A stretch of DNA of 30,084 nucleotides, from IMG/VR virus record IMGVR_UViG_2908572912_000002; one strand, given 5' to 3'. The notes below the pieces were generated by a model. It did not search any database and was not told the origin of the DNA. It worked only from the letters and a program-made list of their open reading frames with translations. How positions within the stretch are numbered: position 1 is the first letter of the stretch; every line of letters starts with the position of its first letter. Source of the stretch: a virus (Duplodnaviria; Heunggongvirae; Uroviricota; Caudoviricetes). This document shows positions 1-30,084 of the stretch, one piece after another. Both the position numbers and the translations under genes were made by a program.

Positions 1-90
1 TCACTCTGCCAGATGGCGCAATGCCATCTGGTATCACTTAAAGGTATTAAAAACAACTTTTTGTCTTTTTACCTTCCCGTTTCGCTCAAG

Positions 91-265
91 TTAGTATAAA
101 AAAGTTGAATGTGAAACGGTAAAAACAATTAATATCAACGGCTTATAATTGATTCAGTCTAAAAAATAGACTGCATAATGCTACAAAACACAACATATCC
201 AGTCACTATGAATCAACCACTTAGATGGTATTAGTGACCTGTAACAGAGCATTAGCGCAAGGTGA
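91..265. other. attR: attR: lambda-type att core (ttagtataaaaaag at 91-104) with chromosomal B' flank (cgtttcgctcaag, 78-90) and phage P arm; left prophage boundary
   Basis: 15-bp core repeated at 28740-28754 (14/15 identical); flank matches E. coli attB B' arm as recalled; P-arm-like AT-rich sequence follows. Confidence 0.8.
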
Positions 266-329
266 TTTTTTTGTCTTCTTGCGCTAATTTTTTGTCAACA
301 CACTGGGTTAGCTGAATTTACAACCACGC

Positions 330-551
330 TCAGTATCTCGATAAGCGCAGAGAAATGATGCAGTGGTGGGCGGATTGGCTTGATGAAAAAGTGGAGTAAT
401 CCGGACCGTACTTCTTTATCCAGGCATAAAGGCTGTGGGTGGTGATATCGAGACGTGTTGCAACGCTGGCAACAGAATAACCGCGATCAATAACCTGTTT
501 GACTGCTTCAGTTTTAAACTCTTCGGGATAACGCTTACCGCTCATGGGCAC
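330..551 (-). pseudogene. IS3-family transposase OrfA, N-terminal HTH fragment (homology ends after ~50 aa)
   Basis: Translation MPMSGKRYPEEFKTEAVKQVIDRGYSVASVATRLDITTHSLYAWIKKYGPD resembles IS3-family OrfA HTH, then non-homologous tail; SD-like aagagagg upstream. Confidence 0.6.
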
Positions 552-611
552 CTCTCTTTAAGCCATCTTAAATGACTCTGAGGTGTCTGTTAAACCCGTG
601 GCGATTCAAAA

Positions 612-1061
612 CTGCGTGTTACGTTCGCCCTGGACTGTTGCGATCGTGAAGCCATAGACTGGGCCGCAAGCACGGGAGGTTACGATAAAGCGACAGTGCA
701 GGATGTCATGTTAGGAGCGATAGAAAAACGCTTTGGCGATAAAGTACCGGAACAGTCCATCCAGTGGCTGACAGATAACGGTTCAGCGTATAGAGCGCAT
801 GAAACACGGCAGTTCGCCAGAGAGTTGAATCTGGAGCCCTGCACAACGGCAATCAGCAGTCCTCAGAGTAATGGAATGGCAGAAAGGTTCGTGAAAACGA
901 TGAAGGAAGACTACATCGCGTTCATGCCGAAACCGAATGTAAGAACGGCATTGCATAATCTTGCAGTGGCGATCGAACATTACAATGAAAACCATCCGCA
1001 CAGTGCGCTGGGTTATCGCTCTCCGCGAGAATATCGACGTCAGCGGGTAACGTTAACTTAA
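612..1061 (+). pseudogene. IS2-like transposase OrfB, C-terminal integrase-core (rve/DDE) fragment lacking its 5' two-thirds
   Basis: Frame open from ~612 with no start: [42 protein letters not shown]...[10 protein letters not shown]...[11 protein letters not shown]...[14 protein letters not shown], resembling the C-terminus of IS2 InsD as recalled. Confidence 0.65.
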
Positions 1062-1102
1062 GATACACCCCCTGTCTGGAAATAAGGGGGCAAGAACAAT
1101 GA

Positions 1103-1855
1103 TCAGATTCCCTGGTGAGTAAGAATTTTACTTTCTGAACTCCTCTGAGAGTATTGACTTGGAGAAACACCAAAATAACGTCTAAATACATAAGTAAAGT
1201 ATGAGACACTGGCATAACCACAGACCTTAGCTACTTTACTAATAGGATAACAACGAGTGCTGAGTAAATATTCAGCCATTTGCATCCTCTCATCAAGTAT
1301 GATCTTACTGAATGATACCCCCTCTTCTTTCAATTTCATCTTTAGTAAACTTTCGCTGAGATATAATCTTGATGATATATCCTTAAGACGCCATGGTGCA
1401 GATAAATCCGTATGAATAATCGTTTTAACTTTAGCCCCTGTGCTTTTCAAACATCCAAACAGAAATACTCCAAATTGTTTTTCAGAAGAAAATGCAGAGA
1501 GACATGTAAAAGCAATAGACTCATCAAAAATTTCTATGTATTCAGCACAGTGATTAGCCCAACTAATTAATCCTTTAATTAAACTGAAGTCAGCAAAGTT
1601 TATTTTTAAATAAGATGGATATTCCCTACAATCAGAAATATCCCTTAAGTTATTAGCTTTCAAATAGCGACTAATAAACTCAGCGCCAAAATCCGCCACT
1701 ATCACTCTTTCAGGATATGTCAGGAAAAAATCTCTAGAGCTAGAGTCGACAAGTACAGATGAACCTCTCTCCAGAAACACACTCTCTTTTCCGAAATAAA
1801 CATCAAAGGACTCCAAAATCAATATAACTGAACATGTAGTTGCCATATCATCCAC
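1103..1855 (-). CDS. AraC-family transcriptional regulator, AppY-like (paralog of 10804-11544)
   Basis: 250-aa ORF; C-terminal AraC HTH (ISSRLYLSESLLKMKLKEEGVSFSKIIL...VAKVCGYASVSYFTYVFRRYFGVSPSQY); low-GC coding sequence. Confidence 0.8.
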   Translation of the reverse strand: MDDMATTCSVILILESFDVYFGKESVFLERGSSVLVDSSSRDFFLTYPERVIVADFGAEFISRYLKANNLRDISDCREYPSYLKINFADFSLIKGLISWANHCAEYIEIFDESIAFTCLSAFSSEKQFGVFLFGCLKSTGAKVKTIIHTDLSAPWRLKDISSRLYLSESLLKMKLKEEGVSFSKIILDERMQMAEYLLSTRCYPISKVAKVCGYASVSYFTYVFRRYFGVSPSQYSQRSSESKILTHQGI

Positions 1856-2067
1856 CCAATTTAACTGAAACCTGGATGAAGTATATGCATATAAAGTTCA
1901 CTTTGCCAAACTTCAGTATAAAAAACCACATAAAAAATAGGGTGTGATAAAAAATACCGTAACAATAAAGCAAAGGATTATAAAATCCGTTACAGTTACA
2001 AATGATACTCAAGAAACAATTCCTTAGGAAAAACTTATTTACAGCCAATAAGGGTAATGACTCGAAC

Positions 2068-2571
2068 TTATTGATAGTGTTTTATGTTCAGATAATGCCC
2101 GATGACTTTGTCATGCAGCTCCACCGATTTTGAGAACGACAGCGACTTCCGTCCCAGCCGTGCCAGGTGCTGCCTCAGATTCAGGTTATGCTGCTCAATT
2201 CGCTGCGTATATCGCTTGCTGATTACGTGCAGCTTTCCCTTCAGGCGGGATTCATACAGCGGCCAGCCATCCGTCATCCATATCACCACGTCAAAGGGTG
2301 ACAGCAGGCTCATAAGATGCCCCAGCGTCGCCATAGTGCGTTCACCGAATACGTGCGCAACAACCGTCTTCCGGAGCCTGTCATACGCGTAAAACAGCCA
2401 GCGCTGGCGCGATTTAGCCCCGACATAGCCCCACTGTTCGTCCATTTCCGCGCAGACGATGACGTCACTGCCCGGCTGTATGCGCGAGGTTACCGACTGC
2501 GGCCTGAGTTTTTTAAGTGACGTAAAATCGTGTTGAGGCCAACGCCCATAATGCGGGCAGTTGCCCGGCAT
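2068..2571 (-). CDS. insB: IS1 InsB (transposase frame, normally expressed as InsAB' by -1 frameshift)
   Basis: 167-aa ORF overlapping insA 3' end in -1 frame; ...[31 protein letters not shown]... Confidence 0.9.
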
Positions 2572-2765
2572 CCAACGCCATTCATGGCCATATCAATGAT
2601 TTTCTGGTGCGTACCGGGTTGAGAAGCGGTGTAAGTGAACTGCAGTTGCCATGTTTTACGGCAGTGAGAGCAGAGATAGCGCTGATGTCCGGCGGTGCTT
2701 TTGCCGTTACGCACCACCCCGTCAGTAGCTGAACAGGAGGGACAGCTGATAGAAACAGAAGCCAC
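2490..2765 (-). CDS. insA: IS1 InsA (transposition inhibitor / N-terminal part of InsAB')
   Basis: 91-aa translation [43 protein letters not shown]... matches IS1 InsA as recalled. Confidence 0.95.
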
Positions 2766-3453
2766 TGGAGCACCTCAAAAACACCATCATACACTAAATC
2801 AGTAAGTTGGCAGCATCACCAGCCTTCTTGAGGCTACCACCTGTTTTCAGGTGTCATTCAGACGTGATTTGCCCCAGATTGGGAAAGCACGCTTTTTTCT
2901 CAGCTATCGTCCTCTTATTTTGCCGTTACATTTCTTTTTGCACTCTAATGATTAATTTACAATAATAATATCGGTAATTATTGAGTAATAATAAATTGAT
3001 TATTGCAAATGTAATTTAATTCCATCTTCGCGTTATATTCCAATCTTTAATCTCCGCATGGAACAAGTTGCATGCGTGACTATATTAAGACAACTTATAA
3101 CCACCAAAACATTTGCTTTGCAAGCAAAAACAGTGACCATTGACTCTAAGAAAATTCCGATCTATTGTTAGGGTCATCAAAGTTACTTAACAGTATTCCG
3201 AAATGAAAATACAAAGCAAGCTAATTGTCTTATTAAACATTATTATTGCATTTATATTATTTGAGCTTTTAGCTCAAAAATTTGGTTTGAGTACATTATT
3301 TTAAAGCAAGATAAACAATATCGGGCACTCTAGTTTTTATAATTAACAATTAAACGTCCATGAAATGTTATTTACTTTTCTTCGCTATTGTCATATCTTA
3401 ATATAGTGGCTTACGCCACTCTACTTTCATCACATTTTGTACGTTTATGTACT

Positions 3454-3486
3454 CGCCATGAAGCTCTTTCATGGCGATTTTTTATT
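3454..3486 (+). terminator. Rho-independent terminator (9-bp stem cgccatgaa/ttcatggcg, 5-nt loop, then attttttatt)
   Basis: Perfect inverted repeat 3454-3476 followed by T-tract; lies in an ORF-poor AT-rich region. Confidence 0.6.
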
Positions 3487-3569
3487 CTTAATCCAAGAAC
3501 ATACTCCCTACCTATAGCAAAATCACTTTTTTAACAAAAGAATAACGTATTTAGGTAATCATTACGAAT

Positions 3570-3749
3570 TTACCCTATAGGTGCTACTGGCCATTCAATA
3601 TCCGGTGCAGTTGTTGTATTAACACGGTTCAGCAACACCCGATACTTCTTCCAGGCTTCCAGCAACGAAGTTTCTTCCTCCGTTGCGATTTCCAGCTCAA
3701 CAACAGTCTGAACGTACCAGGAACAGCCTCCTTCAGGGCTTGAAGGATA
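3570..3749 (-). pseudogene. tfa: tail fiber assembly protein (Tfa) 3' remnant, in frame directly after the stf stop codon
   Basis: Minus-strand translation after the stf TGA: ...[42 protein letters not shown], the conserved C-terminal motif of Tfa proteins (TfaR-like); no start codon. Confidence 0.55.
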
Positions 3750-6700
3750 TCAATGTTCGCTTCCTGTTAACTGCCCGACAAGTGCAACCAGTTCGCTTAC
3801 CTGATTTTCCAGAGTGCTGATCCGGGTGCCTGCTGTTGCCAGATTTTTACGTAGCGTTATGTTTTCCTCTTCCAGCGCGGTAACGCGACCATCTGTTTCA
3901 CGGGCGACCTGAACAAGTAACCCCGTCACGGCGGCGTAGTCAACATTCAGATAACGTGTTTCTTCACGTAATTCATTGCCGTCAACCGTTGGTCCCTGCA
4001 ACTCTTCACCGTAATGAGTAAACGATCCCACAGCTTCTGGTATCGCCTCCATTACTTCCTGTGCAATAACGCCAGCATAAGGCATCCCGTTTTCCCTGAG
4101 CGTGTAGGTGTATCCGTTCATTTTACGGATTGCTTTCGTCGCGTCGCTGATAACGAGAATATCGTCTTTAAGGTCGCGGTCTGATGACTGATTCAGCGTT
4201 GTGCAATTAATAGCGCCATTTACATCAAACAACTGGCCTGCTGACGTTTTTTGCGCATAAAACAGATACGCAGCAGACGTTCCAACCTCAAAAACGTTTT
4301 GTCGATCACTTGATCCCCATACTTTTGCGGCAAATGATAGTTCTGTATTACCTAAGTTCTGTAAAACAAAACGATTTCCAGTCCCTGTTTGTTTTGTAAG
4401 AGTTAAATCAACAGTTGAGTTAACCTCATCCTTGTTGATAGTGAGCGCCTGCGCTTTAGCCCCGTTAACAGCACCTGTTTTGAGTTGAACCGCGCCGTCA
4501 TTACCATTTAACAGTATCTCAGCTCCGCTAAAGAAATTTTTTAGCGACAGCATCTTACTTACGCCGACTGATGAACCCAACGCCCACGCGAGAGAATTAC
4601 CGGTGCTATCAAACCCACGTACAAAGCAATCCATTTTGCTATAGTCTGACGTGCTTCCAAGGACATCAATTCGCCCTCCGCCAGATTTTACCGGGTTAGA
4701 TGTGGTTAATGACCTGACAGCAAGATCGGTAGATGAATTGAGATCGTCTACTGTTAGTAATTTCTTCCATTCCTGCGTCGTTCCATTTTCAATTGTTCTT
4801 CCCCAAAAACCGGAATTGCGGCCTCCGAACTGCACAGCATAATTTTTACTAAATTGAACATGAATGCCGCCAAGAACCATAGAACCTGCCGGGCCGTTTG
4901 TACTGCCTGCAATTGGTATAAATTTATTAATGTTATCAGTATGCTGCGTGTTCCAGTCTCGTCCTGTTTTTGTAAGCAGTCCTAATGTCGTGTCGAGCGC
5001 TTCGGTTAAAGTAAGGTTTTTAAATTTAACTGCGCTACTTTCGCCAAGACTTAAGTTGTTTCGCGCATCTTCTACTGTTGTCGCACCTGTACCTCCTTGC
5101 CCAACAGCTAATGGCAACCAGCCAGTGCCATTATGACAACCCCACAAACCAGATTTGGAAACCTGTAAGCGTGGTGCGCCTGAAGAATACGTAGAATATA
5201 CGTAAGTTGTTTCTTTTCCCTCTTCAACCCTTTCTGTTGATACATCTCTCTTCCATTCAGACCAGGTACCGCTTCCTCCTTCATATATTCGTCTATAAGT
5301 AATTCCCGGATTATTATAAGGGTAGTACACCTGAACGCAGGAAGAAGCAGTGTTGGCTCTCGTTTGGAGCACTATTAAAGCGCCCGCCAGACCGATTGGG
5401 TAATTTAATTCTTCTGTTGCGTAAGCGCTCGTTGGTTGTTGATAGAAACCAGAATATTCACCGGTAAGGGTGTTTAGGTCAGTATTAGCAAGGCCAGCTT
5501 TTTGCTCATACATTACCCGCAAGTTCGCACGTGCTTGCTCGATAGTTCTTCCACCAGTACCGCCCTGGGCTAAACCTAACGGAGACCATTGTCCAGAAGA
5601 AGAATCATAAACCCCCCAACTCCCGTTAGTATGGATTTCAAAGAAACGATCACCAGTTGGACCATACATACGAGTTGTTGATTCATTTTGACCAAAGCGG
5701 CTTAATTCATCTCTGCGGGTATGACGTATCCATTGCGGGCCAGAACTTTGGCTGTAAATGTACGAATACAATGATTTTGTATCTGAACCAACAAATAGAC
5801 CGGAATATCTTTTTGTTGACACTTCTGATCTAACTATATAACCAGAAATAAGATTATCACCGGCACTAGACGCTACTGATGGATAACCTTTCGCTGAGAT
5901 GTAAATCCTGACAAATCCAATATAACCTGATGGCTCAACAGAGATATCAGTGCAGGTCATGGCAACTTCACCAAGACCGATATTATCGCCAACAATTACT
6001 TGCGCCTGGTTGCGATAATTAAGTGCGTCCGCCGCAGATTTCGCCGCGTTTGTTTCACTGGATTTAGCATTAGTTTCGCTGGCTTTAGCGTTGGTTTCGC
6101 TGCTCTTTGCTGCTGCCTCGCTATTTTTCGCGTTGGTTTCTGATTTTTTGGCTGCTGTCGCGGAGTTTGCTGATGCAGTTTGTGAGTCTGCTGCCGCCTG
6201 TGCGCTGTTATCTGCATTCGTCTCAGACGTTTTTGCGGCCTTCGCGGAATTTCCTGCCGCCGTTGCCGAGGAAGCTGCACTACTGGCACTTGATGATGCG
6301 TTCGTTTCTGATGATTTCGCTGCCTCTTTTGAGGCCGACGCATCCCGGGCTGAGGTGGCAGCTTCTGACGCTTTCGTGGTCGCGGTGGATGCAGAAGTGG
6401 CTGCTGATTGTTGTGACGCTGCCGCATTCGTTTCTGACGTTTTCGCCGCACCGGCACTGGTAGCCGCCGCGCTTTTTGAGGACTCTGCAGCGGCAGCACT
6501 TTTTGAGGCTTCAGTGGCCTTTGTTGATGCCGTTCCTGCGCTGGAAGACGCTGACTGAGCCGACGAAGCGGCCTGTCCGGCTGACGTGCTGGCTGCACGT
6601 GCTGAATCTGCAGCATCAGTCGCATGGGTTGCCGCCTCACGGGCTGATGTGCTGGCATCGCTGGCTGATTTCTTCGCGGCTGCCGTGTTCTGTGCCACCG

Positions 6701-7061
6701 CGGACGCGTTACGCGCCACCTCTTCCACCATCAGTTCAAAACGGCGCAGAGCCTCCGGACGGGCATCATCCTCCGTCATGGCACCGAGAAAATCATTCAG
6801 CGTACCGGGTCGGGAATCTTCATACACGGTGATGGTCCCGGCATGTGACGGCGGGAATCCTTCCACCAACAGAATAACGCTGTACTGACCGTACTCAACG
6901 TCCATGCTGTAACGCCCGGCTTCATCCGGATTTTCTGAGGCCAGCGTGTTCACCACCACCGTGGTGCTGTTACGTTTTGCTTTCAGCTGGATTGTGCAGT
7001 TCTGTACCGGTTTTCCTGTGCCGTCTTTCAGTACACCTGAAATCTTTACTGCCATATTCAC
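3750..7061 (-). CDS. stf: side tail fiber protein (Stf), chimeric: lambda-like N-terminal anchor, Ala/Ser/Thr-rich repetitive stalk, divergent distal domain with possible C-terminal intramolecular chaperone-like segment
   Basis: 1103-aa ORF; N-terminus MAVKISGVLKDGTGKPVQNCTIQLKA... as in lambda Stf; long SETNA-type repeats; C-terminal ...NGYTYTLRENG...ALEEENITLRKNL... Confidence 0.85.
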   Translation of the reverse strand: MNMAVKISGVLKDGTGKPVQNCTIQLKAKRNSTTVVVNTLASENPDEAGRYSMDVEYGQYSVILLVEGFPPSHAGTITVYEDSRPGTLNDFLGAMTEDDARPEALRRFELMVEEVARNASAVAQNTAAAKKSASDASTSAREAATHATDAADSARAASTSAGQAASSAQSASSSAGTASTKATEASKSAAAAESSKSAAATSAGAAKTSETNAAASQQSAATSASTATTKASEAATSARDASASKEAAKSSETNASSSASSAASSATAAGNSAKAAKTSETNADNSAQAAADSQTASANSATAAKKSETNAKNSEAAAKSSETNAKASETNAKSSETNAAKSAADALNYRNQAQVIVGDNIGLGEVAMTCTDISVEPSGYIGFVRIYISAKGYPSVASSAGDNLISGYIVRSEVSTKRYSGLFVGSDTKSLYSYIYSQSSGPQWIRHTRRDELSRFGQNESTTRMYGPTGDRFFEIHTNGSWGVYDSSSGQWSPLGLAQGGTGGRTIEQARANLRVMYEQKAGLANTDLNTLTGEYSGFYQQPTSAYATEELNYPIGLAGALIVLQTRANTASSCVQVYYPYNNPGITYRRIYEGGSGTWSEWKRDVSTERVEEGKETTYVYSTYSSGAPRLQVSKSGLWGCHNGTGWLPLAVGQGGTGATTVEDARNNLSLGESSAVKFKNLTLTEALDTTLGLLTKTGRDWNTQHTDNINKFIPIAGSTNGPAGSMVLGGIHVQFSKNYAVQFGGRNSGFWGRTIENGTTQEWKKLLTVDDLNSSTDLAVRSLTTSNPVKSGGGRIDVLGSTSDYSKMDCFVRGFDSTGNSLAWALGSSVGVSKMLSLKNFFSGAEILLNGNDGAVQLKTGAVNGAKAQALTINKDEVNSTVDLTLTKQTGTGNRFVLQNLGNTELSFAAKVWGSSDRQNVFEVGTSAAYLFYAQKTSAGQLFDVNGAINCTTLNQSSDRDLKDDILVISDATKAIRKMNGYTYTLRENGMPYAGVIAQEVMEAIPEAVGSFTHYGEELQGPTVDGNELREETRYLNVDYAAVTGLLVQVARETDGRVTALEEENITLRKNLATAGTRISTLENQVSELVALVGQLTGSEH
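6000..6700. repeat. Degenerate tandem repeats encoding the Ala/Ser/Thr-rich (KSSETNA-like) stalk of Stf
   Basis: Reiterated gcgttggtttc/gctg motifs; many spurious overlapping ORFs in all frames in the six-frame track. Confidence 0.7.
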
Positions 7062-7119
7062 CCCACAAAAAAGCCCGCCTGAACCGGCGGGCTGTCATAA
7101 CACTGTGTTACCTGGCTAA

Positions 7120-7659
7120 TCAGAATTTATAACCGACACCCACGATGAAACTGTTGGTACGCCAGTCACCGCTGCCGGAGCCTTCATAAGCGACGTCAAC
7201 GGCCACGGATTCGGTCGGGTTAAACTGCACGCCAGCTCCCCACGCCAGAGACGTGTTGCTGTGGCGACCGTCATCACTTCCGGTCAGCACATCGTGCGTT
7301 TTCCCCTTGTTGTCAGTTACGCGGATATAATCCCCGGAGAAAGTCGAAACACGGCTGTAAGCCATACCCGCCATCGCATACGCGCTGAACCATTCATTCA
7401 CGCGCACAGACGGCCCCGCCATCACGCTGAACCAGCGATTACGCACGGAATCCTCATGCCAGCGGGTATCGCTGTAATGCGTTTTTTGCTCATCTTCAGC
7501 GTTGGCATAACTGAATGACGTAATCAGCCCCAGCGTGTCCGTAAACTCATAACGGTATTTCACGTTAATCCCGTTCAGATTATCGCTGCCGGAAGCGTTC
7601 GTACGGGCATGAAGATACCCTGCGCTCAGCGTGGCCTGCTGCTCAGACGCCGCAGTTCT
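7120..7659 (-). pseudogene. lom: lom-like outer membrane protein (Ail/Lom/PagC family), 5'-truncated (no start codon or intact signal peptide)
   Basis: Frame open upstream of the listed GTG (7563) to 7659: ...ASEQQATLSAGYLHARTNASGSDNLNGINVKYRYEFTDTLG...WRTNSFIVGVGYKF; C-terminal beta-barrel motifs as in lambda Lom. Confidence 0.75.
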
Positions 7660-7859
7660 TCAACCTCCCGGCGCAGCTTTTCGTTCTCAATTTCAGCATC
7701 CCTTTCGGCATACCATTTTATGACGGCGGCAGAGTCATAAAGCACCTCATTACCCTTGCCACCGCCTCGCAGAACGGGCATTCCCTGTTCCTGCCAGTTC
7801 TGAATGGTACGGATACTCGCACCGAAAATGTCAGCCAGCTGCTTTTTGTTGACTTCCAT
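7626..7859 (-). pseudogene. nu1: terminase small subunit Nu1, truncated after ~70 aa (DNA-binding domain only)
   Basis: MEVNKKQLADIFGASIRTIQNWQEQGMPVLRGGGKGNEVLYDSAAVIKWYAERDAEIENEKLRREVEELR matches lambda Nu1 N-terminus, then RLSSRPR* from out-of-frame lom sequence. Confidence 0.9.
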
Positions 7860-7860
7860 T

Positions 7861-8075
7861 GCTCATTCCACGGACAAAAACAGAGAAAGGAAACGACAGA
7901 GGCCAAAAAGCTCGTTTTCAGCACCTGTCGTTTCCTTTCTTTTCAGGGGGTATTTTAAATAAAAACATTAAGTTACGACGAAGAAGAACGGAAATGCCTT
8001 AAACCGGAAAATTTTCATAAATAGCGAAAACCCGCGAGGTCGCCGCCCCGTAACCTGTCGGATCGCCGGAAAGGA
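7861..8075 (-). other. cos: cos site (cosB with Nu1-binding region, cosN cohesive-end sequence aggtcgccgccc at 8037-8048, cosQ side)
   Basis: Reverse complement of the lambda left end GGGCGGCGACCTCGCGGGTTTTCGCTATTTATGAAAATTTTCCGG... present, contiguous with lambda right-end-like ...cgacaggttacg. Confidence 0.85.
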
Positions 8076-8247
8076 CCCGCAAAATGATAATAATTATCAT
8101 CTGCATGTCACAACGTGCATCTACGCCATCAAACCACGTCAAATAATCAATTATGACGCAGGTATCATATTAATTGATCTGCATCAACTTAACGTAAAAA
8201 CAACTTCAGACAATACAAATCAGCGACACTAAATACGGGACAACCTC

Positions 8248-8481
8248 ATGTCAACGAAGAACAGAACCCGCAGAACAACAATCCGCAACATCCGCTTTCC
8301 TAACCAAATGATTGAACAAATTAACATCGCTCTTGATCAAAAAGGGTCCGGGAATTTCTCAGCCTGGGTCATTGAAGCCTGCCGCCGGAGACTGTGCTCA
8401 GAAAAAAGAGTTTCTCCTGAAGCAAACAAAGAAAAGAGTGACATTACTGAATTGCTCAGAAAACAGATCAGACCAGATTGA
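8248..8481 (+). CDS. small hypothetical protein, basic N-terminus, possible DNA-binding (lambda right-end ORF-like)
   Basis: 77-aa ORF MSTKNRTRRTTIRNIRFPNQMIEQINIALDQKGSGNFSAWVIEACRRR...; position between cos and Rz on the strand opposite the late genes. Confidence 0.5.
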   Translation: MSTKNRTRRTTIRNIRFPNQMIEQINIALDQKGSGNFSAWVIEACRRRLCSEKRVSPEANKEKSDITELLRKQIRPD

Positions 8482-8522
8482 AGCAATTTAGATAATCGTG
8501 CAGACTACGCCCCTCATATCAC

Positions 8523-8948
8523 ATGGAAGGTACTACAATGGCTCAGGTTGCCATTTTTAAACAAATATTCGATAAAGTGCGAAATAATTTAAACTATCAC
8601 TGGTTTTATTCTGAACTAAAACGTCACAATGTCTCACATTACATTTACTATTTAGCTACAGAGAATATTCATCTTGTTCTTGAAAACGATAATACGGTTT
8701 TAATAAAAGGACAGGGTAAGGTTGTAAATGTAAGATTTTCAAAAAATAAATGCCTTATAGAAGCCACCTTAAAAGGATTCAAATCAGGAGAGTTATCATT
8801 TTACGAATACAGGAAAAATCTTGCTACAGCAGGGGTTTTCAGATGGATTACAAATATCCACGAAAACAAAAGGTATTACTATACCTTTGATAATTCATTA
8901 CTCTTTACTGAGAACATTCAGAACACTACACAAATATTTCCGCACTAA
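8523..8948 (+). CDS. DUF1398-family protein (YdfO/YbcV-like prophage protein)
   Basis: 141-aa ORF; [42 protein letters not shown]...[24 protein letters not shown] resembles E. coli YdfO/YbcV as recalled; true start may be the internal Met (MAQVAIF). Confidence 0.7.
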
Positions 8949-9439
8949 ATCATAACGTCCGGTTTCTTCCGTGCCAGAACCGGACTCGCTGGCATGATGA
9001 AATATGTGTACCCGGTAACCCCGGTGTGCATCGTTTTTGATTATTCCCGCACACTCGCGCAGAAGGAGTTCCCCGTCGGGCTACGGTCTCTGTTAATACG
9101 GGAATACGGCGACGATACAGCGCATGATGTGTCAGGCTTGAATACCTTTATCCTTTAAAAGGGATATCAGTTAAGTTATCCCGTGTAGGGTATAAACCAT
9201 TATCAAAGCCACTCTGTAGGAAGTGGCTTTTGTAATGGCAATAAAAAGCCCCGCGAATGCGAGGCTAAATCCTGGTATTTGTAATGACTGGTTCTTATCT
9301 CAACGCAGCCCCTTACCGCGCGCAAAATGCTCAATATCAAGCATCAGCAATGAGATGTTTAATCTGGATTCACTCCAGAAGTGAGCACCACCCTGTCTAC
9401 AGAGCCAGATGTGAAGGATGATGAGTAAAATTATCGCTA

Positions 9440-9907
9440 TCATCGAAGGCATTGCGTCCTGATGTATTCCTGAAGCGTTCTCAGTGCTGTTTGGTCGCGG
9501 ATAATTCCGTCCCGGATACCGAGAACGTTTCGTCCAGCAACTGGAGAGAGTTCGACGGTGGCATCATTGCCCATGCCGGAGGCGCTGGAGGTTTCGGCTG
9601 AGGATGGCACAGGGCATTTTCCTTTGACGAGCACCCGACCACCATTATCAAGCTTGCGCCGAAGAGCATCATTTTCAGCTTTCGCATCAGCTAACTCCTT
9701 CGTGTATTTATCATCGAGTGCATCAGCATCACGCTGGCGCTGCTGCATGTCAGTAATGGTGGCGTTCGCCTTCTCCAGTTCACTGGCCTTGTTATCGCGC
9801 TGTTCTTTGTAGGCGATTGCATTATCACGGTAATGATTAACAGCCCATGACAGGCAGACGATGATGCAGATAACCAGAGCGGAGATAATCGCGGTTACCC
9901 TGCTCAT
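9440..9907 (-). CDS. Rz: i-spanin Rz (RzpD-like), N-terminal TM anchor, coiled-coil periplasmic domain
   Basis: ORF 9440-9919; likely start [26 protein letters not shown]... overlapping endolysin stop; downstream of endolysin. Confidence 0.8.
9481..9687 (-). CDS. Rz1: o-spanin Rz1 (lipoprotein, Pro-rich) embedded in the +1 frame of Rz
   Basis: 68-aa ORF within Rz on same strand; lipobox MVVGCSS; proline-rich [16 protein letters not shown]. Confidence 0.75.
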
Positions 9908-10401
9908 TGTTGCCCCCACAAACAGACCTCACGCTCAATCTCACGACGAGTCATCAGGCCTTTCCATTGCTTACCGCCAGCGTATGCCCAGCGACGTAGC
10001 TGGTCACATGCGCCCTTGATATCGCCCTGGTTTATTTTGCGAAGAAGAGTAGATGTTCTGAAATTGCCTGCGCCCACGTTATAGACGAACGAGTAAAGAG
10101 CGCCGCGCGTTGTTTCCGGTATATCGACTTTGATGTACGGGTTAATTTGTCTGGCTACCGTGGCAAGGTCTTTATTCAGGAGGGCTTTGCATTCTGCTTC
10201 GGTATACGTTTTACCGGGAATGATGTCTTTTCCTGTATGCCCGTGACATACAGTCCATACGCCAACGATATCTTTGTATGGTATGTAGCTGACACCTTCC
10301 AGACCATCGTTACCACTTGGGCCAGTGATTAACACTGATGCTATAGCAATTGCTCCGCCACCAATAGCAGCAGCAACGGCTTTTCGTAATGATGGAGGCA
10401 T
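9904..10401 (-). CDS. R: SAR endolysin (T4-lysozyme-like glycoside hydrolase family 24; RrrD/R21-like)
   Basis: 165-aa ORF; N-terminal Gly/Ala-rich SAR segment [20 protein letters not shown]; ...[21 protein letters not shown]...[20 protein letters not shown]... resembles E. coli RrrD. Confidence 0.9.
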
Positions 10402-10616
10402 TATTCACCTCTCGCAGCCTTGCGCTTATCTTCTTTAATCTTGAAATAAAGGTTTGTCAGGTACGTCAGCAGGCCAAATACCAAGCTACCCAGCACACCT
10501 ATTGCTGCCCACTGTGAGGGCGTGACTTTATCGAGCAGCTGTAAAAACCAGTAGCCAGCACTGCCTGCGGAGGTGCCGTAGGCAATGCCCGTTGTTAACT
10601 TATCCATGGATTTCAT
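10401..10616 (-). CDS. S: pinholin (S21/EssD-like) with dual-start motif (Met1-Lys-Ser-Met4)
   Basis: 71-aa [74 protein letters not shown]; two TMDs; immediately upstream of endolysin. Confidence 0.9.
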
Positions 10617-10803
10617 AGCCTCACCTCCGCAAATAACGGATGGTGTACACGGTTCGGAACGAAGAGGAAAGGTATAGAAGTTACATTAGCGTAAGGCTTG
10701 AACATCTATTCAAAAAGAAAAACGCCGCGATTATTCTGGCGTAGCTGAAAGCATCATACAATTATCAAATACGAAAATTACAAAATCATTAAAACGCATC
10801 ACG

Positions 10804-11544
10804 TTACATCATGTCTTTTTCTAAAAAAAATCTTGATGAATATTGATGGGGAGGAACACCAAAATACCTTCTGAAAACACTTACAAAATATGACGTGTTT
10901 TCATAACCGCATATCTCAGCAACTTTTCCAACAGAATATAAATTGTAGCTTAATAACCTTTCCGCCATCACCATTCGCTCTTCAAGAATTAACTTACTAA
11001 ATGATAAGCCTTCGTGCTTTAATTTTCTTTTTAACAGACTTTCACTCAGATACAGTCTTGAAGATATATCACAAAGTCTCCATGCTGCAGATATATCCGT
11101 GTGAATAATAGCCTTAACTTTACTTCCTAAACTATTAAGACATCCAAATAAAAAACTTTGCACTATTTTCTCTGAAGATAAGATAGCAAGACATGCAAGT
11201 GATATTTGATTTCTAACAAAATCCACAGTTCTGCCATCACAATTCAAGCATGCAATCAAGTTCTTTAACAATGAAAAATCTTCACATTCCACCATCAAGT
11301 ATGCCGGATAAAACCTTCTTACAGAAAAAGGTGAGAGTGTGTTGCTTTTAAAGAAATCATTAACTGTTTTTTCTTCAACATCTACGATCATTACATGATC
11401 TATATTTGATGAAAAAAAATCTTTTAAATTGTAATCAATGAGAACAGCACTTCCTTTTTTAAACAAAATATCTTCTTTACCAATTCGGACATCAAACGAG
11501 TTCAACACCAAAATGATAGAACATATGTATAGCATATTATCCAC
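10804..11544 (-). CDS. AraC-family transcriptional regulator, AppY-like (paralog of 1103-1855)
   Basis: 246-aa ORF; C-terminal HTH ISSRLYLSESLLKRKLKHEGLSFSKLIL...VGKVAEICGYENTSYFVSVFRRYFGVPPHQY; low-GC; AT-rich upstream region. Confidence 0.8.
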   Translation of the reverse strand: MDNMLYICSIILVLNSFDVRIGKEDILFKKGSAVLIDYNLKDFFSSNIDHVMIVDVEEKTVNDFFKSNTLSPFSVRRFYPAYLMVECEDFSLLKNLIACLNCDGRTVDFVRNQISLACLAILSSEKIVQSFLFGCLNSLGSKVKAIIHTDISAAWRLCDISSRLYLSESLLKRKLKHEGLSFSKLILEERMVMAERLLSYNLYSVGKVAEICGYENTSYFVSVFRRYFGVPPHQYSSRFFLEKDMM

Positions 11545-11886
11545 CTGATATCATTGGGGTTACACCAGGTAAGTATAGGTGGAAAATCAATATTCGCCAG
11601 TTCAACAATAAGGAAAATTTCATTGCATCACAAGTATAAAATTATGTATTTAACTCACAAAGACAAATTATTAAACCAATCTGTTATATTATATATAGCT
11701 GCGTGGAATCATAATATTATATATTTTGACTGGCATGTTTACTAACTTTAAGTTGCATCTCAATTGTTTCTTCAGCGTAAACAGACTTTTTATACAAACT
11801 GACACTCTGGGTATCATAGTGTAGTTTTTACGATTGTAAATATCCTGCATGCAGGAACTCATCCTTTTGGATGATATCGCATACAA

Positions 11887-12846
11887 TTAATTTACCATCA
11901 GTCTTAGAGCCAGTTCGTCCGGATAGGGATCGAAGTAATTCTGTGTAAGCAAGTAATCATTAGGATACTCACCCAGATAATGCTTCAGCAGAGTCAACGG
12001 CGCAAGAAGAGGTAATGTGCCAGAACGATAGTTAAGTATAACCTCGCTCAACTCTTTACGCTGGCGTGTACTTAAGTAGTTACTAAAATACCCCTGTATA
12101 TGCATCAGCACATTCGTGTGATTTTTACGTGATGCAGGTTTTCTGAGAATCGCCATCAGCTTATCACGATACACCTCAAAGTATGATTCAAGGTCCGCCC
12201 ACTCGTGTATTGCAGCCACAAATGGTCCCATATCTTTATAGCCTGCCTGACTATGCGCCAACAACTGAAGCTTATAACGACTATGAAAAGCTAATAACTC
12301 TCTTCTTGATAATTTCTCCTTGTAAAGGTGATTGAGCTCATGCAAAGCAAAAACTCTTTCAACAAAATTCTCACGAAGCACTGGATCATGTAATCGCCCA
12401 TCCTCTTCAACCGGTAGCCAGGAAAACTTTTCCATCAAAGTGCTCGTAAATAGTCCCACTCCATCTTTACGACCTCGATTACCATTTTCATCATAGACAC
12501 GCACGCGCTCCATGCCACAGCTGGGAGATTTAGCACAAACCACAAACCCCGATACATCCTTTAATTTGTCCATATAAGAACGACTAAACTCTGTCATTCT
12601 CTCTGTCACATCCTCATTCTGGTCGTGGCTGAAACACATCCGTATATTTCCTTGCGTCGAGCGCACAAGACGTAGAGCAGGACGCGGAACTGGCAGCCCT
12701 ATAGCCATTTCCGGACATACTGGTCTGAATGTTACCCATTCCACTAATTTGTCCATTAAAAAGTCAGCTCTTTTGTGACCACCATCAAAACGAACAGCAG
12801 AACCGGCCAAACAACCGCTGATTCCAATCACAGGTTTTTTTATCAT
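11887..12846 (-). CDS. two-domain DUF523 (TudS-like, putative 4Fe-4S thiouracil desulfidase fold) plus DUF1722 (YbgA-like) protein
   Basis: 319-aa ORF; N-terminal VIGISGCLAG...VRFDGG...RPVCPEMAIGLPVPRP...CAKSPSCGMERV (Cys pattern of DUF523); C-terminal YbgA-like helical region. Confidence 0.65.
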   Translation of the reverse strand: MIKKPVIGISGCLAGSAVRFDGGHKRADFLMDKLVEWVTFRPVCPEMAIGLPVPRPALRLVRSTQGNIRMCFSHDQNEDVTERMTEFSRSYMDKLKDVSGFVVCAKSPSCGMERVRVYDENGNRGRKDGVGLFTSTLMEKFSWLPVEEDGRLHDPVLRENFVERVFALHELNHLYKEKLSRRELLAFHSRYKLQLLAHSQAGYKDMGPFVAAIHEWADLESYFEVYRDKLMAILRKPASRKNHTNVLMHIQGYFSNYLSTRQRKELSEVILNYRSGTLPLLAPLTLLKHYLGEYPNDYLLTQNYFDPYPDELALRLMVN

Positions 12847-13038
12847 ATTCTCCCCCTTGACTAATTCATTAACACATAAACTGTGTAGTGCACGGAATAA
12901 ATTGCCTTTCTGGCGTCATCACTGACAATTTTTCTGTTATGGACTATTCCTAATATAGTATGAAAGTTCTTTAAGTGATCGGTCGTAATCATCTATCTTT
13001 CATACTTACTCTCAACTATCAAAAGTACAGGATTTATT

Positions 13039-13563
13039 ATGAAGTTATGGCCTGTGTTGACTGGCATTGCACTCTCTTTCACTCTTATAGCATGTAAGGC
13101 CCCGACACCACCTAAAGGTGTGCAGCCGATTACAAATTTTGACGCCAACCGCTACCTCGGAAAATGGTATGAAATAGCTCGCCTCGAGAACCGGTTCGAA
13201 CGTGGTCTGGAACAGGTCAGCGCTACTTATGGAAAACGGAACGACGGAGGGATTCGTGTACTTAACCGTGGATACGATCCAACGAAAAATAAATGGAGCG
13301 AGAGCGAAGGTAAAGCATACTTTACTGGAGATACTAAAACTGCAGCATTGAAGGTTTCGTTTTTTGGCCCCTTCTATGGTGGCTATAATGTAATCAAACT
13401 GGATGATGAGTATAAGTATGCTCTTGTCAGTGGTCCGAACAGAGAATACCTATGGATTCTGGCAAGGACCCCAACTATTCCAGATAAAGTAAAAGCAGAC
13501 TATGTGCGAACCGCTCAAAAGTTGGGATTCAATGTCAATGAATTATTATGGGTTAAACAATAA
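13039..13563 (+). CDS. outer-membrane lipocalin lipoprotein (Blc-like)
   Basis: 174-aa ORF; lipobox LIAC; NFDANRYLGKWYEIARLENRFERGLE...GKAYFTG...ALKVSFFGPFYGGYNVI...YLWILARTP closely resembles E. coli Blc. Confidence 0.85.
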   Translation: MKLWPVLTGIALSFTLIACKAPTPPKGVQPITNFDANRYLGKWYEIARLENRFERGLEQVSATYGKRNDGGIRVLNRGYDPTKNKWSESEGKAYFTGDTKTAALKVSFFGPFYGGYNVIKLDDEYKYALVSGPNREYLWILARTPTIPDKVKADYVRTAQKLGFNVNELLWVKQ

Positions 13564-13591
13564 AATCCCTACCCGAAATAATACTTATTAG

Positions 13592-13618
13592 AAAAAAACC
13601 AGCCTTTGGGGAGGCTGG
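13592..13618 (-). terminator. Rho-independent terminator downstream of Q (candidate tR' of the late transcript)
   Basis: Minus-strand hairpin ccagcc-tccccaaa-ggctgg followed by TTTTTTT; ~100 nt after the Q stop. Confidence 0.55.
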
Positions 13619-13718
13619 CTAAATCAGGAAACAAGCTGTTATATGATAATAACTACGTTGCGATTCCAACATTTAAAATGTTAGACTAATGACAATCAGA
13701 CAGCAACTTTTCCTTTAA

Positions 13719-14111
13719 TTATTTCGAACAATCAGCATCCATCTCCAATCGGAGATCCAACACCATCAGCATACCCTCCACTACGCCCTCAGCTTTCTGA
13801 AGCATCCTGCCAACCCAACAATCAGATCGCCCATGCTTACGTGCAAGCGCCATAAAAGTCATGCCGCCGACATAATAGTCCACCAATAAATCATGCAAAT
13901 CGCTGTTGTTCTTTTTCAGACGGGCCATGCACCCGCAAATGATCATCGCGTCATCGTCACAACATTGTGGGCGAGATTTTACTTTTGAAGGAATTAATCC
14001 CTTAAAACCGGCGGCAATGGACGACCAGGTCACATCTTCATGATTATTAGCCGCCCACGCTCCCCAACGCTCAAGAACCATCTGAATATCACGCATCAAC
14101 TTACTCCACAA
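13719..14111 (-). CDS. Q: late-gene antiterminator Q (phage 82/21/DLP12 QuuD type)
   Basis: ORF 130 aa; from internal Met: [62 protein letters not shown]... resembles QuuD; sits between rusA and lysis genes. Confidence 0.85.
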
Positions 14112-14318
14112 AACTCAGACCAGAACGCCAATTACAAGCAAAAATCAACAAAACAGTATTAGTTGATTGTTATCTCTGACTTCATACTCCTGCTCCTGTC
14201 AGTGTTTTGGCGTAATTCTTCAGTATTCGGTAATCGGTCAAAACAGAACCGGGGAAACGATATAAGCGCAGACGCCCCCAGCGGTGGCGAAGAAGTTCTG
14301 CCATATTAAACTCAAACA

Positions 14319-14681
14319 TCATTCATTCCCCATTTCGGTGATGGTCAGTTCCAGCCTCCCACCTTTGGTAACAGGCATCTTCACAACGCGGTAATCAACG
14401 ACCTGAGCATCATCCAGCCAGAAACCTGCTTTAGTGAGTGCGTCAAAAGCGGCTTTTTGCAGATTATCCAGGTCACGGCGACGGCGATCCGGCATGTGGC
14501 ACTCAATGCGGATTTTCACAGGCATAGCCAGGCCGATATCTAGCATTGCGTTTTTAATGATTCGGGCGACGTTATCGCGGTATGCCTGCCCCTCTGCGCT
14601 GATGTGCGTGCGTCCGCGATTATGGCGGTAATAGCGATTATTGCTCGGAGGCCAGGGTAATGTGATGCTGTAGGTATTCAC
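14319..14681 (-). CDS. rusA: Holliday-junction resolvase RusA
   Basis: 120-aa [97 protein letters not shown]... matches RusA as recalled. Confidence 0.95.
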
Positions 14682-14968
14682 GCCTTAATAACCCCCTCTT
14701 TCAGCCAGATAACCTGTGTTCTCGCCATACCTTCCAGCGCGCATTCTTTTGCATATGCAGCATCGACAAAATGTGTGCGGCGGTCGATTTCGTCGTGGCA
14801 GGCAGAACATGCAATGGTGGCAATCAGGTCTGGCGGTTTGATACCGGTACCGCACAATCCAGCCAGCCGGATATGTGCCAGTACAGACGTCTCAGAATTG
14901 CCATTACATACGCCAGGGATTCTTACCTGGCATTCCCGACCACGCGCTGCTTTTCTCAAATCAGCCAT
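14678..14968 (-). CDS. YbcO-like DUF1364 protein (putative nuclease, Cys-rich)
   Basis: From internal Met: [69 protein letters not shown]...; overlaps rusA start. Confidence 0.8.
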
Positions 14969-15131
14969 GATTCCTCCTTGCTGCCAGTCGCAACCATTTT
15001 TTATCAACCAGGCTAGCGGTATATCCGAGCAGTGTTGGTATTTCGGATGGCTTCAGCTCAGGCTTACGCTTACGACGATTTGATACTCTGTAGATGTGTC
15101 CGTTCATGACACGAATAAGCGGTGTAGCCAT
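14961..15131 (-). CDS. ninE: NinE-like small basic protein (56 aa; below the ORF-track cutoff)
   Basis: Hand translation of minus strand: [56 protein letters not shown]; start overlaps ninB stop (TAATG), stop overlaps ybcO start. Confidence 0.6.
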   Translation of the reverse strand: MATPLIRVMNGHIYRVSNRRKRKPELKPSEIPTLLGYTASLVDKKWLRLAARRNHG

Positions 15132-15586
15132 TACGCCTCCTGCTTGTCGCGGAGCAGCTGGAACTCGCAGCTCTGCGGAATAGTCAGGTGGCAGCCAATA
15201 TTCATCGCCCAGGCTTCAACCTTACACAGGAAGACATACATCTCTCCGGTATCAAGATTGGAGGTATGACGTAATGACTGAATGGTGGTGATTTCACCGG
15301 TTACGACATCAACCAGTTCTTTGGTTTCATAACCGAGATAAGTGTGTTTGAGAGCATCTTTTACCCAAGCTGGAGTGGCGAACGTTTTACCCCTGCTGAT
15401 GAGGTATTCACTGATTTCGCTGTACCACATGTGGCTGAGTGCATTCTGGGAAAGACTGCGTCTCTCGCGCCACGGTTTAAGCACCATGCGAAAGCATTTG
15501 CCGTCCTCCAGATAAGGCTGGATCTGCCGACCGATAGCGGTGAAGTTACCGCGATGCAATTTGATACCATCTTGTGGGAGGTTCAC
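15131..15586 (-). CDS. ninB: NinB/Orf-family recombination mediator (YbcN-like)
   Basis: 151-aa ORF with ...[20 protein letters not shown]... resembling NinB family; first gene of a ninB-ninE-ybcO-rusA-Q block. Confidence 0.75.
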
Positions 15587-15792
15587 GCTTCACCTCCGCA
15601 GAGATCAAACGCTGGATGCAAAATATCGCAGGTGCATTTCTGCATCTGTGAATGGAGAAGAGAGGTTGGATTGTATGTGCGCATAAACGTCCCCGTTTAG
15701 CGCAGAAGTCACCGAAGTTGTTCAGGCTCCGATTACTTAATTATGGCAAGTTGATTATCGCAAATCAAAGGTTTTAATTGTGCTTTATTCTT

Positions 15793-15993
15793 TCAAGCGT
15801 TTCCTTCATACCAAAGCCTATAAAGTTTTTCTTCTTCGTTTGGGTTAATAGGCTCACCATGTTTTAATTTTTCAGTGTACAAAATTGTTGAACAAATCGC
15901 GGAAGTTAATCCAGTGATCGCCATCTGCCGCAGATCGGATTTTTGTGTCCCCCTCAACAGACGATCTCCCATCCATGTAATAATTGTATCCAT
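15793..15993 (-). CDS. hypothetical 66-aa protein
   Basis: ORF with in-frame upstream stop and SD-like aagaaggg; no recognisable family. Confidence 0.35.
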   Translation of the reverse strand: MDTIITWMGDRLLRGTQKSDLRQMAITGLTSAICSTILYTEKLKHGEPINPNEEEKLYRLWYEGNA

Positions 15994-16580
15994 GCTTCAG
16001 CCCTTCTTAGTAAATAGTGTGTAGGGCGACTGAAGGACCGAGTTTATGCTTTTTCGCATTGCTTTCAGTTAGTAGACCGGTATAGCACCGGAAACAATCC
16101 TACGGCAAATTGGTTGTCTGACCTCTCGGTTTTTCGTGCATTAACCGATACCCACTACAGTCTCGGCGAAAGCTGCACACCCCCAAGGTGTACTGGTAGC
16201 ACTCGGCACAGCCTAGCGCGCCACTTTCTTCTCACTATCCAGTCTAATTTTATCCCCTAGTCAGACACTCAGATGTAGTGCTCAGCAGCGGCATGCGGGG
16301 GAATACAAAAACTCGGACAAAATTGGGCCCTCCTTTTTGAATCACTCGCGGGGATGTAGTTATTAATACATGGGAAAAGATCTGTTTTCAAATCCAACAT
16401 TATATGGTTTCAATACCACGGGGTGGCTATGTGTTTCTCATTATTATTTACAATCTACTGTAATCGCTCCGAACGCAAATGCGTCAATACTCGAATCAAC
16501 TGATCATCCTGCCACGACTGAAATCTCAAATAGGCCGTTTCTCAAGTAAGAGATTTTGAATGCATTATTGGCTACTGAAA

Positions 16581-16604
16581 TAAAAAACCCAGCGCAAACT
16601 GGGT
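16581..16604 (-). terminator. Rho-independent terminator for the 164-aa secreted-protein gene
   Basis: Minus-strand hairpin acccag-tttgcg-ctgggt followed by TTTTTT, 19 nt after the ORF stop. Confidence 0.6.
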
Positions 16605-16622
16605 TCATATGAAATTTTTTTG

Positions 16623-17117
16623 TCATTTCCAATTGCAAGACTGTGAAATTTTTTCCACAACCTTATCAATCTCAGACAAGTCAAACTCAACTACTTGCAT
16701 AGTTGATCCATAAGGTTCAAACCCAAAAATAGCTTTTTTATGCTTAGCCAAGGTCTTTATAAATTGTATTGGTTGTGGAGCAAATGCAGAATCACCGCCT
16801 TCCCCACCTCCCCAAACACTCTTGACCGGCTTTCCGCCATCTAACCGCACTGTAATTCTTGGGTTGTCCGAACCCATATAATCATTGAATGATAAATAGG
16901 CATCTGTTTTGTTATCACTACAACGCAACACCAGTGAAGTTGCACGATCAGTACCTGCTTTGTTATATGAATCTGGTGATAAATTAAGAGCCACAAAGTC
17001 AGTCTGGTCAGTCATTTTATTTATCTCAGACTTTGTTATCCACGGCCCTAACTTCTCTACACCAGCATTTGCTGTAAACGAGGCACTTATAACAAAGGCT
17101 AAAATAAATTTTCTCAT
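16623..17117 (-). CDS. hypothetical secreted/periplasmic protein with N-terminal signal peptide
   Basis: 164-aa ORF MRKFILAFVISASFTANAGV...; low-GC; lies in a foreign insert between truncated ren and ninB. Confidence 0.6.
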   Translation of the reverse strand: MRKFILAFVISASFTANAGVEKLGPWITKSEINKMTDQTDFVALNLSPDSYNKAGTDRATSLVLRCSDNKTDAYLSFNDYMGSDNPRITVRLDGGKPVKSVWGGGEGGDSAFAPQPIQFIKTLAKHKKAIFGFEPYGSTMQVVEFDLSEIDKVVEKISQSCNWK

Positions 17118-17263
17118 AACCCTATCTCCTTGGATTCAAAGAACTAAATATTATCAAGTCTCTTGCCACTAGAAAACCCACTTTATTTCCAAACTCTGAT
17201 GGCATTCCTGAAAATCCGCTTCATACTCACTTGCCCCGCCCTATCATCCTGAGTAGCTAACCG

Positions 17264-17437
17264 TTAAACAAACGTTCGCCAGACCTTACCATCAATGACC
17301 AGGATTCCTGCCCGCGTCATTTTTGCCGCAGCCTTATTTATGCTGGTTAATGTCACACCTGTTGTCGCAGCAACGTCCGGCGCACAGAAGCTCTTGTGCG
17401 TCTCCAGATAATGAATAATTGCCTCTTTGCCCGTCAT
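17264..17437 (-). pseudogene. ren: ren, truncated after ~53 aa
   Basis: Hand translation MTGKEAIIHYLETHKSFCAPDVAATTGVTLTSINKAAAKMTRAGILVIDGKVWRTFV*; matches lambda Ren N-terminus then ends; start overlaps P stop. Confidence 0.7.
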
Positions 17438-18135
17438 ACAGTTGCTCCTTTCAGTCCGAACTTCGCTTTGATTTCTGCGATCTTCGCCAGAGCCTGAGCC
17501 CGGTTAAGTGGTCTACCGCCCATGACAGGAAGTTGTTTTACTGGTTCAGGTATAGCCTCACCACGGTTAATTCGTGCGGTCATACAGGACAGTTCATCGG
17601 CAGCCTTGCGCCGTAATTCCGCGTCAGTCAACGCATTGGCCCGCATGTTCTGATACAGGTTGGTAACCAGCCAGTAGTGCGCGTTTGATTTCCACGGATA
17701 AGACTCTGCATCCGGATACAGCCCGCGCTTCCGGCAATACTCGTAAACCATATCAACCAGCTCGCTGGCGTTTGGCAGCCCGGCGGTAACGGATGCTTCT
17801 TCCCGGCACCAGGCGACAAACTGCCCGGGTGATGGCAGGAATGGTCGATTCTGCCGACGGGCTACGCGCATTCCTGCGTTAACCTGTTCCATTGTGGTGA
17901 TCCCGTTTTCCCGGAAAGCCAGAACCCACTGGCGGCGGATTTCGTTCAGTTCGTTCTGGTCACGGTTAGCCAGACTCGCCGGGAAAGTTGCCAGTAACTG
18001 GCTGAACACACCGTTGATGATCTGCGCTACCTGCTGTACCTGCGGCTTTTCGTCGTACTGTTCCGGCATGTTGTTGGCGATCCGACGCATCTGCTCACGG
18101 TCAAAGTTAACCATCTGTGCGGCGATGTTTTTCAT
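17434..18135 (-). CDS. P: replication protein P (DnaB helicase loader)
   Basis: 233-aa MKNIAAQMVNFDREQMRRIANNMPEQYDEKPQVQQVAQIINGVFSQLLATFPASLANRDQNELNEIRRQWVLAFRENG... matches lambda P. Confidence 0.95.
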   Translation of the reverse strand: MKNIAAQMVNFDREQMRRIANNMPEQYDEKPQVQQVAQIINGVFSQLLATFPASLANRDQNELNEIRRQWVLAFRENGITTMEQVNAGMRVARRQNRPFLPSPGQFVAWCREEASVTAGLPNASELVDMVYEYCRKRGLYPDAESYPWKSNAHYWLVTNLYQNMRANALTDAELRRKAADELSCMTARINRGEAIPEPVKQLPVMGGRPLNRAQALAKIAEIKAKFGLKGATV

Positions 18136-19031
18136 AGATCCACCCCGTAAATCCAGTCTGTGTTTGTCAGGTCGAGTTTTGGTTTGCTGGCTGTCACGAC
18201 TGCCTGTTGCTTGTTACGGTTGATTTCGAGCTGGGTCCACTTGTCGCGGAGTTTGGCCGGACTAAGCACGTTACCGGACCAGAAGTTGTCCTGGCATGCC
18301 CAGCGGAACAGCACGCACATGTCGCGGTGGTTACGTCCGTCACGTTCACGCATCAGGCGGATATCGTTAGCCCACCCTGCAAAATTCGGTTTTCTGGCTG
18401 ATGGCGCGATGGTCTTCACCATGTCAAACATCCACTCTGCGGCGGTCAGGTCTTCTGCTGTCCCCCACTTGCTGCCGCTCTGAATTGCAGCATCCGGTTT
18501 CACCACAGAAAGATCGTTTTCTGGCTGGTCAGAGGATTCGCCAGAATTCTCTGACGAATAATCTTTTCTTTTTTCTTTTGTAATAGTGTCTTTTGTGTCC
18601 CTCTGTTTTGAGGGATAGCAATCCCCCAATTTGAGGGATGTTTTATCCCTCGTTTTAGGGGATTTTCCCTCGTTTTGAGGGATACACCATTCTGAGATGT
18701 TTTTATTTGGTCCAAACATGCCGCCTTGCTGCTTGATAATATTCATTCTGACGAGTTCTAACTTGGCTTCATTGCACCGTTTGACGGGTAACTTTGTAAT
18801 CTCGCTAAGTTGAGAATCGGTGATTCTGTCCATTGGTTTATTCCACCCATAGGTTTTACGCAGAATGGCAAGCAGCACTTTAAACTGTCGCTTGGTCAGA
18901 TCTGCGCCCGAATAAGCCTCAAGCAGCATATTTGATAGTCTGGCGTAACCATCATCGAGATCTGCCACATTACGCTCCTGTCCGGCAAAGTTACCTCTGC
19001 CGAAGTTGAGTATTTTTGCTGTATTTGTCAT
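18132..19031 (-). CDS. O: replication initiator O
   Basis: 299-aa MTNTAKILNFGRGNFAGQERNVADLDDGYARLSNMLLEAYSGADLTKRQFKVLLAILRKTYGWNKPMDRITDSQ... matches lambda O; contains ori iterons. Confidence 0.95.
   Translation of the reverse strand: MTNTAKILNFGRGNFAGQERNVADLDDGYARLSNMLLEAYSGADLTKRQFKVLLAILRKTYGWNKPMDRITDSQLSEITKLPVKRCNEAKLELVRMNIIKQQGGMFGPNKNISEWCIPQNEGKSPKTRDKTSLKLGDCYPSKQRDTKDTITKEKRKDYSSENSGESSDQPENDLSVVKPDAAIQSGSKWGTAEDLTAAEWMFDMVKTIAPSARKPNFAGWANDIRLMRERDGRNHRDMCVLFRWACQDNFWSGNVLSPAKLRDKWTQLEINRNKQQAVVTASKPKLDLTNTDWIYGVDL
18556..18684. repeat. ori: ori-lambda: four ~19-bp O-binding iterons (tccctc...gagggat) plus adjacent AT-rich unwinding region, inside O
   Basis: Iterons at ~18598-18617, 18621-18639, 18644-18662, 18666-18684; AT-rich tract 18556-18596. 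Confidence 0.85.
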
Positions 19032-19063
19032 AATGACTCCTGTTGATAGATCCAGTAATGACC

Positions 19064-19357
19064 TCAGAACTCCATCTGGATTTGTTCAGAACGCTCGGTT
19101 GCCGCCGGGCGTTTTTTATTGGTGAGAATCGCAGCAACTTGTCGCGCCAATCGAGCCATGTCGTCGTCAACGCCCCCCCATTCAAGAACAGCAAGCAGCA
19201 TTGAGAACTTTGGAATCCAGTCCCTCTTCCACCTGCTGATCTGCGACTTATCAACGCCCACAGCTTCCGCTGTCTTCTCAGTTCCAAGCATTGCGATTTT
19301 GTTAAGCAACGCACTCTCGATTCGTAGAGCCTCGTTGCGTTTGTTTGCACGAACCAT
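19064..19357 (-). CDS. cII: transcriptional activator CII
   Basis: From internal Met of ORF 19064-19417: MVRANKRNEALRIESALLNKIAMLGTEKTAEAVGVDKSQISRWKRDWIPKFSMLLAVLEWGGVDDDMARLARQVAAILTNKKRPAATERSEQIQMEF. Confidence 0.95.
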   Translation of the reverse strand: MVRANKRNEALRIESALLNKIAMLGTEKTAEAVGVDKSQISRWKRDWIPKFSMLLAVLEWGGVDDDMARLARQVAAILTNKKRPAATERSEQIQMEF

Positions 19358-19436
19358 ATGTAAGTATTTCCTTAGATAACAATTGATTGAATGTATGCAA
19401 ATAAATGCATACACCATAGGTGTGGTTTAATTTGAT

Positions 19437-19451
19437 GCCCTTTTTCAGGGC
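19437..19451 (-). promoter_or_regulatory. nutR: nutR boxB hairpin (gccctgaaaaagggc on minus strand)
   Basis: Plus strand gccctttttcagggc between cro and cII. Confidence 0.8.
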
Positions 19452-19476
19452 TGGGATGTGTAAGAGCGGGAATGTC

Positions 19477-20831
<1,355 letters not shown>

Positions 20832-20881
20832 TCCCCACCTCAATCTCGATAACCAAAAAACAAACTATTTTCCGTTTAAAA

Positions 20882-20950
20882 ACAATGGAGTTTGTTTTTC
20901 ACGCCCCTTTTTTACAATATTTCTTGTTTACAACATACAGTCTTTCTTGT
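20882..20950. promoter_or_regulatory. oL: oL operators of 434 type with pL
   Basis: acaatggagtttgt (20882-20895), acaatatttcttgt (20914-20927), acagtctttcttgt (20937-20950). Confidence 0.8.
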
Positions 20951-20994
20951 AATTTTAAGCCATCAGCAGGACGCACTGACCACCATTGAAGGTG

Positions 20995-21026
20995 ATGCTC
21001 TTAAAAATTAAGCCCTGAAGAAGGGC
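20995..21026 (+). promoter_or_regulatory. nutL: nutL (boxA tgctcttaaaaattaa plus boxB hairpin gccctgaagaagggc)
   Basis: Sequence matches lambda nutL as recalled; upstream of N. Confidence 0.85.
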
Positions 21027-21184
21027 AGCATTCAAAGCAGAAGGCTTTGGGGTGTGTGATACGAAACGAAGCATTGGCCGGAAGTGCGAATCCGGATTAG
21101 CTGCAAATGAGCCAATCGTGGGGTGTTTTCGTTCAGGACTACGACTCACACACACCACCAAAGCTAACTGACAAGAGAATCCAG

Positions 21185-21508
21185 ATGGATGCACAAACAC
21201 GCCGCCGCGAACGTCGCGCAGAGAAACAGGCTCAATGGAAAGCAGCAAATCCCCTGTTGGTTGGGGTAAGCGCAAAACCAGTTAACCGCCCTATTCTCTC
21301 GCTGAATCGCAAACCGAAATCACGAGTAGAAAGCGCACTGAATCCGATAGACCTTACGGTGCTGGCTGAATACCACGAACAGATTGAAAGCAACCTGCAA
21401 CGTATTGAGCGCAAGAATCATCGAGTTTGGTATAGCAAGCCAAGTGAGTTCGGTATAACTTGTCAAGGAAGACAAAAGGTTAAAGGGAAATCCATTCCAT
21501 TGGCATGA
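21185..21508 (+). CDS. N: antitermination protein N
   Basis: From internal Met of ORF 21107-21508: MDAQTRRRERRAEKQAQWKAANPLLVGVSAKPVNRPILSLNRKPKSRVESALNPIDLTVLAEYH... Confidence 0.95.
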   Translation: MDAQTRRRERRAEKQAQWKAANPLLVGVSAKPVNRPILSLNRKPKSRVESALNPIDLTVLAEYHEQIESNLQRIERKNHRVWYSKPSEFGITCQGRQKVKGKSIPLA

Positions 21509-22386
21509 GGTACGTAATGAAGAAAATTGATTACAAGTCCATACCAAAACCAATAGACTCAGCATCAGAGCGAAAAAAACACAAAAAAGAGGCTGAAAAA
21601 TTAGCAAATTATATCAGTTTTATTAGAAACAATGCTCACGGCGATGGCGACAGGAAGTTGCTTTCAGATGCCCGGACCCAAGCGTTCAGCATACTTCGTA
21701 AGCAGATGCAATATCGTCTTCATCCAGGCTACATAATTGAAATTCGCCCGACTGAAAGACAATTGTTCTTATTAAACTCTGTCTTTGACTTTGTAAACGT
21801 AGTTGGAGATCTTATCGACAGGTCTGTAGATAAGGCTCCTGATACAAATAGTTTTCTTCTAACAAATAAAGAATACTTATATGGTAAATTTGGTATAAAC
21901 GGATGGCAAAAATATGTACGATTCTTACGTGCATTCGTTGATGCGTATAAAAATTCCGACATGATTTATACATATTTGCCTGGTGGTAATAATTGTACGC
22001 TTTCGGCAGACAATAGAATATTCATACCTATACTTGGTCTTGGGCTGATTAATGCAGTAAATGAAAGAGATGTTATAATTGTTAAGCAGTGGCGAAAGCA
22101 TGAGGGATATAGATATCTGCCATGCTTTGATATATTAAAAATACAGAATAAATTCTATGTAAAAATTAAATATAAAGAAGATGTTTTCTTCCTCAGAAAA
22201 AACAAAGATCTTTTACAAGAACTTTCTGGGACAATAGATGTCATCGTAGGTTCTAGGTTTATAAAAGAACTGAAAGAAAGCAGGTCTTTCTCTCGTGTAG
22301 AGATAAGCGAGTCAGAGTTATGGGGTATATCAAATAATCCTGTAAACCACGCTCACCAACGAAATCCAAACAAAAAGTGGTCATAA
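21505..22386 (+). CDS. hypothetical 293-aa protein (low-GC moron) occupying the sieB/ral position between N and ea10; function unknown
   Basis: ORF overlaps N stop; probable start at 21517 (MKKIDYK) with SD gagg; own terminator at 22387-22410; no lambda counterpart recognised. Confidence 0.7.
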   Translation: MRYVMKKIDYKSIPKPIDSASERKKHKKEAEKLANYISFIRNNAHGDGDRKLLSDARTQAFSILRKQMQYRLHPGYIIEIRPTERQLFLLNSVFDFVNVVGDLIDRSVDKAPDTNSFLLTNKEYLYGKFGINGWQKYVRFLRAFVDAYKNSDMIYTYLPGGNNCTLSADNRIFIPILGLGLINAVNERDVIIVKQWRKHEGYRYLPCFDILKIQNKFYVKIKYKEDVFFLRKNKDLLQELSGTIDVIVGSRFIKELKESRSFSRVEISESELWGISNNPVNHAHQRNPNKKWS

Positions 22387-22410
22387 CCCGCTCAGGCGGG
22401 TTTCATTTTC
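22387..22410 (+). terminator. Rho-independent terminator directly after the 293-aa gene
   Basis: cccgc-tcag-gcggg followed by tttcatttt. Confidence 0.6.
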
Positions 22411-22528
22411 ACGCAAACAACAGAATAAACACTGCACTGTGTATTCATTCCAACGAGTGAATACACGGAGCAATGTCGCTCGTAACTAAACAGGAGTCGA
22501 CTTGTTCTGATTATTGGAAATCTTCTTT

Positions 22529-22556
22529 GCCCTCCAGTATGAGGGCGATTTTTTAT
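22529..22556 (+). terminator. Rho-independent terminator upstream of ea10 (tL2-like)
   Basis: gccctc-cagtatg-agggc followed by gatttttta. Confidence 0.55.
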
Positions 22557-22574
22557 CTGTGAGGATATGAATAG

Positions 22575-22943
22575 ATGTCAAACATAAAAAAATACATCAT
22601 TGATTACGACTGGAAAGCATCAATAGAAATTGAAATCGACCATGACGTAATGACAGAGGAAAAACTTTACCAGATTAATAATTTCTGGTCAGACTCTGAA
22701 TACCGACTCAATAAACACGGCTCTGTATTAAATGCTGTATTAATCATGCTGGCGCAACATGCTCTGCTTATAGCAATTTCAAGCGACTTAAATGCATATG
22801 GTGTTGTGTGTGAGTTCGACTGGAATGATGGAAATGGTCAGGAAGGATGGCCTCCAATGGATGGTAGCGAAGGAATAAGAATTACCGATATCGATACATC
22901 AGGAATATTTGATCCAGATGATATGACTATCAAAGCCGCCTGA
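22575..22943 (+). CDS. ea10: Ea10 (lambda early protein, Ssb-like)
   Basis: 122-aa MSNIKKYIIDYDWKASIEIEIDHDVMTEEKLYQINNFWSDSEYRLNKHGSVLNAVL... as in lambda Ea10. Confidence 0.85.
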   Translation: MSNIKKYIIDYDWKASIEIEIDHDVMTEEKLYQINNFWSDSEYRLNKHGSVLNAVLIMLAQHALLIAISSDLNAYGVVCEFDWNDGNGQEGWPPMDGSEGIRITDIDTSGIFDPDDMTIKAA

Positions 22944-23015
22944 GCGCGGCGTTACCGCATACCAATAACGCTTCACTCGAGGCGTTTTTCGTTATGTATA
23001 AATAAGGAGCACACC

Positions 23016-23180
23016 ATGCAATATGCCATTGCAGGGTGGCCTGTTGCTGGCTGCCCTTCCGAATCTTTACTTGAACGAATCACCCGTAAATTACGTGACG
23101 GATGGAAACGCCTTATCGACATACTTAATCAGCCAGGAGTCCCAAAAAATGGATCAAACACTTATGGCTATCCAGACTAA
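23016..23180 (+). CDS. cIII: CIII (FtsH inhibitor protecting CII)
   Basis: Hand translation [54 protein letters not shown] (54 aa). Confidence 0.85.
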   Translation: MQYAIAGWPVAGCPSESLLERITRKLRDGWKRLIDILNQPGVPKNGSNTYGYPD

Positions 23181-23313
23181 ATTCACTATCGCCACTTTTA
23201 TTGGCGATGAAAAGATGTTTCGTGAGGCCGTCGACGCTTATAAAAAATGGATATTAATACTGAAACTGAGATCAAGCAAAAGCATTCACTACCCCCCTTC
23301 CCTGTTTTTCTAA
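23149..23313 (+). CDS. kil: Kil (host cell-division inhibitor)
   Basis: In-frame portion of ORF 23023-23313: [54 protein letters not shown]; start choice uncertain. Confidence 0.7.
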
Positions 23314-23663
23314 TCAGCCCGGCATTTCGCGGACGATATTTTCACAGCTATTTCAGGAGTTCAGCCATGAACGCTTATTACATTCAGGATCGTCTTGAGG
23401 CTCAGAGCTGGGCGCGTCACTACCAGCAGATCGCCCGTGAAGAGAAAGAGGCAGAACTGGCAGACGACATGGAAAAAGGCCTGCCCCAGCACCTGTTTGA
23501 ATCGCTATGCATCGATCATTTGCAACGCCACGGGGCCAGCAAAAAAGCCATTACCCGTGCGTTTGATGACGATGTTGAGTTTCAGGAGCGCATGGCAGAA
23601 CACATCCGGTACATGGTTGAAACCATTGCTCACCATCAGGTTGATATTGATTCAGAGGTATAA
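23247..23663 (+). CDS. gam: Gam (RecBCD inhibitor), long form
   Basis: 138-aa [78 protein letters not shown]... Confidence 0.95.
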
Positions 23664-23668
23664 AACGG

Positions 23669-24454
23669 ATGAGTACAGCACTCGCAACGCTGGCTGGGAA
23701 GCTGGCTGAACGTGTCGGCATGGATTCTGTCGACCCACAGGAACTGATCACCACTCTTCGCCAGACGGCATTTAAAGGTGATGCCAGCGATGCGCAGTTC
23801 ATCGCATTGTTGATCGTCGCCAACCAGTACGGCCTTAATCCGTGGACGAAAGAAATTTACGCCTTCCCTGATAAGCAGAACGGCATCGTTCCGGTGGTGG
23901 GCGTTGATGGCTGGTCCCGTATCATCAATGAAAACCAGCAGTTTGATGGCATGGACTTTGAGCAGGACAATGAATCCTGCACATGCCGGATTTACCGCAA
24001 GGACCGTAATCATCCGATCTGCGTTACCGAGTGGATGGATGAATGCCGCCGCGAACCATTCAAAACCCGCGAAGGCAGAGAAATCACGGGGCCGTGGCAG
24101 TCGCATCCCAAACGGATGTTACGTCATAAAGCCATGATTCAGTGTGCCCGTCTGGCCTTCGGATTTGCTGGTATCTATGACAAGGATGAAGCCGAGCGCA
24201 TTGTCGAAAATACCGCATACACTGCAGAACGTCAGCCGGAACGCGACATCACTCCGGTTAACGATGAAACCATGCAGGAGATTAACACTCTGCTGATTGC
24301 CCTGGATAAAACATGGGATGACGACTTATTGCCGCTCTGTTCCCAGATATTTCGCCGCGACATTCGCGCATCGTCAGAACTGACACAGGCCGAAGCAGTG
24401 AAAGCTCTTGGATTCCTGAAACAGAAAGCCTCTGAGCAGAAGGTGGCTGCATGA
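23669..24454 (+). CDS. bet: Bet (Red-beta single-strand annealing protein)
   Basis: 261-aa [84 protein letters not shown]... Confidence 0.95.
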
Positions 24455-25131
24455 CACCGGACATTATCCTGCAGCGTACCGGGATCGACGTGAGAGCTGT
24501 CGAACAGGGAGATGATGCGTGGAACAAATTACGACTCGGCGTCATCACGGCTTCAGAAGTTCACAATGTGATAGCAAAACCCCGCTCCGGTAAAAAGTGG
24601 CCTGACATGAAAATGTCCTACTTTCACACCCTGCTGGCTGAGATTTGCACCGGTGTGGCTCCGGAAGTTAACGCTAAGGCGCTGGCCTGGGGAAAACAGT
24701 ACGAGAATGACGCCAGAGCCCTGTTTGAGTTTACTTCCGGCGTGAATGTTACTGAATCCCCGATCATCTATCGCGACGAAAGTATGCGCACCGCCTGCTC
24801 TCCCGATGGTTTATGCAGTGACGGCAACGGCCTTGAGCTGAAATGCCCGTTTACCTCCCGGGATTTCATGAAGTTCCGGCTCGGTGGTTTCGAGGCCATA
24901 AAGTCGGCTTACATGGCCCAGGTGCAGTACAGCATGTGGGTGACACGAAAAGATGCCTGGTACTTTGCCAACTATGACCCACGAATGAAGCGTGAAGGCC
25001 TGCATTATGTCGTGGTTGAGCGGGATGAAAATTACATGGCGAGTTTTGACGAGATGGTGCCGGAGTTCATCGAAAAAATGGACGAGGCACTGGCTGAAAT
25101 TGGTTTTGTATTTGGGGAACAATGGCGATGA
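24451..25131 (+). CDS. exo: Exo (Red-alpha 5'-3' exonuclease)
   Basis: 226-aa [68 protein letters not shown]... Confidence 0.95.
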
Positions 25132-25310
25132 AGCATCCTCACGATAATATCCGGGTAGGTGCGATCACTTTCGTCTACTCCGTTACAAAGCGAGGCTGGG
25201 TATTTCCCGGCCTTTCTGTTACCCGAAATCCCCTGAAAGCACAGCGGCTGGCTGAGGAGATAAATAATAAACGGGGAGCTGTATGCACAAAGCATCTCCT
25301 GTTGAGTTAA
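25122..25310 (+). CDS. small lambda-like hypothetical protein (orf60a-like)
   Basis: 62-aa ORF overlapping exo stop, in the exo-ea22 small-ORF cluster. Confidence 0.5.
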
Positions 25311-25474
25311 GAACGAGCATTGAGATGGCACATAGCCTCGCTCAAATTGGAGTCAGGTTTGTGCCAATACCAGTAGAAACAGACGAAGAATTTCATACGT
25401 TAGCCGCATCCCTTTCACAAAAGCTGGAAATGATGGTGGCGAAAGCAGAAGCAGATGAGAGAGACCAGGTATGA
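25283..25474 (+). CDS. small lambda-like hypothetical protein (orf63-like)
   Basis: 63-aa [66 protein letters not shown]. Confidence 0.55.
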   Translation: MHKASPVELRTSIEMAHSLAQIGVRFVPIPVETDEEFHTLAASLSQKLEMMVAKAEADERDQV

Positions 25475-25550
25475 CAACCACTGAATGCATTTTTCTGGCA
25501 GCGGGCTTCATATTCTGTGTGCTTATGCTTGCCGACATGGGACTTGTTCA

Positions 25551-25766
25551 ATGACACATCAGCAAGAAAACGCCCTTCGCAGTATTGCCCGTCAGGCTAA
25601 TTCTGAAATCAAAAAAGCCAGACAGCAGTTTCCGGATAAAAACGTCGATGACATTTGCCGTAGCGTACTGAAGAAGCACCGCGAAACGGTAACGCTGATG
25701 GGATTCACACCGACTCATTTAAGCCTGGCGATCGGCATGTTAAACGGCGTCTTTAAGGAACGGTGA
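25551..25766 (+). CDS. small lambda-like hypothetical protein (orf61-like)
   Basis: In-frame Met within ORF 25485-25766: MTHQQENALRSIARQANSEIKKARQQFPDKNVDDICRSVLKKHRETVTLMGFTPTHLSLAIGMLNGVFKER. Confidence 0.5.
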   Translation: MTHQQENALRSIARQANSEIKKARQQFPDKNVDDICRSVLKKHRETVTLMGFTPTHLSLAIGMLNGVFKER

Positions 25767-25864
25767 GCATGAAAAACAAAATCATCATGGAGCTACAGGC
25801 TCCTTTTTTATTATTCGCATTCACCCTCAAGCGTATTAACCAACAATTCAGGGATTAATGAAAG

Positions 25865-26086
25865 ATGGCAGACATCATTGATTCAGCATCAGAAATTGAA
25901 GAATTACAGCGCAACACAGCAATAAAAATGCGCCGCCTGAACCACCAGGCTATATCTGCCACTCATTGTTGTGAGTGTGGCGATCCGATAGATGAACGAA
26001 GACGCTTGGCCGTTCAGGGTTGTCGGACTTGTGCAAGTTGCCAGGAGGATCTGGAACTTATCAGTAAACAGAGAGGTTCGAAGTGA
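25865..26086 (+). CDS. DksA/TraR-family C4 zinc-finger protein
   Basis: 73-aa ORF with CCECGDPIDERRRLAVQGCRTCASCQ motif (four Cys). Confidence 0.75.
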   Translation: MADIIDSASEIEELQRNTAIKMRRLNHQAISATHCCECGDPIDERRRLAVQGCRTCASCQEDLELISKQRGSK

Positions 26087-26631
26087 GCGAAATTAACTCT
26101 CAGGCACTGCGTGAAGCGGCAGAGCAGGCAATGCATGACGACTGGGGATTTGACGCAGACCTTTTCCATGAATTGGTAACACCATCGATTGTGCTGGAAC
26201 TGCTGGATGAACGGGAAAGAAACCAGCAATACATCAAACGCCGCGACCAGGAGAACGAGGATATTGCGCTAACAGTAGGGAAACTGCGTGTTGAGCTTGA
26301 AACAGCAAAATCAAAACTCAACGAGCAGCGTGAGTATTACGAAGGTGTTATCTCGGATGGGAGTAAGCGTATTGCTAAACTGGAAAGCAACGAAGTCCGT
26401 GAAGACGGAAACCAGTTTCTTGTTGTTCGCCATCCTGGGAAGACTCCTGTTATCAAGCACTGCACTGGTGACCTGGAAGAGTTTCTGCGGCAGTTAATCG
26501 AACAAGACCCGTTAGTAACTATCGACATCATTACGCATCGCTATTACGGGGTTGGAGGTCAATGGGTTCAGGATGCAGGTGAGTATCTGCATATGATGTC
26601 TGACGCTGGCATTCGCATCAAAGGAGAGTGA
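26083..26631 (+). CDS. ea22: Ea22
   Basis: 182-aa MSEINSQALREAAEQAMHDDWGFDADLFHELVTPSIVLELLDERERNQQYIKRRDQENEDIALTVGKLRVELETAKSKL... as in lambda Ea22. Confidence 0.85.
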   Translation: MSEINSQALREAAEQAMHDDWGFDADLFHELVTPSIVLELLDERERNQQYIKRRDQENEDIALTVGKLRVELETAKSKLNEQREYYEGVISDGSKRIAKLESNEVREDGNQFLVVRHPGKTPVIKHCTGDLEEFLRQLIEQDPLVTIDIITHRYYGVGGQWVQDAGEYLHMMSDAGIRIKGE

Positions 26632-26822
26632 GATCGGTTTTGTAAAAGATAACGCTTGTGAAAATGCTGAATTTCGCGTCGTCTTCACAGCGATGCCAGA
26701 GTCTGTAGTGTCAGATGATGACCGTACTCAAACATCGGGTTGAGTATTATCTTACTGTTTCTTTACATAAACATTGCTGATACCGTTTAGCTGAAACGAC
26801 ATACATTGCAAGGAGTTTATAA

Positions 26823-27104
26823 ATGAGTATCAATGAGTTAGAGTCTGAGCAAAAAGATTGGGCGTTATCAATGTTGTGCAGATCCGGTGTCTTGTCTCCA
26901 TGCAGACATCACGAAGGTGTTTATGTAGATGAAGGTATAGATATAGAGTCGGCATACAAATATTCCATGAAGGTTTATAAGTCTAATGAAGACAAATCCC
27001 CATTCTGCAATGTGCGAGAAATGACTGATACCGTGCAAAATTATTATCACGAGTACGGTGGAAACGATACTTGCCCTCTCTGTACAAAACATATAGATGA
27101 TTAA
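26823..27104 (+). CDS. ea8.5: Ea8.5
   Basis: 93-aa MSINELESEQKDWALSMLCRSGVLSPCRHHEGVYVDEGIDIESAYKYSMKVYKSNEDKSPFCNVREMTDTVQNYYHEYGGNDTCPLCTKHIDD. Confidence 0.85.
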   Translation: MSINELESEQKDWALSMLCRSGVLSPCRHHEGVYVDEGIDIESAYKYSMKVYKSNEDKSPFCNVREMTDTVQNYYHEYGGNDTCPLCTKHIDD

Positions 27105-27192
27105 ACCCAATATTACATAACAATCCTCGCACTCGCGGGGATTTATTTTATCTGAACTCGCTACGGCGGGTTTTGTTTTATGGAGATGATAA

Positions 27193-27360
27193 ATGCACTT
27201 CCGAGTCACAGGAGAATGGAATGGAGAGCCATTCAACAGAGTTATCGAAGCGGAGAACATCAACGACTGCTACGACCACTGGATGATATGGGCGCAGATA
27301 GCACATGCAGACATAACCAATATTCGAATTGAAGAACTGAAAGAACACCAAGCCGCCTGA
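27193..27360 (+). CDS. small hypothetical protein upstream of xis (lambda orf55-like), followed by a hairpin/T-tract
   Basis: Hand translation MHFRVTGEWNGEPFNRVIEAENINDCYDHWMIWAQIAHADITNIRIEELKEHQAA*; ccgcc-tgat-ggcgg then tttttt at 27350-27375. Confidence 0.55.
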   Translation: MHFRVTGEWNGEPFNRVIEAENINDCYDHWMIWAQIAHADITNIRIEELKEHQAA

Positions 27361-27399
27361 TGGCGGTTTTTTCTTGCGTGTAATTGCGGAGACTTTGCG

Positions 27400-27618
27400 A
27401 TGTACTTGACACTTCAGGAGTGGAACGCTCGCCAGCGACGCCCAAGAAGCCTTGAAACAGTTCGTCGATGGGTGCGCGAATGCAGGATATTCCCTCCTCC
27501 GGTTAAGGATGGAAGAGAATATCTGTTCCACGAATCAGCGGTAAAGGTTGACTTAAATCGACCAGTAACAGGTAGCCTTTTGAAGAGGATCAGAAATGGG
27601 AAGAAGGCGAAGTCATGA
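27400..27618 (+). CDS. xis: excisionase Xis
   Basis: 72-aa MYLTLQEWNARQRRPRSLETVRRWVRECRIFPPPVKDGREYLFHESAVKVDLNRPVTGSLLKRIRNGKKAKS. Confidence 0.97.
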   Translation: MYLTLQEWNARQRRPRSLETVRRWVRECRIFPPPVKDGREYLFHESAVKVDLNRPVTGSLLKRIRNGKKAKS

Positions 27619-28666
27619 GCGCCGGGATTTACCCCCTAACCTTTATATAAGAAACAATGGATATTACTGCTACAGGGACCCAAGGACGGGTAAAGAGTTT
27701 GGATTAGGCAGAGACAGGCGAATCGCAATCACTGAAGCCATACAGGCCAACATTGAGTTATTTTCAGGACACAAACACAAGCCTCTGACAGCGAGAATCA
27801 ACAGTGATAATTCCGTTACGTTACATTCATGGCTTGATCGCTACGAAAAAATCCTGGCCAGCAGAGGAATCAAGCAGAAGACACTCATAAATTACATGAG
27901 CAAAATTAAAGCAATAAGGAGGGGGCTGCCTGATGCTCCACTTGAAGACATCACCACAAAAGAAATTGCGGCAATGCTCAATGGATACATAGACGAGGGC
28001 AAGGCGGCGTCAGCCAAGTTAATCAGATCAACACTGAGCGATGCATTCCGAGAGGCAATAGCTGAAGGCCATATAACAACAAACCCTGTCGCTGCCACTC
28101 GCGCAGCAAAATCAGAGGTAAGGAGATCAAGACTTACGGCTGACGAATACCTGAAAATTTATCAAGCAGCAGAATCATCACCATGTTGGCTCAGACTTGC
28201 AATGGAACTGGCTGTTGTTACCGGGCAACGAGTTGGTGATTTATGCGAAATGAAGTGGTCTGATATCGTAGATGGATATCTTTATGTCGAGCAAAGCAAA
28301 ACAGGCGTAAAAATTGCCATCCCAACAACATTGCATGTTGATGCTCTCGGGATATCAATGAAGGAAACACTTGATAAATGCAAAGAGATTCTTGGCGGAG
28401 AAACCATAATTGCATCTACTCGTCGTGAACCGCTTTCATCCGGCACAGTATCAAGGTATTTTATGCGCGCACGAAAAGCATCAGGTCTTTCCTTCGAAGG
28501 GGATCCGCCTACCTTTCACGAGTTGCGCAGTTTGTCTGCAAGACTCTATGAGAAGCAGATAAGCGATAAGTTTGCTCAACATCTTCTCGGGCATAAGTCG
28601 GACACCATGGCATCACAGTATCGTGATGACAGAGGCAGGGAGTGGGACAAAATTGAAATCAAATAA
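27596..28666 (+). CDS. int: tyrosine integrase Int (lambda type), apparently intact
   Basis: 356-aa MGRRRSHERRDLPPNLYIRNNGYYCYRDPRTGKEFGLGRDRRIAITEAIQANIELFSGHKHKPLTARINSDNSVTLHSWLDRYEKILASRGIKQKTL...; full length with C-terminal catalytic region. Confidence 0.97.
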   Translation: MGRRRSHERRDLPPNLYIRNNGYYCYRDPRTGKEFGLGRDRRIAITEAIQANIELFSGHKHKPLTARINSDNSVTLHSWLDRYEKILASRGIKQKTLINYMSKIKAIRRGLPDAPLEDITTKEIAAMLNGYIDEGKAASAKLIRSTLSDAFREAIAEGHITTNPVAATRAAKSEVRRSRLTADEYLKIYQAAESSPCWLRLAMELAVVTGQRVGDLCEMKWSDIVDGYLYVEQSKTGVKIAIPTTLHVDALGISMKETLDKCKEILGGETIIASTRREPLSSGTVSRYFMRARKASGLSFEGDPPTFHELRSLSARLYEKQISDKFAQHLLGHKSDTMASQYRDDRGREWDKIEIK

Positions 28667-28754
28667 TGATTTTATTTTGACTGATAGTGACCTGTTCGTT
28701 GCAACAAATTGATAAGCAATGCTTTTTTATAATGCCAACTTAGTATAAAAAAGC
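28667..28754. other. attL: attL: phage P' arm plus att core (ttagtataaaaaagc at 28740-28754); right prophage boundary
   Basis: Sequence ...ttgactgatagtgacctgttcgttgcaacaaattgataagcaatgcttttttataatgccaac-ttagtataaaaaagc is the reverse complement of lambda attP core and P' arm as recalled; followed by chromosomal B arm. Confidence 0.85.
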
Positions 28755-28800
28755 AGGCTTCAACGGATTCATTTTTCTATTTCATAGCCCGGAGCAACCT

Positions 28801-30084
28801 GTGAACACATTTTCAGTTTCCCGTCTGGCGCTGGCATTGGCTTTTGGCGTGACGCTGACCGCCTGTAGCTCAACCCCGCCCGATCAACGTCCTTCTGATC
28901 AAACCGCGCCTGGTACCTCTTCTCGCCCGATTCTGTCGGCAAAAGAAGCGCAGAATTTCGATGCTCAACACTATTTTGCATCCCTGACACCAGGTGCTGC
29001 AGCGTGGAATCCTTCCCCGATTACCCTGCCTGCGCAACCTGACTTTGTTGTCGGCCCGGCGGGCACTCAAGGTGTAACGCATACCACGATTCAGGCGGCG
29101 GTAGATGCGGCAATTATCAAGCGTACCAACAAGCGCCAGTATATTGCCGTGATGCCTGGTGAGTATCAGGGAACGGTATATGTCCCTGCCGCTCCGGGTG
29201 GAATTACTCTGTACGGTACAGGTGAAAAACCGATTGATGTGAAGATTGGGCTTTCCCTTGATGGTGGCATGAGCCCTGCCGACTGGCGTCACGACGTCAA
29301 CCCGCGCGGCAAATATATGCCAGGTAAACCAGCGTGGTATATGTACGATAGCTGCCAGAGCAAACGCAGCGACAGTATCGGTGTTCTCTGCTCTGCGGTC
29401 TTCTGGTCACAAAACAATGGCCTGCAACTGCAAAATCTGACCATCGAAAACACGCTGGGCGATAGCGTAGATGCAGGTAACCATCCGGCGGTGGCACTGC
29501 GTACTGATGGTGACCAGGTACAGATTAACAACGTTAACATTCTCGGTCGTCAGAACACCTTCTTTGTCACCAACAGCGGTGTGCAGAACCGTCTGGAAAC
29601 GAATCGTCAGCCGCGTACGCTGGTGACCAACAGCTACATTGAAGGGGATGTGGATATCGTTTCTGGTCGCGGCGCAGTGGTGTTCGATAACACCGAATTC
29701 CGCGTGGTGAACTCACGTACTCAGCAAGAAGCGTATGTGTTTGCACCGGCTACGCTGTCCAACATTTACTACGGTTTCCTCGCCGTAAACAGCCGTTTCA
29801 ATGCTTTCGGTGATGGTGTGGCGCAACTGGGCCGCTCGCTGGATGTTGATGCCAATACCAACGGTCAGGTGGTGATCCGTGATAGCGCCATCAACGAAGG
29901 TTTTAACACGGCTAAACCGTGGGCCGATGCGGTGATCTCTAATCGTCCGTTTGCGGGTAATACCGGCAGCGTAGATGATAACGACGAAATACAGCGCAAT
30001 CTGAATGACACTAACTACAACCGCATGTGGGAATACAATAACCGCGGCGTGGGTAGTAAAGTGGTTGCAGAGGCGAAGAAGTAA
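28801..30084 (+). CDS. ybhC: chromosomal YbhC (outer-membrane lipoprotein, pectinesterase-family acyl-CoA thioesterase homolog)
   Basis: 427-aa ORF from GTG; lipobox LTACSS; ...QYIAVMPGEYQGTVYV...; known to flank attB on the gal side. Confidence 0.9.
   Translation: MNTFSVSRLALALAFGVTLTACSSTPPDQRPSDQTAPGTSSRPILSAKEAQNFDAQHYFASLTPGAAAWNPSPITLPAQPDFVVGPAGTQGVTHTTIQAAVDAAIIKRTNKRQYIAVMPGEYQGTVYVPAAPGGITLYGTGEKPIDVKIGLSLDGGMSPADWRHDVNPRGKYMPGKPAWYMYDSCQSKRSDSIGVLCSAVFWSQNNGLQLQNLTIENTLGDSVDAGNHPAVALRTDGDQVQINNVNILGRQNTFFVTNSGVQNRLETNRQPRTLVTNSYIEGDVDIVSGRGAVVFDNTEFRVVNSRTQQEAYVFAPATLSNIYYGFLAVNSRFNAFGDGVAQLGRSLDVDANTNGQVVIRDSAINEGFNTAKPWADAVISNRPFAGNTGSVDDNDEIQRNLNDTNYNRMWEYNNRGVGSKVVAEAKK

Follow-up and report, generated by a model that had tools for sequence, protein, structure and literature searches.

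AraC-like regulators borne on prophages, amongst them AppY, PatE and PsrA/PsrB, are among the clearest examples of phage genes that rewire core stress and virulence circuits of the host, and, as the first-pass annotation of this locus stated, members of the group are known to influence acid-resistance and virulence regulons (AppY, PMC10057817; PatE, PsrA and PsrB, PMC10877973). That annotation drew attention to two genes of this kind on one defective prophage within the window, the whole 30,084-nucleotide stretch of DNA analyzed here, described them as AppY-like paralogs, and offered either duplication or independent capture as their origin. The locus raises the question of what the two proteins are, how they came to share a prophage and which host functions they might control. 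We consider it probable that the window represents a mosaic att-lambda prophage in which lambdoid recombination joined two PatE-family factors, situated in different moron slots and with a putative role in acid resistance.

The host prophage and its two AraC-family genes

Sequence comparison identifies the element as a defective, mosaic lambda/DLP12-like E. coli prophage at att-lambda (ybhB...ybhC). Its landmarks and the two genes under study are:

1103..1846, minus strand: copy 1, a patE allele, AraC/XylS family, 247 aa, R170M relative to O157 PatE (246/247 identity to Sakai ECs0287; Pfam)
3750..7061, minus strand: tail fibre gene, 1103 aa (PF08400 phage_tail_N, PF13884 Peptidase_S74)
7120..7859, minus strand: deletion joint of truncated nu1 (7626-7859) to truncated lom (7120-7563), from profile coverage
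10804..11535, minus strand: copy 2, an uncharacterized PatE-family AraC/XylS regulator, 243 aa (53% identity to copy 1; Pfam)
19798..20430, plus strand: cI-type repressor (helix-turn-helix and S24 peptidase), 210 aa (HTH_3 and Peptidase_S24 in the matching locus L028)
27596..28666, plus strand: integrase at the ybhC-side prophage end (tyrosine recombinase annotation in the matching locus)
28801..30084, plus strand: host gene ybhC, flank of att-lambda (matching annotated locus)

The locus carrying the integrase annotation is 100% identical to the window over positions 26800-30084, and the lysis genes are DLP12-like. That the prophage is defective, as had been proposed, is evident at the deletion joint: of the 164 positions in the Nu1 profile the truncated gene covers 1-73, the protein being cut at residue 73, and Lom, which has lost its first 52 residues, covers 53-199 of 199; everything from nu1 to lom is gone, and with it all head and tail-shaft genes.

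Both AraC/XylS reading frames are intact and full length on the minus strand of the window. As first listed, the genes were 9 nt longer and reached in-frame GTG codons at 1855 (copy 1) and 11544 (copy 2); 9 nt inside each lies an ATG (1846 and 11535) preceded by the Shine-Dalgarno-like GGTGGA, and it is this ATG that RefSeq uses for both genes, giving 247 and 243 aa. The distance between them, put at 9 kb, measures about 8.95 kb, and the C-terminal helix-turn-helix motifs quoted earlier (ISSRLYLSESLLK[M/R]KLK and FRRYFGV) are found in the translated frames. Genes and upstream regions are AT-rich, as had been noted: GC content is 35.1% and 31.6% in copy 1 and copy 2 and 30.1% and 31.6% upstream of them, against 45.3% for the whole window.

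Paralogy and placement within the AraC/XylS family

In a gap-free BLASTP alignment, 127 of 238 residues are identical between the two proteins (53%, E 4e-89). The DNA-binding domains are 71% identical, and homology reaches beyond the generic AraC helix-turn-helix, since the N-terminal 135 residues alone retain 40% identity (E 2e-34). Because of the 53% identity over the full length together with the 40% identity of the N-terminal domains by themselves, these sequences identify copy 1 and copy 2 as true paralogs, in agreement with the initial proposal. [quoted passage not shown]

In a neighbor-joining (NJ) tree the PatE clade and the copy-2 clade are sisters in 100 of 100 bootstraps, and the Psr clade is sister to the pair. 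Both proteins fall into the PatE family, by homology over the full length including the N-terminal domain and by monophyly with respect to Psr, AppY, YdeO and Gad proteins. Copy 2 is 52% identical to PatE, with which it shares the whole two-domain layout, 39% to PsrB, 30-32% to AppY and 30% to YdeO; copy 1 is 37% identical to PsrB and 28% to AppY. A search of 1.84 billion representative proteins gave just 10 that reached E<=1e-30; the best of them, the intermediate relative P0013, has 64% identity to copy 2 and 55% to PatE.

Of the label "AppY-like", membership in a group of prophage-borne regulators stands, while orthology to AppY does not. Two copies of the DLP12 regulator would be in keeping with the shared broad subfamily, the N-terminal CSV(I/V) motif common to them, the DLP12-like lysis genes and the position of copy 1 after tail-fibre genes at the prophage end, which is also where appY lies in the lambdoid prophage DLP12 of K-12. 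However, identity to AppY stays at 28-30%, the tree places AppY with GadW and apart from both copies, and the best NCBIfam model for both is YdeO (NF007407); we therefore reject AppY orthology as extremely improbable. The YdeO assignment itself fails, with 146.6 and 126.5 bits against an equivalog cut-off of 348. GadX, GadW and YdeO share subfamily and domain layout with both copies but are 25-33% identical to them, score under the NCBIfam equivalog cut-offs and are chromosomal rather than phage-borne. PsrA and PsrB (Z1789/Z2104, secretion regulators of O157:H7) are prophage-borne AraC-like regulators of the GAD system and 90% identical to each other; by this measure of close relation, the 37% and 39% identity to PsrB rules out a Psr identity for either copy. 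The EDL933 gene compared is PsrB, as the published Z2104 primers map inside it; PsrA was not located in the two O157 genomes examined.

The AF2 model of copy 2 (pLDDT 79.7) agrees with membership of the AraC/XylS family. Its DNA-binding domain matches GadX with a target-normalized TM of 0.86-0.89 and superposes on GadX 3MKL, the top solved-structure match (E 2.5e-20), at 1.4-1.7 Å. The best full-length matches to the predicted model are the virulence regulators CsvR, Rns and ToxT (Foldseek E 3e-11 to 1e-6), whose N-terminal domain binds fatty acids; this is a similarity of fold alone, at about 20% identity and a TM of just 0.43, domain orientation being uncertain in the model.

Two different slots: the tail-fibre end and the late operon

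With 246 of 247 residues and 743 of 744 nucleotides identical to Sakai ECs0287 (PatE, Z0321), copy 1 is by sequence PatE itself, while copy 2, at 52% identity, is a paralog of PatE and not PatE. Z0321 is the regulator of CP-933H/OI-8 (PMC2907692, PMC10877973); in O157, PatE activates gadE, gadBC and hdeAB, acting at hdeA between -132 and -45, and lowers LEE expression (PMC10877973). The surroundings of copy 1 comprise:

330..1061, no strand assigned: IS3-family transposase remnants that separate patE from the ybhB-side prophage end, with ORFs 330-551 (minus) and 696-1061 (plus)
625..2052, minus strand: patE module (upstream region, gene and IS3-family remnant), 1428 bp, shared with O157 Sp1/CP-933H
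1847..2052, minus strand: AT-rich patE upstream region between gene and IS1, 206 bp, GC 30.1%, with the Shine-Dalgarno-like GGTGGA
2053..2820, minus strand: IS1, 768 bp, insA/insB ORFs, its insertion lying 206 bp ahead of the patE ATG

The module is 99.2% identical to positions 18898-20323 of the Sakai locus L004; IS1 and the end of the IS remnant mark the two limits of this homology. Copy 1 thus shares with PatE of CP-933H/Sp1 (O157:H7) the gene, the 206 bp upstream (99.2% identity to the region upstream of Sakai patE) and the IS remnant downstream, but differs in R170M, in the IS1 and in residing in an att-lambda rather than a thrW prophage. The matching RefSeq locus labels the ORFs in 330..1061 partial transposase and integrase-core fragments. 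IS1 (99.3% identity to IS1A copies) has removed everything beyond the proximal 206 bp, and the IS1-patE arrangement is present in all ten contexts of the exact protein that were viewed. The placement of patE after the tail fibre genes is common to the window, Sakai Sp1 and phage mEp332. A sigma-70-like match at 1909-1880 is a consensus match only, promoter-like matches upstream of both copies being no commoner than in shuffled sequence.

The sole nucleotide difference from O157 patE turns AGG into ATG at codon 170, within the first recognition helix. Every other allele sampled has Arg at this position, and GadX, GadW, YdeO and AppY have Lys. The residue shares an alignment column with MarA Arg46, which we take to be a DNA-contact residue from the MarA-DNA structure. 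Because M170 replaces a basic residue in this column, copy 1 may bind DNA differently or weakly. R170M is a common natural variant at a likely DNA-contact residue (the exact protein occurs on at least 1000 contigs), so that findings on O157 PatE may not hold for the many strains outside O157 that have this allele.

Copy 2 lies in a different setting:

10401..10616, minus strand: holin S (essD-like), next gene downstream of copy 2 and first of the lysis genes (essD annotation; PF04971 in matching loci)
11536..11886, minus strand: AT-rich intergenic region upstream of copy 2, 351 bp, GC 31.6%
11887..12846, minus strand: ybgA-like gene (2-thiouracil desulfurase domain and DUF1722), cassette partner (PF04463, PF08349)
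13039..13563, plus strand: blc-like gene for an outer-membrane lipocalin, cassette partner, on the strand opposite to the late operon (PF08212)
13597..13620, minus strand: tR'-like intrinsic terminator just downstream of Q (9-bp stem, 5 GC pairs, T run)
13719..14111, minus strand: late antiterminator Q (PF06530, 173 bits)

In lambdoid phages the late-operon moron slot between Q and S is the position of stx and nmpC. Copy 2 occupies this slot, between Q with its tR'-like terminator and S, on the late strand, no other terminator being called in between and none between copy 2 and S; the element at 13597..13620 is a predicted Q-antiterminated terminator. The locus annotated with essD is 99.8% identical over window positions 7649-13988, and the blc-like gene scores 316 bits against the NCBIfam Blc subfamily (cut-off 267). 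Wherever copy 2 or one of its 82-85% variants was seen, the order Q, blc, ybgA, AraC gene, S is kept. Phage IdasGreatGrand, whose complete genome was deposited as that of an isolated phage, has the cassette between Q and the lysis genes. Between alleles the cassette diverges most in 11536..11886, with 66% identity against 90-96% for the flanks; sigma-70-like matches are present in this region but not above chance. Like copy 2, PsrB lies downstream of a late antiterminator (Q-like gene) and upstream of lysis genes, a placement that copy 1 does not share, but its neighbors are tRNAs, a TerB-like gene and a nanS-type esterase instead of blc and ybgA.

The exact copy 2 protein was found on 486 contigs, and copy 2 and its variants are found in 1032 of 5426 complete E. 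coli genomes (about 19%) as well as in phage genomes deposited as isolates. A dN/dS of 0.26 between copy 2 and its 82% variant indicates purifying selection. While copy 1 is already known as PatE, our literature search found no experimental studies of copy 2, its common relative.

One or both genes might nevertheless be idle in this host, copy 1 crippled by R170M and IS1 and both silenced as AT-rich cargo. Both loci have 30-35% GC, which is typical of H-NS-bound DNA; the residue replaced in copy 1 is basic in nearly all relatives, the patE upstream region is truncated by IS1, and at least one genome, Nord1, has a frameshift in copy 2. Yet both frames are intact in the window, the M170 allele is spread over 7066 index blocks without visible decay, copy 2 is under purifying selection, and patE is well expressed in O157, where it depends on RpoS (PMC2907692), and its proximal 206 bp are kept here. 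On balance we regard idleness as a minor possibility and retain two functional regulators as the preferred reading.

Separate origins and a possible role in acid resistance

At the DNA level the two copies resemble each other only within the coding sequence (362 nt at 70% and a further patch of 57 nt), apart from some 10 nt of translation-initiation region upstream of the ATG; the flanks are unrelated. The window is itself a junction of two lineages, positions 1-7651 matching one (99.3%) and 7649-30084 another (99.8-100%), with the breakpoint at about 7649-7651. Close copies (99-100% identical) of each gene exist in phages or prophages without the other: copy 1 is one nucleotide away from patE of a different O157 prophage at thrW, att-lambda prophages without patE carry a 100% identical copy 2, viable phages and phage genomes deposited as isolates carry either gene alone, and none of 22 phage records with a family member has two. 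Since the resemblance ends with the coding regions and viable phages carry either gene on its own, the sequences support separate arrival through lambdoid mosaicism. Duplication inside this prophage or a direct ancestor, followed by divergence, could explain why the copies are each other's closest relatives among characterized proteins and share those 10 nt, but given an amino-acid identity of just 53%, the lack of flank homology, the single occurrences and the two-lineage junction we consider it highly improbable. Of the two origins first offered, independent capture is thus favored and duplication in place is not.

On this reading, recombination between lambdoid phages with different cargo brought together PatE at the tail-fibre end, in its 1.4-kb module between IS1 and an IS3-family remnant, and copy 2 in the slot from Q with tR' to holin S, which PsrB and P0013 occupy in other phages. 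Target genes and expression routes we infer, like the effect of R170M, as follows. Each protein would bind AT-rich promoters of the acid fitness island through its two C-terminal helix-turn-helix motifs and activate transcription. The targets of copy 2 and PatE likely overlap, because their DNA-binding domains are 71% identical and the first recognition helix (SESLLKRKLKH in copy 2, SESLLKRKLKE in O157 PatE) differs at 1 of 11 compared residues, the last. Their inputs, whether signal or partner, probably differ because the N-terminal domains are just 40% identical. Copy 2 would be transcribed with the late operon once Q is made and, in the lysogen, from a promoter of its own.

Alternatively, copy 2 could locally regulate its cargo neighbors, the ybgA-like and blc-like genes, rather than host acid resistance. 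AraC-family genes often adjoin their targets, and the ybgA-like gene adjoins copy 2 and its 82-85% variants in every context seen, even after IS1 rearrangement. However, P0013 directly follows a Q-type antiterminator without ybgA or blc, PsrB has other neighbors in the same slot, PatE has none of these genes beside it, and the recognition helices of copy 2 are close to those of PatE. Moreover, the acid fitness island is a target of all characterized relatives, namely PatE, PsrB, AppY, GadX, GadW and YdeO (PMC10877973, PMC10057817). AppY directly activates gadE, gadY and nhaR (PMC10057817). A local role is accordingly unlikely, and we favor control of host acid resistance.

From the position of copy 2 in the late operon, immediately ahead of the lysis genes, one would expect prophage induction and the control of acid resistance to be linked. 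The Q-dependent late-operon slot is where the Shiga toxin genes sit. Speculatively, and with low confidence, copy 2 might represent a widespread, unstudied PatE-like class through which induction (SOS) switches on the host acid-resistance and virulence regulon, and which may back up or pair with the R170M PatE. For two such regulators on one prophage there is a precedent in DLP12, which carries a second AraC-family gene, ybcM; AppY and YbcM are, however, just 17% identical, unlike the close paralogs described here.

The two regulator genes and their relationship

The first-pass annotation had described two AraC-type reading frames on one strand of this prophage, and both proved to be real genes, located on the minus strand:

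1103-1855, minus strand: copy 1, reading frame as listed, opening at GTG
10804-11544, minus strand: copy 2, reading frame as listed, opening at GTG

In each case an ATG lies 9 nt inside the listed frame (at 1846 and 11535, respectively), preceded by a Shine-Dalgarno-like GGTGGA motif, and it is this ATG that RefSeq annotates as the start in matching loci, so the likely products comprise 247 aa (copy 1) and 243 aa (copy 2). In Pfam, HTH_18 and HTH_AraC each score above the gathering threshold in both copies. The low GC content also holds, with 35.1% for copy 1 and 31.6% for copy 2, and 30.1% and 31.6% in the respective upstream regions, compared to 45.3% for the window. BLASTP aligns the two products without gaps, with 127 identities over 238 residues (53%, E 4e-89). 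This likeness is not confined to the generic helix-turn-helix region: the DNA-binding domains are 71% identical, and the N-terminal 135 residues alone still share 40% identity (E 2e-34). We constructed a neighbour-joining tree that took in AppY, YdeO, GadW, GadX, EnvY and PsrB as well as distant representatives. In it the clades of copy 1 and copy 2 are united in every one of 100 bootstraps, with P0013, the best match to copy 2 in the library of representative proteins, as an intermediate. Alignment and tree together indicate that the two copies are true paralogues, as had been proposed.

The Psr clade is the sister of this group, and AppY pairs with GadW. The identity of copy 2 amounts to 52% with PatE, 39% with PsrB, 33% with GadW, 30% with AppY and YdeO and 25% with GadX. 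Given these values and the tree, the earlier label AppY-like fits the regulators only in a broad sense, as members of the GadX/YdeO/AppY subfamily. The best NCBIfam model for both is YdeO, with 146.6 bits for copy 1 and 126.5 bits for copy 2 against a cut-off of 348. The EDL933 gene compared as PsrB is Z2104, within which the published Z2104 primers map (PMC4763077); only PsrB was used for comparison, because in Sakai Sp6/Sp7 and EDL933 CP-933N, where PsrA was sought, neither annotation nor tblastn revealed any AraC-like gene.

The full-length subfamily of PatE and copy 2 is small. When 1.84 billion representative proteins were searched exhaustively with HMMER, only 10 reached E<=1e-30, the best being P0013 (64% identical to copy 2 and 55% to PatE). 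The word-indexed protein search extended no further than close relatives. Outside Escherichia, the species-representative scan yielded no relatives save one probably contaminated contig of a metagenome-assembled genome. This 3.2-kb contig, from a 'Candidatus Nanosynbacter' bin, carries a 98% match to copy 2 (locus L049, 1160-1879) and almost certainly derives from contaminating E. coli phage DNA.

Copy 1 as PatE and copy 2 as a new relative

Copy 1 differs by one nucleotide from ECs0287 of the Sakai prophage Sp1 (246 of 247 residues identical), which is the sole AraC-type gene in the matching Sakai prophage. The same gene, as Z0321, was described as a putative regulator on prophage CP-933H/O-island 8 with RpoS-dependent expression (PMC2907692) and is the gene named PatE, which activates gadE, gadBC and hdeAB and lowers LEE gene expression (PMC10877973). 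Judged by its sequence, copy 1 is PatE, a regulator already known. The sole change from O157 PatE, AGG to ATG at 1337-1339 (codon 170, minus strand), results in R170M within the first recognition helix. Position 170 is an arginine in all four other patE alleles examined, while the corresponding column holds lysine in GadX, GadW, YdeO and AppY and threonine in PsrB, and aligns with MarA Arg46, which we take to be a base-contacting residue in the MarA-DNA structure. PatE carrying M170 may bind DNA differently or more weakly. The M170 allele is very common, occurring in at least 1000 contigs. IS1 has replaced all sequence more than 206 bp upstream of patE.

With copy 2 the PatE kind gains a new, widespread member, for which the sources checked gave no functional name and a literature search no study. 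Comparison with its 82% variant gives a dN/dS of 0.26, indicative of purifying selection. In strain Nord1 (locus L042, 43860-44584) the gene is annotated as frameshifted, so it decays in some lineages. When the cassette alleles of copy 2 and this variant (10804-11886 and L008 7683-8732) are aligned, the AraC gene is 86.9% identical, the upstream intergenic region 66% with gaps and the flanking genes 90-96%; the divergence hotspot of the cassette is the regulator together with its promoter region.

In the AlphaFold model of copy 2 (pLDDT 79.7), a helical linker joins a beta-rich N-terminal domain to two helix-turn-helix motifs. The DNA-binding domain fits the GadX crystal structure with a target-normalised TM of 0.86-0.89, whereas the full-length matches to CsvR, Rns and ToxT reach E-values down to 3e-11 at a TM of just 0.43. 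The first recognition helix differs from that of O157 PatE in the last of 11 compared residues (SESLLKRKLKH in copy 2, SESLLKRKLKE in PatE), and the second is similar. As the acid fitness island is a target of PatE, PsrB and AppY (PMC10877973, PMC10057817), we infer from the near-identical first and similar second recognition helices that copy 2 and PatE would have overlapping targets there. The greater divergence of the N-terminal domains suggests that the two regulators respond to different inputs.

Two cargo slots on a defective prophage

The window runs from just past ybhB into ybhC, the flanks of att-lambda, and includes int, xis, exo/bet/gam, cIII, N, cI, cro, cII, O, P, rusA, Q, S, R and Rz. 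The elements surrounding the two regulators and the deletion joint are as follows:

625-2052: patE module, 1428 bp, 99.2% identical to Sakai Sp1
2053-2820: IS1, the exact edge of the patE module on one side; an IS3-family remnant is the other edge
7120-7859: nu1-lom deletion joint, Nu1 ending at residue 73 of 164 and fused to Lom lacking its first 52 residues
11887-13563: blc-like outer-membrane lipocalin gene (antisense) and ybgA-like gene, between the tR'-like terminator and copy 2
13620-13597: tR'-like terminator, directly after Q

The head and tail-shaft genes have all been lost, which makes the prophage defective, in agreement with the first-pass annotation. Since cI (19798-20430), Q (13719-14111) and S/R/Rz (9440-10616) are kept despite the nu1-lom deletion, induction should lyse the cell without producing phage. 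Positions 1-7651 are about 99.3% identical to one lineage (strain VE-V10-F) and 7649-30084 are 99.8-100% identical to another (strain A23), so that the prophage is also a mosaic. We found no complete genome with this arrangement: the nu1-lom joint occurs in one piece in none of the complete E. coli genomes, and the best coverage of positions 1-12000 by any of them was at most 84%. The truncated Nu1 protein returned no record, look-up of the truncated Lom led to unrelated prophages, and none of the species-representative genomes contains the 50-mer at the junction.

PatE occupies a position after the tail fibre gene, at the ybhB-side end. The order IS1-patE-IS remnant recurs in every one of the ten contexts obtained for the exact M170 protein, eight of which adjoin ybhB, and in phage mEp332 patE follows a tail-fibre assembly gene. 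The tail fibre gene itself (3750-7061) encodes an S74 chaperone domain and a long repetitive stretch rich in Ala and Ser, the latter with a GC of 0.57 and a strong AT skew at 6001-7000; the exact protein occurs in two public draft contigs only, each breaking just upstream of the gene.

Copy 2 sits between Q and the holin gene S (10401-10616), in a cassette of identical layout in all contexts of copy 2 and its 82-85% variants. The ybgA-like gene, combining a 2-thiouracil desulfurase domain with DUF1722, and the blc-like gene travel together in phages as cargo, placed after Q and ahead of the lysis genes. P0013 directly follows a different Q type, with neither blc nor ybgA, and PsrB, like copy 2, comes shortly after a Q-like gene; what is conserved is therefore the slot rather than the neighbouring cargo.

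Lambdoid lysis and structural genes are transcribed from pR' via Q antitermination. The same cassette lies between Q and S in IdasGreatGrand, whose complete genome was deposited as that of an isolated phage, and given this placement late transcripts would have to cross copy 2, with Q-antiterminated transcription from pR' predicted to run through it to S. Terminator prediction made no call in the stretch from copy 2 to S, and promoter scans gave matches no better than in shuffled sequence. Besides their use for annotation, these observations provide a simple experimental lead in the form of a PatE paralogue linked to Q and a natural variant in a recognition helix.

Several further features of the prophage were recorded. 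The single Rfam match of the window is the lambda cIII thermoregulator RNA at 23003-23061 (RF01804, 88.5 bits). A 293-aa reading frame of about 37% GC lies downstream of N (21505-22386), and a frame of 158 aa that opens like a signal peptide occupies the rex position downstream of cI (20355-20831); neither has a match in Pfam, NCBIfam or PADLOC. A 164-aa nin-region frame (16623-17117) scores marginally above the cut-off for the VasI family of type VI secretion (26.7 bits, cut-off 26.5).

Duplication or independent capture

The first-pass annotation had offered duplication or independent capture as the origin of the pair; its observation is confirmed and its interpretation was right in part. 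Against duplication inside the prophage, the DNA likeness of the two loci is confined to the coding regions, where a 362-nt stretch of the DNA-binding half is 70% identical and a further patch of 57 nt surrounds the start; the flanks are unrelated DNA, and each gene is 99-100% identical to copies occurring without the other. We therefore reject it; the evidence points to independent capture. None of the 22 phage-collection records with a family member contains two. Of 5426 complete E. coli genomes, 657 contain patE and 1032 contain copy 2 or its variants, with a union of 1608; by inclusion-exclusion about 81 genomes carry both anywhere, counted per genome and not per prophage, compared to about 125 expected under independence, so the two are not enriched together. 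In EC21Z-083, a sampled genome with two places for the family, patE resides on a prophage elsewhere whose Q-S region is without copy 2, and the att-lambda prophages of Nord1 and XJ5.2 carry copy 2 without patE. The joint presence of both genes is a product of phage mosaicism. DLP12, with AppY and YbcM, provides a precedent for two AraC-family regulators on one prophage (PMC10057817).

Cargo at the two slots differs among att-lambda prophages (L035 18484-19815 and the comparison loci L027, L029 and L030). Others with the copy-2 cassette carry a MASE4-GGDEF (diguanylate cyclase-like) gene beside ybhB in place of patE, and further ones an nmpC-type porin in place of the copy-2 cassette.

Follow-up and report, generated by a model that had tools for sequence, protein, structure and literature searches.

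The window analysed here, the whole 30,084-nt stretch of DNA, contains a lambda-like prophage that occupies att-lambda and has kept its early region complete (int, xis, exo-bet-gam, N, a cI-like repressor, O and P, Q and the lysis genes). Approximately 19 kb of head and tail genes have been lost, and the 5' part of nohD is joined to lom at approximately codon 23 near positions 7649-7651. The side tail fibre gene stf is still an intact open reading frame, but the prophage cannot build virions by itself. The following features were located in and immediately downstream of stf:

7055..3753, minus strand: stf, the side tail fibre gene, 1101 codons from the likely ATG at 7055
3753..4184, minus strand: Peptidase_S74 intramolecular chaperone of 144 aa, in which the Pfam match begins at residue 960, corresponding to profile position 1
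3752-3750, minus strand: stf stop codon TGA (TGA in 61 of 62 related copies, TAA in one)
3714..3749, minus strand: spacer of 36 nt (12 sense codons) with no Tfa similarity
3573..3713, minus strand: 3' remnant of tfa, 47 codons equivalent to Tfa residues 147-193, based on Pfam, BLASTP and DNA identity
3570..3572, minus strand: TAA, the original tfa stop codon
3713..6213, minus strand: exchanged cassette of approximately 2.5 kb that runs from the distal two-thirds of stf through the S74 domain and stop codon to the spacer

The product of stf consists of a prophage tail-fibre N-terminal domain (phage_tail_N; Pfam, E 1.5e-71), Ala/Ser-rich repeats, a distinct distal part and an S74 chaperone. A mechanical ORF listing places the start two codons earlier, at GTG 7061, giving 1103 codons. 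An Stf of equal length and 99.3% identity is encoded in strain VE-V10-F (PGAP annotation). The preliminary description had raised the question of whether the C-terminus of Stf carries a self-cleaving chaperone domain, and Peptidase_S74 was indeed detected at the extreme C-terminus (residues 960-1011 of 1103, 45.6 bits, E 8.6e-12; Pfam cut-off, 22 bits). The domain opens with SSDRDLK (residues 959-965), which contains the Ser-x4-Lys motif (Ser960 and Lys965; the predicted nucleophile Ser960 in the ORF numbering is Ser958 when counted from the ATG) and aligns to SSDRRIK in gp37 of phage S16 (PDB 6F45). In pb1 of phage T5, the Ser1264/Lys1269 pair cleaves off the intramolecular chaperone after trimer folding (PMC4690869), and the five-residue spacing of Ser and Lys in Stf is equal to that in pb1. 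The domain ends in a heptad/coiled-coil tail whose heptads weakly resemble the coiled coil of P22 gp26 (E 0.5). A scan of Stf and the downstream remnant against NCBIfam gave no matches, although PGAP names the homologues. Based on the motif, the S74 domain of Stf is predicted to cleave itself at Ser960 via Lys965 after trimer folding. Since Stf carries an S74 intramolecular chaperone, a separate Tfa protein would not be expected to be required by this fibre.

Beyond the stf stop codon, the same frame remains open for 59 sense codons (3749..3573) before TAA at 3572-3570; the coordinates, codon count and peptide of this minus-strand extension given in the preliminary description were all correct. 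The whole extension had been assigned to the Tfa C-terminus. This assignment held for codons 13-59 (47 codons), whereas codons 1-12 are a spacer unrelated to Tfa: alignments to intact tfa loci fail upstream of 3712/3713, and the tblastn match begins at 3713. The spacer carries AAGGAGG and a 7-bp hairpin, and we infer that it is intergenic DNA brought in by the S74 cassette. The Tfa part, hereafter the stub, has its first codon 36 nt past the stf stop, directly downstream of the fibre gene. Formal alignment left no doubt about its identity. Residues 14-57 of the 59 correspond to positions 87-130 of the 131 positions in Caudo_TAP (PF02413; 67.6 bits, E 1.6e-18; Pfam cut-off, 22.1 bits), residues 13-58 match lambda Tfa 147-192 (35/46 identities, 76%, E 2e-24; BLASTP), and residues 13-59 match Tfa 147-193 of phage ev099 (42/47, 89%, E 3e-28; BLASTP). 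Tail fibre assembly families in PHROG also matched the stub, with E values down to 5.6e-17. The similarity between the stub and Tfa is far beyond chance.

Full-length lambda and E956 Tfa sequences searched by tblastn across the whole 30-kb window matched only at residues 147-193, and no intact tfa with a valid start was found. The earlier statement that most of tfa is gone therefore stands, with the qualification regarding when and where this happened that is discussed below. The claim that no start codon is present was accurate for ATG, which is absent from the 59 open codons; in-frame TTG (codon 29) and GTG/TTG (codons 38/39) do occur. The start codon and ribosome-binding site of tfa itself are missing. 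Tfa proteins combine a variable N-terminal fibre-binding domain with a conserved C-terminal trimerising helical domain (PMC9608196), and only the latter is retained in the stub. Because the fibre-binding domain is gone, the stub alone cannot chaperone a fibre (domain roles after PMC9608196), and the lack of both a start codon and this N-terminal domain identifies it as a pseudogene fragment that is probably unexpressed. PGAP likewise labels the equivalent of window positions 3701-3570 'tail fiber assembly protein, incomplete, missing N-terminus'.

The origin of this arrangement can be examined by comparison with APEC E956, which has the same att-lambda (ybhB-bioA) prophage arm. By blastn, window positions 3712..1 (3,712 nt) were 99.76% identical to E956, with the same IS1 and AraC-family gene in both, and positions 7651..6214, covering the 3' end of lom and the 5' end of stf, were 92.5% identical (E956 locus L015). 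The same search detected no similarity between 6214 and 3712. The intervening DNA of E956 is 3.0 kb long and codes for the His-rich tip of a lambda-type Stf together with an intact Tfa of 193 aa, whereas the distal Stf encoded in the 2.5 kb of the window is unrelated; the E956 stf is intact and encodes 1133 aa. An intact stf-tfa-AraC arrangement is also found in phage ev099. The window cassette thus occupies the place of the E956 lambda-type stf 3' end and tfa codons 1-146, with its left junction in the Ala/Ser repeats (approximately stf codon 283) and its right junction in the tfa 3' end (approximately codon 147). As had been proposed, the receptor-binding end of the fibre has been exchanged, here relative to the E956 arm, with 6213..3713 standing in for the His-rich tip and the first 146 codons of tfa. 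The direction could be either: the window may have gained the S74 cassette, or E956 may have regained stf-tfa. The window arrangement is closer to those of VE-V10-F and APEC E956 than to that of strain 98206, in which the junction is a 100% match but the upstream DNA differs and a complete morphogenesis region is present.

The junction between the S74 fibre gene and the stub is widespread. With a 131-nt probe spanning the S74 3' end, the stop codon, the spacer and the start of the stub, the identical junction was found in 804 of 5,426 complete E. coli genomes (about 15%), at 1,377 places. Almost all matches were at least 95% identical, and they were ungapped among those listed. Prophages carrying the junction occupy several chromosomal sites, including att-lambda, the ydfJ (Qin) site and a site near potB. 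In the genomes inspected, PGAP names the stf partner 'prophage tail fiber N-terminal domain and S74 family endopeptidase-containing protein' and calls the stub a pseudogene in every case. A blastn search against phages recovered the junction only in the isolated phages mEp460, Ayreon and PhiR70_1, with no annotated tfa next to stf in the fetched stretch of any of the three. DNA identity across the phage and RefSeq E. coli prophage copies was 93-100%. Two scans of IMG/VR yielded 51 and 62 loci, with the same spacer and stub wherever downstream DNA was stored. A donor context, in which the S74 3' end or spacer is followed by something other than tfa, was found neither among phages by blastn nor in the IMG/VR scans, and an exact-pattern scan of the GTDB species-representative genomes for a cassette donor gave 0 matches.

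As no retrieved S74 3' end with stored downstream DNA lacks this spacer and stub, the junction is monophyletic, having arisen once. The occurrence of an identical junction in hundreds of genomes and in viable phages shows that the truncation of tfa is old and was inherited with a widely circulating cassette rather than arising in this genome. The preliminary description was right that tfa had been largely removed; residues 147-193 remain, and the truncation was not a local event. A junction of the same kind, formed in an independent event, is present in phage 2G7b, where an S74 fibre gene is followed by an ORF for a 100-aa membrane protein and then by a shorter tfa stub starting ...ATEEE.

The variation among junction copies indicated how the cassette may have spread. 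Over 59 complete copies, nucleotide diversity increased rightwards, from 0.020 (S74 3' end) through 0.028 (spacer) and 0.08 (stub codons 13-45) to 0.36 (stub tail). The final stub residues fell into approximately 15 classes (e.g., PVAPIG, PALP, PAVPVME, PTNPVRE, PEEPDTV and WPPPSKR), each linked to a single downstream sequence type when one-base variants were allowed. The two main spacer alleles, which differ by non-synonymous P/S and W/R changes, assorted freely with these classes. The linkage of the tail to the backbone combined with the free assortment of the spacer therefore indicates that crossovers occurred repeatedly inside the stub. In other words, the left part of the stub travels with the S74 cassette and the right part belongs to the recipient backbone, and the stub serves as a homology arm for cassette exchange. 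The conserved C-terminal domain of Tfa (PMC9608196) explains why its 3' DNA can act as a patch of homology shared by differing stf-tfa loci. On the other side of the cassette, the part of the window shared by PhiR70_1 is only 4193..2821, which opens slightly ahead of the S74 domain (start at 4184), and that shared by mEp460 is 4967..3590; in both phages, the same S74-plus-stub module is joined to other distal Stf segments. Distal fibre segments can therefore also be swapped with the S74 domain as the module boundary.

Taken together, these results make it very probable that the locus is the scar left by recombination at a cassette for tail-fibre specificity. A cassette for an S74 fibre would have replaced the distal stf segment and roughly the first 146 tfa codons of an ancestral lambdoid stf-tfa locus; the C-terminal domain of this fibre would serve as the folding template for the trimeric tip and afterwards cleave itself off at Ser960. 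The 47-codon remnant, encoding the C-terminal helical domain of Tfa, would be left as a dead fragment. After arising once, the junction would have been carried by homologous recombination to further lambdoid phages and prophages of E. coli, with the conserved tfa 3' end as the right homology arm and either the stf Ala/Ser repeats or the S74 domain itself as the left arm.

A simpler history would be one in which the fibre had always been of the S74 type and the 5' part of a neighbouring complete tfa was lost in this genome, with no exchange of the receptor-binding end. The heavily degraded state of the prophage, with approximately 19 kb of head and tail genes gone and an IS1 nearby, would fit such a deletion. 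This history is nevertheless very unlikely: the same junction, spacer included, recurs in hundreds of genomes, in viable phages and at several integration sites, the nearly identical E956 arm holds a completely different distal Stf and an intact tfa between the same flanks, and the same S74-plus-stub module is joined to other distal Stf segments in PhiR70_1 and mEp460. Two other alternatives concern the stub rather than its origin and would grant it a function. Some ribosomes might pass the stf TGA, so that the S74 chaperone would gain 59 residues that include the trimerising helices of Tfa. In favour of this, almost all complete copies keep 59-60 codons open, 61 of 62 copies have TGA as the stop, no gap interrupts the junction at about 1,377 genomic places, and the S74 tail, like the Tfa C-domain, is a helical element for trimerisation (PMC9608196). 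However, a single origin and identities of at least 95% already account for the kept frame. One copy has TAA instead of TGA at the stf stop (L014), another has a 1-nt deletion that frameshifts the stub (L026), and a third has lost stf through a lom-spacer deletion (L046). The spacer differences are non-synonymous, and no third-position excess was found at polymorphic stub sites (13/16/18), although this test has low power, as the functional S74 3' end likewise lacks such an excess. The RNA around the stf stop folds no better than shuffled sequences (z = 0.18), the extra residues would be carried by a domain predicted to be removed by cleavage and lost (PMC4690869), and in the independent 2G7b junction the stub lies approximately 350 nt away behind another gene. 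Functional read-through of the stop is thus highly improbable.

The second of these alternatives, translation of the stub on its own from TTG (codon 29) or GTG (codon 38) into a Tfa-like helical peptide, is if anything still less credible. Both codons are in frame, GGAGGA lies approximately 10 nt ahead of the TTG, and PHROGs includes families of short proteins (78-88 aa) ending in the Tfa C-domain (phrog_2341 and phrog_3792). Against this, there is no ATG, GGAGGA merely encodes the conserved EEE, and the product would be only 22-31 aa without the fibre-binding domain (PMC9608196); moreover, PGAP calls a pseudogene in every genome inspected, and the stub tail is hyper-variable and follows the backbone.

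The preliminary description had presented the shared frame as an in-frame fusion. An in-frame join with a stop-free 12-codon spacer has a chance of approximately 0.2 (1/3 x (61/64)^12) and is therefore not statistically remarkable in itself, and retention of the frame is expected from a single origin and identities of at least 95%. There is no evidence of function in the comparisons made here, and the frame shared with stf is probably an inherited accident. A broader proposal, that the stub has been kept for a reason, either because low-level read-through of the TGA adds a second trimerising helical element or because the stub is a recombination adaptor under second-order selection that allows the S74 cassette to enter any stf-tfa locus, is very unlikely. 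As a mechanism, a role of the stub as an adaptor is supported by the crossover pattern, which points to exchange within it.

Apart from the need to annotate it correctly, the locus is of little significance. The appropriate label for the stub is tfa pseudogene fragment, and that for Stf is S74 (self-chaperoning) fibre, with a host-range module unlike that of the lambda-type Stf. The locus is also a textbook example of the movement of a specificity cassette, with the conserved tfa 3' end as a landing pad. It could be of some use for host-range engineering of lambdoid Stf, as isolated phages carry natural S74-ended Stf chimeras with no adjacent tfa, and the natural crossover points mapped here would also be useful for this purpose. 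Literature searches found no specific description of S74-type lambdoid Stf proteins with tfa remnants. The feature itself is common, already annotated by PGAP and explained by established tail-fibre module exchange, and in this sense it is already known.

Comparison with known systems places each part of the locus in a familiar context. The stub shares 76-89% identity with lambda and ev099 Tfa over residues 147-193 and, like the members of the lambda Tfa/Caudo_TAP family (lambda orf-194, TfaQ, TfaR, P2 G and Mu U), lies directly downstream of a side-tail-fibre gene; unlike them, it lacks the variable N-terminal domain, the start codon and the ribosome-binding site. The S74 domain resembles the chaperones of K1F endosialidase, T5 pb1/LtfA and S16 gp37 in forming the C-terminal approximately 140 aa of a trimeric fibre and in its Ser-x4-Lys motif and coiled-coil tail, whereas in the window it sits on a lambda-type Stf N-terminus and shaft, and its cleavage is predicted. 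The copies in mEp460, Ayreon, PhiR70_1 and RefSeq E. coli prophages share the stop codon, the 36-nt spacer and the stub start with the window, but their stub tails and downstream DNA vary with the backbone, and the window prophage differs from the other junction copies in having lost all other virion genes. Tail-fibre and chaperone cassettes have reportedly been exchanged in mosaic fashion between lambda, P2, Mu, P1 and T-even phages (Haggard-Ljungquist and colleagues in 1992, Sandmeier in 1994, Hendrix and Duda in 1992). Related phages also alternate between an IMC and a separate Tfa (PMC11990801). The present case is of the same kind: a distal module has been swapped at conserved flanks, and either chaperone solution serves close relatives. 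The window locus is the scar expected when an IMC-type module replaces a Tfa-dependent one, and does not differ in kind from known fibre-cassette mosaicism.

The entire morphogenesis region from terminase to J (~19 kb) is gone from the window prophage, and stf, the side-tail-fibre gene, is the sole intact virion gene remaining. At the deletion junction, what is left of nohD runs into lom at approximately codon 23 with a 3-nt overlap (window ~7649-7651, minus strand), and it is owing to this join that lom lacks a start. The remnants at the junction and the features lying beyond stf are as follows.

7861..7651, minus strand: nohD', of which the 5' ~211 nt are left
7651..7120, minus strand: lom', start missing
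3453-3487, plus strand: strong intrinsic-terminator-like hairpin, with an 11-bp stem and a T run behind it
~2050-2820: IS1 (insA/insB), downstream of the tfa stub, the 3' remnant of the tail fibre assembly gene
1103-1846, minus strand: AraC-family regulator gene
87-1061: IS2/IS3-family transposase fragments

The IS1 stands in place of approximately 550 bp found in the phages ev099 and PhiR70_1 and in strain VE-V10-F. Because it occupies the identical site in the window and in Escherichia coli APEC E956, whose prophage arm has intact stf and tfa, sequence comparison points to a very recent relationship between the two arms. The AraC-family gene and the IS2/IS3-family fragments separate the tail-fibre region from the chromosome on the ybhB side, and this block looks like a moron, given that ev099 and PhiR70_1 carry it too. 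The hairpin at 3453-3487 points against stf. Across 2800-4000, the stf strand showed nothing resembling a terminator downstream of the stub.

The best PHROG matches of the stub include families of short proteins that terminate in the Tfa C-terminal domain, namely phrog_2341 (88 aa), phrog_3792 (78 aa) and phrog_5572 (130 aa). These families may represent open reading frames called over similar tfa remnants in the genomes of phages, or they may be genuine mini-Tfa proteins.

Twelve IMG/VR loci (L068-L078 and L080) were left out of the junction analysis, for which they were unusable because their sequences extend precisely to the stf stop codon and no further; the probable cause is that prophage boundaries were trimmed to the ends of genes or that the stored data are limited. 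Phage 2G7b (3900-4335) has an S74-fibre junction of independent origin, in which a 100-aa predicted membrane protein sits between the fibre gene, named for its S74 intramolecular chaperone domain, and a shorter tfa stub whose sequence starts at ...ATEEE. On the reverse strand of the IMG/VR contig L046 (about 3471-3905), stf is wholly deleted and lom codon ~60 directly abuts the spacer, the short segment that separates the stf stop from the stub in the window; the join passes through an ATATC microhomology and results in a 145-codon Lom-spacer-stub open frame.

Follow-up and report, generated by a model that had tools for sequence, protein, structure and literature searches.

A nu1–lom deletion junction in a defective lambda-like prophage at the lambda attachment site of Escherichia coli

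The DNA analysed here, referred to as the window, is a stretch of 30,084 nucleotides (IMG/VR record IMGVR_UViG_2908572912_000002) which contains a lambda-like imm434 prophage between ybhB and ybhC. On the minus strand of this prophage, a deletion has joined a truncated nu1 gene (nu1') to an out-of-frame remnant of lom (lom') at positions 7649–7651. It is very probable that this junction is the scar of a spontaneous illegitimate, i.e. homology-independent, deletion, by which codon 70/71 of nu1 would have been fused to codon 23/24 of lom at the three nucleotides GCC, with the loss of the rest of nu1 and of all genes from A through J, altogether ~18.6 kb as measured on lambda. Being confined to a narrow lineage, the junction is strain-private, and the deletion that produced it was probably private to the strain, recent and mediated by microhomology. 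Events of this kind are well known, and the one described here adds a further instance, an ordinary step in the decay of a prophage.

Limits and gene content of the prophage

The two att cores, which both lie inside the window, bracket the whole element, giving it a size of ~28.65 kb. The attR core (ACTTTTTTATACTAA; 91–105, minus strand) has one mismatch to the lambda core and is followed by a lambda-type P arm that extends to position ~300, and the attL core (28740–28754, minus strand) is an exact match and adjoins ybhC. With the ybhB side on one flank and ybhC on the other, the element occupies the lambda attachment site of E. coli. Compared with attL, the attR core starts with A instead of G, and the adjoining bases of the P arm deviate from those of lambda, but neither attR nor attL has a change in the 7-bp overlap TTTATAC.

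Searches with lambda proteins (tblastn) and Pfam scans revealed a lambdoid gene order, i.e. int-xis-red-N-cI-cro-O-P-Q-lysis-cos-nu1. With every lambda protein used as a query, tblastn gave no match anywhere in the window for A, W, B, C, D, E, FI, FII, Z, U and V, nor for G, T, H, M, L, K, I and J. For comparison, the WP2-W18-CRE-03 prophage, which is found at the same locus, is essentially complete and reads nohD-A-W-B-C-D-E-FI-FII-Z-U-V-G-T-H-M-L-K-I-J-lom-stf-tfa. By its att boundaries, its gene order and the loss of its virion genes, all of them features of the sequence, the element is thus classified as a defective (cryptic) lambdoid prophage. The initial annotation of this DNA, made from the letters and the open reading frames, had called the Nu1 frame lambda-like and compared the missing interval with lambda; the phage is an imm434-type mosaic related to lambda, and not lambda itself.

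The deletion junction

When the region was compared base by base with the parental sequences, identity was found to switch abruptly on both sides of the trinucleotide GCC at 7649–7651, a microhomology common to the parental lom and nu1. These three nucleotides are the sole overlap of two flanks that are each 100% identical to their counterparts, i.e. positions 7400–7651 to lom of several other E. coli prophages and positions 7649–7900 to nohD/nu1. Window positions 7649–8048 correspond to lambda 401–1. Alignment to lambda, which the initial annotation had proposed as a way to define the breakpoints and any microhomology, places the proximal breakpoint at lambda nucleotide 401/402 in nu1 and the distal one at ~19,030 in lom. 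The interval lost between them, which includes the 3' part of nu1, is the ~18.6 kb given above (~19 kb for nu1 through J in the initial annotation); in the undeleted sibling prophage of WP2-W18-CRE-03, the corresponding interval measures 19,978 bp, one IS3 included. Neither A–J genes elsewhere in the prophage nor a full-length Nu1 frame, which had been named beforehand as the observations that would speak against such a deletion, turned up, and no other finding contradicted the deletion.

The junction has the characteristics of an illegitimate deletion, i.e. its parental sequences are non-homologous, they overlap by 3 nt and neither an IS nor a site-specific recombination site is present. Specifically, no IS end, recombinase site (FRT/lox), cassette or marker was found at the junction. 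An 8-mer (TGGCCTGC) that occurs near both parental breakpoints was rejected as the site of the exchange, being located a few bases off the crossover and not significant (P ~0.07).

The two gene remnants

On one side of the junction, the chimeric nu1' ORF (7626–7859, minus strand) consists of Nu1 residues 1–70 followed by seven out-of-frame lom codons and a stop codon at 7626–7628. Read from 7859, it gives MEVNKKQLADIFGASIRTIQNWQEQGMPVLRGGGKGNEVLYDSAAVIKWYAERDAEIENEKLRREVEELR and then RLSSRPR, resulting in a chimera of 77 aa that begins with MEVNKK and has a Nu1 part ending in REVEELR. The portion identical to lambda Nu1 comprises exactly 70 codons (7859 to 7650), which makes precise the earlier estimate of about 70 lambda-like codons running into RLSSRPR and a stop. 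Nu1' covers positions 1–73 of the 164 positions of the Pfam profile Phage_Nu1 (PF07471), and its winged helix-turn-helix DNA-binding domain is complete, as it aligns to 1J9I (1–68) and 6HN7. With the ORF ending seven codons past the junction, the central oligomerisation domain and the C-terminal domain that binds gpA (TerL) are missing (for these domain roles of gpNu1, see PMC9026076).

On the other side, the lom' remnant (7120–7651, minus strand) keeps the whole region coding for the mature Ail/Lom barrel, but has lost the first 68 nt of the gene and therefore its start codon and signal peptide, exactly the parts that the initial annotation had found to be lacking. The parental Lom has the N-terminus MRKVCAAILSAAICLAVSGAPAWA, followed by SEQQ, and the first base of lom' is the last one of parental codon 23. 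Its frame, which differs from that of nu1', lacks a start and is closely preceded by a stop codon; it is open from SEQQATLSAGY to the C-terminal YKF and is near-identical to the intact Lom of AR_0128. Use of the first in-frame start within lom' would yield only positions 53–199 of the PF06316 profile. Both remnants are likely to be non-functional, Nu1' because it keeps only the DNA-binding domain without the parts for oligomerisation and gpA binding, and Lom' because a product without start codon and signal peptide would not be exported.

Retained modules

The cos region (7879–8078, minus strand) is found directly beyond the start of nu1'. It includes the R3 sequence of cosB at 7984–7999, the cohesive-end bases of cosN at 8037–8048 (lambda 1–12) and cosQ at 8072–8078, with the coordinates of R3 following PMC9026076. 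No difference from lambda exists in cosQ and cosN, whereas cosB carries a few substitutions. At window position 7995 (lambda bp 54), there is a G-to-A change inside R3 of cosB (bp 50–65), just outside the segment contacted by TerS (bp 55–63), which is also present in the CP183146-type sibling, but not in lambda, WP2 or TD225. The initial annotation had stated that the deletion precisely spares cos, lom' and stf, and this applies to cos, which is intact, and to stf, which is a full-length ORF, whereas lom is truncated and thus not spared.

The lysis cassette (9440–10616, minus strand) consists of holin S (10401–10616), endolysin R (9904–10401) and Rz (9440–9919), with an Rz1-like lipoprotein ORF (9481–9687) embedded in Rz. 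Pfam scans identified a P21-type holin, lysozyme, Rz, antiterminator Q, RusA and YbcO, with the late antiterminator Q encoded at 13719–14111 (minus strand). The replication genes P and O (17434–19031, minus strand) include the ori iterons at ~18537–18717, in an ori region that is 98.9% identical to lambda. In the immunity region (19477–20430), cro (~19477–19692, minus strand) is followed by a 434-type cI gene (19798–20430, plus strand), whose product is a 434-type repressor with an intact S24 peptidase domain. The genes cIII, kil, gam, bet and exo are located at 23016–25131 (plus strand), and xis and int at 27400–28666 (plus strand), the latter two being 98.6–99.2% identical to lambda. Relative to lambda, tblastn showed int (356/356), xis, ea8.5, ea22, exo, bet, gam, kil, cIII and ea10, as well as N, cII, O, P and Rz, to be full length. 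Hence the genes for integration, recombination, immunity, replication and lysis, all of which had been listed as retained, are full length by comparison with lambda or with Pfam profiles, and by the integrity of these ORFs they look complete.

In the left arm, the side tail fibre gene stf (3750–7061, minus strand) is an intact ORF for a protein of 1101–1103 aa that has a fibre domain at its N-terminus and, at its C-terminus, a Peptidase_S74 domain, which is an intramolecular chaperone. Downstream of stf, tfa is a remnant (3576–3713, minus strand) consisting of its C-terminal 46 codons. As tfa has been cut to these last codons beside an S74-bearing Stf, this type of Stf may not need Tfa. A terminator-like hairpin (7072–7093, minus strand) is situated between lom and stf. 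The left arm also holds IS scars as well as an IS1 copy (InsA/InsB; 2053–2820, minus strand), which takes the place of ~550 bp found in related remnants and thereby suggests an IS1-associated adjacent deletion; IS1 at 2053–2820 is also present in the drafts GCA_052629225.1 and GCA_032715185.1.

Occurrence of the junction

In megablast searches, no contiguous match across the junction was obtained in 5,426 complete E. coli genomes, the INPHARED phages or the PLSDB plasmids. Likewise, the exact junction 30-mer was absent from the GTDB species representatives, IMG/VR and the JGI metagenome contigs, an exact-product look-up had no record of the 77-aa chimeric Nu1' product, and a literature search gave no match for the sample accessions. 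Two NCBI drafts have a left arm identical to that of the window, in one of them at 100% over window positions 1–7140, and both stop inside lom. It was the truncated lom' product that led to Logan contig SRR6799402_329 (904 nt) of sequencing run SRR6799402, which is 100% identical to window 6777–7680 and spans the junction. This run may represent the same isolate as the source of the window, in which case the reads are confirmed without a second strain having the junction.

Could the junction be a sequencing or assembly artefact, i.e. a chimeric join, or a deletion made by engineering? Its absence from every collection searched, whether of complete genomes, phages, plasmids, species representatives, viruses or metagenomes, would be in line with such an origin, as would the fact that lom is where drafts of the same lineage end. 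However, the independent short-read assembly from SRR6799402 spans the junction at 100% identity, which argues that it did not arise in assembly. In addition, an overlap of 3 nt is too short for graph assemblers, which do not join unrelated sequences on such a basis, and the junction carries neither a recombinase scar nor a marker; engineering is rejected because such scar sequences are absent. An artefactual or engineered origin is therefore very improbable.

Origin of the deletion

The two arms of the prophage have different closest relatives. From 7649 onwards, the right arm is 99.4–99.7% identical to the WP2-W18-CRE-03 prophage. Between 2821 and ~7000, the left arm shares ~99.6% identity with a heavily degraded remnant that is widespread at attLambda (TD225-C4, VE-V10-F, APEC O78 and others) and has a smaller A'–'J deletion, which falls wholly inside the interval missing from the window. 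The left arm is itself a mosaic, with lom' changing allele from ~7150; it is ~90% identical to lom of the widespread remnant and, over 7400–7651, 100% identical to the allele of an AR_0128 prophage located at yodB. No undeleted parent carrying the stf and lom alleles of the window was present in the collections, where the best match reached 98.4%.

Since the A'–'J deletion of the widespread remnant is nested in the missing interval, a two-step history is conceivable, in which an earlier deletion (e.g. the A'–'J deletion that many strains have at this locus) would have taken most head and tail genes and a second one of ~2.4 kb, from nu1 to lom, the remaining ones. Remnants of the TD225-C4/VE-V10-F/APEC O78 type have indeed the same left arm, including IS scars, the AraC gene, tfa' and stf. 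Yet lom' of the window (7120–7651) belongs to a different allele, ~10% apart from theirs, and the early region is complete in the window, whereas the remnant lineage carries further deletions. Taken together, the allele mismatch and the complete early region mean that direct descent from the widespread A'–'J remnant, which is disfavoured, would need extra recombination, and we regard nested loss as unlikely. The different relatives of the two arms could also reflect a deletion between two prophages, for which a new lambda-like phage would have been located in tandem with an old attLambda remnant, with the resident lom becoming fused to the incoming nu1. In this case, however, the lom allele at the junction should be that of the resident remnant, which it is not. 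Moreover, a tandem intermediate was not seen, and ordinary homologous exchange near the start of stf gives the same mosaic more simply. A deletion between prophages thus seems quite improbable. Exchange as such is familiar, with lambdoid phages swapping stf and cos-region DNA with defective prophages (PMC3945230).

Overall, a single deletion in a mosaic phage is favoured over both the nested and the inter-prophage histories; that the loss took only one step is not demonstrable. Such a single deletion would have been a recent event, generated either by slipped mispairing or by microhomology end joining.

Relation to other defective prophages

For the cryptic prophages of K-12, a missing head–tail block beside a retained cos, Nu1 homologue, lysis cassette and some fibre genes is the classic condition. 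In DLP12 and Qin of K-12, just as in the window, the lysis cassette, DUF1398/DUF3950 genes, cos and a Nu1 homologue adjoin remnants of tail-fibre genes, an adjacency that in all three is due to the deletion of head and tail genes. DLP12 reads nohD-aaaD'(A')-tfaD-...-appY and Qin reads nohA-stfQ-tfaQ, and the position of appY beyond the fibre genes of DLP12 resembles that of an AppY-like AraC gene in the window. DLP12 and Qin keep a full-length Nu1 homologue (nohD/nohA) and have lost most early functions, whereas in the window nu1 is truncated at codon 70, lom holds the distal breakpoint, the element is located at attLambda and the early, replication, immunity and integration genes look intact.

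Among related prophages of E. coli, at least six other independent head–tail deletion alleles were found, including three at attLambda. These include A'–'J at attLambda (TD225-C4, VE-V10-F and APEC O78), nu1/A'–'stf (CP183146), A'–'lom, which occurs twice (E94 and 52F4), nu1'–'V'–'lom (LR-58-1) and W/B'–'lom (CM142774). All of them have in common with the window that cos and the lysis genes are left untouched, but their breakpoints all differ from those described here, and the 7649–7651 junction is found in none. Several of these deletions end in the 5' part of lom, an observation that is biased, as the query that retrieved most of them contained lom. Along with these alleles, of which there are at least six, the deletion in the window illustrates how often the head–tail block goes while cos and the lysis genes stay.

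The lambdoid Sp prophages of E. coli O157 Sakai that are defective in head, tail or terminase genes can still excise and replicate, and some of them are packaged by the proteins of co-resident prophages with near-identical cos (Asadulghani et al. 2009, PMC2669165). The Sakai prophages have been tested experimentally and are mostly of near-full genome length, whereas the element in the window has ~59% of the length of lambda and is known from its sequence. Similarities also exist to cos-type PICIs (PMC9026076), which are integrated, have int and replication genes of their own as well as cos, and lack capsid genes. PICIs are, however, only ~10–15 kb in size, do not have the phage cosB and encode Rpp, which redirects the TerS of the helper (PMC9026076). 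Phage lysis or immunity modules are not part of such islands. The element in the window measures ~28.65 kb, has cosB R sequences of the lambda type as well as complete sets of lambdoid early and lysis genes, and encodes nothing resembling Rpp; it is not a PICI or satellite, but plainly a phage that has undergone deletion.

Expected behaviour of the element

Judged by its gene content, the prophage cannot build heads or tails or cut cos. Upon SOS induction, the 434-type repressor would be cleaved and the element would be expected to excise and replicate. Transcription of the late operon would then run through S, R and Rz/Rz1 and across cos into nu1', lom' and stf, and the likely outcome would be cell lysis without the release of infectious particles.

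Lambda DNA is packaged within a size range of roughly 78–105% of genome length. At ~59% of lambda, the element is below and its dimer is above this range, and therefore its rescue as a unit by a helper phage is unlikely. In principle, the remnant might not be inert, i.e. in the presence of a helper of lambda specificity it might interfere with packaging, be mobilised or seed the packaging of host DNA on the bio side. What makes such an activity conceivable is the intact cos of lambda specificity ~8 kb from attR, a stand-alone Nu1 DNA-binding domain encoded in the late operon and excision, replication and lysis functions that appear to be complete; interference could then be due to Nu1' either occupying cosB or pairing with the TerS of the helper. 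Nevertheless, we consider any of these activities to be very improbable.

For annotation, the element should be recorded as a defective prophage, and not as an inducible, transmissible phage, with nu1' and lom' being pseudogenes. It provides a clean and apparently young case of the first step of prophage domestication, in which morphogenesis is lost and the rest remains intact. Since induction would probably still kill the host and yield no progeny, such a prophage is expected to be short-lived, which fits the rarity of the junction.

Accessory genes

In the nin region, positions 16623–17117 and 17264–17437 differ from both lambda and the WP2 sibling; one ORF in this region has a weak Pfam match to VasI (type VI secretion), which is barely over the cut-off, and a ren-like ORF has 57 aa, compared with 96 in lambda. 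Between Q and the lysis genes, cargo at 11887–13563 encodes a YbgA-family protein (2-thiouracil desulfurase plus DUF1722) and a Blc-like lipocalin, the latter from the opposite strand; both are common to siblings with intact head genes. Finally, the prophage carries two genes for AppY-like regulators of the AraC family, at 1103–1855 and 10804–11544, whose products share 53% identity, compared with 28% to AppY of K-12. The former (minus strand), a moron in the left arm, is located beyond the tail-fibre genes, like appY in DLP12, and the latter lies in the late operon in the Q-to-holin interval, where it is intact in the window and frameshifted in the WP2-W18-CRE-03 sibling.

Follow-up and report, generated by a model that had tools for sequence, protein, structure and literature searches.

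The window, by which we mean the whole 30,084-bp stretch of DNA analyzed here, very probably carries a passive relic: a complete cos site of lambda specificity that survives in a mosaic lambdoid prophage where it borders an internal deletion, as judged from comparison of its sequence with lambda and related phages. The prophage is situated at att-lambda, between ybhB and ybhC, and combines the int/att, red, O, and P regions of lambda with the immunity of phage 434 and lysis genes of the 21/DLP12 type. Both attL and attR are present, genes A through J are missing, and the deletion junction could be mapped, all as expected of a defective (cryptic) lambdoid prophage. We conclude that the prophage is a recent single-deletion derivative that is unable to form virions.

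A preliminary description of this DNA had read the element as open to mobilization by a helper phage. The anatomy on which that reading was built (a complete cos, missing genes, and intact modules) stands, but mobilization of the element as a unit is unlikely. The general idea of helper mobilization is already known (PMC2669165; PMC4669245): in O157 Sakai, co-resident phages complement defective lambdoid prophages and bring about their transfer (PMC2669165), and helper packaging of a prophage cos is a standard assay (PMC4669245). The present case has little importance beyond annotation, serving as a clean illustration of the size gap in cos-to-cos packaging and as a reminder that work on packaging or transduction in this host can be confounded by the prophage cos.

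Anatomy of the cos site and the deletion

The cosN 12-mer AGGTCGCCGCCC occurs as a single copy in the window, at 8037–8048 on the plus strand, with 0.05 matches expected by chance. Reverse-complemented, this 12-mer reads as the lambda left cohesive end, GGGCGGCGACCT, so that the lambda orientation corresponds to the minus strand of the window. Lambda 401–1 aligns with window 7649–8048 at 98.5% identity, and lambda 48502–48141 aligns with window 8049–8410 at 94%; two such alignments flanking the cos nick indicate homology and not chance. The cos-region alignment included lambda NC_001416, the re-sequenced lambda PV340536, phages Kati and PhiR49_1, and three E. coli prophages, and subsites were numbered such that lambda n equals window 8049 − n up to lambda bp 137 and 8050 − n beyond. 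The claim that cos is complete was borne out by this alignment with lambda, in which all lambda cosB subsites were found: a full lambda-type cos occupies window 7884–8078 on the minus strand, in the order cosQ, cosN, I2, R3, I1, R2, and R1 (Table 1). Every component of a lambda-type complex cosB is thereby represented, namely the cohesive end within cosN, cosQ, I2, and an R3-I1-R2-R1 array with an inverted R2.

Table 1. Positions of the cos subsites, the deletion junction, and other prophage features in the window.
Feature	Position	Strand	Remarks
attR core TTAGTATAAAAAAGT	91–105	+	differs from the lambda core at one position, which lies outside the 7-bp overlap; adjoins the ybhB/bio flank
P arm	106–303		beside the attR core; 86% identical to lambda
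IS1 insertion, prophage left arm	2050–2820		comparison with relatives
Side-tail-fiber (stf-like) ORF, 1103 aa	3750–7061	−	intact; followed by tfa remnant, 3576–3713
lom remnant	7120–7648	−	without start codon and signal peptide; homology at junction
Truncated Nu1 ORF, 77 aa	7626–7859	−	residues 1–70 as in lambda Nu1
Deletion junction, Nu1 codon 70 :: lom nt ~70	7649–7651		3-bp microhomology GGC
R1 TerS-binding site	7884–7899	−	exact lambda 16-mer CTGTCGTTTCCTTTCT
R2 TerS-binding site	7925–7940	+	inverted relative to R3 and R1; exact lambda 16-mer CTGTCGTTTCCTTTCT
R3-R2 interval holding IHF site I1	7941–7983	−	two differences from lambda, at bp 73 and 102
R3 TerS-binding site, lambda bp 50–65	7984–7999	−	G54A (window 7995) is its only substitution
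I2 bent spacer, lambda bp 18–50	7999–8031	−	identical to lambda, no indel
cosN nicking site, ~22 bp	8032–8053	−	12-nt cohesive end GGGCGGCGACCT at 8048–8037
cosQ GGGTCCT, packaging-termination subsite	8072–8078	−	identical to lambda
Lysis cassette	9440–10616	−	S 10401–10616, R 9904–10401, Rz 9440–9907; phage 21/DLP12 type
O and P	17434–19031	−	O 18132–19031, P 17434–18135; ori iterons ~18599–18683
Phage 434 immunity region	19477–20430		cro 19477–19692 (−), cI 19798–20430 (+)
xis and int	27400–28666	+	xis 27400–27618, int 27596–28666; full length (tblastn)
attL core	28740–28754	+	exact lambda 15-mer; ybhC from 28801

The cosQ motif falls at lambda −30 to −24, coordinates that go back to Feiss laboratory work on this subsite. 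The preliminary description had set the right boundary of the cos region at 8075, which encloses cosN but stops 3 bp short of the end of cosQ at 8078. This subsite is a highly conserved 7-bp element (PMC4669245). Across lambda −16 to +53, a segment that takes in cosN and the whole of I2, the alignment revealed no difference in the window; the role of I2 and the spacing requirement between cosN and R3 have been described (PMC4856287), as have the extent of R3 and the positions at which TerS contacts it (PMC9026076). The sole change within any defined cos subsite is G54A in R3. Further differences from lambda, at −36, −32, −17, and bp 73, 102, 134, and 188, fall outside the named sites or within the R3-R2 interval that holds I1, and those at bp 73 and 102 also occur in the deposited phages PhiR49_1 and PhiR42_1. 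Among the sites in which the preliminary description had proposed to look for mutations, cosN, R1, and R2 are unchanged, while R3 carries G54A, a substitution shared with PhiR42_1.

An apparent 1-bp deletion at bp 138, in the R2-R1 interval, was rejected as a feature of the window because it reflects an extra G138 in the reference NC_001416. This nucleotide is absent from the re-sequenced lambda PV340536 and from every lambda-like relative examined, and its presence in NC_001416 moves the numbering of R1 and Nu1 by one.

On the far side of cosB, homology to Nu1 ends after lambda nt 400 and is joined directly to lom, so that the deletion is equivalent to lambda ~401–19,030 and comprises A through J together with the C-terminal part of Nu1. 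The GGC at the joint is common to both parental sequences, which points to illegitimate recombination; an event of this kind at the GGC microhomology would have fused Nu1 codon 70 to lom and removed A through J. The loss of terminase and capsid genes noted in the preliminary description was confirmed with a tblastn search of every lambda protein against the window, in which Nu1 matched over residues 1–73 only and A, W, B, C, D, E, FI, FII, Z, U, V, G, T, H, M, L, K, I, and J gave no match. No head, tail-shaft, or terminase large-subunit gene is left in the prophage. The truncated Nu1 ORF encodes residues 1–70 followed by 7 junction-encoded residues (LSSRPR, stop). Since the retained residues 1–70 are identical to those of lambda, packaging specificity is of the lambda type. 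This fragment keeps the complete winged-HTH DNA-binding and dimerization domain and, if expressed, could compete at cosB.

The Nu1::lom junction was not found in 5,426 complete E. coli genomes, the GTDB representative genomes, IMG/VR, or the JGI metagenomes, and the exact 77-aa junction ORF was not found in the gene catalogue. Its absence from the searched collections gives no sign that the deleted element has spread, although this is weak evidence if the source genome lies outside those collections. The deletion appears to be private to this sequence.

Modules retained by the prophage

Measured from att core to att core, the prophage spans 28,649 bp, or 59.1% of lambda, which agrees with the ~28.7 kb estimated beforehand. 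The same description had considered int/xis, O/P/ori, and the lysis cassette to be intact, and this view is upheld by tblastn, by the match at ori, and by gene lengths in a close relative. Identity to lambda is 99% for Int (all 356 aa), 99% for Xis (72 aa), 99% for O (299 aa), and 98% for P (233 aa), while ori is as in lambda at 199 of 201 positions and has all four iterons. The products of ea8.5, ea22, exo, bet, gam, kil, cIII, and ea10 are full length by tblastn, N and cII match lambda at 91% and 99% in the same search, and red, N, cII, and Q are also intact. The repressor and Cro are of the phage 434 type, as indicated by a PDB match and by their sequences. Q, S, R, and Rz are of the 21/DLP12 type, with lengths equal to those in the prophage of strain WP2-W18-CRE-03 (L001), an apparently full-length relative that is 99.7% identical over window 7649–14767.

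At attR, the core reads ACTTTTTTATACTAA where lambda has GCTTTTTTATACTAA, a G-to-A change that lies in a core-type Int site and outside the overlap. The adjoining P arm is 99% identical to those of phages mEp332 and PhiR70_1; damage to attR through a diverged P arm was rejected on the strength of this match, which marks the arm as a natural variant.

The arm to the left of lom also contains an AraC-family gene and IS remnants. Here IS1 stands in place of ~550 bp that in relatives separate the AraC-family gene from the tfa remnant, which suggests an IS1-associated deletion. Between Q and S lies a moron block (window 10804–13563) that encodes a lipocalin (13039–13563, plus strand), a YbgA/2-thiouracil-desulfurase-like protein (11887–12846, minus strand), and an AraC-type regulator (10804–11544, minus strand); the regulator is intact here and frameshifted in L001. 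Two ORFs in the imm434-N region, one just past cI (20355–20831, 158 aa) and the other just past N (21505–22386, 293 aa), occupy the place of lambda rexAB/sieB-type exclusion genes. Neither has a Pfam match, and they could be exclusion or defense genes. In the nin region, a 164-aa ORF (16623–17117, minus strand) gave a borderline Pfam match to the T6SS protein VasI, at 26.7 bits against a cutoff of 26.5.

Packaging length and the fate of the element with a helper

Lambda heads accept ~38–52 kb of DNA (PMC9764419), limits that derive from vector practice and the older lambda literature and not from this element. The preliminary description had held a monomer to be probably below the lambda minimum, and at 28.65 kb (59% of lambda, against ~38 kb) it is. 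The accompanying suggestion that multimers might allow packaging fails, as a dimer of 57,298 bp, or 118% of lambda, exceeds the upper limit of ~52 kb. Because the monomer falls short of ~38 kb and the dimer overshoots ~52 kb, multimers cannot rescue packaging; neither the cos-to-cos distance nor any integer multiple of it lies within the accepted range. The textbook case of a length that cannot be packaged is that of arms-only lambda vectors, at ~29 kb. Small cos replicons are packaged only as multimers that fit, such as three copies of 15 kb or two of 20–25 kb, and lambda vector arms of ~29 kb are too short to package alone (PMC9764419). Terminal cos cleavage varies with the amount of DNA packaged (PMC7617512), and rare underfilled particles may form.

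A suitable helper would need lambda packaging specificity together with an immunity other than that of 434; phage 21-type terminase discriminates more than 1000-fold against a lambda-type cos (PMC4669245). The terminase of a lambda-type helper could bind and nick the cos described here. A hetero-immune superinfecting helper, however, would leave the imm434 prophage repressed, just as happens in the Feiss laboratory's assays of passive prophages (PMC4669245), so that only one chromosomal cos would be on offer, and efficient movement as a unit would be barred by a concatemer cos spacing of 28.65 or 57.3 kb against the ~38–52 kb that heads accept.

Recombination with an incoming lambdoid phage is the likeliest route to mobility, and recombinational rescue would be the realistic fate of the genes of this passive relic. 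Rescue could be Int-mediated at att, could follow from tandem integration, or could come about by homologous exchange through the cos-Nu1 and early regions. A hybrid that joins the helper left arm from cos to att (27,723 bp) to the right arm of the element from att to cos (20,706 bp) would measure 48,429 bp, 99.9% of the lambda length, and would contain all structural genes, which predicts a viable imm434 hybrid. Through such a 48.4-kb hybrid, the early region (imm434, red, O/P, morons) would be rescuable by any incoming phage of lambda specificity.

Alternatively, the lone chromosomal cos could act as an in-situ packaging start and support a lateral-transduction-like transfer of host DNA, along a route from cos through the 7.9-kb left arm to ybhB, bio, and uvrB, a possibility that we regard as unlikely. 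The orientation of cos does aim packaging at the ybhB/bio flank, and excision-defective lambda prophages package prophage and adjacent host DNA (as cited in PMC8008629), but the virions that result are immature (Sternberg and Weisberg 1975, as cited in PMC8008629). Moreover, the terminal cut by a cos-type terminase depends on a second cos, failing which tails cannot attach (PMC6687093), and the window contains only one cosN. Likewise, packaging of repressed passive prophages takes place only where two of them stand in tandem, from one cos site to the other (PMC4669245). Packaging that started at 8048 would thus be expected to run through the left arm into ybhB/bio without reaching a terminating cos and to yield abortive particles. 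A resident helper, or a second cos 38–52 kb downstream, may be present in the host genome beyond the window.

Mobilization of the element as a unit would require that excised and replicated concatemers be cut at cos by helper terminase and moved in helper capsids, a scheme to which we assign a low probability. It draws on a complete cos of lambda specificity, on intact excision and replication functions, and on a precedent in which co-resident prophages complemented lambdoid prophages with head or packaging defects and so enabled their packaging and transfer (PMC2669165). Against this, 28.65 kb (59%) and 57.3 kb (118%) both lie outside 38–52 kb, the prophage has no capsid-size-redirection or Rpp-like gene, it stays repressed under a hetero-immune helper, and its junction was seen in no other searched collection. 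The size gap, the single cosN, the lack of satellite genes, and the unspread junction likewise leave the proposed packaging in the manner of a cosmid or satellite unsupported.

Comparison with systems that do move by means of a cos reveals where the element departs from them. In passive-prophage and cosmid packaging, a cis-acting cos is similarly served by terminase and proheads supplied in trans (PMC4669245; PMC9764419), but those systems need two cos sites 38–52 kb apart, whereas this element offers 28.65 or 57.3 kb. The cos-type PICIs (EcCICFT073-like) are likewise chromosomal, carry cosQ and cosN without capsid genes, and depend on a lambda-like helper; they differ in that they lack helper-type R sites and possess Rpp, which redirects TerS, along with dedicated regulation (PMC9026076). 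The present element, at 28.6 kb, instead lacks Rpp and combines a genuine lambda cosB with the complete early region of lambda. Beside its cos we found a truncated authentic Nu1 with R1, R2, and R3, and not an Rpp next to a cos that lacks a helper-type cosB. The PICI gene set of an AlpA-like regulator and a primase-replicase, in a small genome devoid of a phage early region, is likewise not that of this prophage, and no satellite-type domain was detected among 10 non-lambda ORFs scanned against Pfam. Identity as a PICI or other satellite was rejected on this gene content.

The R3 substitution, the Nu1 fragment, and related prophages

The cos of this relic is most likely functional for a terminase of lambda specificity because all of its defined subsites are those of PhiR42_1 (PV340562) and because A54 is common in company with intact terminase genes. 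The window and PhiR42_1 are 100% identical from window 8230 to 7906, a stretch that reaches 182 bp beyond the cos nick towards cosQ and 143 bp beyond it towards Nu1. PhiR42_1 is 48.7 kb in length, and its record annotates Nu1, A, and W coding sequences of lambda length as well as the start of B; we infer that this phage is viable because it was deposited as complete and with its host named. The R3 A54 allele, searched as a 29-mer, is present in 76 IMG/VR contigs, 49 of which have an intact 181-aa Nu1 that carries the lambda DNA-binding domain and 20 of which have an intact Nu1 plus a 641-aa A. The G54 allele is found in at least 120 IMG/VR contigs. On the evidence of these sequences, G54A is a common natural polymorphism.

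It is therefore very improbable that G54A, by striking the most critical Nu1-binding site, has killed cos and left a relic devoid of packaging potential. G54 is conserved across R1, R2, and R3 of lambda, and R3 is the most sensitive of the R sites, in which a lone transition at bp 58 gives IHF-dependence (PMC9026076; PMC4669245). Yet bp 54, although inside R3, lies outside the TerS contact segment at bp 55–63 and away from the known defective changes at bp 56, 58, and 59 (PMC9026076; PMC4669245), and even the bp 58 mutant is viable on IHF+ hosts (PMC4669245). The identical cos of PhiR42_1, with full-length Nu1 and A annotated, and the 20 contigs in which A54 accompanies intact Nu1 and A likewise argue against a dead site, and G54A was rejected as an inactivating mutation. 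Given the conservation of position 54 among R1, R2, and R3, the substitution may still cause a mild, IHF-dependent weakening of cos.

We give almost no credence to the notion that the Nu1(1–70) fragment, translated from the late transcript, poisons or competes with helper TerS at cosB and so interferes with packaging: the ORF does keep its start codon, its upstream region, and an entire winged-HTH domain identical to lambda, and PICI Rpp proteins block packaging by heterodimerizing with TerS (PMC9026076), but the DNA-binding domain, as a separate fragment, has weak affinity for DNA, much the same for specific as for non-specific sequence (PMC9026076), the truncation is a random microhomology junction private to this sequence, and there is no evidence of selection. 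It is just as hard to credit that, upon co-induction, the intact cos and Nu1 1–70 together would exert a primitive Rpp-like interference or decoy effect through occupancy of cosB or TerS heterodimers. Interference by the Nu1 fragment, if true, would mark a possible intermediate in the evolution of a satellite from a defective prophage.

As a complete cos left behind by an internal deletion, the site is closest to the complex-cosB cos of lambda, 434, and their relatives, with which it shares the 12-nt cohesive end, cosQ, I2, and the order R3-I1-R2-R1; its R1 and R2 are exact 16-mers, and the adjacent Nu1 DNA-binding domain is identical. It differs from lambda in having A54 in R3, spacer polymorphisms at bp 73, 102, 134, and 188, and a deletion of the downstream terminase genes. 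In E. coli K-12, the cryptic prophages DLP12 (with nohD/cos) and Qin (with nohA/cos) also bear cos. Like these prophages and the O157 Sakai pool, the present element has lost morphogenesis genes and kept cos along with other modules. In contrast to what is usual for old cryptic prophages, it retains an intact early region, int/xis, both att sites, and ori, and its losses trace to a single clean deletion. Cryptic lambdoid prophages can be complemented by, and recombine with, other lambdoid phages, as in the O157 Sakai pool (PMC2669165), for which reason the Feiss laboratory avoids hosts that carry a prophage cosN (PMC4669245). That defective prophages contain cosN is recognized as a nuisance (PMC4669245).

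A different deletion is present in a related defective prophage at att-lambda in NZ_CP035860 (L002) and NZ_AP027971 (L003), where the N-terminal part of terminase A is fused to the C-terminal part of J, and Nu1 (nohD) and cos are intact. The derivative with this A-J fusion occurs in at least 12 further complete genomes, including APEC O78, and the strains that carry it came from chicken, human, dog, and monkey.

Follow-up and report, generated by a model that had tools for sequence, protein, structure and literature searches.

The slot between the antiterminator gene Q, with its terminator tR', and the holin gene S holds both the nmpC/ompD moron of the prophage DLP12 and the stx operons of Stx phages, and in the latter stx and the late genes are transcribed together (PMC8065619). 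The lipocalin gene blc is itself a published moron, present in over 50% of lambdas from the infant gut (PMC6969025). The tRNA 4-thiouridine (s4U) desulfidase RudS is known from phage 1H12, whose enzyme, RudS_vir, was shown experimentally to lower tRNA s4U, although its tRNA desulfidation is weaker than that of other RudS orthologs despite good expression (PMC11417400). RudS_vir also acts to some extent on free 4-thiouracil and may thus have substrates besides tRNA. The same study found that RudS overexpression shortens the UVA growth delay, that RudS genes are located in light-responsive MerR/LitR operons, and that the key residues of RudS_KT are the cluster cysteines C17/C49/C114, the catalytic E51, R60, S111 and S113; Escherichia coli was described as lacking RudS (PMC11417400). 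Finally, the prophage-borne AraC-type regulators PatE and PsrB activate acid-resistance genes, acting at the gadE/hdeA promoters (PMC10877973).

The window analysed here, meaning the whole 30,084-nucleotide stretch of IMG/VR virus record IMGVR_UViG_2908572912_000002, holds a defective lambda-like prophage at the lambda att site, with head and tail genes deleted and its late genes on the minus strand. Homologues of blc, rudS and an araC-type gene stand together between Q and S, in the order Q–blc(antisense)–rudS–araC–S. The features of the region are as follows.

9440-9919, after the holin, Rz
9904-10401, after the holin, endolysin
10401-10616, minus strand, S21-type (class II) holin EssD, the first late gene past the cargo
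10628-13736, exchangeable cargo module, holding blc (plus), rudS (minus) and araC (minus)
10628-10803, minus strand, araC-to-holin spacer at the left module end, with a weak hairpin and U-run
10804-11535, minus strand, AraC/XylS regulator of the PatE/Psr family, 243 aa, GC 0.316
11536-11886, minus strand, AT-rich rudS-araC spacer (GC about 0.32)
11887-12846, minus strand, rudS, a fusion of TudS [4Fe-4S] and DUF1722 tRNA-binding domains, 319 aa
12847-13038, divergent blc-rudS intergenic region
13039-13563, plus strand, blc, outer-membrane lipocalin lipoprotein, 174 aa, antisense to the late operon
13597-13620, minus strand, tR'-like intrinsic terminator oriented towards the late transcript, with a 9-bp stem, a 6-nt loop and a U7 tail
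13636-13718, minus strand, presumed late promoter (pR')/Q-loading region, from alignment to the K-12 and ev243 versions
13719-14096, minus strand, antiterminator Q of QuuD type, 125 aa (Pfam PF06530, E 2.5e-51)

In the siblings that carry the nmpC/porin gene (K-12 DLP12 and phage ev243), homology to the window ends at 10627 and restarts at 13737, which defines the exchangeable module as 10628-13736. It takes in the last six or so codons of Q and the late-promoter/terminator region, and stops 11 nt short of the holin ATG. The initial annotation had described a low-GC three-gene block between Q with its terminator and the holin, in the position of stx and nmpC cargo, and this was borne out: the elements lie where they had been placed, GC is 0.381 in the block against 0.453 in the window and 0.50 in the lysis genes, and DLP12 and ev243 have a porin between the same Q and S types, as do ev099 and others. 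The block resembles a moron in being a dispensable insert of atypical GC (0.38 vs 0.45–0.50) that is missing in close relatives; siblings with flanks about 93% identical, DLP12 among them, have the porin in its place. The porin gene is also antisense in this slot, as blc is here. Unlike nmpC and stx cargo, the cassette comprises three genes in two orientations together with its own version of the pR'/tR' region. That the block is dispensable cargo in the Q–S slot can be held with high confidence, and the identities of its parts are equally firm. Rfam and tRNA scans of the block gave no match.

The Q protein is 87.5% identical to K-12 QuuD and 98% to the Q of phage 1H12, and matches the Q21 structures only distantly (37 bits). 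On these comparisons it is assigned to the DLP12 QuuD class, with a distant kinship to Q21, and an attempt to place pR' and the Q-binding element from the Q21 literature was dropped for that reason. Alignment of the presumed pR' region revealed an island, ATATAACAG (13644-13636), common to the K-12 and ev243 versions; a consensus promoter scan gave matches no more frequent than in shuffled sequence. The terminator reported downstream of Q is present, but its span is corrected from 13592-13618 to 13597-13620. Folded on the minus strand it has a dG of -14.9 kcal/mol (z -4.18), while the plus-strand hairpin, at the end of blc, has no U tract and a z of -0.45. Of the parts of a Q-dependent late operon, Q itself and a strong terminator ahead of the late genes are in place, no promoter or Q-binding element being assignable from sequence; the holin, endolysin and Rz were recognised by Pfam (PF04971, PF00959 and PF03245). 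Both rudS and araC follow Q and this terminator and are read in the late-gene direction, an architecture in which Q-dependent read-through into them would be expected.

The minus-strand gene in the middle of the block had been annotated as a DUF523/DUF1722 protein and a putative Fe-S nucleobase-modifying enzyme. Both domains were recovered, PF04463 (TudS/DUF523) at residues 7–149 (E 3e-40) and PF08349 (DUF1722) at residues 192–309 (E 2e-40), and the functional guess was right in essence and can now be refined. The protein is 93.4% identical in amino acids to RudS_vir (gp66 of 1H12) and retains Cys12/44/110, Glu46, Arg55, Ser107 and Ser109. It is identified by this similarity as RudS, a tRNA s4U desulfidase, its predicted activity being that of RudS_vir. 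Only weak hairpins were found 3' of rudS and araC. A structured RNA 3' of rudS was considered and rejected, the hairpin of the window allele (z -4.6) being reduced to a 5-bp stem in other alleles.

The plus-strand gene was confirmed as encoding a Blc-like lipocalin lipoprotein, with matches to Pfam Lipocalin_2 (PF08212, E 7e-44) and to NCBIfam Blc (NF007786, 316 bits, over the cut-off of 267). Its signal peptide, MKLWPVLTGIALSFTLIAC followed by Lys, was read from the sequence without a predictor and has the lipobox LIAC, Cys19 and a Lys at +2. Like E. coli Blc (PDB 1QWD/2ACO/3MBT) it carries a lipoprotein signal, and its mature form is 64% identical to the crystallised protein (3MBT). The phage-borne Blc is a paralogous copy, nearer to the rudS-linked Blc of Enterobacter than to that E. 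coli protein. By analogy with its E. coli counterpart it may bind lysophospholipids or fatty acids in the outer membrane.

Between blc and rudS, a candidate promoter element, TATATT, occurs at 12957-12952 on the minus strand, within the blc-proximal half. A palindrome, AAATTG-N21-CAATTT (12899-12931), was likened to an operator of MlrA type; it is degenerate in the 1H12 allele and missing from the chromosomal loci, and the idea is no more than a weak lead. No LexA box was found in this intergenic region, and an SOS box upstream of rudS or blc was likewise rejected: the sole one-mismatch match falls within coding sequence of rudS, and matches across the window are no more numerous than chance allows.

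For the third gene, an ATG preceded by AGGTGG was preferred as the start over a GTG at 11544. The product has a C-terminal double helix-turn-helix (Pfam HTH_18/HTH_AraC, PF12833/PF00165) and matches PHROG 1450 (358 bits). The AraC assignment of the initial annotation stands, but its likeness to AppY does not: identity to AppY is 32%, against 53–54% over 235 aa to Sakai ECs_0287, presumed from its position in Sp1/OI-8 to be PatE, and to the window copy of that gene. The regulator is therefore nearer by sequence to the presumed PatE (54%) than to AppY (32%), in a comparison that covered ECs_0287 and AppY. Orthology to YdeO, GadX or AppY was rejected (YdeO 126 bits against a cut-off of 348, GadX 85 against 500, AppY as above). 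An identity of 54% does not guarantee that the regulon is the same. PatE, PsrA and PsrB of EHEC and AppY of DLP12 share with it their size (243–249 aa), double AraC helix-turn-helix, low GC and prophage location, but their genes lie at the tail-fibre end of the prophage, whereas this one lies in the Q–S slot. The near-identical copy of ECs_0287 in the window, at 1103-1846, belongs to the same prophage as the cassette. In the spacer upstream of araC there is a candidate promoter, TTTACA-16-TATGAT, at 11840-11813, with a core, TTTACAATCG, identical in four alleles. For the cassette's own promoters, too, the consensus scan showed no enrichment over shuffled sequence.

The same architecture, Q–blc(antisense)–rudS–araC–S, is found in phage 1H12 (Jouyvirus, NC_049947; gp65–gp67), Lambda_ev087 and IdasGreatGrand. 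Amino acid identity between the window and 1H12 is 98% for Q, 97% for Blc, 93% for RudS and 82% for AraC; the window allele differs from that of 1H12 (about 90% DNA identity), araC being the most divergent, while IdasGreatGrand is 98.5% identical in DNA across the whole interval. Unlike in these relatives, the prophage that carries the window cassette is defective and occupies the lambda att site. The combination had been called unusual for the slot, but this has to be given up. The cassette was detected in 1151 of 5426 complete E. coli genomes (21%; 997 with at least 80% coverage), in 127 IMG/VR contigs and in 12 deposited phages, and the full gene order was present in 73 of the 80 IMG/VR contigs examined, most or all of the other seven appearing to be cut by contig ends. 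The prevalence of the blc moron in infant-gut lambdas (PMC6969025) further undercuts the claim. Its hosts include DLP12-type, Qin-type and lambda-att prophages as well as viable, plaque-forming phages. Present in public phage genomes and in roughly a fifth of the complete genomes of E. coli, the cassette is an ordinary, widespread and already catalogued moron of lambdoid coliphages. A search of the literature turned up nothing specific on the three genes as a unit.

Two of its genes appear to derive from an enterobacterial chromosome. Among 64 genome loci encoding RudS relatives, 43 have a Blc homologue divergently upstream of rudS (mostly 77–82% amino acid identity) and 43 a MerR/MlrA-like regulator in the flank; an AraC gene was found at none. 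The locus of Enterobacter, Leclercia and relatives reads blc, then divergently a MerR/MlrA-like gene, a transthyretin-like gene and rudS, while Citrobacter, Pectobacterium and relatives have clusters of SDR, amine oxidase, CMAS, DUF2878, DUF3833 and rudS. The divergent orientation is shared with the phage, and identities to the window are 66–77% for RudS and, for rudS-adjacent Blc, 77–82% in most cases (Enterobacter/Leclercia) and 68–82% overall. In the phage copy the MerR-type regulator and the intervening genes are absent and an AraC regulator has been gained. The blc-proximal half of its intergenic region aligns to the blc-merR intergenic region of Enterobacter. Directly adjacent blc and rudS also occur in C. 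sedlakii and Citrobacter sp. JGM124, but alignment of the phage intergenic region to these gave no convincing homology, and the two pairs look like independent deletions. The phage pair can thus be described as a stripped-down Enterobacteriaceae chromosomal locus that lost its regulator, with the AraC gene added from the E. coli prophage pool, and both details are new here.

The reading we favour, with moderate confidence in the functional model as a whole, is lysogenic conversion for tolerance of near-UV, envelope and acid stress. A phage would have captured the blc-rudS pair from an enterobacterial chromosome, losing the regulator and intervening genes, and the PatE/Psr-family regulator would have joined from the prophage gene pool of E. 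coli. RudS, with a [4Fe-4S] cluster on Cys12/44/110, is predicted to act on s4U8 of host tRNA and exchange its sulfur. As this removes the near-UV chromophore, UVA would cause less tRNA cross-linking and less growth arrest, to judge from RudS_KT; the gut being dark, such a role would be relevant solely outside the host. Blc would reach the outer membrane as a lipoprotein and there bind lysophospholipids and fatty acids. Like PatE and PsrB, the AraC protein, given its 54% identity, probably switches on stress genes silenced by H-NS, gadE/hdeA among them. Lysogens would presumably express all three from their own promoters, and the cassette would then act as a stress-tolerance module. After induction, Q-modified RNA polymerase would pass tR', run antisense through blc and go on to transcribe rudS and araC before reaching the lysis genes.

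Alternatively, rudS and araC could primarily be late-operon genes of benefit to the phage, with RudS made under Q control after UV/SOS induction to strip s4U, thereby shielding late protein synthesis from UVA cross-linking and the stringent response. Their sense orientation directly between Q/tR' and S, the constant movement of the cassette with the Q–S module and the effect of RudS on UVA growth delay would suit such a role, and loss of the chromosomal MerR regulator leaves room for Q-dependent control. It is nevertheless unlikely. Deletion of thiI, which abolishes s4U, mildly reduces lambda replication (PMC3296357) rather than raising it, arguing against a lytic-growth benefit of s4U erasure under ordinary conditions; RudS cannot repair tRNA already cross-linked, so late expression may be too late; the antisense blc falls outside late-operon logic; and sibling phages manage without the cassette. 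A further reading, which we consider rather doubtful, sees a portable near-UV/photo-oxidative stress module: a pair captured from a MerR (LitR/MlrA-like) light locus, its light-sensing regulator discarded and rudS rewired to Q and possibly also to the co-resident PatE-like regulator. If so, on induction by sunlight or UV/SOS the phage would erase the s4U photosensor of tRNA and keep translation running for virions, and lysogeny would make s4U level and UVA tolerance vary between E. coli strains.

Superinfection exclusion, with Blc altering the outer membrane of the lysogen and RudS lowering s4U to make a poorer host, seems quite improbable. Lambdoid morons are often membrane proteins or exclusion functions, and loss of s4U synthesis is mildly protective against lambda; but that thiI effect was put down to competition for sulfur, no PADLOC defence model matched any of the three gene products, and the chromosomal orthologues of Blc and RudS are stress genes whose surroundings are unrelated to defence.

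It is very improbable that the cassette is decaying passenger DNA with no current function. The window prophage is defective, and IS insertions or truncations affect the cassette in some genomes (e.g., E. coli B and strain 165), but the cassette is intact in about 1000 genomes and in plaque-forming phages, and the RudS catalytic residues are conserved. Between alleles, with up to about 30% synonymous divergence, dN/dS is 0.06–0.26 (0.11–0.24 for rudS, 0.23–0.26 for araC), and neither values near 1 nor frequent frameshifts were observed; all three genes are under purifying selection, likewise a new detail. Laboratory E. coli B strains have retained their broken copy. A conserved lysis-accessory core of the phage lineage, which the initial annotation had set against its cargo reading, is scarcely credible, for although the cassette always adjoins S/R/Rz, comparison of the Q–S interval contradicts it, the same Q and S flanking a porin in K-12 DLP12, ev243, ev099 and other phages, and no member of a lysis family was found among the three gene products.

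These findings leave current concepts unchanged, and the cassette mainly yields testable hypotheses. It illustrates cleanly how a phage takes up a stress locus from a chromosome, dispenses with the regulator and carries the locus from one prophage type to another along with the Q–S module. Its AraC gene represents a third lineage of PatE/Psr-type regulators in a new prophage position, and the prophage also carries the presumed PatE as a near-exact copy, an arrangement that bears on the regulation of acid resistance and virulence. About one-fifth of complete E. coli genomes have a prophage-borne RudS, even though the species was described as lacking it (PMC11417400), so the cassette may make E. 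coli strains differ in the s4U content of their tRNA and in near-UV physiology.

The minus strand is the late-gene direction of the window prophage, as judged from the ORF listing and Pfam matches, and the genes around the interval between the antiterminator gene Q and the S21-type holin gene S are arranged as follows.

Features of the Q-S interval and its flanks, with two insertion-sequence features elsewhere in the window
15586-14319, minus strand: ybcN, ninE, ybcO and rusA (ORF listing and Pfam)
13719-14096, minus strand: Q antiterminator (PF06530)
13620-13597, minus strand: GC-rich 9-bp hairpin followed by U7, 100 nt 3' of Q
13039-13563, plus strand: Blc lipocalin gene (ORF in the gap between Q and holin)
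11887-12846, minus strand: TudS/DUF523 and DUF1722 fusion, rudS (ORF in the same gap)
10804-11535, minus strand: AraC/XylS regulator gene (ORF in the same gap)
10401-10616, minus strand: S21-type holin (ORF listing and Pfam)
9904-10401, minus strand: endolysin (ORF listing and Pfam)
9440-9919, minus strand: Rz (ORF listing and Pfam)
2050-2826: IS1 copy
696-1061: IS3-type integrase fragment

The three-gene block that the initial annotation had placed between Q with its terminator and the holin is present as described, with only cosmetic shifts in coordinates after inspection of ORFs, Pfam matches, the hairpin and GC content. On the minus strand, the hairpin at 13620-13597 has a folding energy of -14.9 kcal/mol (z -4.2), whereas on the plus strand the U tract is absent and z is only -0.45. 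The cassette is AT-rich (GC 0.381, versus a window mean of 0.453 and 0.50 for the lysis genes), and GC falls to 0.316 over the AraC gene and its upstream spacer.

The prophage occupies the lambda att site, with an integrase gene at 27596-28666 and ybhC from 28801. At about 7649, what is left of the nohD/cos side runs straight into a truncated lom (7120-7563) and a tail-fibre gene (3750-7061). All head genes and most tail genes have thus been lost by deletion, and the prophage is defective. Near the nin region there is an inserted 164-aa signal-peptide-like ORF (16623-17117, minus strand) with a marginal Pfam match to VasI of type VI secretion (26.7 bits, just over the 26.5 cut-off); in a related genome this gene is flanked by IS1 copies. 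The sole Rfam match in the window is the cIII thermoregulator Lambda_thermo (23003-23061, plus strand, 88.5 bits), and a tRNA scan of the window found no tRNA genes.

In K-12 DLP12 and phage ev243 a porin gene (nmpC/ompD) lies between Q and S and, like blc in the window, is antisense to the late operon. BLAST alignment matched the window to these two relatives at about 93% identity as far as 10627 and from 13737 onward, with no similarity between. The exchanged module (10628-13736) therefore runs from the final codons of Q across the late promoter/terminator region to a point 11 nt short of the holin start; in the Q-proximal region, the cassette and porin versions share only short islands, such as ATATAACAG. 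Dissimilar cargo between such similar flanks supports the proposal that this is the stx/nmpC moron slot, and the cassette joins nmpC and stx in a well-known class, the morons of the Q-S slot. Since siblings carry a porin instead, a conserved core block with a lysis-accessory role is excluded. Dispensability is shown, as are gene content, orientation and the terminator.

The cargo had also been considered unusual for this slot, which is not borne out. It occurs in 1151 of 5426 complete E. coli genomes (997 near-complete), in allele classes ranging from >99% down to 80-90% identity, and 979 of the 5426 carry the Q-to-S interval at at least 80% coverage. Twelve deposited phage genomes have the cassette (IdasGreatGrand at 98.5%; Lambda_ev087, 1H12 and others at about 90%), as do 127 IMG/VR contigs. 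Among the best 80 of these contigs, 73 show the full order Q, antisense blc, rudS, araC, S and R, and most or all of the other seven are apparently interrupted by contig ends. It recurs, with unchanged Q and S types, in several backbones: DLP12-type prophages, lambda-att prophages like that of the window, and Qin-type prophages, where ydfU/rem/hokD and ydfR/rrrQ/cspI are the flanking genes. Behind a Qin-type Q, the Qin region of E. coli C43(DE3), a laboratory strain of the B lineage (locus L073), retains blc and a 147-nt 5' rudS fragment cut short by IS3; BL21(DE3) served as the RudS-free background in the RudS study (PMC11417400). Two short contigs (L058 and L063) of the Saccharibacteria MAG 'Candidatus Nanosynbacter sp.' D148_maxbin.008 also carry the E. 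coli phage cassette (RudS 94-100%, Blc 99%, AraC 98%, Q 100% and holin 99% identity), almost certainly through binning contamination.

The putative Fe-S nucleobase-modifying enzyme of the initial annotation can now be identified as RudS. It shares 93.4% aa identity with gp66 of phage 1H12, the RudS_vir of Jamontas et al. 2024 (PMC11417400), and keeps all residues essential in the ortholog RudS_KT (C12, C44, C110, E46, R55, S107 and S109). In that study, every TudS-DUF1722 fusion assayed reduced tRNA 4-thiouridine (s4U) when expressed in E. coli, so an ortholog 93% identical to the window protein is enzymatically active; RudS_vir was well expressed, yet less active than RudS_KT and RudS_ST, and gave the shortest lag with free 4-thiouracil (PMC11417400). 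Directly 3' of the rudS stop lies a stable hairpin (11840-11886, minus strand; 91-nt fold, -25.5 kcal/mol, z -4.6), which in 1H12-type alleles is reduced to a 5-bp stem, with two compensatory changes; the adjoining TTTACAATCG is invariant. The score of window Blc exceeds the NCBIfam Blc cut-off; the protein carries the signal peptide MKLWPVLTGIALSFTLIAC before K, and its mature form shares 64% identity with crystallised E. coli Blc.

The third protein is of AraC/XylS type, as first annotated, but its supposed kinship to AppY (32% identity) gives way to a closer one with Sakai ECs_0287 (53-54%), which is PatE by position, being the sole AraC-type gene in prophage Sp1 (OI-8). Orthology to YdeO, GadX or AppY was rejected: the best curated model, YdeO, gave 126 bits, far under its 348-bit cut-off. 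Database relatives are E. coli prophage proteins at stepwise 82%, 64%, 56% and 53% identity. PatE and PsrB activate gadE/hdeA and repress type III secretion (PMC10877973). A second AraC/XylS gene (1103-1846, minus strand), in low-GC DNA past the tail-fibre gene, is all but identical to ECs_0287 of O157 Sakai Sp1, with 1 aa difference noted, so the prophage has two PatE/Psr-family paralogues, 53% identical to each other. The dN/dS values between alleles are 0.06-0.19 for blc, 0.11-0.24 for rudS and 0.23-0.26 for araC (0.06-0.26 across the three), indicating that all are kept by selection. None of the three proteins matched PADLOC defence models.

When one genome per species was scanned, RudS relatives (66-77% identity) turned up in about 60 Enterobacterales species. 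A Blc homologue lies divergently upstream of rudS in 43 of 64 loci (mostly 77-82% identity, range 68-82%), and the flank, likewise in 43 of 64, holds a MerR-family regulator bearing MlrA-type domains. Two layouts predominate. In one (Enterobacter, Leclercia, Lelliottia and others), blc diverges from a merR/mlrA-like gene followed by genes for a transthyretin-like protein and RudS. In the other (Citrobacter, K. oxytoca, Pectobacterium, Dickeya), rudS terminates a cluster of [merR], SDR, amine oxidase, cyclopropane-fatty-acid-synthase-like, DUF2878 and DUF3833 genes (e.g., L006, 5457-5987, and related loci). Raoultella merges the two, with blc divergent to merR and the SDR cluster, which points to a stress regulon shared by Blc and RudS. 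Direct adjacency of blc and rudS, as in the phage, is seen in Citrobacter sedlakii and Citrobacter sp. JGM124, and the Enterobacter blc-merR intergenic region aligns with the blc-proximal half of the phage one, including TATATT at 12957-12952. The phage intergenic region also holds a palindrome, AAATTG-N21-CAATTT (12899-12931), which Qin-type alleles have, the 1H12 allele keeps in degenerate form and the chromosomal loci lack; it is reminiscent of the MlrA box. The AraC gene was absent from these chromosomal loci in every case, and its GC content is much lower. Together with the chromosomal parallels, this makes the cassette a composite of a stripped blc-rudS unit, which has lost its MerR-type regulator, and an AraC regulator drawn from the prophage pool. 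The lost regulator was probably light- or stress-responsive (PMC11417400).

In a lysogen, the cassette genes may be driven by promoters of their own, for which the conserved TATATT element (12957-12952) is a candidate at rudS and a conserved TTTACA-16-TATGAT (11840-11813) at araC; in a consensus scan, promoter matches were no more frequent than chance. RudS would lower tRNA s4U, and hence UVA sensitivity, Blc would help to maintain the envelope, and the AraC protein could turn on H-NS-silenced stress genes. Upon induction, Q-modified polymerase would pass tR' and transcribe rudS and araC together with the lysis genes, colliding with blc transcription. With RudS_KT overexpressed, the growth delay caused by UVA was about 45 min shorter (PMC11417400). 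That the phage carries a near-UV protection module tied to its late operon is a speculative reading that we consider improbable. A role of RudS purely for the benefit of the phage is weakened by the mild inhibition of lambda in a thiI deletion, where tRNA lacks s4U (PMC3296357), and exclusion, which that same inhibition would favour, is a weak proposal.

Phage 1H12 (gp65-67) and its relatives carry this very cassette, and its proteins are members of the RudS, Blc and PatE/Psr AraC families. Mathieu et al. had already listed blc among the morons, finding it in over half of 19 infant-gut lambdas (PMC6969025). With its sequence, its place in phages, the moron status of blc and the activity of RudS_vir all published, the cassette is regarded as already known; a literature search found no paper on the three genes as one unit. 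What the present analysis adds is the population frequency of the cassette, its module boundaries and its spread over prophage types, together with its ancestry in a chromosomal blc-merR-...-rudS locus and the closer kinship of its regulator to PatE.

Follow-up and report, generated by a model that had tools for sequence, protein, structure and literature searches.

A RudS-type tRNA 4-thiouridine desulfidase as likely lysogenic cargo between Q and the lysis genes of a lambdoid Escherichia coli prophage

The locus described here raises the question of what a gene coding for a putative desulfidase fused to a DUF1722 domain is doing between the late antiterminator and the lysis genes of a prophage. 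It lies in a 30,084-nt stretch of viral DNA (IMGVR_UViG_2908572912_000002), which was analysed as a whole and is referred to below as the window. A preliminary description had pointed to an enzyme acting on thiolated nucleobases or nucleotides, and had suggested a new role for it in modification conflicts between phage and host. Our sequence comparisons suggest that the open reading frame is likely to code for RudS, which converts 4-thiouridine at position 8 of tRNA (s4U8) to uridine, carried as cargo in the slot between Q and the holin gene S, where it would probably benefit the lysogen under UVA. The features on which this reading is based are collected in Table 1.

Table 1. Features of the rudS cassette and of its prophage surroundings, with positions counted from the first nucleotide of the window.
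Feature	Position	Strand	Evidence and remarks
holin S (essD-like, P21-type)	10401..10616	-	PF04971 E=2e-35; downstream edge of cargo slot
AraC-family regulator, AppY/YdeO type	10804..11544 (RefSeq start 11535)	-	Pfam HTH_18/HTH_AraC
rudS CDS (TudS-DUF1722 fusion, 319 aa)	11887..12846	-	ORF; Pfam; 100% identical copies annotated in E. coli chromosomes
DUF1722 domain, aa 192-309	11920..12273	-	PF08349 E=2e-40
TudS/DUF523 catalytic domain, aa 7-149	12400..12828	-	PF04463 E=3e-40
blc-rudS divergent intergenic region, 192 bp	12847..13038		alignment
Shine-Dalgarno AAGGGGGAG	12850..12858	-	direct sequence reading; strong, ends ~4 bases before rudS ATG
blc-like outer-membrane lipocalin lipoprotein gene	13039..13563	+	PF08212 E=7e-44; NCBIfam Blc 316 bits
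terminator-like hairpin and T-run	13597..13620	-	~100 nt downstream of Q; kept in phage 1H12
late antiterminator Q	13719..14111	-	PF06530 E=2.5e-51; upstream edge of cargo slot
cIII thermoregulator (lambda)	23003..23061	+	Rfam 88.5 bits; confirms lambda-type early left operon

The reading frame is a real one, with an ATG start and bounds that are exactly those listed in Table 1, and its product is indeed the fusion of DUF523 (2-thiouracil desulfurase, PF04463) and DUF1722 (PF08349) that the preliminary description had proposed, both domains scoring far over the curated Pfam cut-offs. The cysteine pattern on which that proposal relied is also present, in the motifs G11-C12-L13-A14-G15, C44-P45-E46 and S107-P108-S109-C110-G111, and Cys12, Cys44, Glu46, Arg55, Ser107, Ser109 and Cys110 are invariant in an alignment of 26-27 homologues sharing 70-77% identity. 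By homology, Cys12, Cys44 and Cys110 are the predicted ligands of a [4Fe-4S] cluster, and Glu46, Arg55, Ser107 and Ser109 the predicted catalytic residues. Sequence matches to solved structures were confined to TudS, entries 6Z92-6ZW9 (6z96/6z93/6zw9). An AlphaFold2 model of the product (pLDDT 71, pTM 0.75) has low confidence in the cluster-binding loops, and a Foldseek search of its N-terminal domain against the PDB returned significant matches to TudS only (probability 1.0, target-normalised TM 0.60-0.66); the model supports the assignment to the TudS fold, not the detailed geometry.

Two better known proteins each resemble one half of this product. TudS (DUF523; PDB 6Z92/6Z96), a thiouracil and 4-thio-UMP desulfidase, shares the fold of the N-terminal domain and the active-site residues, but it is a single domain of ~150-170 aa without DUF1722, shares ~27% identity with the window protein and brings about no decrease of tRNA s4U in vivo. 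The DUF1722 domain of E. coli K-12 YbgA (b0707, encoded upstream of the photolyase gene phr) is 49% identical to that of the window protein, but YbgA has no catalytic domain and leaves s4U unaffected (Jamontas et al., 2024). The YbgA equivalog model of NCBIfam (PRK10167) matched aa 160-315 of the rudS product only, with 190.8 bits against a cut-off of 237, and since the product carries more than DUF1722 as well, it is not YbgA. RefSeq calls it either 'YbgA family protein' or 'DUF523 and DUF1722 domain-containing protein', and the former name, given the score under the equivalog cut-off, understates it.

Fusions of TudS and DUF1722 were given the name RudS when they were characterised in 2024 (Jamontas et al., 2024, NAR 52:10543; PMC11417400). 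RudS is a [4Fe-4S] desulfidase that turns tRNA s4U8 into uridine, with thiouracil or nucleotides not being its main substrates, so the tRNA direction of the preliminary description was right and its nucleobase or nucleotide direction mostly was not. Overexpression of each of six RudS genes decreased the 4-thiouridine of E. coli tRNA 4.7- to 26-fold (Jamontas et al., 2024). The biochemical and mutational reference is RudS_KT of Pseudomonas putida (PP_0741), whose activity is abolished by mutation of its three cysteines, Glu51, Ser111, Ser113 or Arg60, and modelling together with mutagenesis of RudS has put DUF1722 on the anticodon arm of tRNA (Jamontas et al., 2024). Mapped by offset, Cys17/49/114, Glu51, Arg60 and Ser111/113 of RudS_KT correspond to Cys12/44/110, Glu46, Arg55 and Ser107/109 of the window protein, and Asn26, which contacts U45 in RudS_KT, falls on Asp21 in the window protein and in all enterobacterial homologues. 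An invariant Ser239-Arg240 pair likewise stands where RudS_KT Ser243/Arg244 would be expected, a correspondence taken from the offset and not from an alignment to RudS_KT.

Homology to TudS and RudS_KT suggests how the enzyme would work. The three cysteines would hold a [4Fe-4S] cluster whose free fourth iron takes the thiocarbonyl sulfur of a flipped-out s4U8, and Glu46, oriented by Arg55, Ser107 and Ser109, would then activate a water molecule for attack at C4. The sulfur would leave via a [4Fe-5S] intermediate to render uridine and sulfide, with DUF1722 docked on the anticodon arm as the grip on the tRNA. A lysogen would thereby gain an eraser of s4U, E. coli's own YbgA being a stand-alone DUF1722 protein.

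The closest characterised relative, RudS_vir (H3V29_gp66), comes from Escherichia phage 1H12; it was among the six enzymes tested and has the same Cys12/44/110 (Jamontas et al., 2024). It is 319 aa long, aligns without gaps to the window protein at 93% identity, with none of the 21 substitutions at a catalytic position, and shares the context Q-blc-rudS-araC-holin. Phage 1H12 was also recovered independently in our DNA search with the window; its genome is that of a complete phage, whereas the window copy of rudS sits in a defective prophage. Another isolated phage, IdasGreatGrand, carries a RudS copy with 99.7% identity to the window protein. Overexpressed in E. coli, RudS_vir lowered tRNA s4U, though for its protein level it was the least efficient of the six on tRNA despite being well expressed, and no other RudS enzyme let a uracil auxotroph grow on 4-thiouracil after so short a lag (Jamontas et al., 2024). 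Taken together, the low efficiency on tRNA and the short lag suggest that the preferred substrate of RudS_vir may differ somewhat, and they are what would favour a salvage or detoxification role, in which phage RudS acts mainly on free 4-thiouracil, 4-thio-UMP or 4-thio-UTP released by tRNA turnover. We consider such a role improbable, and a weaker rival than the lytic role discussed below, because growth on thiouracils was rescued by no RudS in the way that stand-alone TudS rescued it, while each of the six decreased tRNA s4U (Jamontas et al., 2024), and because DUF1722 is as strongly conserved as the catalytic domain, which a small-molecule enzyme would not need. Action on tRNA s4U8 is the function that we propose for the window protein.

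The window contains a lambdoid prophage adjoining ybhC (the lambda attachment site), with the integrase gene and ybhC at the right end of the window, and the gene content of the prophage includes int, xis, exo/bet/gam, the cIII thermoregulator RNA, replication protein P, rusA and Q. Lysozyme and Rz genes follow the holin gene, and Q, rudS and the lysis genes all lie on the minus strand. The same frame is seen in DLP12 of K-12, where rusA-ylcG-Q(quuD) and essD-rrrD-Rz(rzpD) bracket nmpC, in the slot where the window holds blc, rudS and an AraC-type regulator gene; nmpC/ompD is also found in this frame in many phages. The cargo of this slot, whether nmpC in DLP12 or stx in Stx phages, is typically of foreign GC content and mixed orientation. 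So is the rudS cassette (GC 32-44% vs 45% for the window), although what it codes for is an eraser of tRNA modification, a lipocalin and a regulator, and not a porin (DLP12) or a toxin (Stx phages). Its place between Q and the lysis genes, in a variable slot and with deviating composition, identifies it as lambdoid cargo (a 'moron'). A search of the window for tRNA and sRNA genes close to the cassette, such as Stx phages have, found none with ARAGORN and with Rfam only the distant cIII thermoregulator. In the nin region, an ORF at 16623..17117 (minus strand) scores 26.7 bits, just over the cut-off of 26.5, with the VasI family of type VI secretion, and RefSeq annotates a 'type VI secretion protein' at the corresponding place in a related prophage; at that position it is an odd passenger.

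The preliminary description had placed the gene in a phage late operon. The position between Q and the holin gene, on their strand, bears this out, with the qualification that the prophage is defective. Apart from a side tail fibre gene, the window has no terminase, portal, capsid or tail genes, and only ~2.4 kb separate Rz from a truncated lom gene and the side tail fibre gene. Having lost the genes for head and tail, the prophage cannot make virions. Its left part holds Rz (9440..9919), a DUF1398 gene (8523..8948), a lom gene (7120..7563) that is without the first ~52 profile positions, the side tail fibre gene (3750..7061, 1103 aa) and an IS1 transposase gene (2068..2571).

The strand and position of rudS also make a lytic role a serious rival. 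The hairpin downstream of Q is probably a terminator of the tR' type, read through by Q-modified polymerase, and if so the polymerase would, judging from position, first cross blc in antisense orientation and then rudS, the regulator gene and the lysis genes in sense orientation. Since rudS follows both Q and this terminator-like element on their strand, it should be co-transcribed with the late genes after induction, in which case blc, being antisense to the presumed Q-dependent transcript, could be shut off by induction just as rudS is turned on. In Stx phages, stx is expressed from this same position. A consensus scan for pR' and for a rudS promoter gave 12 matches where 11.6 are expected in shuffled sequence, and the DLP12 region downstream of quuD gave no useful alignment to the window for mapping pR'.

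On such a reading RudS would chiefly be made late, in dependence on Q, and would remove s4U once a prophage has been induced or a cell infected. It may then let induction by sunlight or UV proceed without the translational stall caused by s4U8-C13 cross-links, translation being kept going when the light that damages the cell also cross-links its tRNA, or it may remodel the tRNA pool for phage proteins. The carriage of the cassette by plaque-forming or induced phages fits this. Deletion of thiI, which abolishes s4U, however, mildly decreases lambda replication and growth (PMC3296357). The cassette is, moreover, fully intact in a prophage that makes no virions, and a lipocalin and an AppY-like regulator are the neighbours typical of lysogenic-conversion cargo. 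All considered, we regard a mainly lytic function as possible, though unlikely.

Lysogenic conversion is the reading that we prefer. It draws on the intact state of rudS in a defective prophage, on the slight harm that thiI deletion does to lambda and on the company of blc, which Mathieu et al. (2020) list as a moron of over half of the gut lambdas that they studied. The benefit would most likely be UVA tolerance of the lysogen: with less s4U, fewer photo-cross-links between s4U8 and C13 would form in tRNA and the growth arrest induced by UVA would be shorter. The UVA growth delay of E. coli was reduced in an experiment that used overexpressed RudS_KT and not the phage enzyme (Jamontas et al., 2024). 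Counting against a UVA benefit, E. coli in the gut sees little UVA.

The partners of rudS in the cassette differ in their affinities. The lipocalin gene is divergent from rudS and antisense to the presumed late transcription, and its product is 60% identical to K-12 Blc and 69-82% identical to Blc proteins from chromosomal loci in which blc is linked to rudS (77-82% for those of Enterobacter-type chromosomes). The regulator gene (32% GC) is separated from rudS by an AT-rich spacer of 342 bp (also 32% GC); its product has YdeO as its best NCBIfam match, under the cut-off, and is 32% identical over its full length to AppY of DLP12, which like PatE and PsrB acts on the acid-resistance regulon of the host. 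At the far end of the prophage, past the tail fibre gene and IS1, a second AraC-family gene (1103..1855, minus strand) codes for a protein 53% identical to the cassette regulator and 28% identical to AppY; the 53% identity indicates that the prophage holds two paralogous AppY/YdeO-like regulators. The promoters of the cassette presumably lie in the divergent blc-rudS intergenic region, which is conserved between the window and 1H12 and shows no conservation with the intergenic regions of Citrobacter; the one weak promoter-like match within it (13015..12988) is not above chance.

The preliminary description had also raised a phage-host conflict, in which removal of s4U would disarm or trigger a tRNA-directed defence or superinfection exclusion. 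Prophage cargo slots do often house defence or anti-defence genes. There is also circumstantial support in the finding that RudS overexpression lowers the abundance of tRNA-Tyr and tRNA-Ser about two-fold (Jamontas et al., 2024). PADLOC, on the other hand, gave no match for RudS, Blc or the AraC-like protein (E<=0.01), and for this reason a defence or anti-defence function of the cassette was dropped. Besides, the nearest relatives of the enzyme are chromosomal genes of a housekeeping kind, which many Enterobacterales have in linkage with MerR-type regulators, the neighbours of rudS are of the lysogenic-conversion type and, as noted above, loss of s4U mildly harms lambda. We know of no defence system that reads s4U8. 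A conflict role is very improbable.

The likely source of the blc-rudS pair is chromosomal. The nearest chromosomal RudS homologues share 66-77% identity with the window protein and belong to Citrobacter, Kluyvera, Enterobacter, Klebsiella, Pectobacterium, Serratia and a Salmonella serovar. RudS_ST of Salmonella LT2 (ORF319, STM1389) and the chromosomal enzymes of Citrobacter, Enterobacter and Klebsiella share the architecture, length and key residues of the window protein, RudS_ST having Cys12/44/110 at the same positions. Of 62 chromosomal loci from other Enterobacterales, 42 resemble the phage cassette in having a blc-like gene that lies upstream of rudS and is divergent from it; in 34 of these 42 a gap of ~1.5 kb separates the two genes, and in two loci, including that of C. 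sedlakii, they are directly adjacent as in the phage. At the Enterobacter cloacae locus (L029 4663..5898) the gap is filled by a gene for an MlrA-like MerR regulator, in which the MlrA-type C-terminal domains were the only further Pfam domains found, and by a transthyretin/HIUase-family gene. The phage cassette has lost these neighbours, the MerR/MlrA-type regulator among them, and has an AppY-like AraC regulator instead. The chromosomal linkage, together with the greater similarity of phage Blc to the linked copies than to E. coli Blc, suggests joint capture, and blc-rudS was most probably taken up as a pair, without the MerR regulator, from a locus of the Enterobacter/Citrobacter type. The AraC-like gene, which stands beside rudS in none of the 62 chromosomal loci and has a much lower GC content, appears to be of separate origin and not to have been captured with them.

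Capture of rudS is old, since synonymous sites are saturated between phage rudS and its chromosomal homologues and since its GC content has drifted to 43%, against 51-60% in the chromosomal genes. Such drift towards phage-like composition without decay implies a long residence in phage. Between the window and 1H12, dN/dS is 0.106 for rudS (at dS 0.29), 0.06 for blc and 0.26 for the AraC-like regulator gene. At least 154 IMG/VR contigs carry a relative; among the best 80 copies the gene is intact in every one, the 22 protein alleles leave all catalytic residues untouched, and 74 contigs keep the order Q, blc, rudS, araC-like, holin. In the phage lineage rudS is under purifying selection. These observations bear directly on the idea that rudS is a neutral passenger, caught by illegitimate recombination and carried unused. 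A slot that accepts cargo as unrelated as nmpC and stx, and a PHROGs entry of unknown function, would sit well with it, but the low dN/dS, the intact copies, the unhit catalytic residues and the drift in GC content without decay disfavour it, and we give it hardly any credence.

The distribution of rudS in E. coli is wider than the literature would lead one to expect. It is present in 1,135 of 5,426 complete E. coli genomes (~20%), in 1,063 of them with at least 80% coverage and nearly always as a single chromosomal copy, and the 3.9-kb segment from Q to holin (10300-14200 in the window) is at least 80% covered in 978. Strain HS is one natural lysogen, with a copy of 98% identity. Full-length rudS also occurs in 12 of 50,697 phage records, all lambda-like coliphages in which the gene order Q, blc, rudS, araC-like, holin recurs. 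According to both the primary paper (Jamontas et al., 2024) and a review of 2026, RudS is absent from E. coli, which is true of K-12-type strains and not of about a fifth of sequenced isolates. PHROGs lists the RudS family as of unknown function, and the matches listed in our literature search combining RudS with prophage or lysogen terms contained no mention of RudS or a desulfidase; the sole link of RudS to phage on record is the use of RudS_vir by Jamontas et al. (2024).

Several odd copies turned up along the way. BL21 (NZ_CP053601.1 1558651..1558797) has kept 147 bp from the 5' end of rudS (98% identity), annotated as a '2-thiouracil desulfurase family protein'. BL21(DE3) was the host of the published overexpression assays (Jamontas et al., 2024); the fragment is far too short for activity. 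Two contigs of a 'Candidatus Nanosynbacter sp.' MAG (L056 and L061) contain the E. coli prophage cassette with 94-100% protein identity and are almost certainly binning contamination. Two extended RudS proteins, each the single member of its cluster (P0002/P0006), probably reflect errors of assembly or gene calling: a 403-aa E. coli protein that includes GGDEF (PF00990) and a 500-aa protein that includes PF12915.

With the enzyme family, its chemistry and a phage copy all published, the finding as first stated adds little, and the new role claimed for the gene had been pre-empted by the 2024 description of RudS and the assays of the 93%-identical RudS_vir (Jamontas et al., 2024). What is left of interest is the unrecognised prevalence of rudS in about one fifth of E. 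coli, together with annotation in PHROGs and RefSeq that lags behind. It is conceivable, if doubtful, that RudS is in E. coli a variable, horizontally spread trait affecting s4U, near-UV growth delay and the stringent response, perhaps with a Q-dependent late function as well; blc-rudS would then be a stress module captured from an enterobacterium and brought under phage late control, possibly also under the AppY-like regulator. Given prophage rudS in so many genomes, UVA growth delay, s4U levels and s4U-based RNA labelling may differ between isolates and K-12. The strong purifying selection on an eraser of tRNA modification in a temperate phage, finally, makes its selective value a testable question.

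Follow-up and report, generated by a model that had tools for sequence, protein, structure and literature searches.

What lies between ren and the ninB-position gene of the lambda-like prophage contained in the window, the whole stretch of 30,084 nucleotides analysed here, and did it arrive there as a single piece? The prophage is located at the lambda attachment site and carries a nin region of the DLP12 type, and the features of the ren-ninB interval considered below are all found on the minus strand. A first-pass annotation had interpreted the interval as one foreign insert of 1.7 kb, which truncated ren, brought in novel content and was followed by lambda-type sequence only from ninB onwards. 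The evidence for the whole interval is sequence-based, and it makes it very probable that the ren/nin cargo slot is occupied, at positions 15770-17168, by independent accessory cassettes, stacked and now decayed, and not by one foreign insertion. By comparison with related genomes, at least three separate modules and two deletion scars can be recognized in it. Along the minus strand, which is the direction of early-right transcription, the order is a ren pseudogene, a cassette coding for a 164-aa protein, an antirepressor (Ant) stub, a structured RNA gene and a shortened 118-aa gene, after which the shared backbone resumes with a promoter, ylcH and ybcN.

The early end of ren noted in the first-pass annotation is real. 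A 57-aa ORF ending in GKVWRTFV and a stop codon occupies positions 17264-17437 and corresponds to the N-terminal winged-helix part of a lambda-type Ren, its product matching PHROG 7054, a family of 57 aa (E 5.5e-42), as well as PHROG 142 ('Ren-like exclusion protein'). In the alignment with a full-length 100-aa ren, the early stop corresponds to a TAC->TAA nonsense codon, and beyond it a degenerate 3' ren remnant with extra stops and a 1-bp deletion (17169-17263) can be followed, at lower identity, to approximately position 17169. The 57 open codons compare with an ORF of about 96-100 aa for a full-length Ren, the rest being pseudogene remnant. Because this 3' remnant is still present beyond the stop, ren was not cut by an insertion, and the alignment identifies it as a pseudogene inactivated through point mutations. 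Indeed, in identical genomes PGAP annotates a ren pseudogene ('frameshifted; internal stop') up to the remnant, and the isolated phage IdasGreatGrand harbours a 57-aa ren allele with an identical end. The 'truncated' ren is hence a stable pseudogene allele, which viable phages carry too.

On the other side of the interval, the shared nin backbone resumes at about position 15769, upstream of the ninB-position gene at which lambda-type sequence had been thought to return. It starts with a promoter-like site upstream of ylcH (15740-15768), recognized in a promoter scan as TTGATT, a 17-nt spacer and CATAAT, with TG. The phage 82 record X92588 annotates the same 80 bp with a -35, a -10, a ribosome-binding site and a regulator-binding site, and this stretch is common to many lambdoid phages, including phage 82 and HK639. 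The backbone continues with ylcH (15583-15684, 33 aa), whose equivalent is annotated in K-12 and relatives, and with ybcN (15131-15586), the gene at the NinB position, annotated in relatives and assigned to 'DNA base-flipping protein' by NCBIfam NF007281 (278 bits). A scan for tRNA and tmRNA genes found none.

The content of the ren/ninB(ybcN) junction differs among all four genomes compared (K-12 DLP12, FDAARGOS_497, IdasGreatGrand and the window), in agreement with the recurrent insertion site proposed initially, and on this comparison the junction is a recurrent cargo slot. DLP12 and the window have in common the junction and its flanking backbone (renD, ylcH, ybcN), whereas their cargo genes are completely different: as the first-pass annotation had it, DLP12 carries its own cluster, emrE-ylcJ-ybcK-ybcL-ybcM, at the renD/ylcH-ybcN junction, one member of which (ybcL) codes for a periplasmic protein, like the 164-aa gene of the window. 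FDAARGOS_497 represents an intermediate form, with the Ant stub, the RNA and the 118-aa gene together with emrE-ybcK and without the 164-aa gene. The latter is present in IdasGreatGrand, absent from FDAARGOS_497 and K-12 DLP12, and apparently absent from phage Turner. A single foreign segment of 1.7 kb that truncated ren on insertion and introduced new cargo would fit the early end of the gene, the low GC of the interval flanks and the lack of the interval in lambda-type phages with the same flanking backbone. We nevertheless find this model scarcely credible, given that ren-homologous DNA with substitutions and a 1-bp deletion extends about 95 bp beyond the stop codon, that the modules are found separately (the RNA, the Ant stub and the 118-aa gene in FDAARGOS_497, and the 164-aa gene alone in tail-region slots elsewhere), that two deletion scars lie inside the interval, and that 56 genomes contain the interval and a phage the greater part of it.

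The first scar involves an antirepressor gene. At positions 16455-16544, blastn identified the 3' stub of a BRO-N/P22AR-C antirepressor gene, comprising the last ~29 codons and the stop, with matches to genes for 'P22AR C-terminal domain-containing protein'. IdasGreatGrand harbours a full 202-aa Ant gene with both the BRO-N and the P22AR-C domains, of which only the ~29 terminal codons remain in the window. Breakpoint mapping against IdasGreatGrand and FDAARGOS_497 located ~1.84 kb that are absent from the window, which suggests that the interval descends by deletion from the fuller arrangement of IdasGreatGrand, the polarity of the 1.84-kb difference being itself deduced. In this scenario, ~1.84 kb would have been lost between two antirepressor 3' ends by deletion or recombination, leaving a 90-nt stub. 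The second scar lies in the 66-aa ORF (15793-15993), the existence of which we confirmed. Alignment with a 118-aa phage gene indicates that this ORF is a frameshifted deletion derivative, matching both PHROG 8527 (66 aa) and PHROG 12412 (118 aa). The scar itself, at 15804-15814, marks where 134 bp were deleted between the two copies of an 11-bp direct repeat (TTGGTATGAAG), as indicated by BLAST segments overlapping by 11 nt and by the junction sequences, and such a repeat-mediated event would have cut the 118-aa gene to 66 aa.

The content of the interval, initially considered novel, is previously known. At least 25 complete E. coli genomes contain the whole interval with an identity of 98.6% or more and 56 contain most of it, the 164-aa gene occurs identically in an isolated phage (IdasGreatGrand), and the 164-aa, 66-aa and 57-aa products each show a full-length match to an existing PHROG family. 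By these comparisons the interval is ordinary, previously sequenced phage accessory DNA. Its description as low in GC applies to both flanks (0.37-0.42) and not to the centre (15900-16350), where GC reaches 0.48-0.50; values for O/P are 0.50-0.58.

The 164-aa ORF was confirmed on the minus strand at 16623-17117, with a Sec-type signal peptide read by eye as MRKFILAFVISASFTANA, then GVEK. The strong terminator reported behind this gene was recovered by the terminator scan as GAACCCAGTTTGCGCTGGGTTT followed by a T-run (16576-16606), with a 9-bp stem at 16606-16585. At the other end, a candidate extended -10, TGaTAATAT (17148-17156), was recognized from the sequence only and was not flagged by a consensus promoter scan. 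Homologous cassettes in Klebsiella, Pantoea and Salmonella prophages present TGnTAGGAT at an equal distance, after the terminator of the upstream gene, and the Salmonella homologue is followed by a near-identical terminator. Promoter-like and terminator elements flank the gene in four independent contexts, supporting the earlier suggestion of a self-contained unit with its own terminator. The gene apparently behaves as a portable promoter-gene-terminator cassette, its promoter being a candidate, and the unit would consist of a weak promoter, a ribosome-binding site, the 164-aa gene and the terminator.

The product of this cargo gene is predicted to be an exported VasI/TagO-like protein with an IalB-like beta-sandwich. 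It matches PHROG 1848 over its full length (E 2.7e-70), and two cysteines, Cys66 and Cys161, are retained without exception in 25 homologues. No solved relative was found by sequence, Pfam gave no IalB match at E<=1, and a Foldseek search of the PDB with the AlphaFold2 model (pLDDT 78.6) returned nothing significant; matches in BFVD were confined to uncharacterised phage proteins, and PADLOC models gave no match to defence proteins. The model does superpose on the solved structure of Bartonella IalB (PDB 3dtd), with which it shares an IalB-like beta-sandwich at only 9% sequence identity. To our knowledge, the biochemical function of IalB (invasion-associated locus B) is not known either.

RefSeq names the protein otherwise. 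Under its PGAP name, 'type VI secretion system-associated protein TagO', it would be TagO/VasI, an accessory part of type VI secretion, and both proteins are indeed exported and linked by a Pfam match to PF11319 VasI, covering the C-terminal 108 residues and marginally above threshold (26.7 bits, cutoff 26.5). We consider this assignment very unlikely. The protein fails the VasI equivalog model TIGR03360 (14.4 bits, cutoff 124.2) and, with 164 aa, is shorter than VasI/TagO (about 185-340 aa). Its neighbours in the window are phage genes with no type VI secretion gene nearby, and none of ten relative loci, seven in prophages and three alone in chromosomes, is near such a gene. More distant relatives are found in P2-like, Pasteurella, Brucella and Citrobacter phages. 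Besides that, the VasI/TagO family is itself listed as having no known function (PMC13584744). The RefSeq name is misleading for this phage-borne subfamily.

The cassette is more readily compared with the morons, the prototype of which is the superinfection exclusion gene 15 of HK97 (reviewed in PMC3594210). It resembles them in being self-contained, equipped with a terminator of its own as well as a promoter-like element, in having a GC below that of its neighbours, in being present or absent among related phages, and in the predicted targeting of its product to the envelope. Homologues in prophages occupy cargo slots of the tail region, between the tail chaperone and tape-measure genes, which is the slot of HK97 gp15, whereas the cassette in the window occupies the ren/nin slot instead. 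The two proteins are unrelated in sequence and fold, gp15 being a small inner-membrane YebO-like protein. The gene 15 moron and its role in superinfection exclusion are said to go back to Juhala in 2000 and Cumby in 2012. We propose that the 164-aa protein would be exported by Sec, disulfide-bonded and active in the lysogen envelope. Its most likely role, proposed by analogy from localisation and position, would be to shield the lysogen from the entry of incoming phage DNA or from another envelope-directed attack, in the way that other proteins of the periplasm or membrane, carried as cargo in these slots, do.

Between the 66-aa ORF and the 164-aa gene, no ORF of 60 aa or more is found on either strand (15994-16622), in accordance with the first-pass annotation. 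The stretch is nevertheless not empty, since besides the antirepressor stub it contains, as predicted from comparative analysis, the gene for a conserved structured RNA without a family in Rfam. The RNA, identified from alignments and a covariance model, has two domains and a length of ~331-335 nt, and lies at 16025-16355 on the minus strand (covariance model match 16018-16360, 413.6 bits).

The element was identified in 158 of 5,426 E. coli genomes (about 3% of complete genomes), always as a single copy, never annotated and 95-100% identical within the species. Searches also found 65 viral and 26 metagenomic copies, the isolated phages IdasGreatGrand, Turner and Klebsiella Kp4856-1 carry the element, and overall 32 distinct variants, 77-100% identical, can be distinguished. 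To date, its observed occurrence is confined to prophages, lambdoid phages of E. coli and Klebsiella, and contigs whose host is unknown. PLSDB plasmids gave no copy, and the ten matches of an 18-mer scan of species-representative genomes all look like chance (the four examined with the covariance model scored ~9 bits and the remaining six were without a match), the element being absent from them. In Rfam 15, the window matched at the gathering threshold only the lambda cIII thermoregulator, elsewhere in its sequence, and a permissive search with three divergent copies, that of the window among them, yielded a best E of 0.12, on terminator-like sequence. Literature searches by topic and with literal sequence strings found no description of the RNA, nor is it covered by the Minerva preprint; the Pas sRNAs (Zhu et al. 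2026), encoded near Q and the lysis genes, were considered and are unrelated to it. A search of the window for targets complementary to the RNA returned a single 13-mer, part of an unrelated terminator hairpin (27125-27150).

The main evidence for the RNA comes from its conserved pairing. MAFFT alignments of 24 and 32 sequences were built, and RNAalifold predicted 82 pairs, of which 13 are compensatory with changes on both sides, and an extra covarying hairpin adds 2 more, giving a total of 13-15; these changes derive from about five or six lineages. In the 24- and 32-sequence alignments, respectively, 98.3% and 94.9% of the cells are paired, compared with 33-49% when the partners are slid, and the covariation score is 0.19-0.20 as opposed to 0.04-0.06 in controls. 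None of 500 shuffles reached the observed paired fraction or covariation score, a result from which we derive no probability, as the sequences are related and mosaic and significance is therefore overstated. G-U pairs account for 238 of 1,963 paired cells, and by their number fix the minus strand as that of the RNA. Single-sequence folding did not yield stabilities above those of shuffled sequences on either strand (z = -0.72 for the RNA), so single-sequence stability alone gives no support for it.

This last result, together with the high identity of the E. coli copies and with the fact that the first ~170 nt past the 164-aa gene consist of terminator and antirepressor stub, would be compatible with decaying, functionless pseudogene DNA, conserved through recent common ancestry. 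We judge such an origin highly unlikely. Copies only 77-83% identical hold the 331-nt boundaries while both neighbouring genes change, and between the window and a Klebsiella phage the RNA is conserved despite different neighbour genes. Between long invariant blocks lie variable helices in which pairing is maintained, as the compensatory pairs and the high paired fraction attest. Furthermore, the RNA shows neither a codon-like substitution pattern nor a conserved long ORF, and a promoter box and terminators are placed exactly at its two ends.

A small-protein gene within the element was also considered, as a perfect Shine-Dalgarno sequence (AAGGAGG) precedes, by 7 nt, a UUG that begins a frame of 19 codons, reading MSEFLYSPACRCGALHLSV in the majority of E. 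coli copies. All lineages retain the Shine-Dalgarno sequence with its spacing, the UUG and the position of the stop. That coding explains the conservation is nonetheless very improbable. Six consecutive codons lack any synonymous change in lineages that differ by ~20% elsewhere, while most of the changes observed are non-synonymous, and they fall on paired columns (helix 73-81/90-97); the window allele, common to several genomes, stops after 12 codons, and the frame spans just 60 of the 331 conserved nucleotides.

Conservation of a folded RNA, the interpretation that we retain, is accompanied by candidate signals at the borders of the element. Upstream, a promoter-like box (16363-16391) with TTGAAA, a 17-nt spacer and TATTAA ends 7 nt before a conserved ATCCCC. 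A -35 (TTGAAw/TTGTAT) and an A/T-rich -10-like box are found at constant spacing and at a constant distance to the RNA in all lineages, among which the spacer and the upstream genes differ. The consensus scan missed this box because its imperfect -10 did not satisfy the rule applied. Downstream, intrinsic terminators with covarying stems follow the RNA in most lineages and are absent from the E. coli type found in the window. The element would thus be transcribed on its own and work as a folded RNA, most likely as a protein-binding or regulatory RNA, either acting in trans or gating the variable gene that follows it.

That it is instead strictly a cis-acting leader of the downstream gene, an attenuator or riboswitch-like sensor and not a free-standing trans RNA, is possible, although we hold this view only tentatively. 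In most lineages outside E. coli the RNA is immediately followed by an intrinsic terminator and, 25-40 nt on, by the ribosome-binding site of a small gene, coding for a 178-aa protein with two transmembrane segments, a 183-aa or a 95-aa protein; the E. coli RNA runs into the 118-aa gene without a terminator; and the 3' end of the closing helix, AGUCGCC, could by eye pair with the 3' arm of the terminator. The genes downstream, however, fall into at least four unrelated families for which no common function is known, in one lineage (L054) the next gene is the backbone DUF1367 gene, the RNA of the window is intact although the gene behind it is broken, and no conserved anti-terminator has been demonstrated. 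A bolder proposal, which we regard as speculative and rather unlikely, is that the RNA is the founding member of a new class of structured phage RNA, which would mark the 5' border of a slot for exchangeable genes and sense or gate whichever of them lies behind it, or which would alternatively act in trans by binding and redirecting a host or rival-phage protein. The genes so gated may be those for the two-transmembrane-segment, the 183-aa or the 118-aa protein, in an RNA-controlled cassette with exchangeable effectors and a logic comparable to that of retron or type III toxin-antitoxin loci, though without reverse transcriptase or repeats.

In type III toxin-antitoxin loci of the ToxIN architecture, a promoter is followed by the RNA, an intrinsic terminator and a small protein gene, an order that several lineages of the RNA share. 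Type III antitoxins consist of tandem short direct repeats that the toxin processes, whereas the alignment here describes a single complex, non-repetitive fold, and the proteins downstream are unrelated to each other or to ToxN, AbiEii and CptN, one lineage lacking such a gene altogether. These proteins matched no PADLOC model, and a HEPN-like RHNLLH motif in the 183-aa downstream protein of Klebsiella was dropped for want of Pfam or PADLOC support. A CsrB-like sponge was likewise discarded, as ~4-5 GGA motifs were counted by eye in ~335 nt, with roughly 5 expected by chance. A general resemblance is to large orphan structured RNAs linked to phages or prophages, such as ROOL and GOLLD (10.1101/2024.12.08.627333). 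Our RNA is similarly long, multi-helix and supported by covariation, and occurs in temperate phages with variable neighbours; it is smaller (about 331 nt) and matches those Rfam families in neither sequence nor structure.

Neither the cargo slot nor the secreted-protein cassette is out of the ordinary, and the value of the locus lies in the RNA. This long, covariation-supported RNA belongs to the lambdoid phages of E. coli, which with their host are among the most studied virus-host pairs, and is annotated nowhere and absent from Rfam despite its frequency among complete E. coli genomes. With phages in culture collections, a tractable host, and predicted ends and helices, the RNA is directly testable. 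Should it control the variable gene that follows, or target factors of the host or of rival phages, nin-region biology would gain an RNA component.

The early-right operon of the lambda-like prophage lies on the minus strand of the window, in the order O (18132-19031, -), P (17434-18135, -), ren, the interval under study, ylcH, ybcN, ninE, ybcO, rusA, ylcG and Q. In genomes 100% identical over the stretch, the prophage is flanked by ybhC and ybhB, beside integrase and excisionase genes, a position which we take to be the lambda attachment site; because head and terminase genes are present, these prophages are full-length rather than DLP12-like remnants. A lambda-type left operon on the plus strand was confirmed by the lambda cIII thermoregulator RNA element (23003-23061, +; Rfam RF01804, 88.5 bits). 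Just downstream of the Q antiterminator gene and on the opposite strand, another cargo gene (13039-13563, +) encodes a 174-aa Blc-like lipocalin (Pfam Lipocalin_2, E 7e-44) whose signal sequence is of the lipoprotein type; in the otherwise identical TC24 and NCTC9080 prophages it is split by IS1 and a captured corA segment.

The first-pass annotation interpreted the interval as a single foreign, low-GC insertion of novel content, in which ren homology stopped at a premature stop codon and lambda-type sequence resumed only at ninB. The 57-aa ren ORF ending GKVWRTFV is present, but alignment with the full-length 100-aa ren of E. coli strain FDAARGOS_497 revealed that codon 58 has changed from TAC to TAA, alongside other substitutions and a 1-bp deletion, with DNA alignable to full-length ren as far as about 17169; in genomes identical over this stretch, PGAP labels the region as a frameshifted ren pseudogene. 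At the other edge, backbone shared with phage 82, HK639, 4A7 and others begins already at about 15769, covering the small ylcH gene and, as annotated for phage 82, a promoter. Low GC holds for both sides of the interval (0.37-0.42), whereas the centre (15900-16350) reaches 0.48-0.50.

Neither is the content of the interval new. At least 25 complete E. coli genomes share the 2.1-kb stretch at 98.6% identity or higher, 56 of 5,426 contain most of it, and the isolated phage IdasGreatGrand (PP925829) carries a 57-aa ren allele with the same ending together with an identical 164-aa protein. Existing PHROG families match the 164-aa (PHROG 1848), 66-aa (PHROG 8527) and 57-aa (PHROG 7054) products over their full length. 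Comparison with IdasGreatGrand was used to map the architecture of the interval: window 17700-16545 corresponds to phage locus positions 7-1161 and window 16543-15804 to positions 3001-3743, the intervening 1,839 bp (1162-3000) being missing from the window. The missing DNA contains a gene for a 140-aa membrane protein, another ylcH-like segment and the greater part of a 202-aa antirepressor gene (BRO-N/P22AR-C). This first breakpoint falls between two diverged antirepressor 3' ends and leaves a stub of about the last 29 codons (16544-16455, -), ending in SWQDDQLIRVLTHLRSERLQ and a stop codon. A further 134 bp are missing between two copies of TTGGTATGAAG, beyond which both sequences are collinear; this second breakpoint throws a 118-aa gene out of frame, which produces the 66-aa ORF (15793-15993) that had been noted. 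For both length differences, we infer loss in the window rather than gain in the phage. IdasGreatGrand 1162-3000 also carries a second antirepressor 3' end, and its second ylcH-like segment is diverged, with 83% identity to window 15607-15743. These duplicates make the slot look like a partial tandem module duplication, which could have provided the substrates for the window deletion.

The proposal that the ren/ninB junction is a recurrent cargo slot was borne out by its differing contents elsewhere. K-12 DLP12 carries emrE-ylcJ-ybcK-ybcL-ybcM, while FDAARGOS_497 lacks the 164-aa gene and contains emrE, ylcJ and ybcK, as in DLP12, followed by the antirepressor stub, the non-coding stretch also found in the window and an intact 118-aa gene. 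The modules are therefore separable, and the interval is best explained as a stack of cassettes with deletion scars rather than one foreign insertion. Taken as a foreign insert with novel cargo, the finding is ordinary and was partly misread.

The 164-aa ORF (16623-17117, -) encodes the predicted Sec-type signal peptide and is followed by an intrinsic terminator at 16606-16585, as first described. Its C-terminal 108 residues marginally match Pfam VasI (PF11319; 26.7 bits, cutoff 26.5), and although the score against the VasI equivalog TIGR03360 (14.4 bits) lies below the cutoff of 124.2, RefSeq names the protein 'type VI secretion system-associated protein TagO'. The function of TagO/VasI is given as 'Unknown' in a 2026 review (PMC13584744). 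No type VI secretion genes were found near relatives of the 164-aa protein at any of the loci inspected. Relatives with 54-81% identity occur in Salmonella, Klebsiella, Enterobacter, Citrobacter, Pantoea, Serratia and Raoultella. At six loci (Klebsiella, Pantoea, Salmonella) the gene belongs to a siphovirus prophage and precedes the tape-measure gene by a short distance; the two Pantoea homologues stand directly between the tail-chaperone (DUF6246) and tape-measure genes, and in Klebsiella and Salmonella the slot also holds other small cargo genes. A Xenorhabdus relative, too, is located a short way upstream of a tape-measure gene. More distant relatives (25-28% identity) are found in P2-like (E. 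coli, Klebsiella), Pasteurella, Brucella and Citrobacter phages (e.g. NC_049343, NC_031264, KY271397, OR544132), and two distant Pfam-VasI relatives are isolated chromosomal genes. Several phage records call such proteins 'TagO' or 'type IV secretion protein'. On this distribution, an exported IalB-like fold seems to be widespread cargo of temperate phages.

In four independent contexts an extended -10-like element stands ahead of the gene or its homologue and an intrinsic terminator behind it, in line with moron architecture. The tail slot occupied by the homologues is also where HK97 carries gene 15, the first moron to be described, whose product is a superinfection-exclusion protein (PMC3594210). 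Cys 66 and Cys 161 are invariant, and no useful match was obtained by Foldseek against the PDB, PDB sequence search or PADLOC. We read the protein as an exported, disulfide-bonded beta-sandwich acting in the lysogen envelope. Protection against incoming phage or other envelope-directed attack would be its most likely role, tentatively proposed by analogy from localisation and position.

The stretch without an ORF of at least 60 aa, which extends over 629 bp, harbours a probable structured RNA gene. Its positions 80-629 (about window 16543 to 15994) are 95% identical to other E. coli DNA, in which 460 unannotated bases come after an annotated antirepressor stub, and about 330 nt are 78% identical to Klebsiella phage Kp4856-1, where the flanking genes, a dATP/dGTP pyrophosphohydrolase-domain gene upstream and a 183-aa-protein gene downstream, are both unrelated to the E. 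coli neighbours. Substitutions between the two copies are not codon-like, long invariant blocks alternating with variable ones. Two pattern scans of viral contigs retrieved 65 loci and one scan of metagenomes a further 26 copies, yielding together 32 distinct sequences with 77-100% identity to the copy in the window, and all full-length copies span reference positions 3 to about 333.

RNAalifold, applied to a MAFFT alignment, predicted 82 pairs in two domains, a 5' domain of about 100 nt closed by AUCCCC/GGGGAU and a 3' domain of about 215 nt closed by GACUGG/CCAGUC, with both-side changes at 13 pairs. Standard pairs filled 98.3% of cells with 24 sequences and 94.9% with 32, the latter counting one hairpin at a placement one column off, as opposed to 33-49% and 35-47%, respectively, when 3' partners were slid by 1-3 columns. 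Covariation scores were 0.189 against 0.040-0.060 (24 sequences) and 0.198 against 0.048-0.057 (32 sequences), and none of 500 shuffles reached the observed paired fraction or score in either alignment; given how related and visibly mosaic the sequences are, these controls attest to consistency and give no probability. The compensatory changes stem from about five or six lineages. The extra hairpin that was counted one column off is 91% paired when correctly placed, and one of its positions shows U-A, A-U and C-G. Transcription of the RNA follows the operon direction, because the 238 G-U pairs among 1,963 paired cells (24-sequence alignment) would be mismatches on the other strand. Of two altered copies in viral contigs (L055, 14186-14457; L046, 3061-3402), one has an internal deletion, its 272 nt spanning the whole model, and the other unrelated sequence from about the GCAAUGCGAAAA hairpin onward; such natural variants could reveal dispensable parts.

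In every lineage a -35 hexamer (TTGAAw or TTGTAT) stands 17 nt from an A/T-rich -10-like box, which ends 7 nt before the invariant ATCCCC, the spacer sequence varying, and most non-E. coli lineages have an intrinsic terminator with a covarying stem within a few nucleotides of the fold. In several non-E. coli lineages (L054, L062 and others) an inverted repeat, CCATA-N3-5-TATGG, adjoins the -35 hexamer and could be an operator for a regulator of this promoter; in the E. coli type this site shows only CCATATAATG. A terminator-like hairpin, AATCCTCGCactcGCGGGGATTtatttt (27125-27150, +), after a 93-aa left-operon gene has 13 nt in common with the RNA 5' end, an overlap judged to be chance. A covariance model built from the alignment located the window copy at 16018-16360 (-; 413.6 bits). 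Neither this copy nor two divergent ones matched Rfam 15, and no paper describing the RNA was found in the literature. It occurs in 158 of 5,426 complete E. coli genomes, each with one unannotated copy, and was not found in PLSDB plasmids or species-representative genomes. We consider it highly probable that this structured RNA is real and transcribed independently.

The neighbouring genes offer few clues to what the RNA does. A promoter, the RNA, a terminator and a small gene in succession resemble attenuator leaders and type III toxin-antitoxin loci. Unlike in those models, however, the RNA is non-repetitive and the downstream genes are incoherent, comprising at least four unrelated small types (118-aa, 178-aa with two transmembrane segments, 183-aa and 95-aa proteins), none of which matched defence models; in one lineage the backbone DUF1367 gene follows directly, and upstream genes vary among lineages. 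That the window RNA is intact although its downstream gene is broken also counts against these models. We regard a cis gate on the downstream gene as less likely than not. In Kp4856-1 (L004, 3385-3936), the 183-aa protein encoded after the RNA terminator has an Rx4H motif, RHNLLH, like that of HEPN RNases, but had no match in Pfam or PADLOC.

If not a cis gate, the RNA would be trans-acting and probably protein-binding. The 5' domain of the RNA contains a 19-codon frame (16234-16293, -) that starts with UUG, 7 nt after a perfect Shine-Dalgarno AAGGAGG, and keeps its position in all lineages. The frame shows no synonymous variation, its changes fall on paired columns and a stop codon ends the window allele after 12 codons, which argues for constraint at the RNA level; rather than being translated, the site may serve in binding or pairing. 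As a phage-carried orphan structured RNA, the element belongs to a known general kind, in which it forms a new family. It is this hidden RNA gene that raises the interest of the interval, offering a very tractable system whose predictions are directly testable.

Follow-up and report, generated by a model that had tools for sequence, protein, structure and literature searches.

A post-N gene of a phage-434-like prophage encodes a long protein ending in the Nun arrest peptide, with a body modelled as a TnpB/Cas12-type WED-REC lobe

The window analysed here, meaning the whole 30,084-nucleotide stretch of a Caudoviricetes virus (IMG/VR record IMGVR_UViG_2908572912_000002), belongs to a phage-434-like prophage. 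A nutL boxB (GCCCTGAAGAAGGGC) is found at 21012–21026, and the gene for a lambda-type antiterminator N, which matches lambda N in translation and is annotated as N in phage 434, is located at 21185–21508 (+ strand). Directly 3′ of N lies ORF 21505–22386 (+), which encodes 293 aa when counted from its first ATG, and ea10 (22575–22943) bounds this post-N gene on the other side. Alignment to lambda matched the two flanks only; in lambda, sieB and ral are found between them. A real ORF in the sieB/ral slot between N and ea10, as proposed in the initial annotation, is therefore present. The same annotation placed the start at 21517, and this was borne out. A Shine-Dalgarno sequence GAGG (21507–21510, +) overlaps the N stop codon TGA (21506–21508), and a ribosome-binding site is annotated at the equivalent site of phage 434. 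ATG 21517 is the better start because it is preceded by this GAGG with a 6-nt spacer, and because the resulting 289 aa are also the length of the phage 434 CDS, of phrog_12139 and of a protein cluster with 1042 members. The CDS (21517–22386, +; 289 aa plus stop; "long Nun-tail protein") is orthologous to CPT_434_48 (UMO75312.1) of phage 434, and it matches phrog_12139 over profile positions 1–289 (E-value, 3e-203). The GenBank name of the phage 434 orthologue is only "Nun C-terminal peptide-containing protein"; thus, the gene is partly described already, its Nun peptide being flagged in that record. The protein has a pI of 9.65, and the AT-rich codon usage pointed out in the initial annotation is evident from a G–C content of 35.1% (GC3, 30.7%), whereas the window as a whole has 45.3%, N has 48% and bet/exo have 52%.

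The stop codon is adjoined by a terminator-like element (22385–22412, +) composed of a hairpin (22385–22402), AACCCGCTCAGGCGGGTT, and the following TCATTTTCAC, which is common to the nun genes of the HK022 type. The T tract after this hairpin is interrupted (TTTCATTTT); elsewhere, nearly all nun-type genes have a cleaner terminator at the equivalent place. A second, stronger intrinsic terminator is located 5′ of ea10 (22527–22548, in an element extending over 22527–22558, +), and its equivalents are annotated as "terminator" in phage 434 and as tL2a in O276. Thus, the gene's own intrinsic terminator, as assumed earlier, holds for the hairpin right after the stop codon but not for an intact T tract. 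In the search for an own promoter, promoter-like matches occurred at the frequency found in shuffled sequences and none was suitably placed. ATG 21517 lies only 9 nt past the N stop codon, with no terminator or promoter between, and the first terminator downstream of pL comes only after the post-N gene. Therefore, of the "classic moron" architecture suggested in the initial annotation, the atypical composition and the terminator-like hairpin were found, whereas a promoter was not, and the start is close to N. The coupling to N recurs among homologues, as an N gene or N remnant is located 1–9 nt upstream in 5 of the 6 lineages; the homologue lies directly 3′ of N or its remnant at five loci (L003, L006, L086, L109, L142). 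At locus L004, the homologue is the first gene past a pL-like promoter and there is no N gene, while in Morganella it is kept in a rearranged prophage with a truncated N. The N/arginine-rich-motif partners of the homologues are of at least three kinds, and in one case N is missing; one prophage has a tandem array of N, a long form and a short form with an arginine-rich motif. The lack of a detectable promoter, together with the tight coupling to N, suggests an immediate-early gene of pL that is expressed along with N, rather than a unit evidently expressed in the lysogen. For the same reasons, the protein may be absent in a repressed lysogen, unlike Nun.

Scans of the protein and at least ten relatives against Pfam, NCBIfam and PADLOC gave no match. 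This was also the case for the PADLOC-DB 2.0 defence models, which yielded zero matches at E-values up to 10 for this protein and ten relatives, and for Pfam at E-values up to 10 with this protein, PF12323 and PF01385 included. The PHROGs database returned one family of unknown function and a 20-residue match to Nun, and nothing else. A literature search found no paper linking TnpB with Nun, and none on the phage 434 gene or on a comparable Nun homologue.

Bioinformatics analysis revealed that the C-terminal residues 276–289 of the protein (22342–22383, +), VNHAHQRNPNKKWS, are identical to residues 96–109 of HK022 Nun (P18683), the translocation-arrest peptide. All 14 of the 14 residues are shared (phmmer match to PDB 6ALG chain N; phrog_5632), and hhalign against the Nun family gave a probability of 97.8% over the last 26 columns only. 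DNA homology to the HK022-type phage O276 starts at 22341. In homologues with 68, 49, 42 and 36% identity, which were found by full-length similarity, residues V276, N277, H278, A279, H280, R282, K286, K287 and W288 are invariant; these correspond to V96, N97, H98, A99, H100, R102, K106, K107 and W108 of Nun. Thus, the functionally important Nun residues N97, H98, H100, R102, K106, K107 and W108, which have been shown to matter in polymerase binding and arrest, are all kept in homologues of 36–68% identity, and the variable tail positions are the equivalents of Nun Q101, N103, P104 and N105. In the alignment, Nun 87–95 is not conserved here, H93 and R94 included. The latter two residues of Nun contact upstream DNA. 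[quoted passage not shown] Polymerase with the beta′ substitution R322H, D264G or D329G is resistant to Nun, and the non-specific Kd of Nun is about 300 nM. Removal of the last 13 residues of Nun abolishes RNA polymerase binding and activity, all known arrest determinants are within Nun 87–109, and N103A served as the neutral control in the study from which the residue roles are also taken (PMC5386594). By analogy, the tail may be expected to bind RNA polymerase in the long protein as well. At the codon level, the tail has a pS of 0.64–1.2 and a pN of 0–0.15, so that synonymous sites are saturated, and its codon usage differs among lineages. Taken together with the invariant residues, this indicates that the tail is under selection and is not a recent recombination scar. 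The same tail is present in many short IMG/VR proteins with differing arginine-rich motifs, those of the lambda-N type included. Many arginine-rich-motif variants and N/Nun chimeras also turned up.

Upstream of the tail, an AF2 model based on 32 sequences gathered by exhaustive HMM search contains a confidently modelled folded body of 215 residues. An earlier AlphaFold model from 5 sequences had a pLDDT of 50 and was unusable. Residues 69–220 (21721–22176, +; pLDDT ~90) are modelled as a WED-REC lobe, with strand beta1 (71–77), an inserted helical REC bundle (80–145), and the WED strands with one flanking helix (152–219). Such a WED barrel with the REC bundle between beta1 and beta2 agrees with the published domain description of ISDra2 TnpB. 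The top 10 Foldseek hits in the PDB are all Cas12, and the fold matches in BFVD are "transposases" of the TnpB/Fanzor type. Residues P78, Q82, L86, F90, L114, L115, C160, S161, S163, Y200 and F204 are near-invariant across the superfamily. The RuvC domain with its D-E-D triad and the TNB zinc ribbon are absent, as past the WED domain the model shows a single helix and then a disordered tail, PF01385 and PF07282 do not match the protein, and exhaustive searching returned neither relatives of TnpB length nor a RuvC remnant. An hhalign comparison with a TnpB N-lobe profile was collinear over 118 columns, but with an E-value of 0.021 and a probability of 2% (0.02–0.03 and ~2% when single-sequence and profile-profile runs are taken together); this alignment puts L-x-P-x-x-x-Q and (I/L)P-x-LG in register with RLYPxxxQ and KLPKLG of TnpB. 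The similarity in sequence does not reach significance; the assignment to TnpB is made from structure. Based on the model, the body is thus a TnpB/Cas12-type WED-REC fold without the nuclease domain, and it probably binds nucleic acid. The initial view that the protein lacks a recognisable conserved motif and that its function is open no longer applies, given a C-terminus identical to the Nun peptide and fold matches to Cas12.

The body is preceded by a basic N-terminal extension (residues 1–68; 21517–21720, +; pI 10.1), which AF2 predicts to form a helical hairpin (H16–38 and H43–65) and which is confined to the Nun-tailed subfamily. In the long family, this region is Lys-rich and poorly conserved. 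The possibility of a cryptic arginine-rich motif in the basic N-terminus (SERKKHKKEAEKLANY) was examined using an HMM built from ten short-Nun N-termini, which was run against the N-termini of the long family and their shuffled versions; this candidate was rejected for lack of support, the real sequences scoring no better than the shuffles and hhalign leaving the region unaligned. On the other side of the body, a connecting helix (residues 221–259; 22177–22293, +) is predicted by AF2 with lower confidence (pLDDT 38–76) and is a candidate arm between body and tail. It overlaps the motif ESRSFSRVEIS (residues 254–264; 22276–22308, +), which is kept superfamily-wide and reads SKxYSRVDF in distant relatives. 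In a search for a guide or target RNA at Rfam gathering thresholds, the cIII thermoregulator was the sole match in the window, and three homologous loci gave no match. When the flanking regions of seven divergent loci were compared by BLAST, only N was shared upstream, and the tail codons and terminator downstream; no candidate guide or target RNA, omega-RNA-like element or IS ends were found next to the gene.

The post-N gene is under purifying selection, with a dN/dS of 0.23 in comparison with phage 434 and of 0.05 between two Pantoea-type copies. Full-length homologues are found in Escherichia, Pantoea and Morganella, and their architecture is constant at 288–290 aa. Of 5426 complete E. coli genomes, 106 carry the gene, and it occurs on more than 500 Escherichia contigs; the family is accessory and narrowly distributed. 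Using an HMM profile built from Nun-tailed members only, distant relatives (P0011–P0039) were recovered at E-values of 5e-18 to 1e-4 and identities of 16–26%. These are RuvC-less WED-REC proteins that end in GGLPSLGKRR instead of the Nun tail, either lack the N-terminal extension or carry another, and share the pre-tail motif S-x-S-(F/Y)-S-R-V-(D/E) with the Nun-tailed proteins. Some of them are located between BrxC and PglX in BREX-like operons (several contigs), while others are found in defence islands. In the operon order BrxB-BrxC-X-PglX-...-HSP70, X is the relative, of 276–288 aa. The BREX-like variant was found in metagenome contigs and not in Enterobacterales. Among named genomes, a distant relative was found only in a Dechloromonas MAG, at a locus that has no BREX genes.

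The closest functional parallel to the tail, HK022 Nun, is likewise encoded in a lambdoid pL operon, and the L004 homologue even occupies the very position of nun; the hairpin terminator past the stop codon and the 3′ DNA are also common to both. On the other hand, Nun has 109 aa (about 90–115 aa in the family, largely disordered between motif and tail) compared to 289 aa here, and the alignment of the Nun family to the long protein spans 20–27 residues only. Where Nun has an arginine-rich boxB-binding motif and a disordered linker, the long protein has a 150-aa WED-REC lobe, as modelled, and no recognisable motif. The two genes also differ in context: nun has the promoter P(Nun), annotated in O276, whereas no own promoter was detected for the long gene, which lies downstream of N in a phage using lambda nut sites. 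With TnpB and the miniature Cas12 proteins (ISDra2 TnpB, 8H1J/8EXA; RdCas12n, 9UDI; ISFba1 TnpB, 8IAZ; Cas12p, 9JG3), the protein shares the predicted REC-lobe architecture, but RuvC, the TNB zinc finger and the whole NUC lobe are missing, and the long protein has an RNA-polymerase-arrest tail. TldRs are described as TnpB-like nuclease-dead, RNA-guided transcription factors (bioRxiv 10.64898/2026.09.22.753285). In these proteins, the RuvC lobe is kept in inactive form along with a guide RNA, and initiation is blocked by their binding to DNA. Compared to TldRs, the long protein is likewise TnpB-derived by its modelled fold, nuclease-less and predicted to interfere with transcription; it differs in having no NUC lobe or evident guide RNA, and its proposed effector is an elongation-jamming peptide. 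Lambda sieB/ral and P22 sieB occupy the same slot between N and ea10, one that houses conflict functions, and are accessory like the long gene, but they have no relation in sequence or fold, and they act in abortive infection or restriction alleviation as opposed to the polymerase arrest proposed here. The GGLPSLGKRR-tailed family has a homologous core and, unlike the long protein, is found in non-phage contexts.

On balance, it is somewhat probable that the gene product is a "long Nun", a factor of modular build that arrests transcription elongation and the targeting module of which would be a TnpB-derived nucleic-acid-binding lobe replacing the arginine-rich motif. In TnpB, the TAM DNA duplex and a portion of the guide RNA are bound by the WED-REC lobe, Y52, K76, F77, Q80, T123 and N124 being the TAM-contact residues in 8H1J. 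The nuclease-less body (residues 69–220) would act purely as a nucleic-acid recognition module, anchoring the protein beside elongating RNA polymerase at a specific element of nascent RNA or of DNA. A flexible arm, consisting of the helix 221–259 and about 16 disordered residues, would then bring the 14-residue Nun peptide into the active-site cleft, where it may cross-link the polymerase to the nucleic-acid scaffold and block translocation in the way of HK022 Nun. The body-to-tail linker is much shorter than that of Nun, which is counted against the arrest-factor reading, as are the missing own promoter, the lack of conservation of Nun 87–95, the N-terminal region without significant similarity to the arginine-rich motifs of Nun or N, the purely structural similarity to TnpB, and the guide or target RNA looked for beside the gene and not found. 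The role of the protein would be to keep a rival phage or a mobile element from being transcribed, and the phage's own complexes may be spared since the target is absent, since they are N-modified, or both. This self-protection is only conjecture, as lambda-type nut and N are used by this very prophage. What is proposed for the target, the timing of expression and an exclusion phenotype of long Nun is likewise inferred. The sieB/ral slot, the relatives in BREX-like operons and defence islands, and the retention in Morganella form a conflict context that is counted for an arrest factor, and the earlier guess that this is the best conflict-gene candidate is strengthened by the arrest tail, the accessory distribution and these relatives.

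It is possible, though doubtful, that an exapted TnpB REC lobe programs the site of polymerase jamming and that the protein represents the phage branch of an unrecognised RuvC-less REC-lobe superfamily, the other branch of which is found in BREX-like operons. The WED-REC lobe would in that case recognise a TAM-like DNA motif or a structured or guide RNA and hand the Nun peptide to the polymerase, and BREX-like defence operons would have the GGLPSLGKRR-tailed branch as one of their components. If true, this would be a nucleic-acid-directed elongation arrest that differs from Nun with its arginine-rich motif and boxB as well as from the TldR repressors with their dead RuvC.

Several other explanations were weighed against the arrest factor. 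Host transcription shut-off is not known from lambdoid phages, and this counts against a lytic-phase shut-off factor, made with N, that would more or less generally jam the polymerases of the host or those transcribing co-resident prophages and would not be a lysogen-expressed defence; N-modified complexes would be immune to it since N fills the same polymerase cleft. Such a factor would fit the close coupling to N in most lineages, the location of the first pL terminator past the gene, and the toxicity of Nun at high concentration, at which its arrest of polymerase is non-specific (PMC5386594). Non-specific action is, however, hard to square with so large and conserved a recognition lobe, and the N-less L004 copy and the persistence of the Morganella copy beside a truncated N also make this explanation rather unlikely. 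We regard as quite improbable a self-regulator of the pL operon, which would bind its own early transcript or DNA, arrest or terminate leftward transcription, and so tune N-dependent read-through or the lysis-lysogeny decision. Although the gene is an early pL gene with terminators directly 3′ of it, and Nun and N are antagonists on the same complexes, it is accessory, with lambda and most relatives carrying sieB/ral or other genes instead, and its base composition is foreign; the variety of N types beside it and the one N-less case argue against a co-evolved cis target.

The relatives found between BrxC and PglX in several contigs, and the presence of ral, a restriction modulator, in the same slot of lambda, could instead point to an anti-defence or other nucleic-acid-binding role, in which the protein mimics or poisons a host defence component or sequesters RNA and the tail is secondary. 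The chances of this are small, as the BREX-linked relatives are distant, carry a different tail and come from metagenome contigs outside Enterobacterales, the Dechloromonas locus is without BREX, and constraint on the protein is strongest in its Nun tail. Finally, DNA identity with HK022-type nun begins exactly at the tail codons, and the gene is AT-rich and foreign in composition, as would be expected of a functionless, decaying remnant in which a truncated TnpB from an old IS insertion was fused in frame to the 3′ end of nun. This pseudogene reading is effectively refuted by the dN/dS of 0.05–0.23 and the architecture conserved across three genera; with neither a TnpB-length relative nor a RuvC remnant recovered, and a tail conserved in protein while its synonymous sites are saturated, hardly any likelihood is left to it.

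Up to now, Nun has been treated as a one-off, an HK022-specific arginine-rich-motif peptide directed against lambda. The presence of this gene in phage 434, a founding model phage, points to the Nun arrest peptide as a portable warhead that can be carried on differing targeting modules. If the targeting module is confirmed to be the recognition half of TnpB/Cas12 without its nuclease, the long protein would represent a third evolutionary outcome for TnpB besides Cas12 and TldR, one in which transposon-derived nucleic-acid recognition is tied to the control of transcription elongation, and the gene could serve as a natural scaffold with which to direct polymerase arrest. A testable question is which phages or host genes are silenced by phage 434 via this gene, while the tail-swapped family in BREX-like operons may be an as yet unannotated defence-associated component.

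The window represents a mosaic prophage of the phage 434/lambda type, in which the pL operon reads from left to right. The 434 repressor gene (19798–20430) and hex, coding for the phage 434 repressor protection protein (about 20427–20831, plus strand; 134 aa according to the 434 record), are followed by oL/pL with a lambda-type nutL boxB (21012–26), a lambda-type N gene (21185–21508), the ORF encoding the long Nun-tail protein (21505–22386), and ea10, cIII, gam, bet and exo. The longest ORF at the hex locus (20355–20831, plus strand, 158 aa) begins within cI; the 434 record chooses a later start and states that the original paper inferred a wrong start codon. The only Rfam match at gathering threshold across the window is the cIII thermoregulator Lambda_thermo (23003–23061, plus strand; 88.5 bits).

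The ORF between N and ea10 is present as described in the initial annotation, and the ATG proposed there (21517), preceded by GAGG (21507–10) and a 6-nt spacer, is almost certainly the functional start. The resulting product of 289 aa equals in size the phage 434 CDS, phrog_12139 and the main protein cluster. The suggested AT-richness was borne out (G–C content of 35.1%, GC3 of 30.7%, versus 45.3% for the window and 48–52% for the neighbouring lambda genes), as was the sieB/ral position, since lambda matches both flanks and carries sieB and ral in the gap. Regarding the proposed terminator, a hairpin (22385–22402) does follow the stop codon, but its T tract is interrupted, and a cleaner terminator is found at 22527–48. 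Between the two lies a 9-bp inverted repeat (22440–22468, plus strand; GTGTATTCA ... TGAATACAC), in DNA upstream of ea10 common to lambda and HK022-type phages. No promoter of the gene's own was visible in the promoter scan.

This is a genuine gene, and purifying selection acts on it, with dN/dS values of 0.23 for the window copy compared to phage 434 and 0.05 for a pair of Pantoea-type copies; in lineages with 41–68% protein identity synonymous sites are saturated. Of 5426 complete E. coli genomes, 106 carry it, in each case on the chromosome, and the identical protein is present on 550 contigs. Its more divergent members come from Pantoea and Morganella; "hypothetical protein" is the name throughout.

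The initial annotation recognized no conserved catalytic motif in the protein and missed the nature of its C-terminus. PHROGs and PDB sequence searches matched the last 20–27 residues to the C-terminus of Nun, the transcription arrest protein of HK022: VNHAHQRNPNKKWS is identical to Nun 96–109 (hhalign probability, 97.8%). In GenBank, phage 434 (97.7% DNA identity) has this product as "Nun C-terminal peptide-containing protein", with no further information; no paper on the protein was found in the literature, and this name is the sole prior notice. According to PMC5386594, Nun 87–109 holds all known arrest determinants. Residues 102–109 are lodged in a pocket adjacent to the beta' rudder. Contacts with the rudder, RNA and template DNA are made by N97, H98 and H100, and contacts with DNA by K106, K107 and W108; R102 forms a pair with the carboxylate of the C-terminus. 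The N103A change is neutral, and a Nun variant without the final 13 residues is inactive and fails to bind polymerase (PMC5386594).

Near-identity between the window and HK022-type nun DNA begins exactly at the V96 codon and runs past the hairpin to the IS903 insertion point of the HK022-type phage O276, as might be left by recombination. The tail as a mere recombination scar was nevertheless rejected on the basis of homologues recovered by full-length similarity. At 68, 49, 42 and 36% identity, the tail residues V, N, H, A, H, R, K, K and W are invariant, variation falls exactly at the equivalents of Nun Q101, N103, P104 and N105, and the codons differ; pS of the tail is 0.64–1.2 and pN is 0–0.15, versus a pN of 0.2–0.4 for the whole protein.

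Pfam, NCBIfam and PADLOC contain no model that covers the protein. An exhaustive search with an HMM built from Nun-tailed members only yielded 27 proteins, among them distant ones of 210–330 aa (E-values, 5 × 10−18 to 1 × 10−4) matching positions about 73–220/279. With these added, AlphaFold produced a confident model with a mean pLDDT of 81.7 (about 90 at residues 11–225) and a disordered tail. The Foldseek comparison suggested by the initial annotation placed Cas12 proteins in all top ten PDB positions, with weak E-values (0.06–0.24), the best BFVD matches include giant-virus TnpB/Fanzor-type "transposases", and three fold libraries were concordant. The modelled order, beta1 (71–77), a helical bundle (80–145), then beta-strands with one flanking helix (152–219), equals the published WED(beta1)–REC–WED arrangement of ISDra2 TnpB, which holds the TAM duplex in the WED/REC cleft. 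Past residue 220, the model contains a single long helix and the tail; RuvC and TNB domains are absent from it. Profile–profile comparison with the TnpB N-lobe gave one collinear, non-significant alignment (118 columns; E-value, 0.021; probability, 2%), with L-x-P-x-x-x-Q and (I/L)P-x-LG motifs in register. The predicted TnpB/Cas12-type WED–REC fold is regarded as solid, and common descent with TnpB as likely.

Long forms (WED–REC body plus Nun tail) directly follow N in the window and in loci L003, L006 and L086, where the N arginine-rich motif is lambda-like, as well as in L109, where it is of a different type. In L142 (Morganella morganii type), the long gene (5001–5873) is preceded at 6 nt by an N remnant (4858–4995) retaining only about 40 C-terminal codons and adjoins an oppositely oriented NinG/Q; the gene has thus been kept in a rearranged, probably defective prophage, and dozens of M. 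morganii contigs carry it. In L004, which has no N, a pL-like promoter has the long form as its first gene, which is the nun position. The GC-rich leader of about 200 nt (2904–3110) between this promoter and the GTG start could be a put-like antiterminator RNA; it gave no Rfam match. Locus L003 has a tandem of N, the long form (8001–8873) and an uncalled 102-aa ORF (9037–9345, plus strand) combining an arginine-rich motif (SKGRRRALRMQQRR) with a Nun tail (VVNHAHQRRPNKKWS).

A codon-pattern scan of IMG/VR detected 52 distinct tail-bearing proteins, including classic Nun, many arginine-rich-motif proteins of 79–109 aa, and 88-aa proteins whose N-terminal two-thirds are lambda-N-like (MDAQARRREKRKEKQEEWK...). 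The short forms (L007–L126, e.g., L034, L036, L045, L046, L081; L011; L019; L009) exhibit at least eight arginine-rich N-termini, a diversity far above the single HK022 Nun, and nearly all have a strong intrinsic terminator directly 3' of the gene. The occurrence of one tail in such varied proteins marks it as a module joined to various targeting parts.

The distant relatives have no Nun tail and end in ...S-K-x-Y-S-R-V-D-F-x-x-L-E-G-R-x-V-x-G-G-L-P-S-L-G-K-R-R, the first half of which is homologous to the phage 434 motif ESRSFSRVEIS. None matched PADLOC or NCBIfam. One subgroup (P0031, P0033, P0035 and P0036; metagenome contigs L127–L130, L132 and L135) is flanked by BrxC/PglY and a PglX-type methyltransferase within a BREX-like operon also encoding BrxB, HSP70, two unknown proteins and a second, MmeI-type methyltransferase. 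These RuvC-less WED–REC proteins of 276–288 aa carry the GGLPSLGKRR terminus, with GG...GKRR invariant, and match no PADLOC, Pfam or NCBIfam model. Other relatives reside in variable islands with DISARM-like, toxin-antitoxin, helicase or methyltransferase genes, and one occurs in a Dechloromonas MAG. The 239-aa protein P0024 is identical in L138–L140 amid differing neighbours (a toxin-antitoxin-like gene, DUF4365, AAA_11/12 helicase, N6_N4 methyltransferase and HNH), which suggests a mobile, stand-alone gene.

It is somewhat favoured that the long Nun-tail protein works as an arrest factor. The body would dock on specific RNA or DNA near elongating polymerase, and the tail would enter the polymerase cleft and block translocation in the manner of Nun. 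The target would be a rival phage or element, own-phage complexes escaping through absence of the target, through N, or both. What the analysis itself established is the constrained arrest peptide, the nuclease-free WED–REC body of a basic protein (pI 9.65), the flexible body–tail connection in the AlphaFold model, the coupling to N, and the accessory distribution in a conflict slot. Against the mechanism, equivalents of Nun 87–95 are missing, the linker is short, comparison of the N-termini with the short-Nun motif HMM revealed no arginine-rich motif, Rfam and flank comparison of divergent loci revealed no associated RNA, and the prophage's own lambda-type nut sites pose a question of self-immunity. 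The purpose is less certain than the mechanism: because no own promoter is visible, exclusion by a prophage-expressed protein and early lytic competition or shut-off both stand.

The protein is thus proposed to act like Nun, from which it differs in size, in having no arginine-rich motif and, so far, in having no promoter. It shares the modelled REC-lobe fold with TnpB, but not RuvC/TNB or a sequence-model match; its likeness to TldR is conceptual only. It seems rather unlikely that polymerase arrest is here programmable or directed by sequence and that the protein forms the phage branch of a new superfamily linked to defence. The long Nun-tail protein is best viewed as a putative arrest factor of the Nun type whose targeting lobe probably derives from TnpB.
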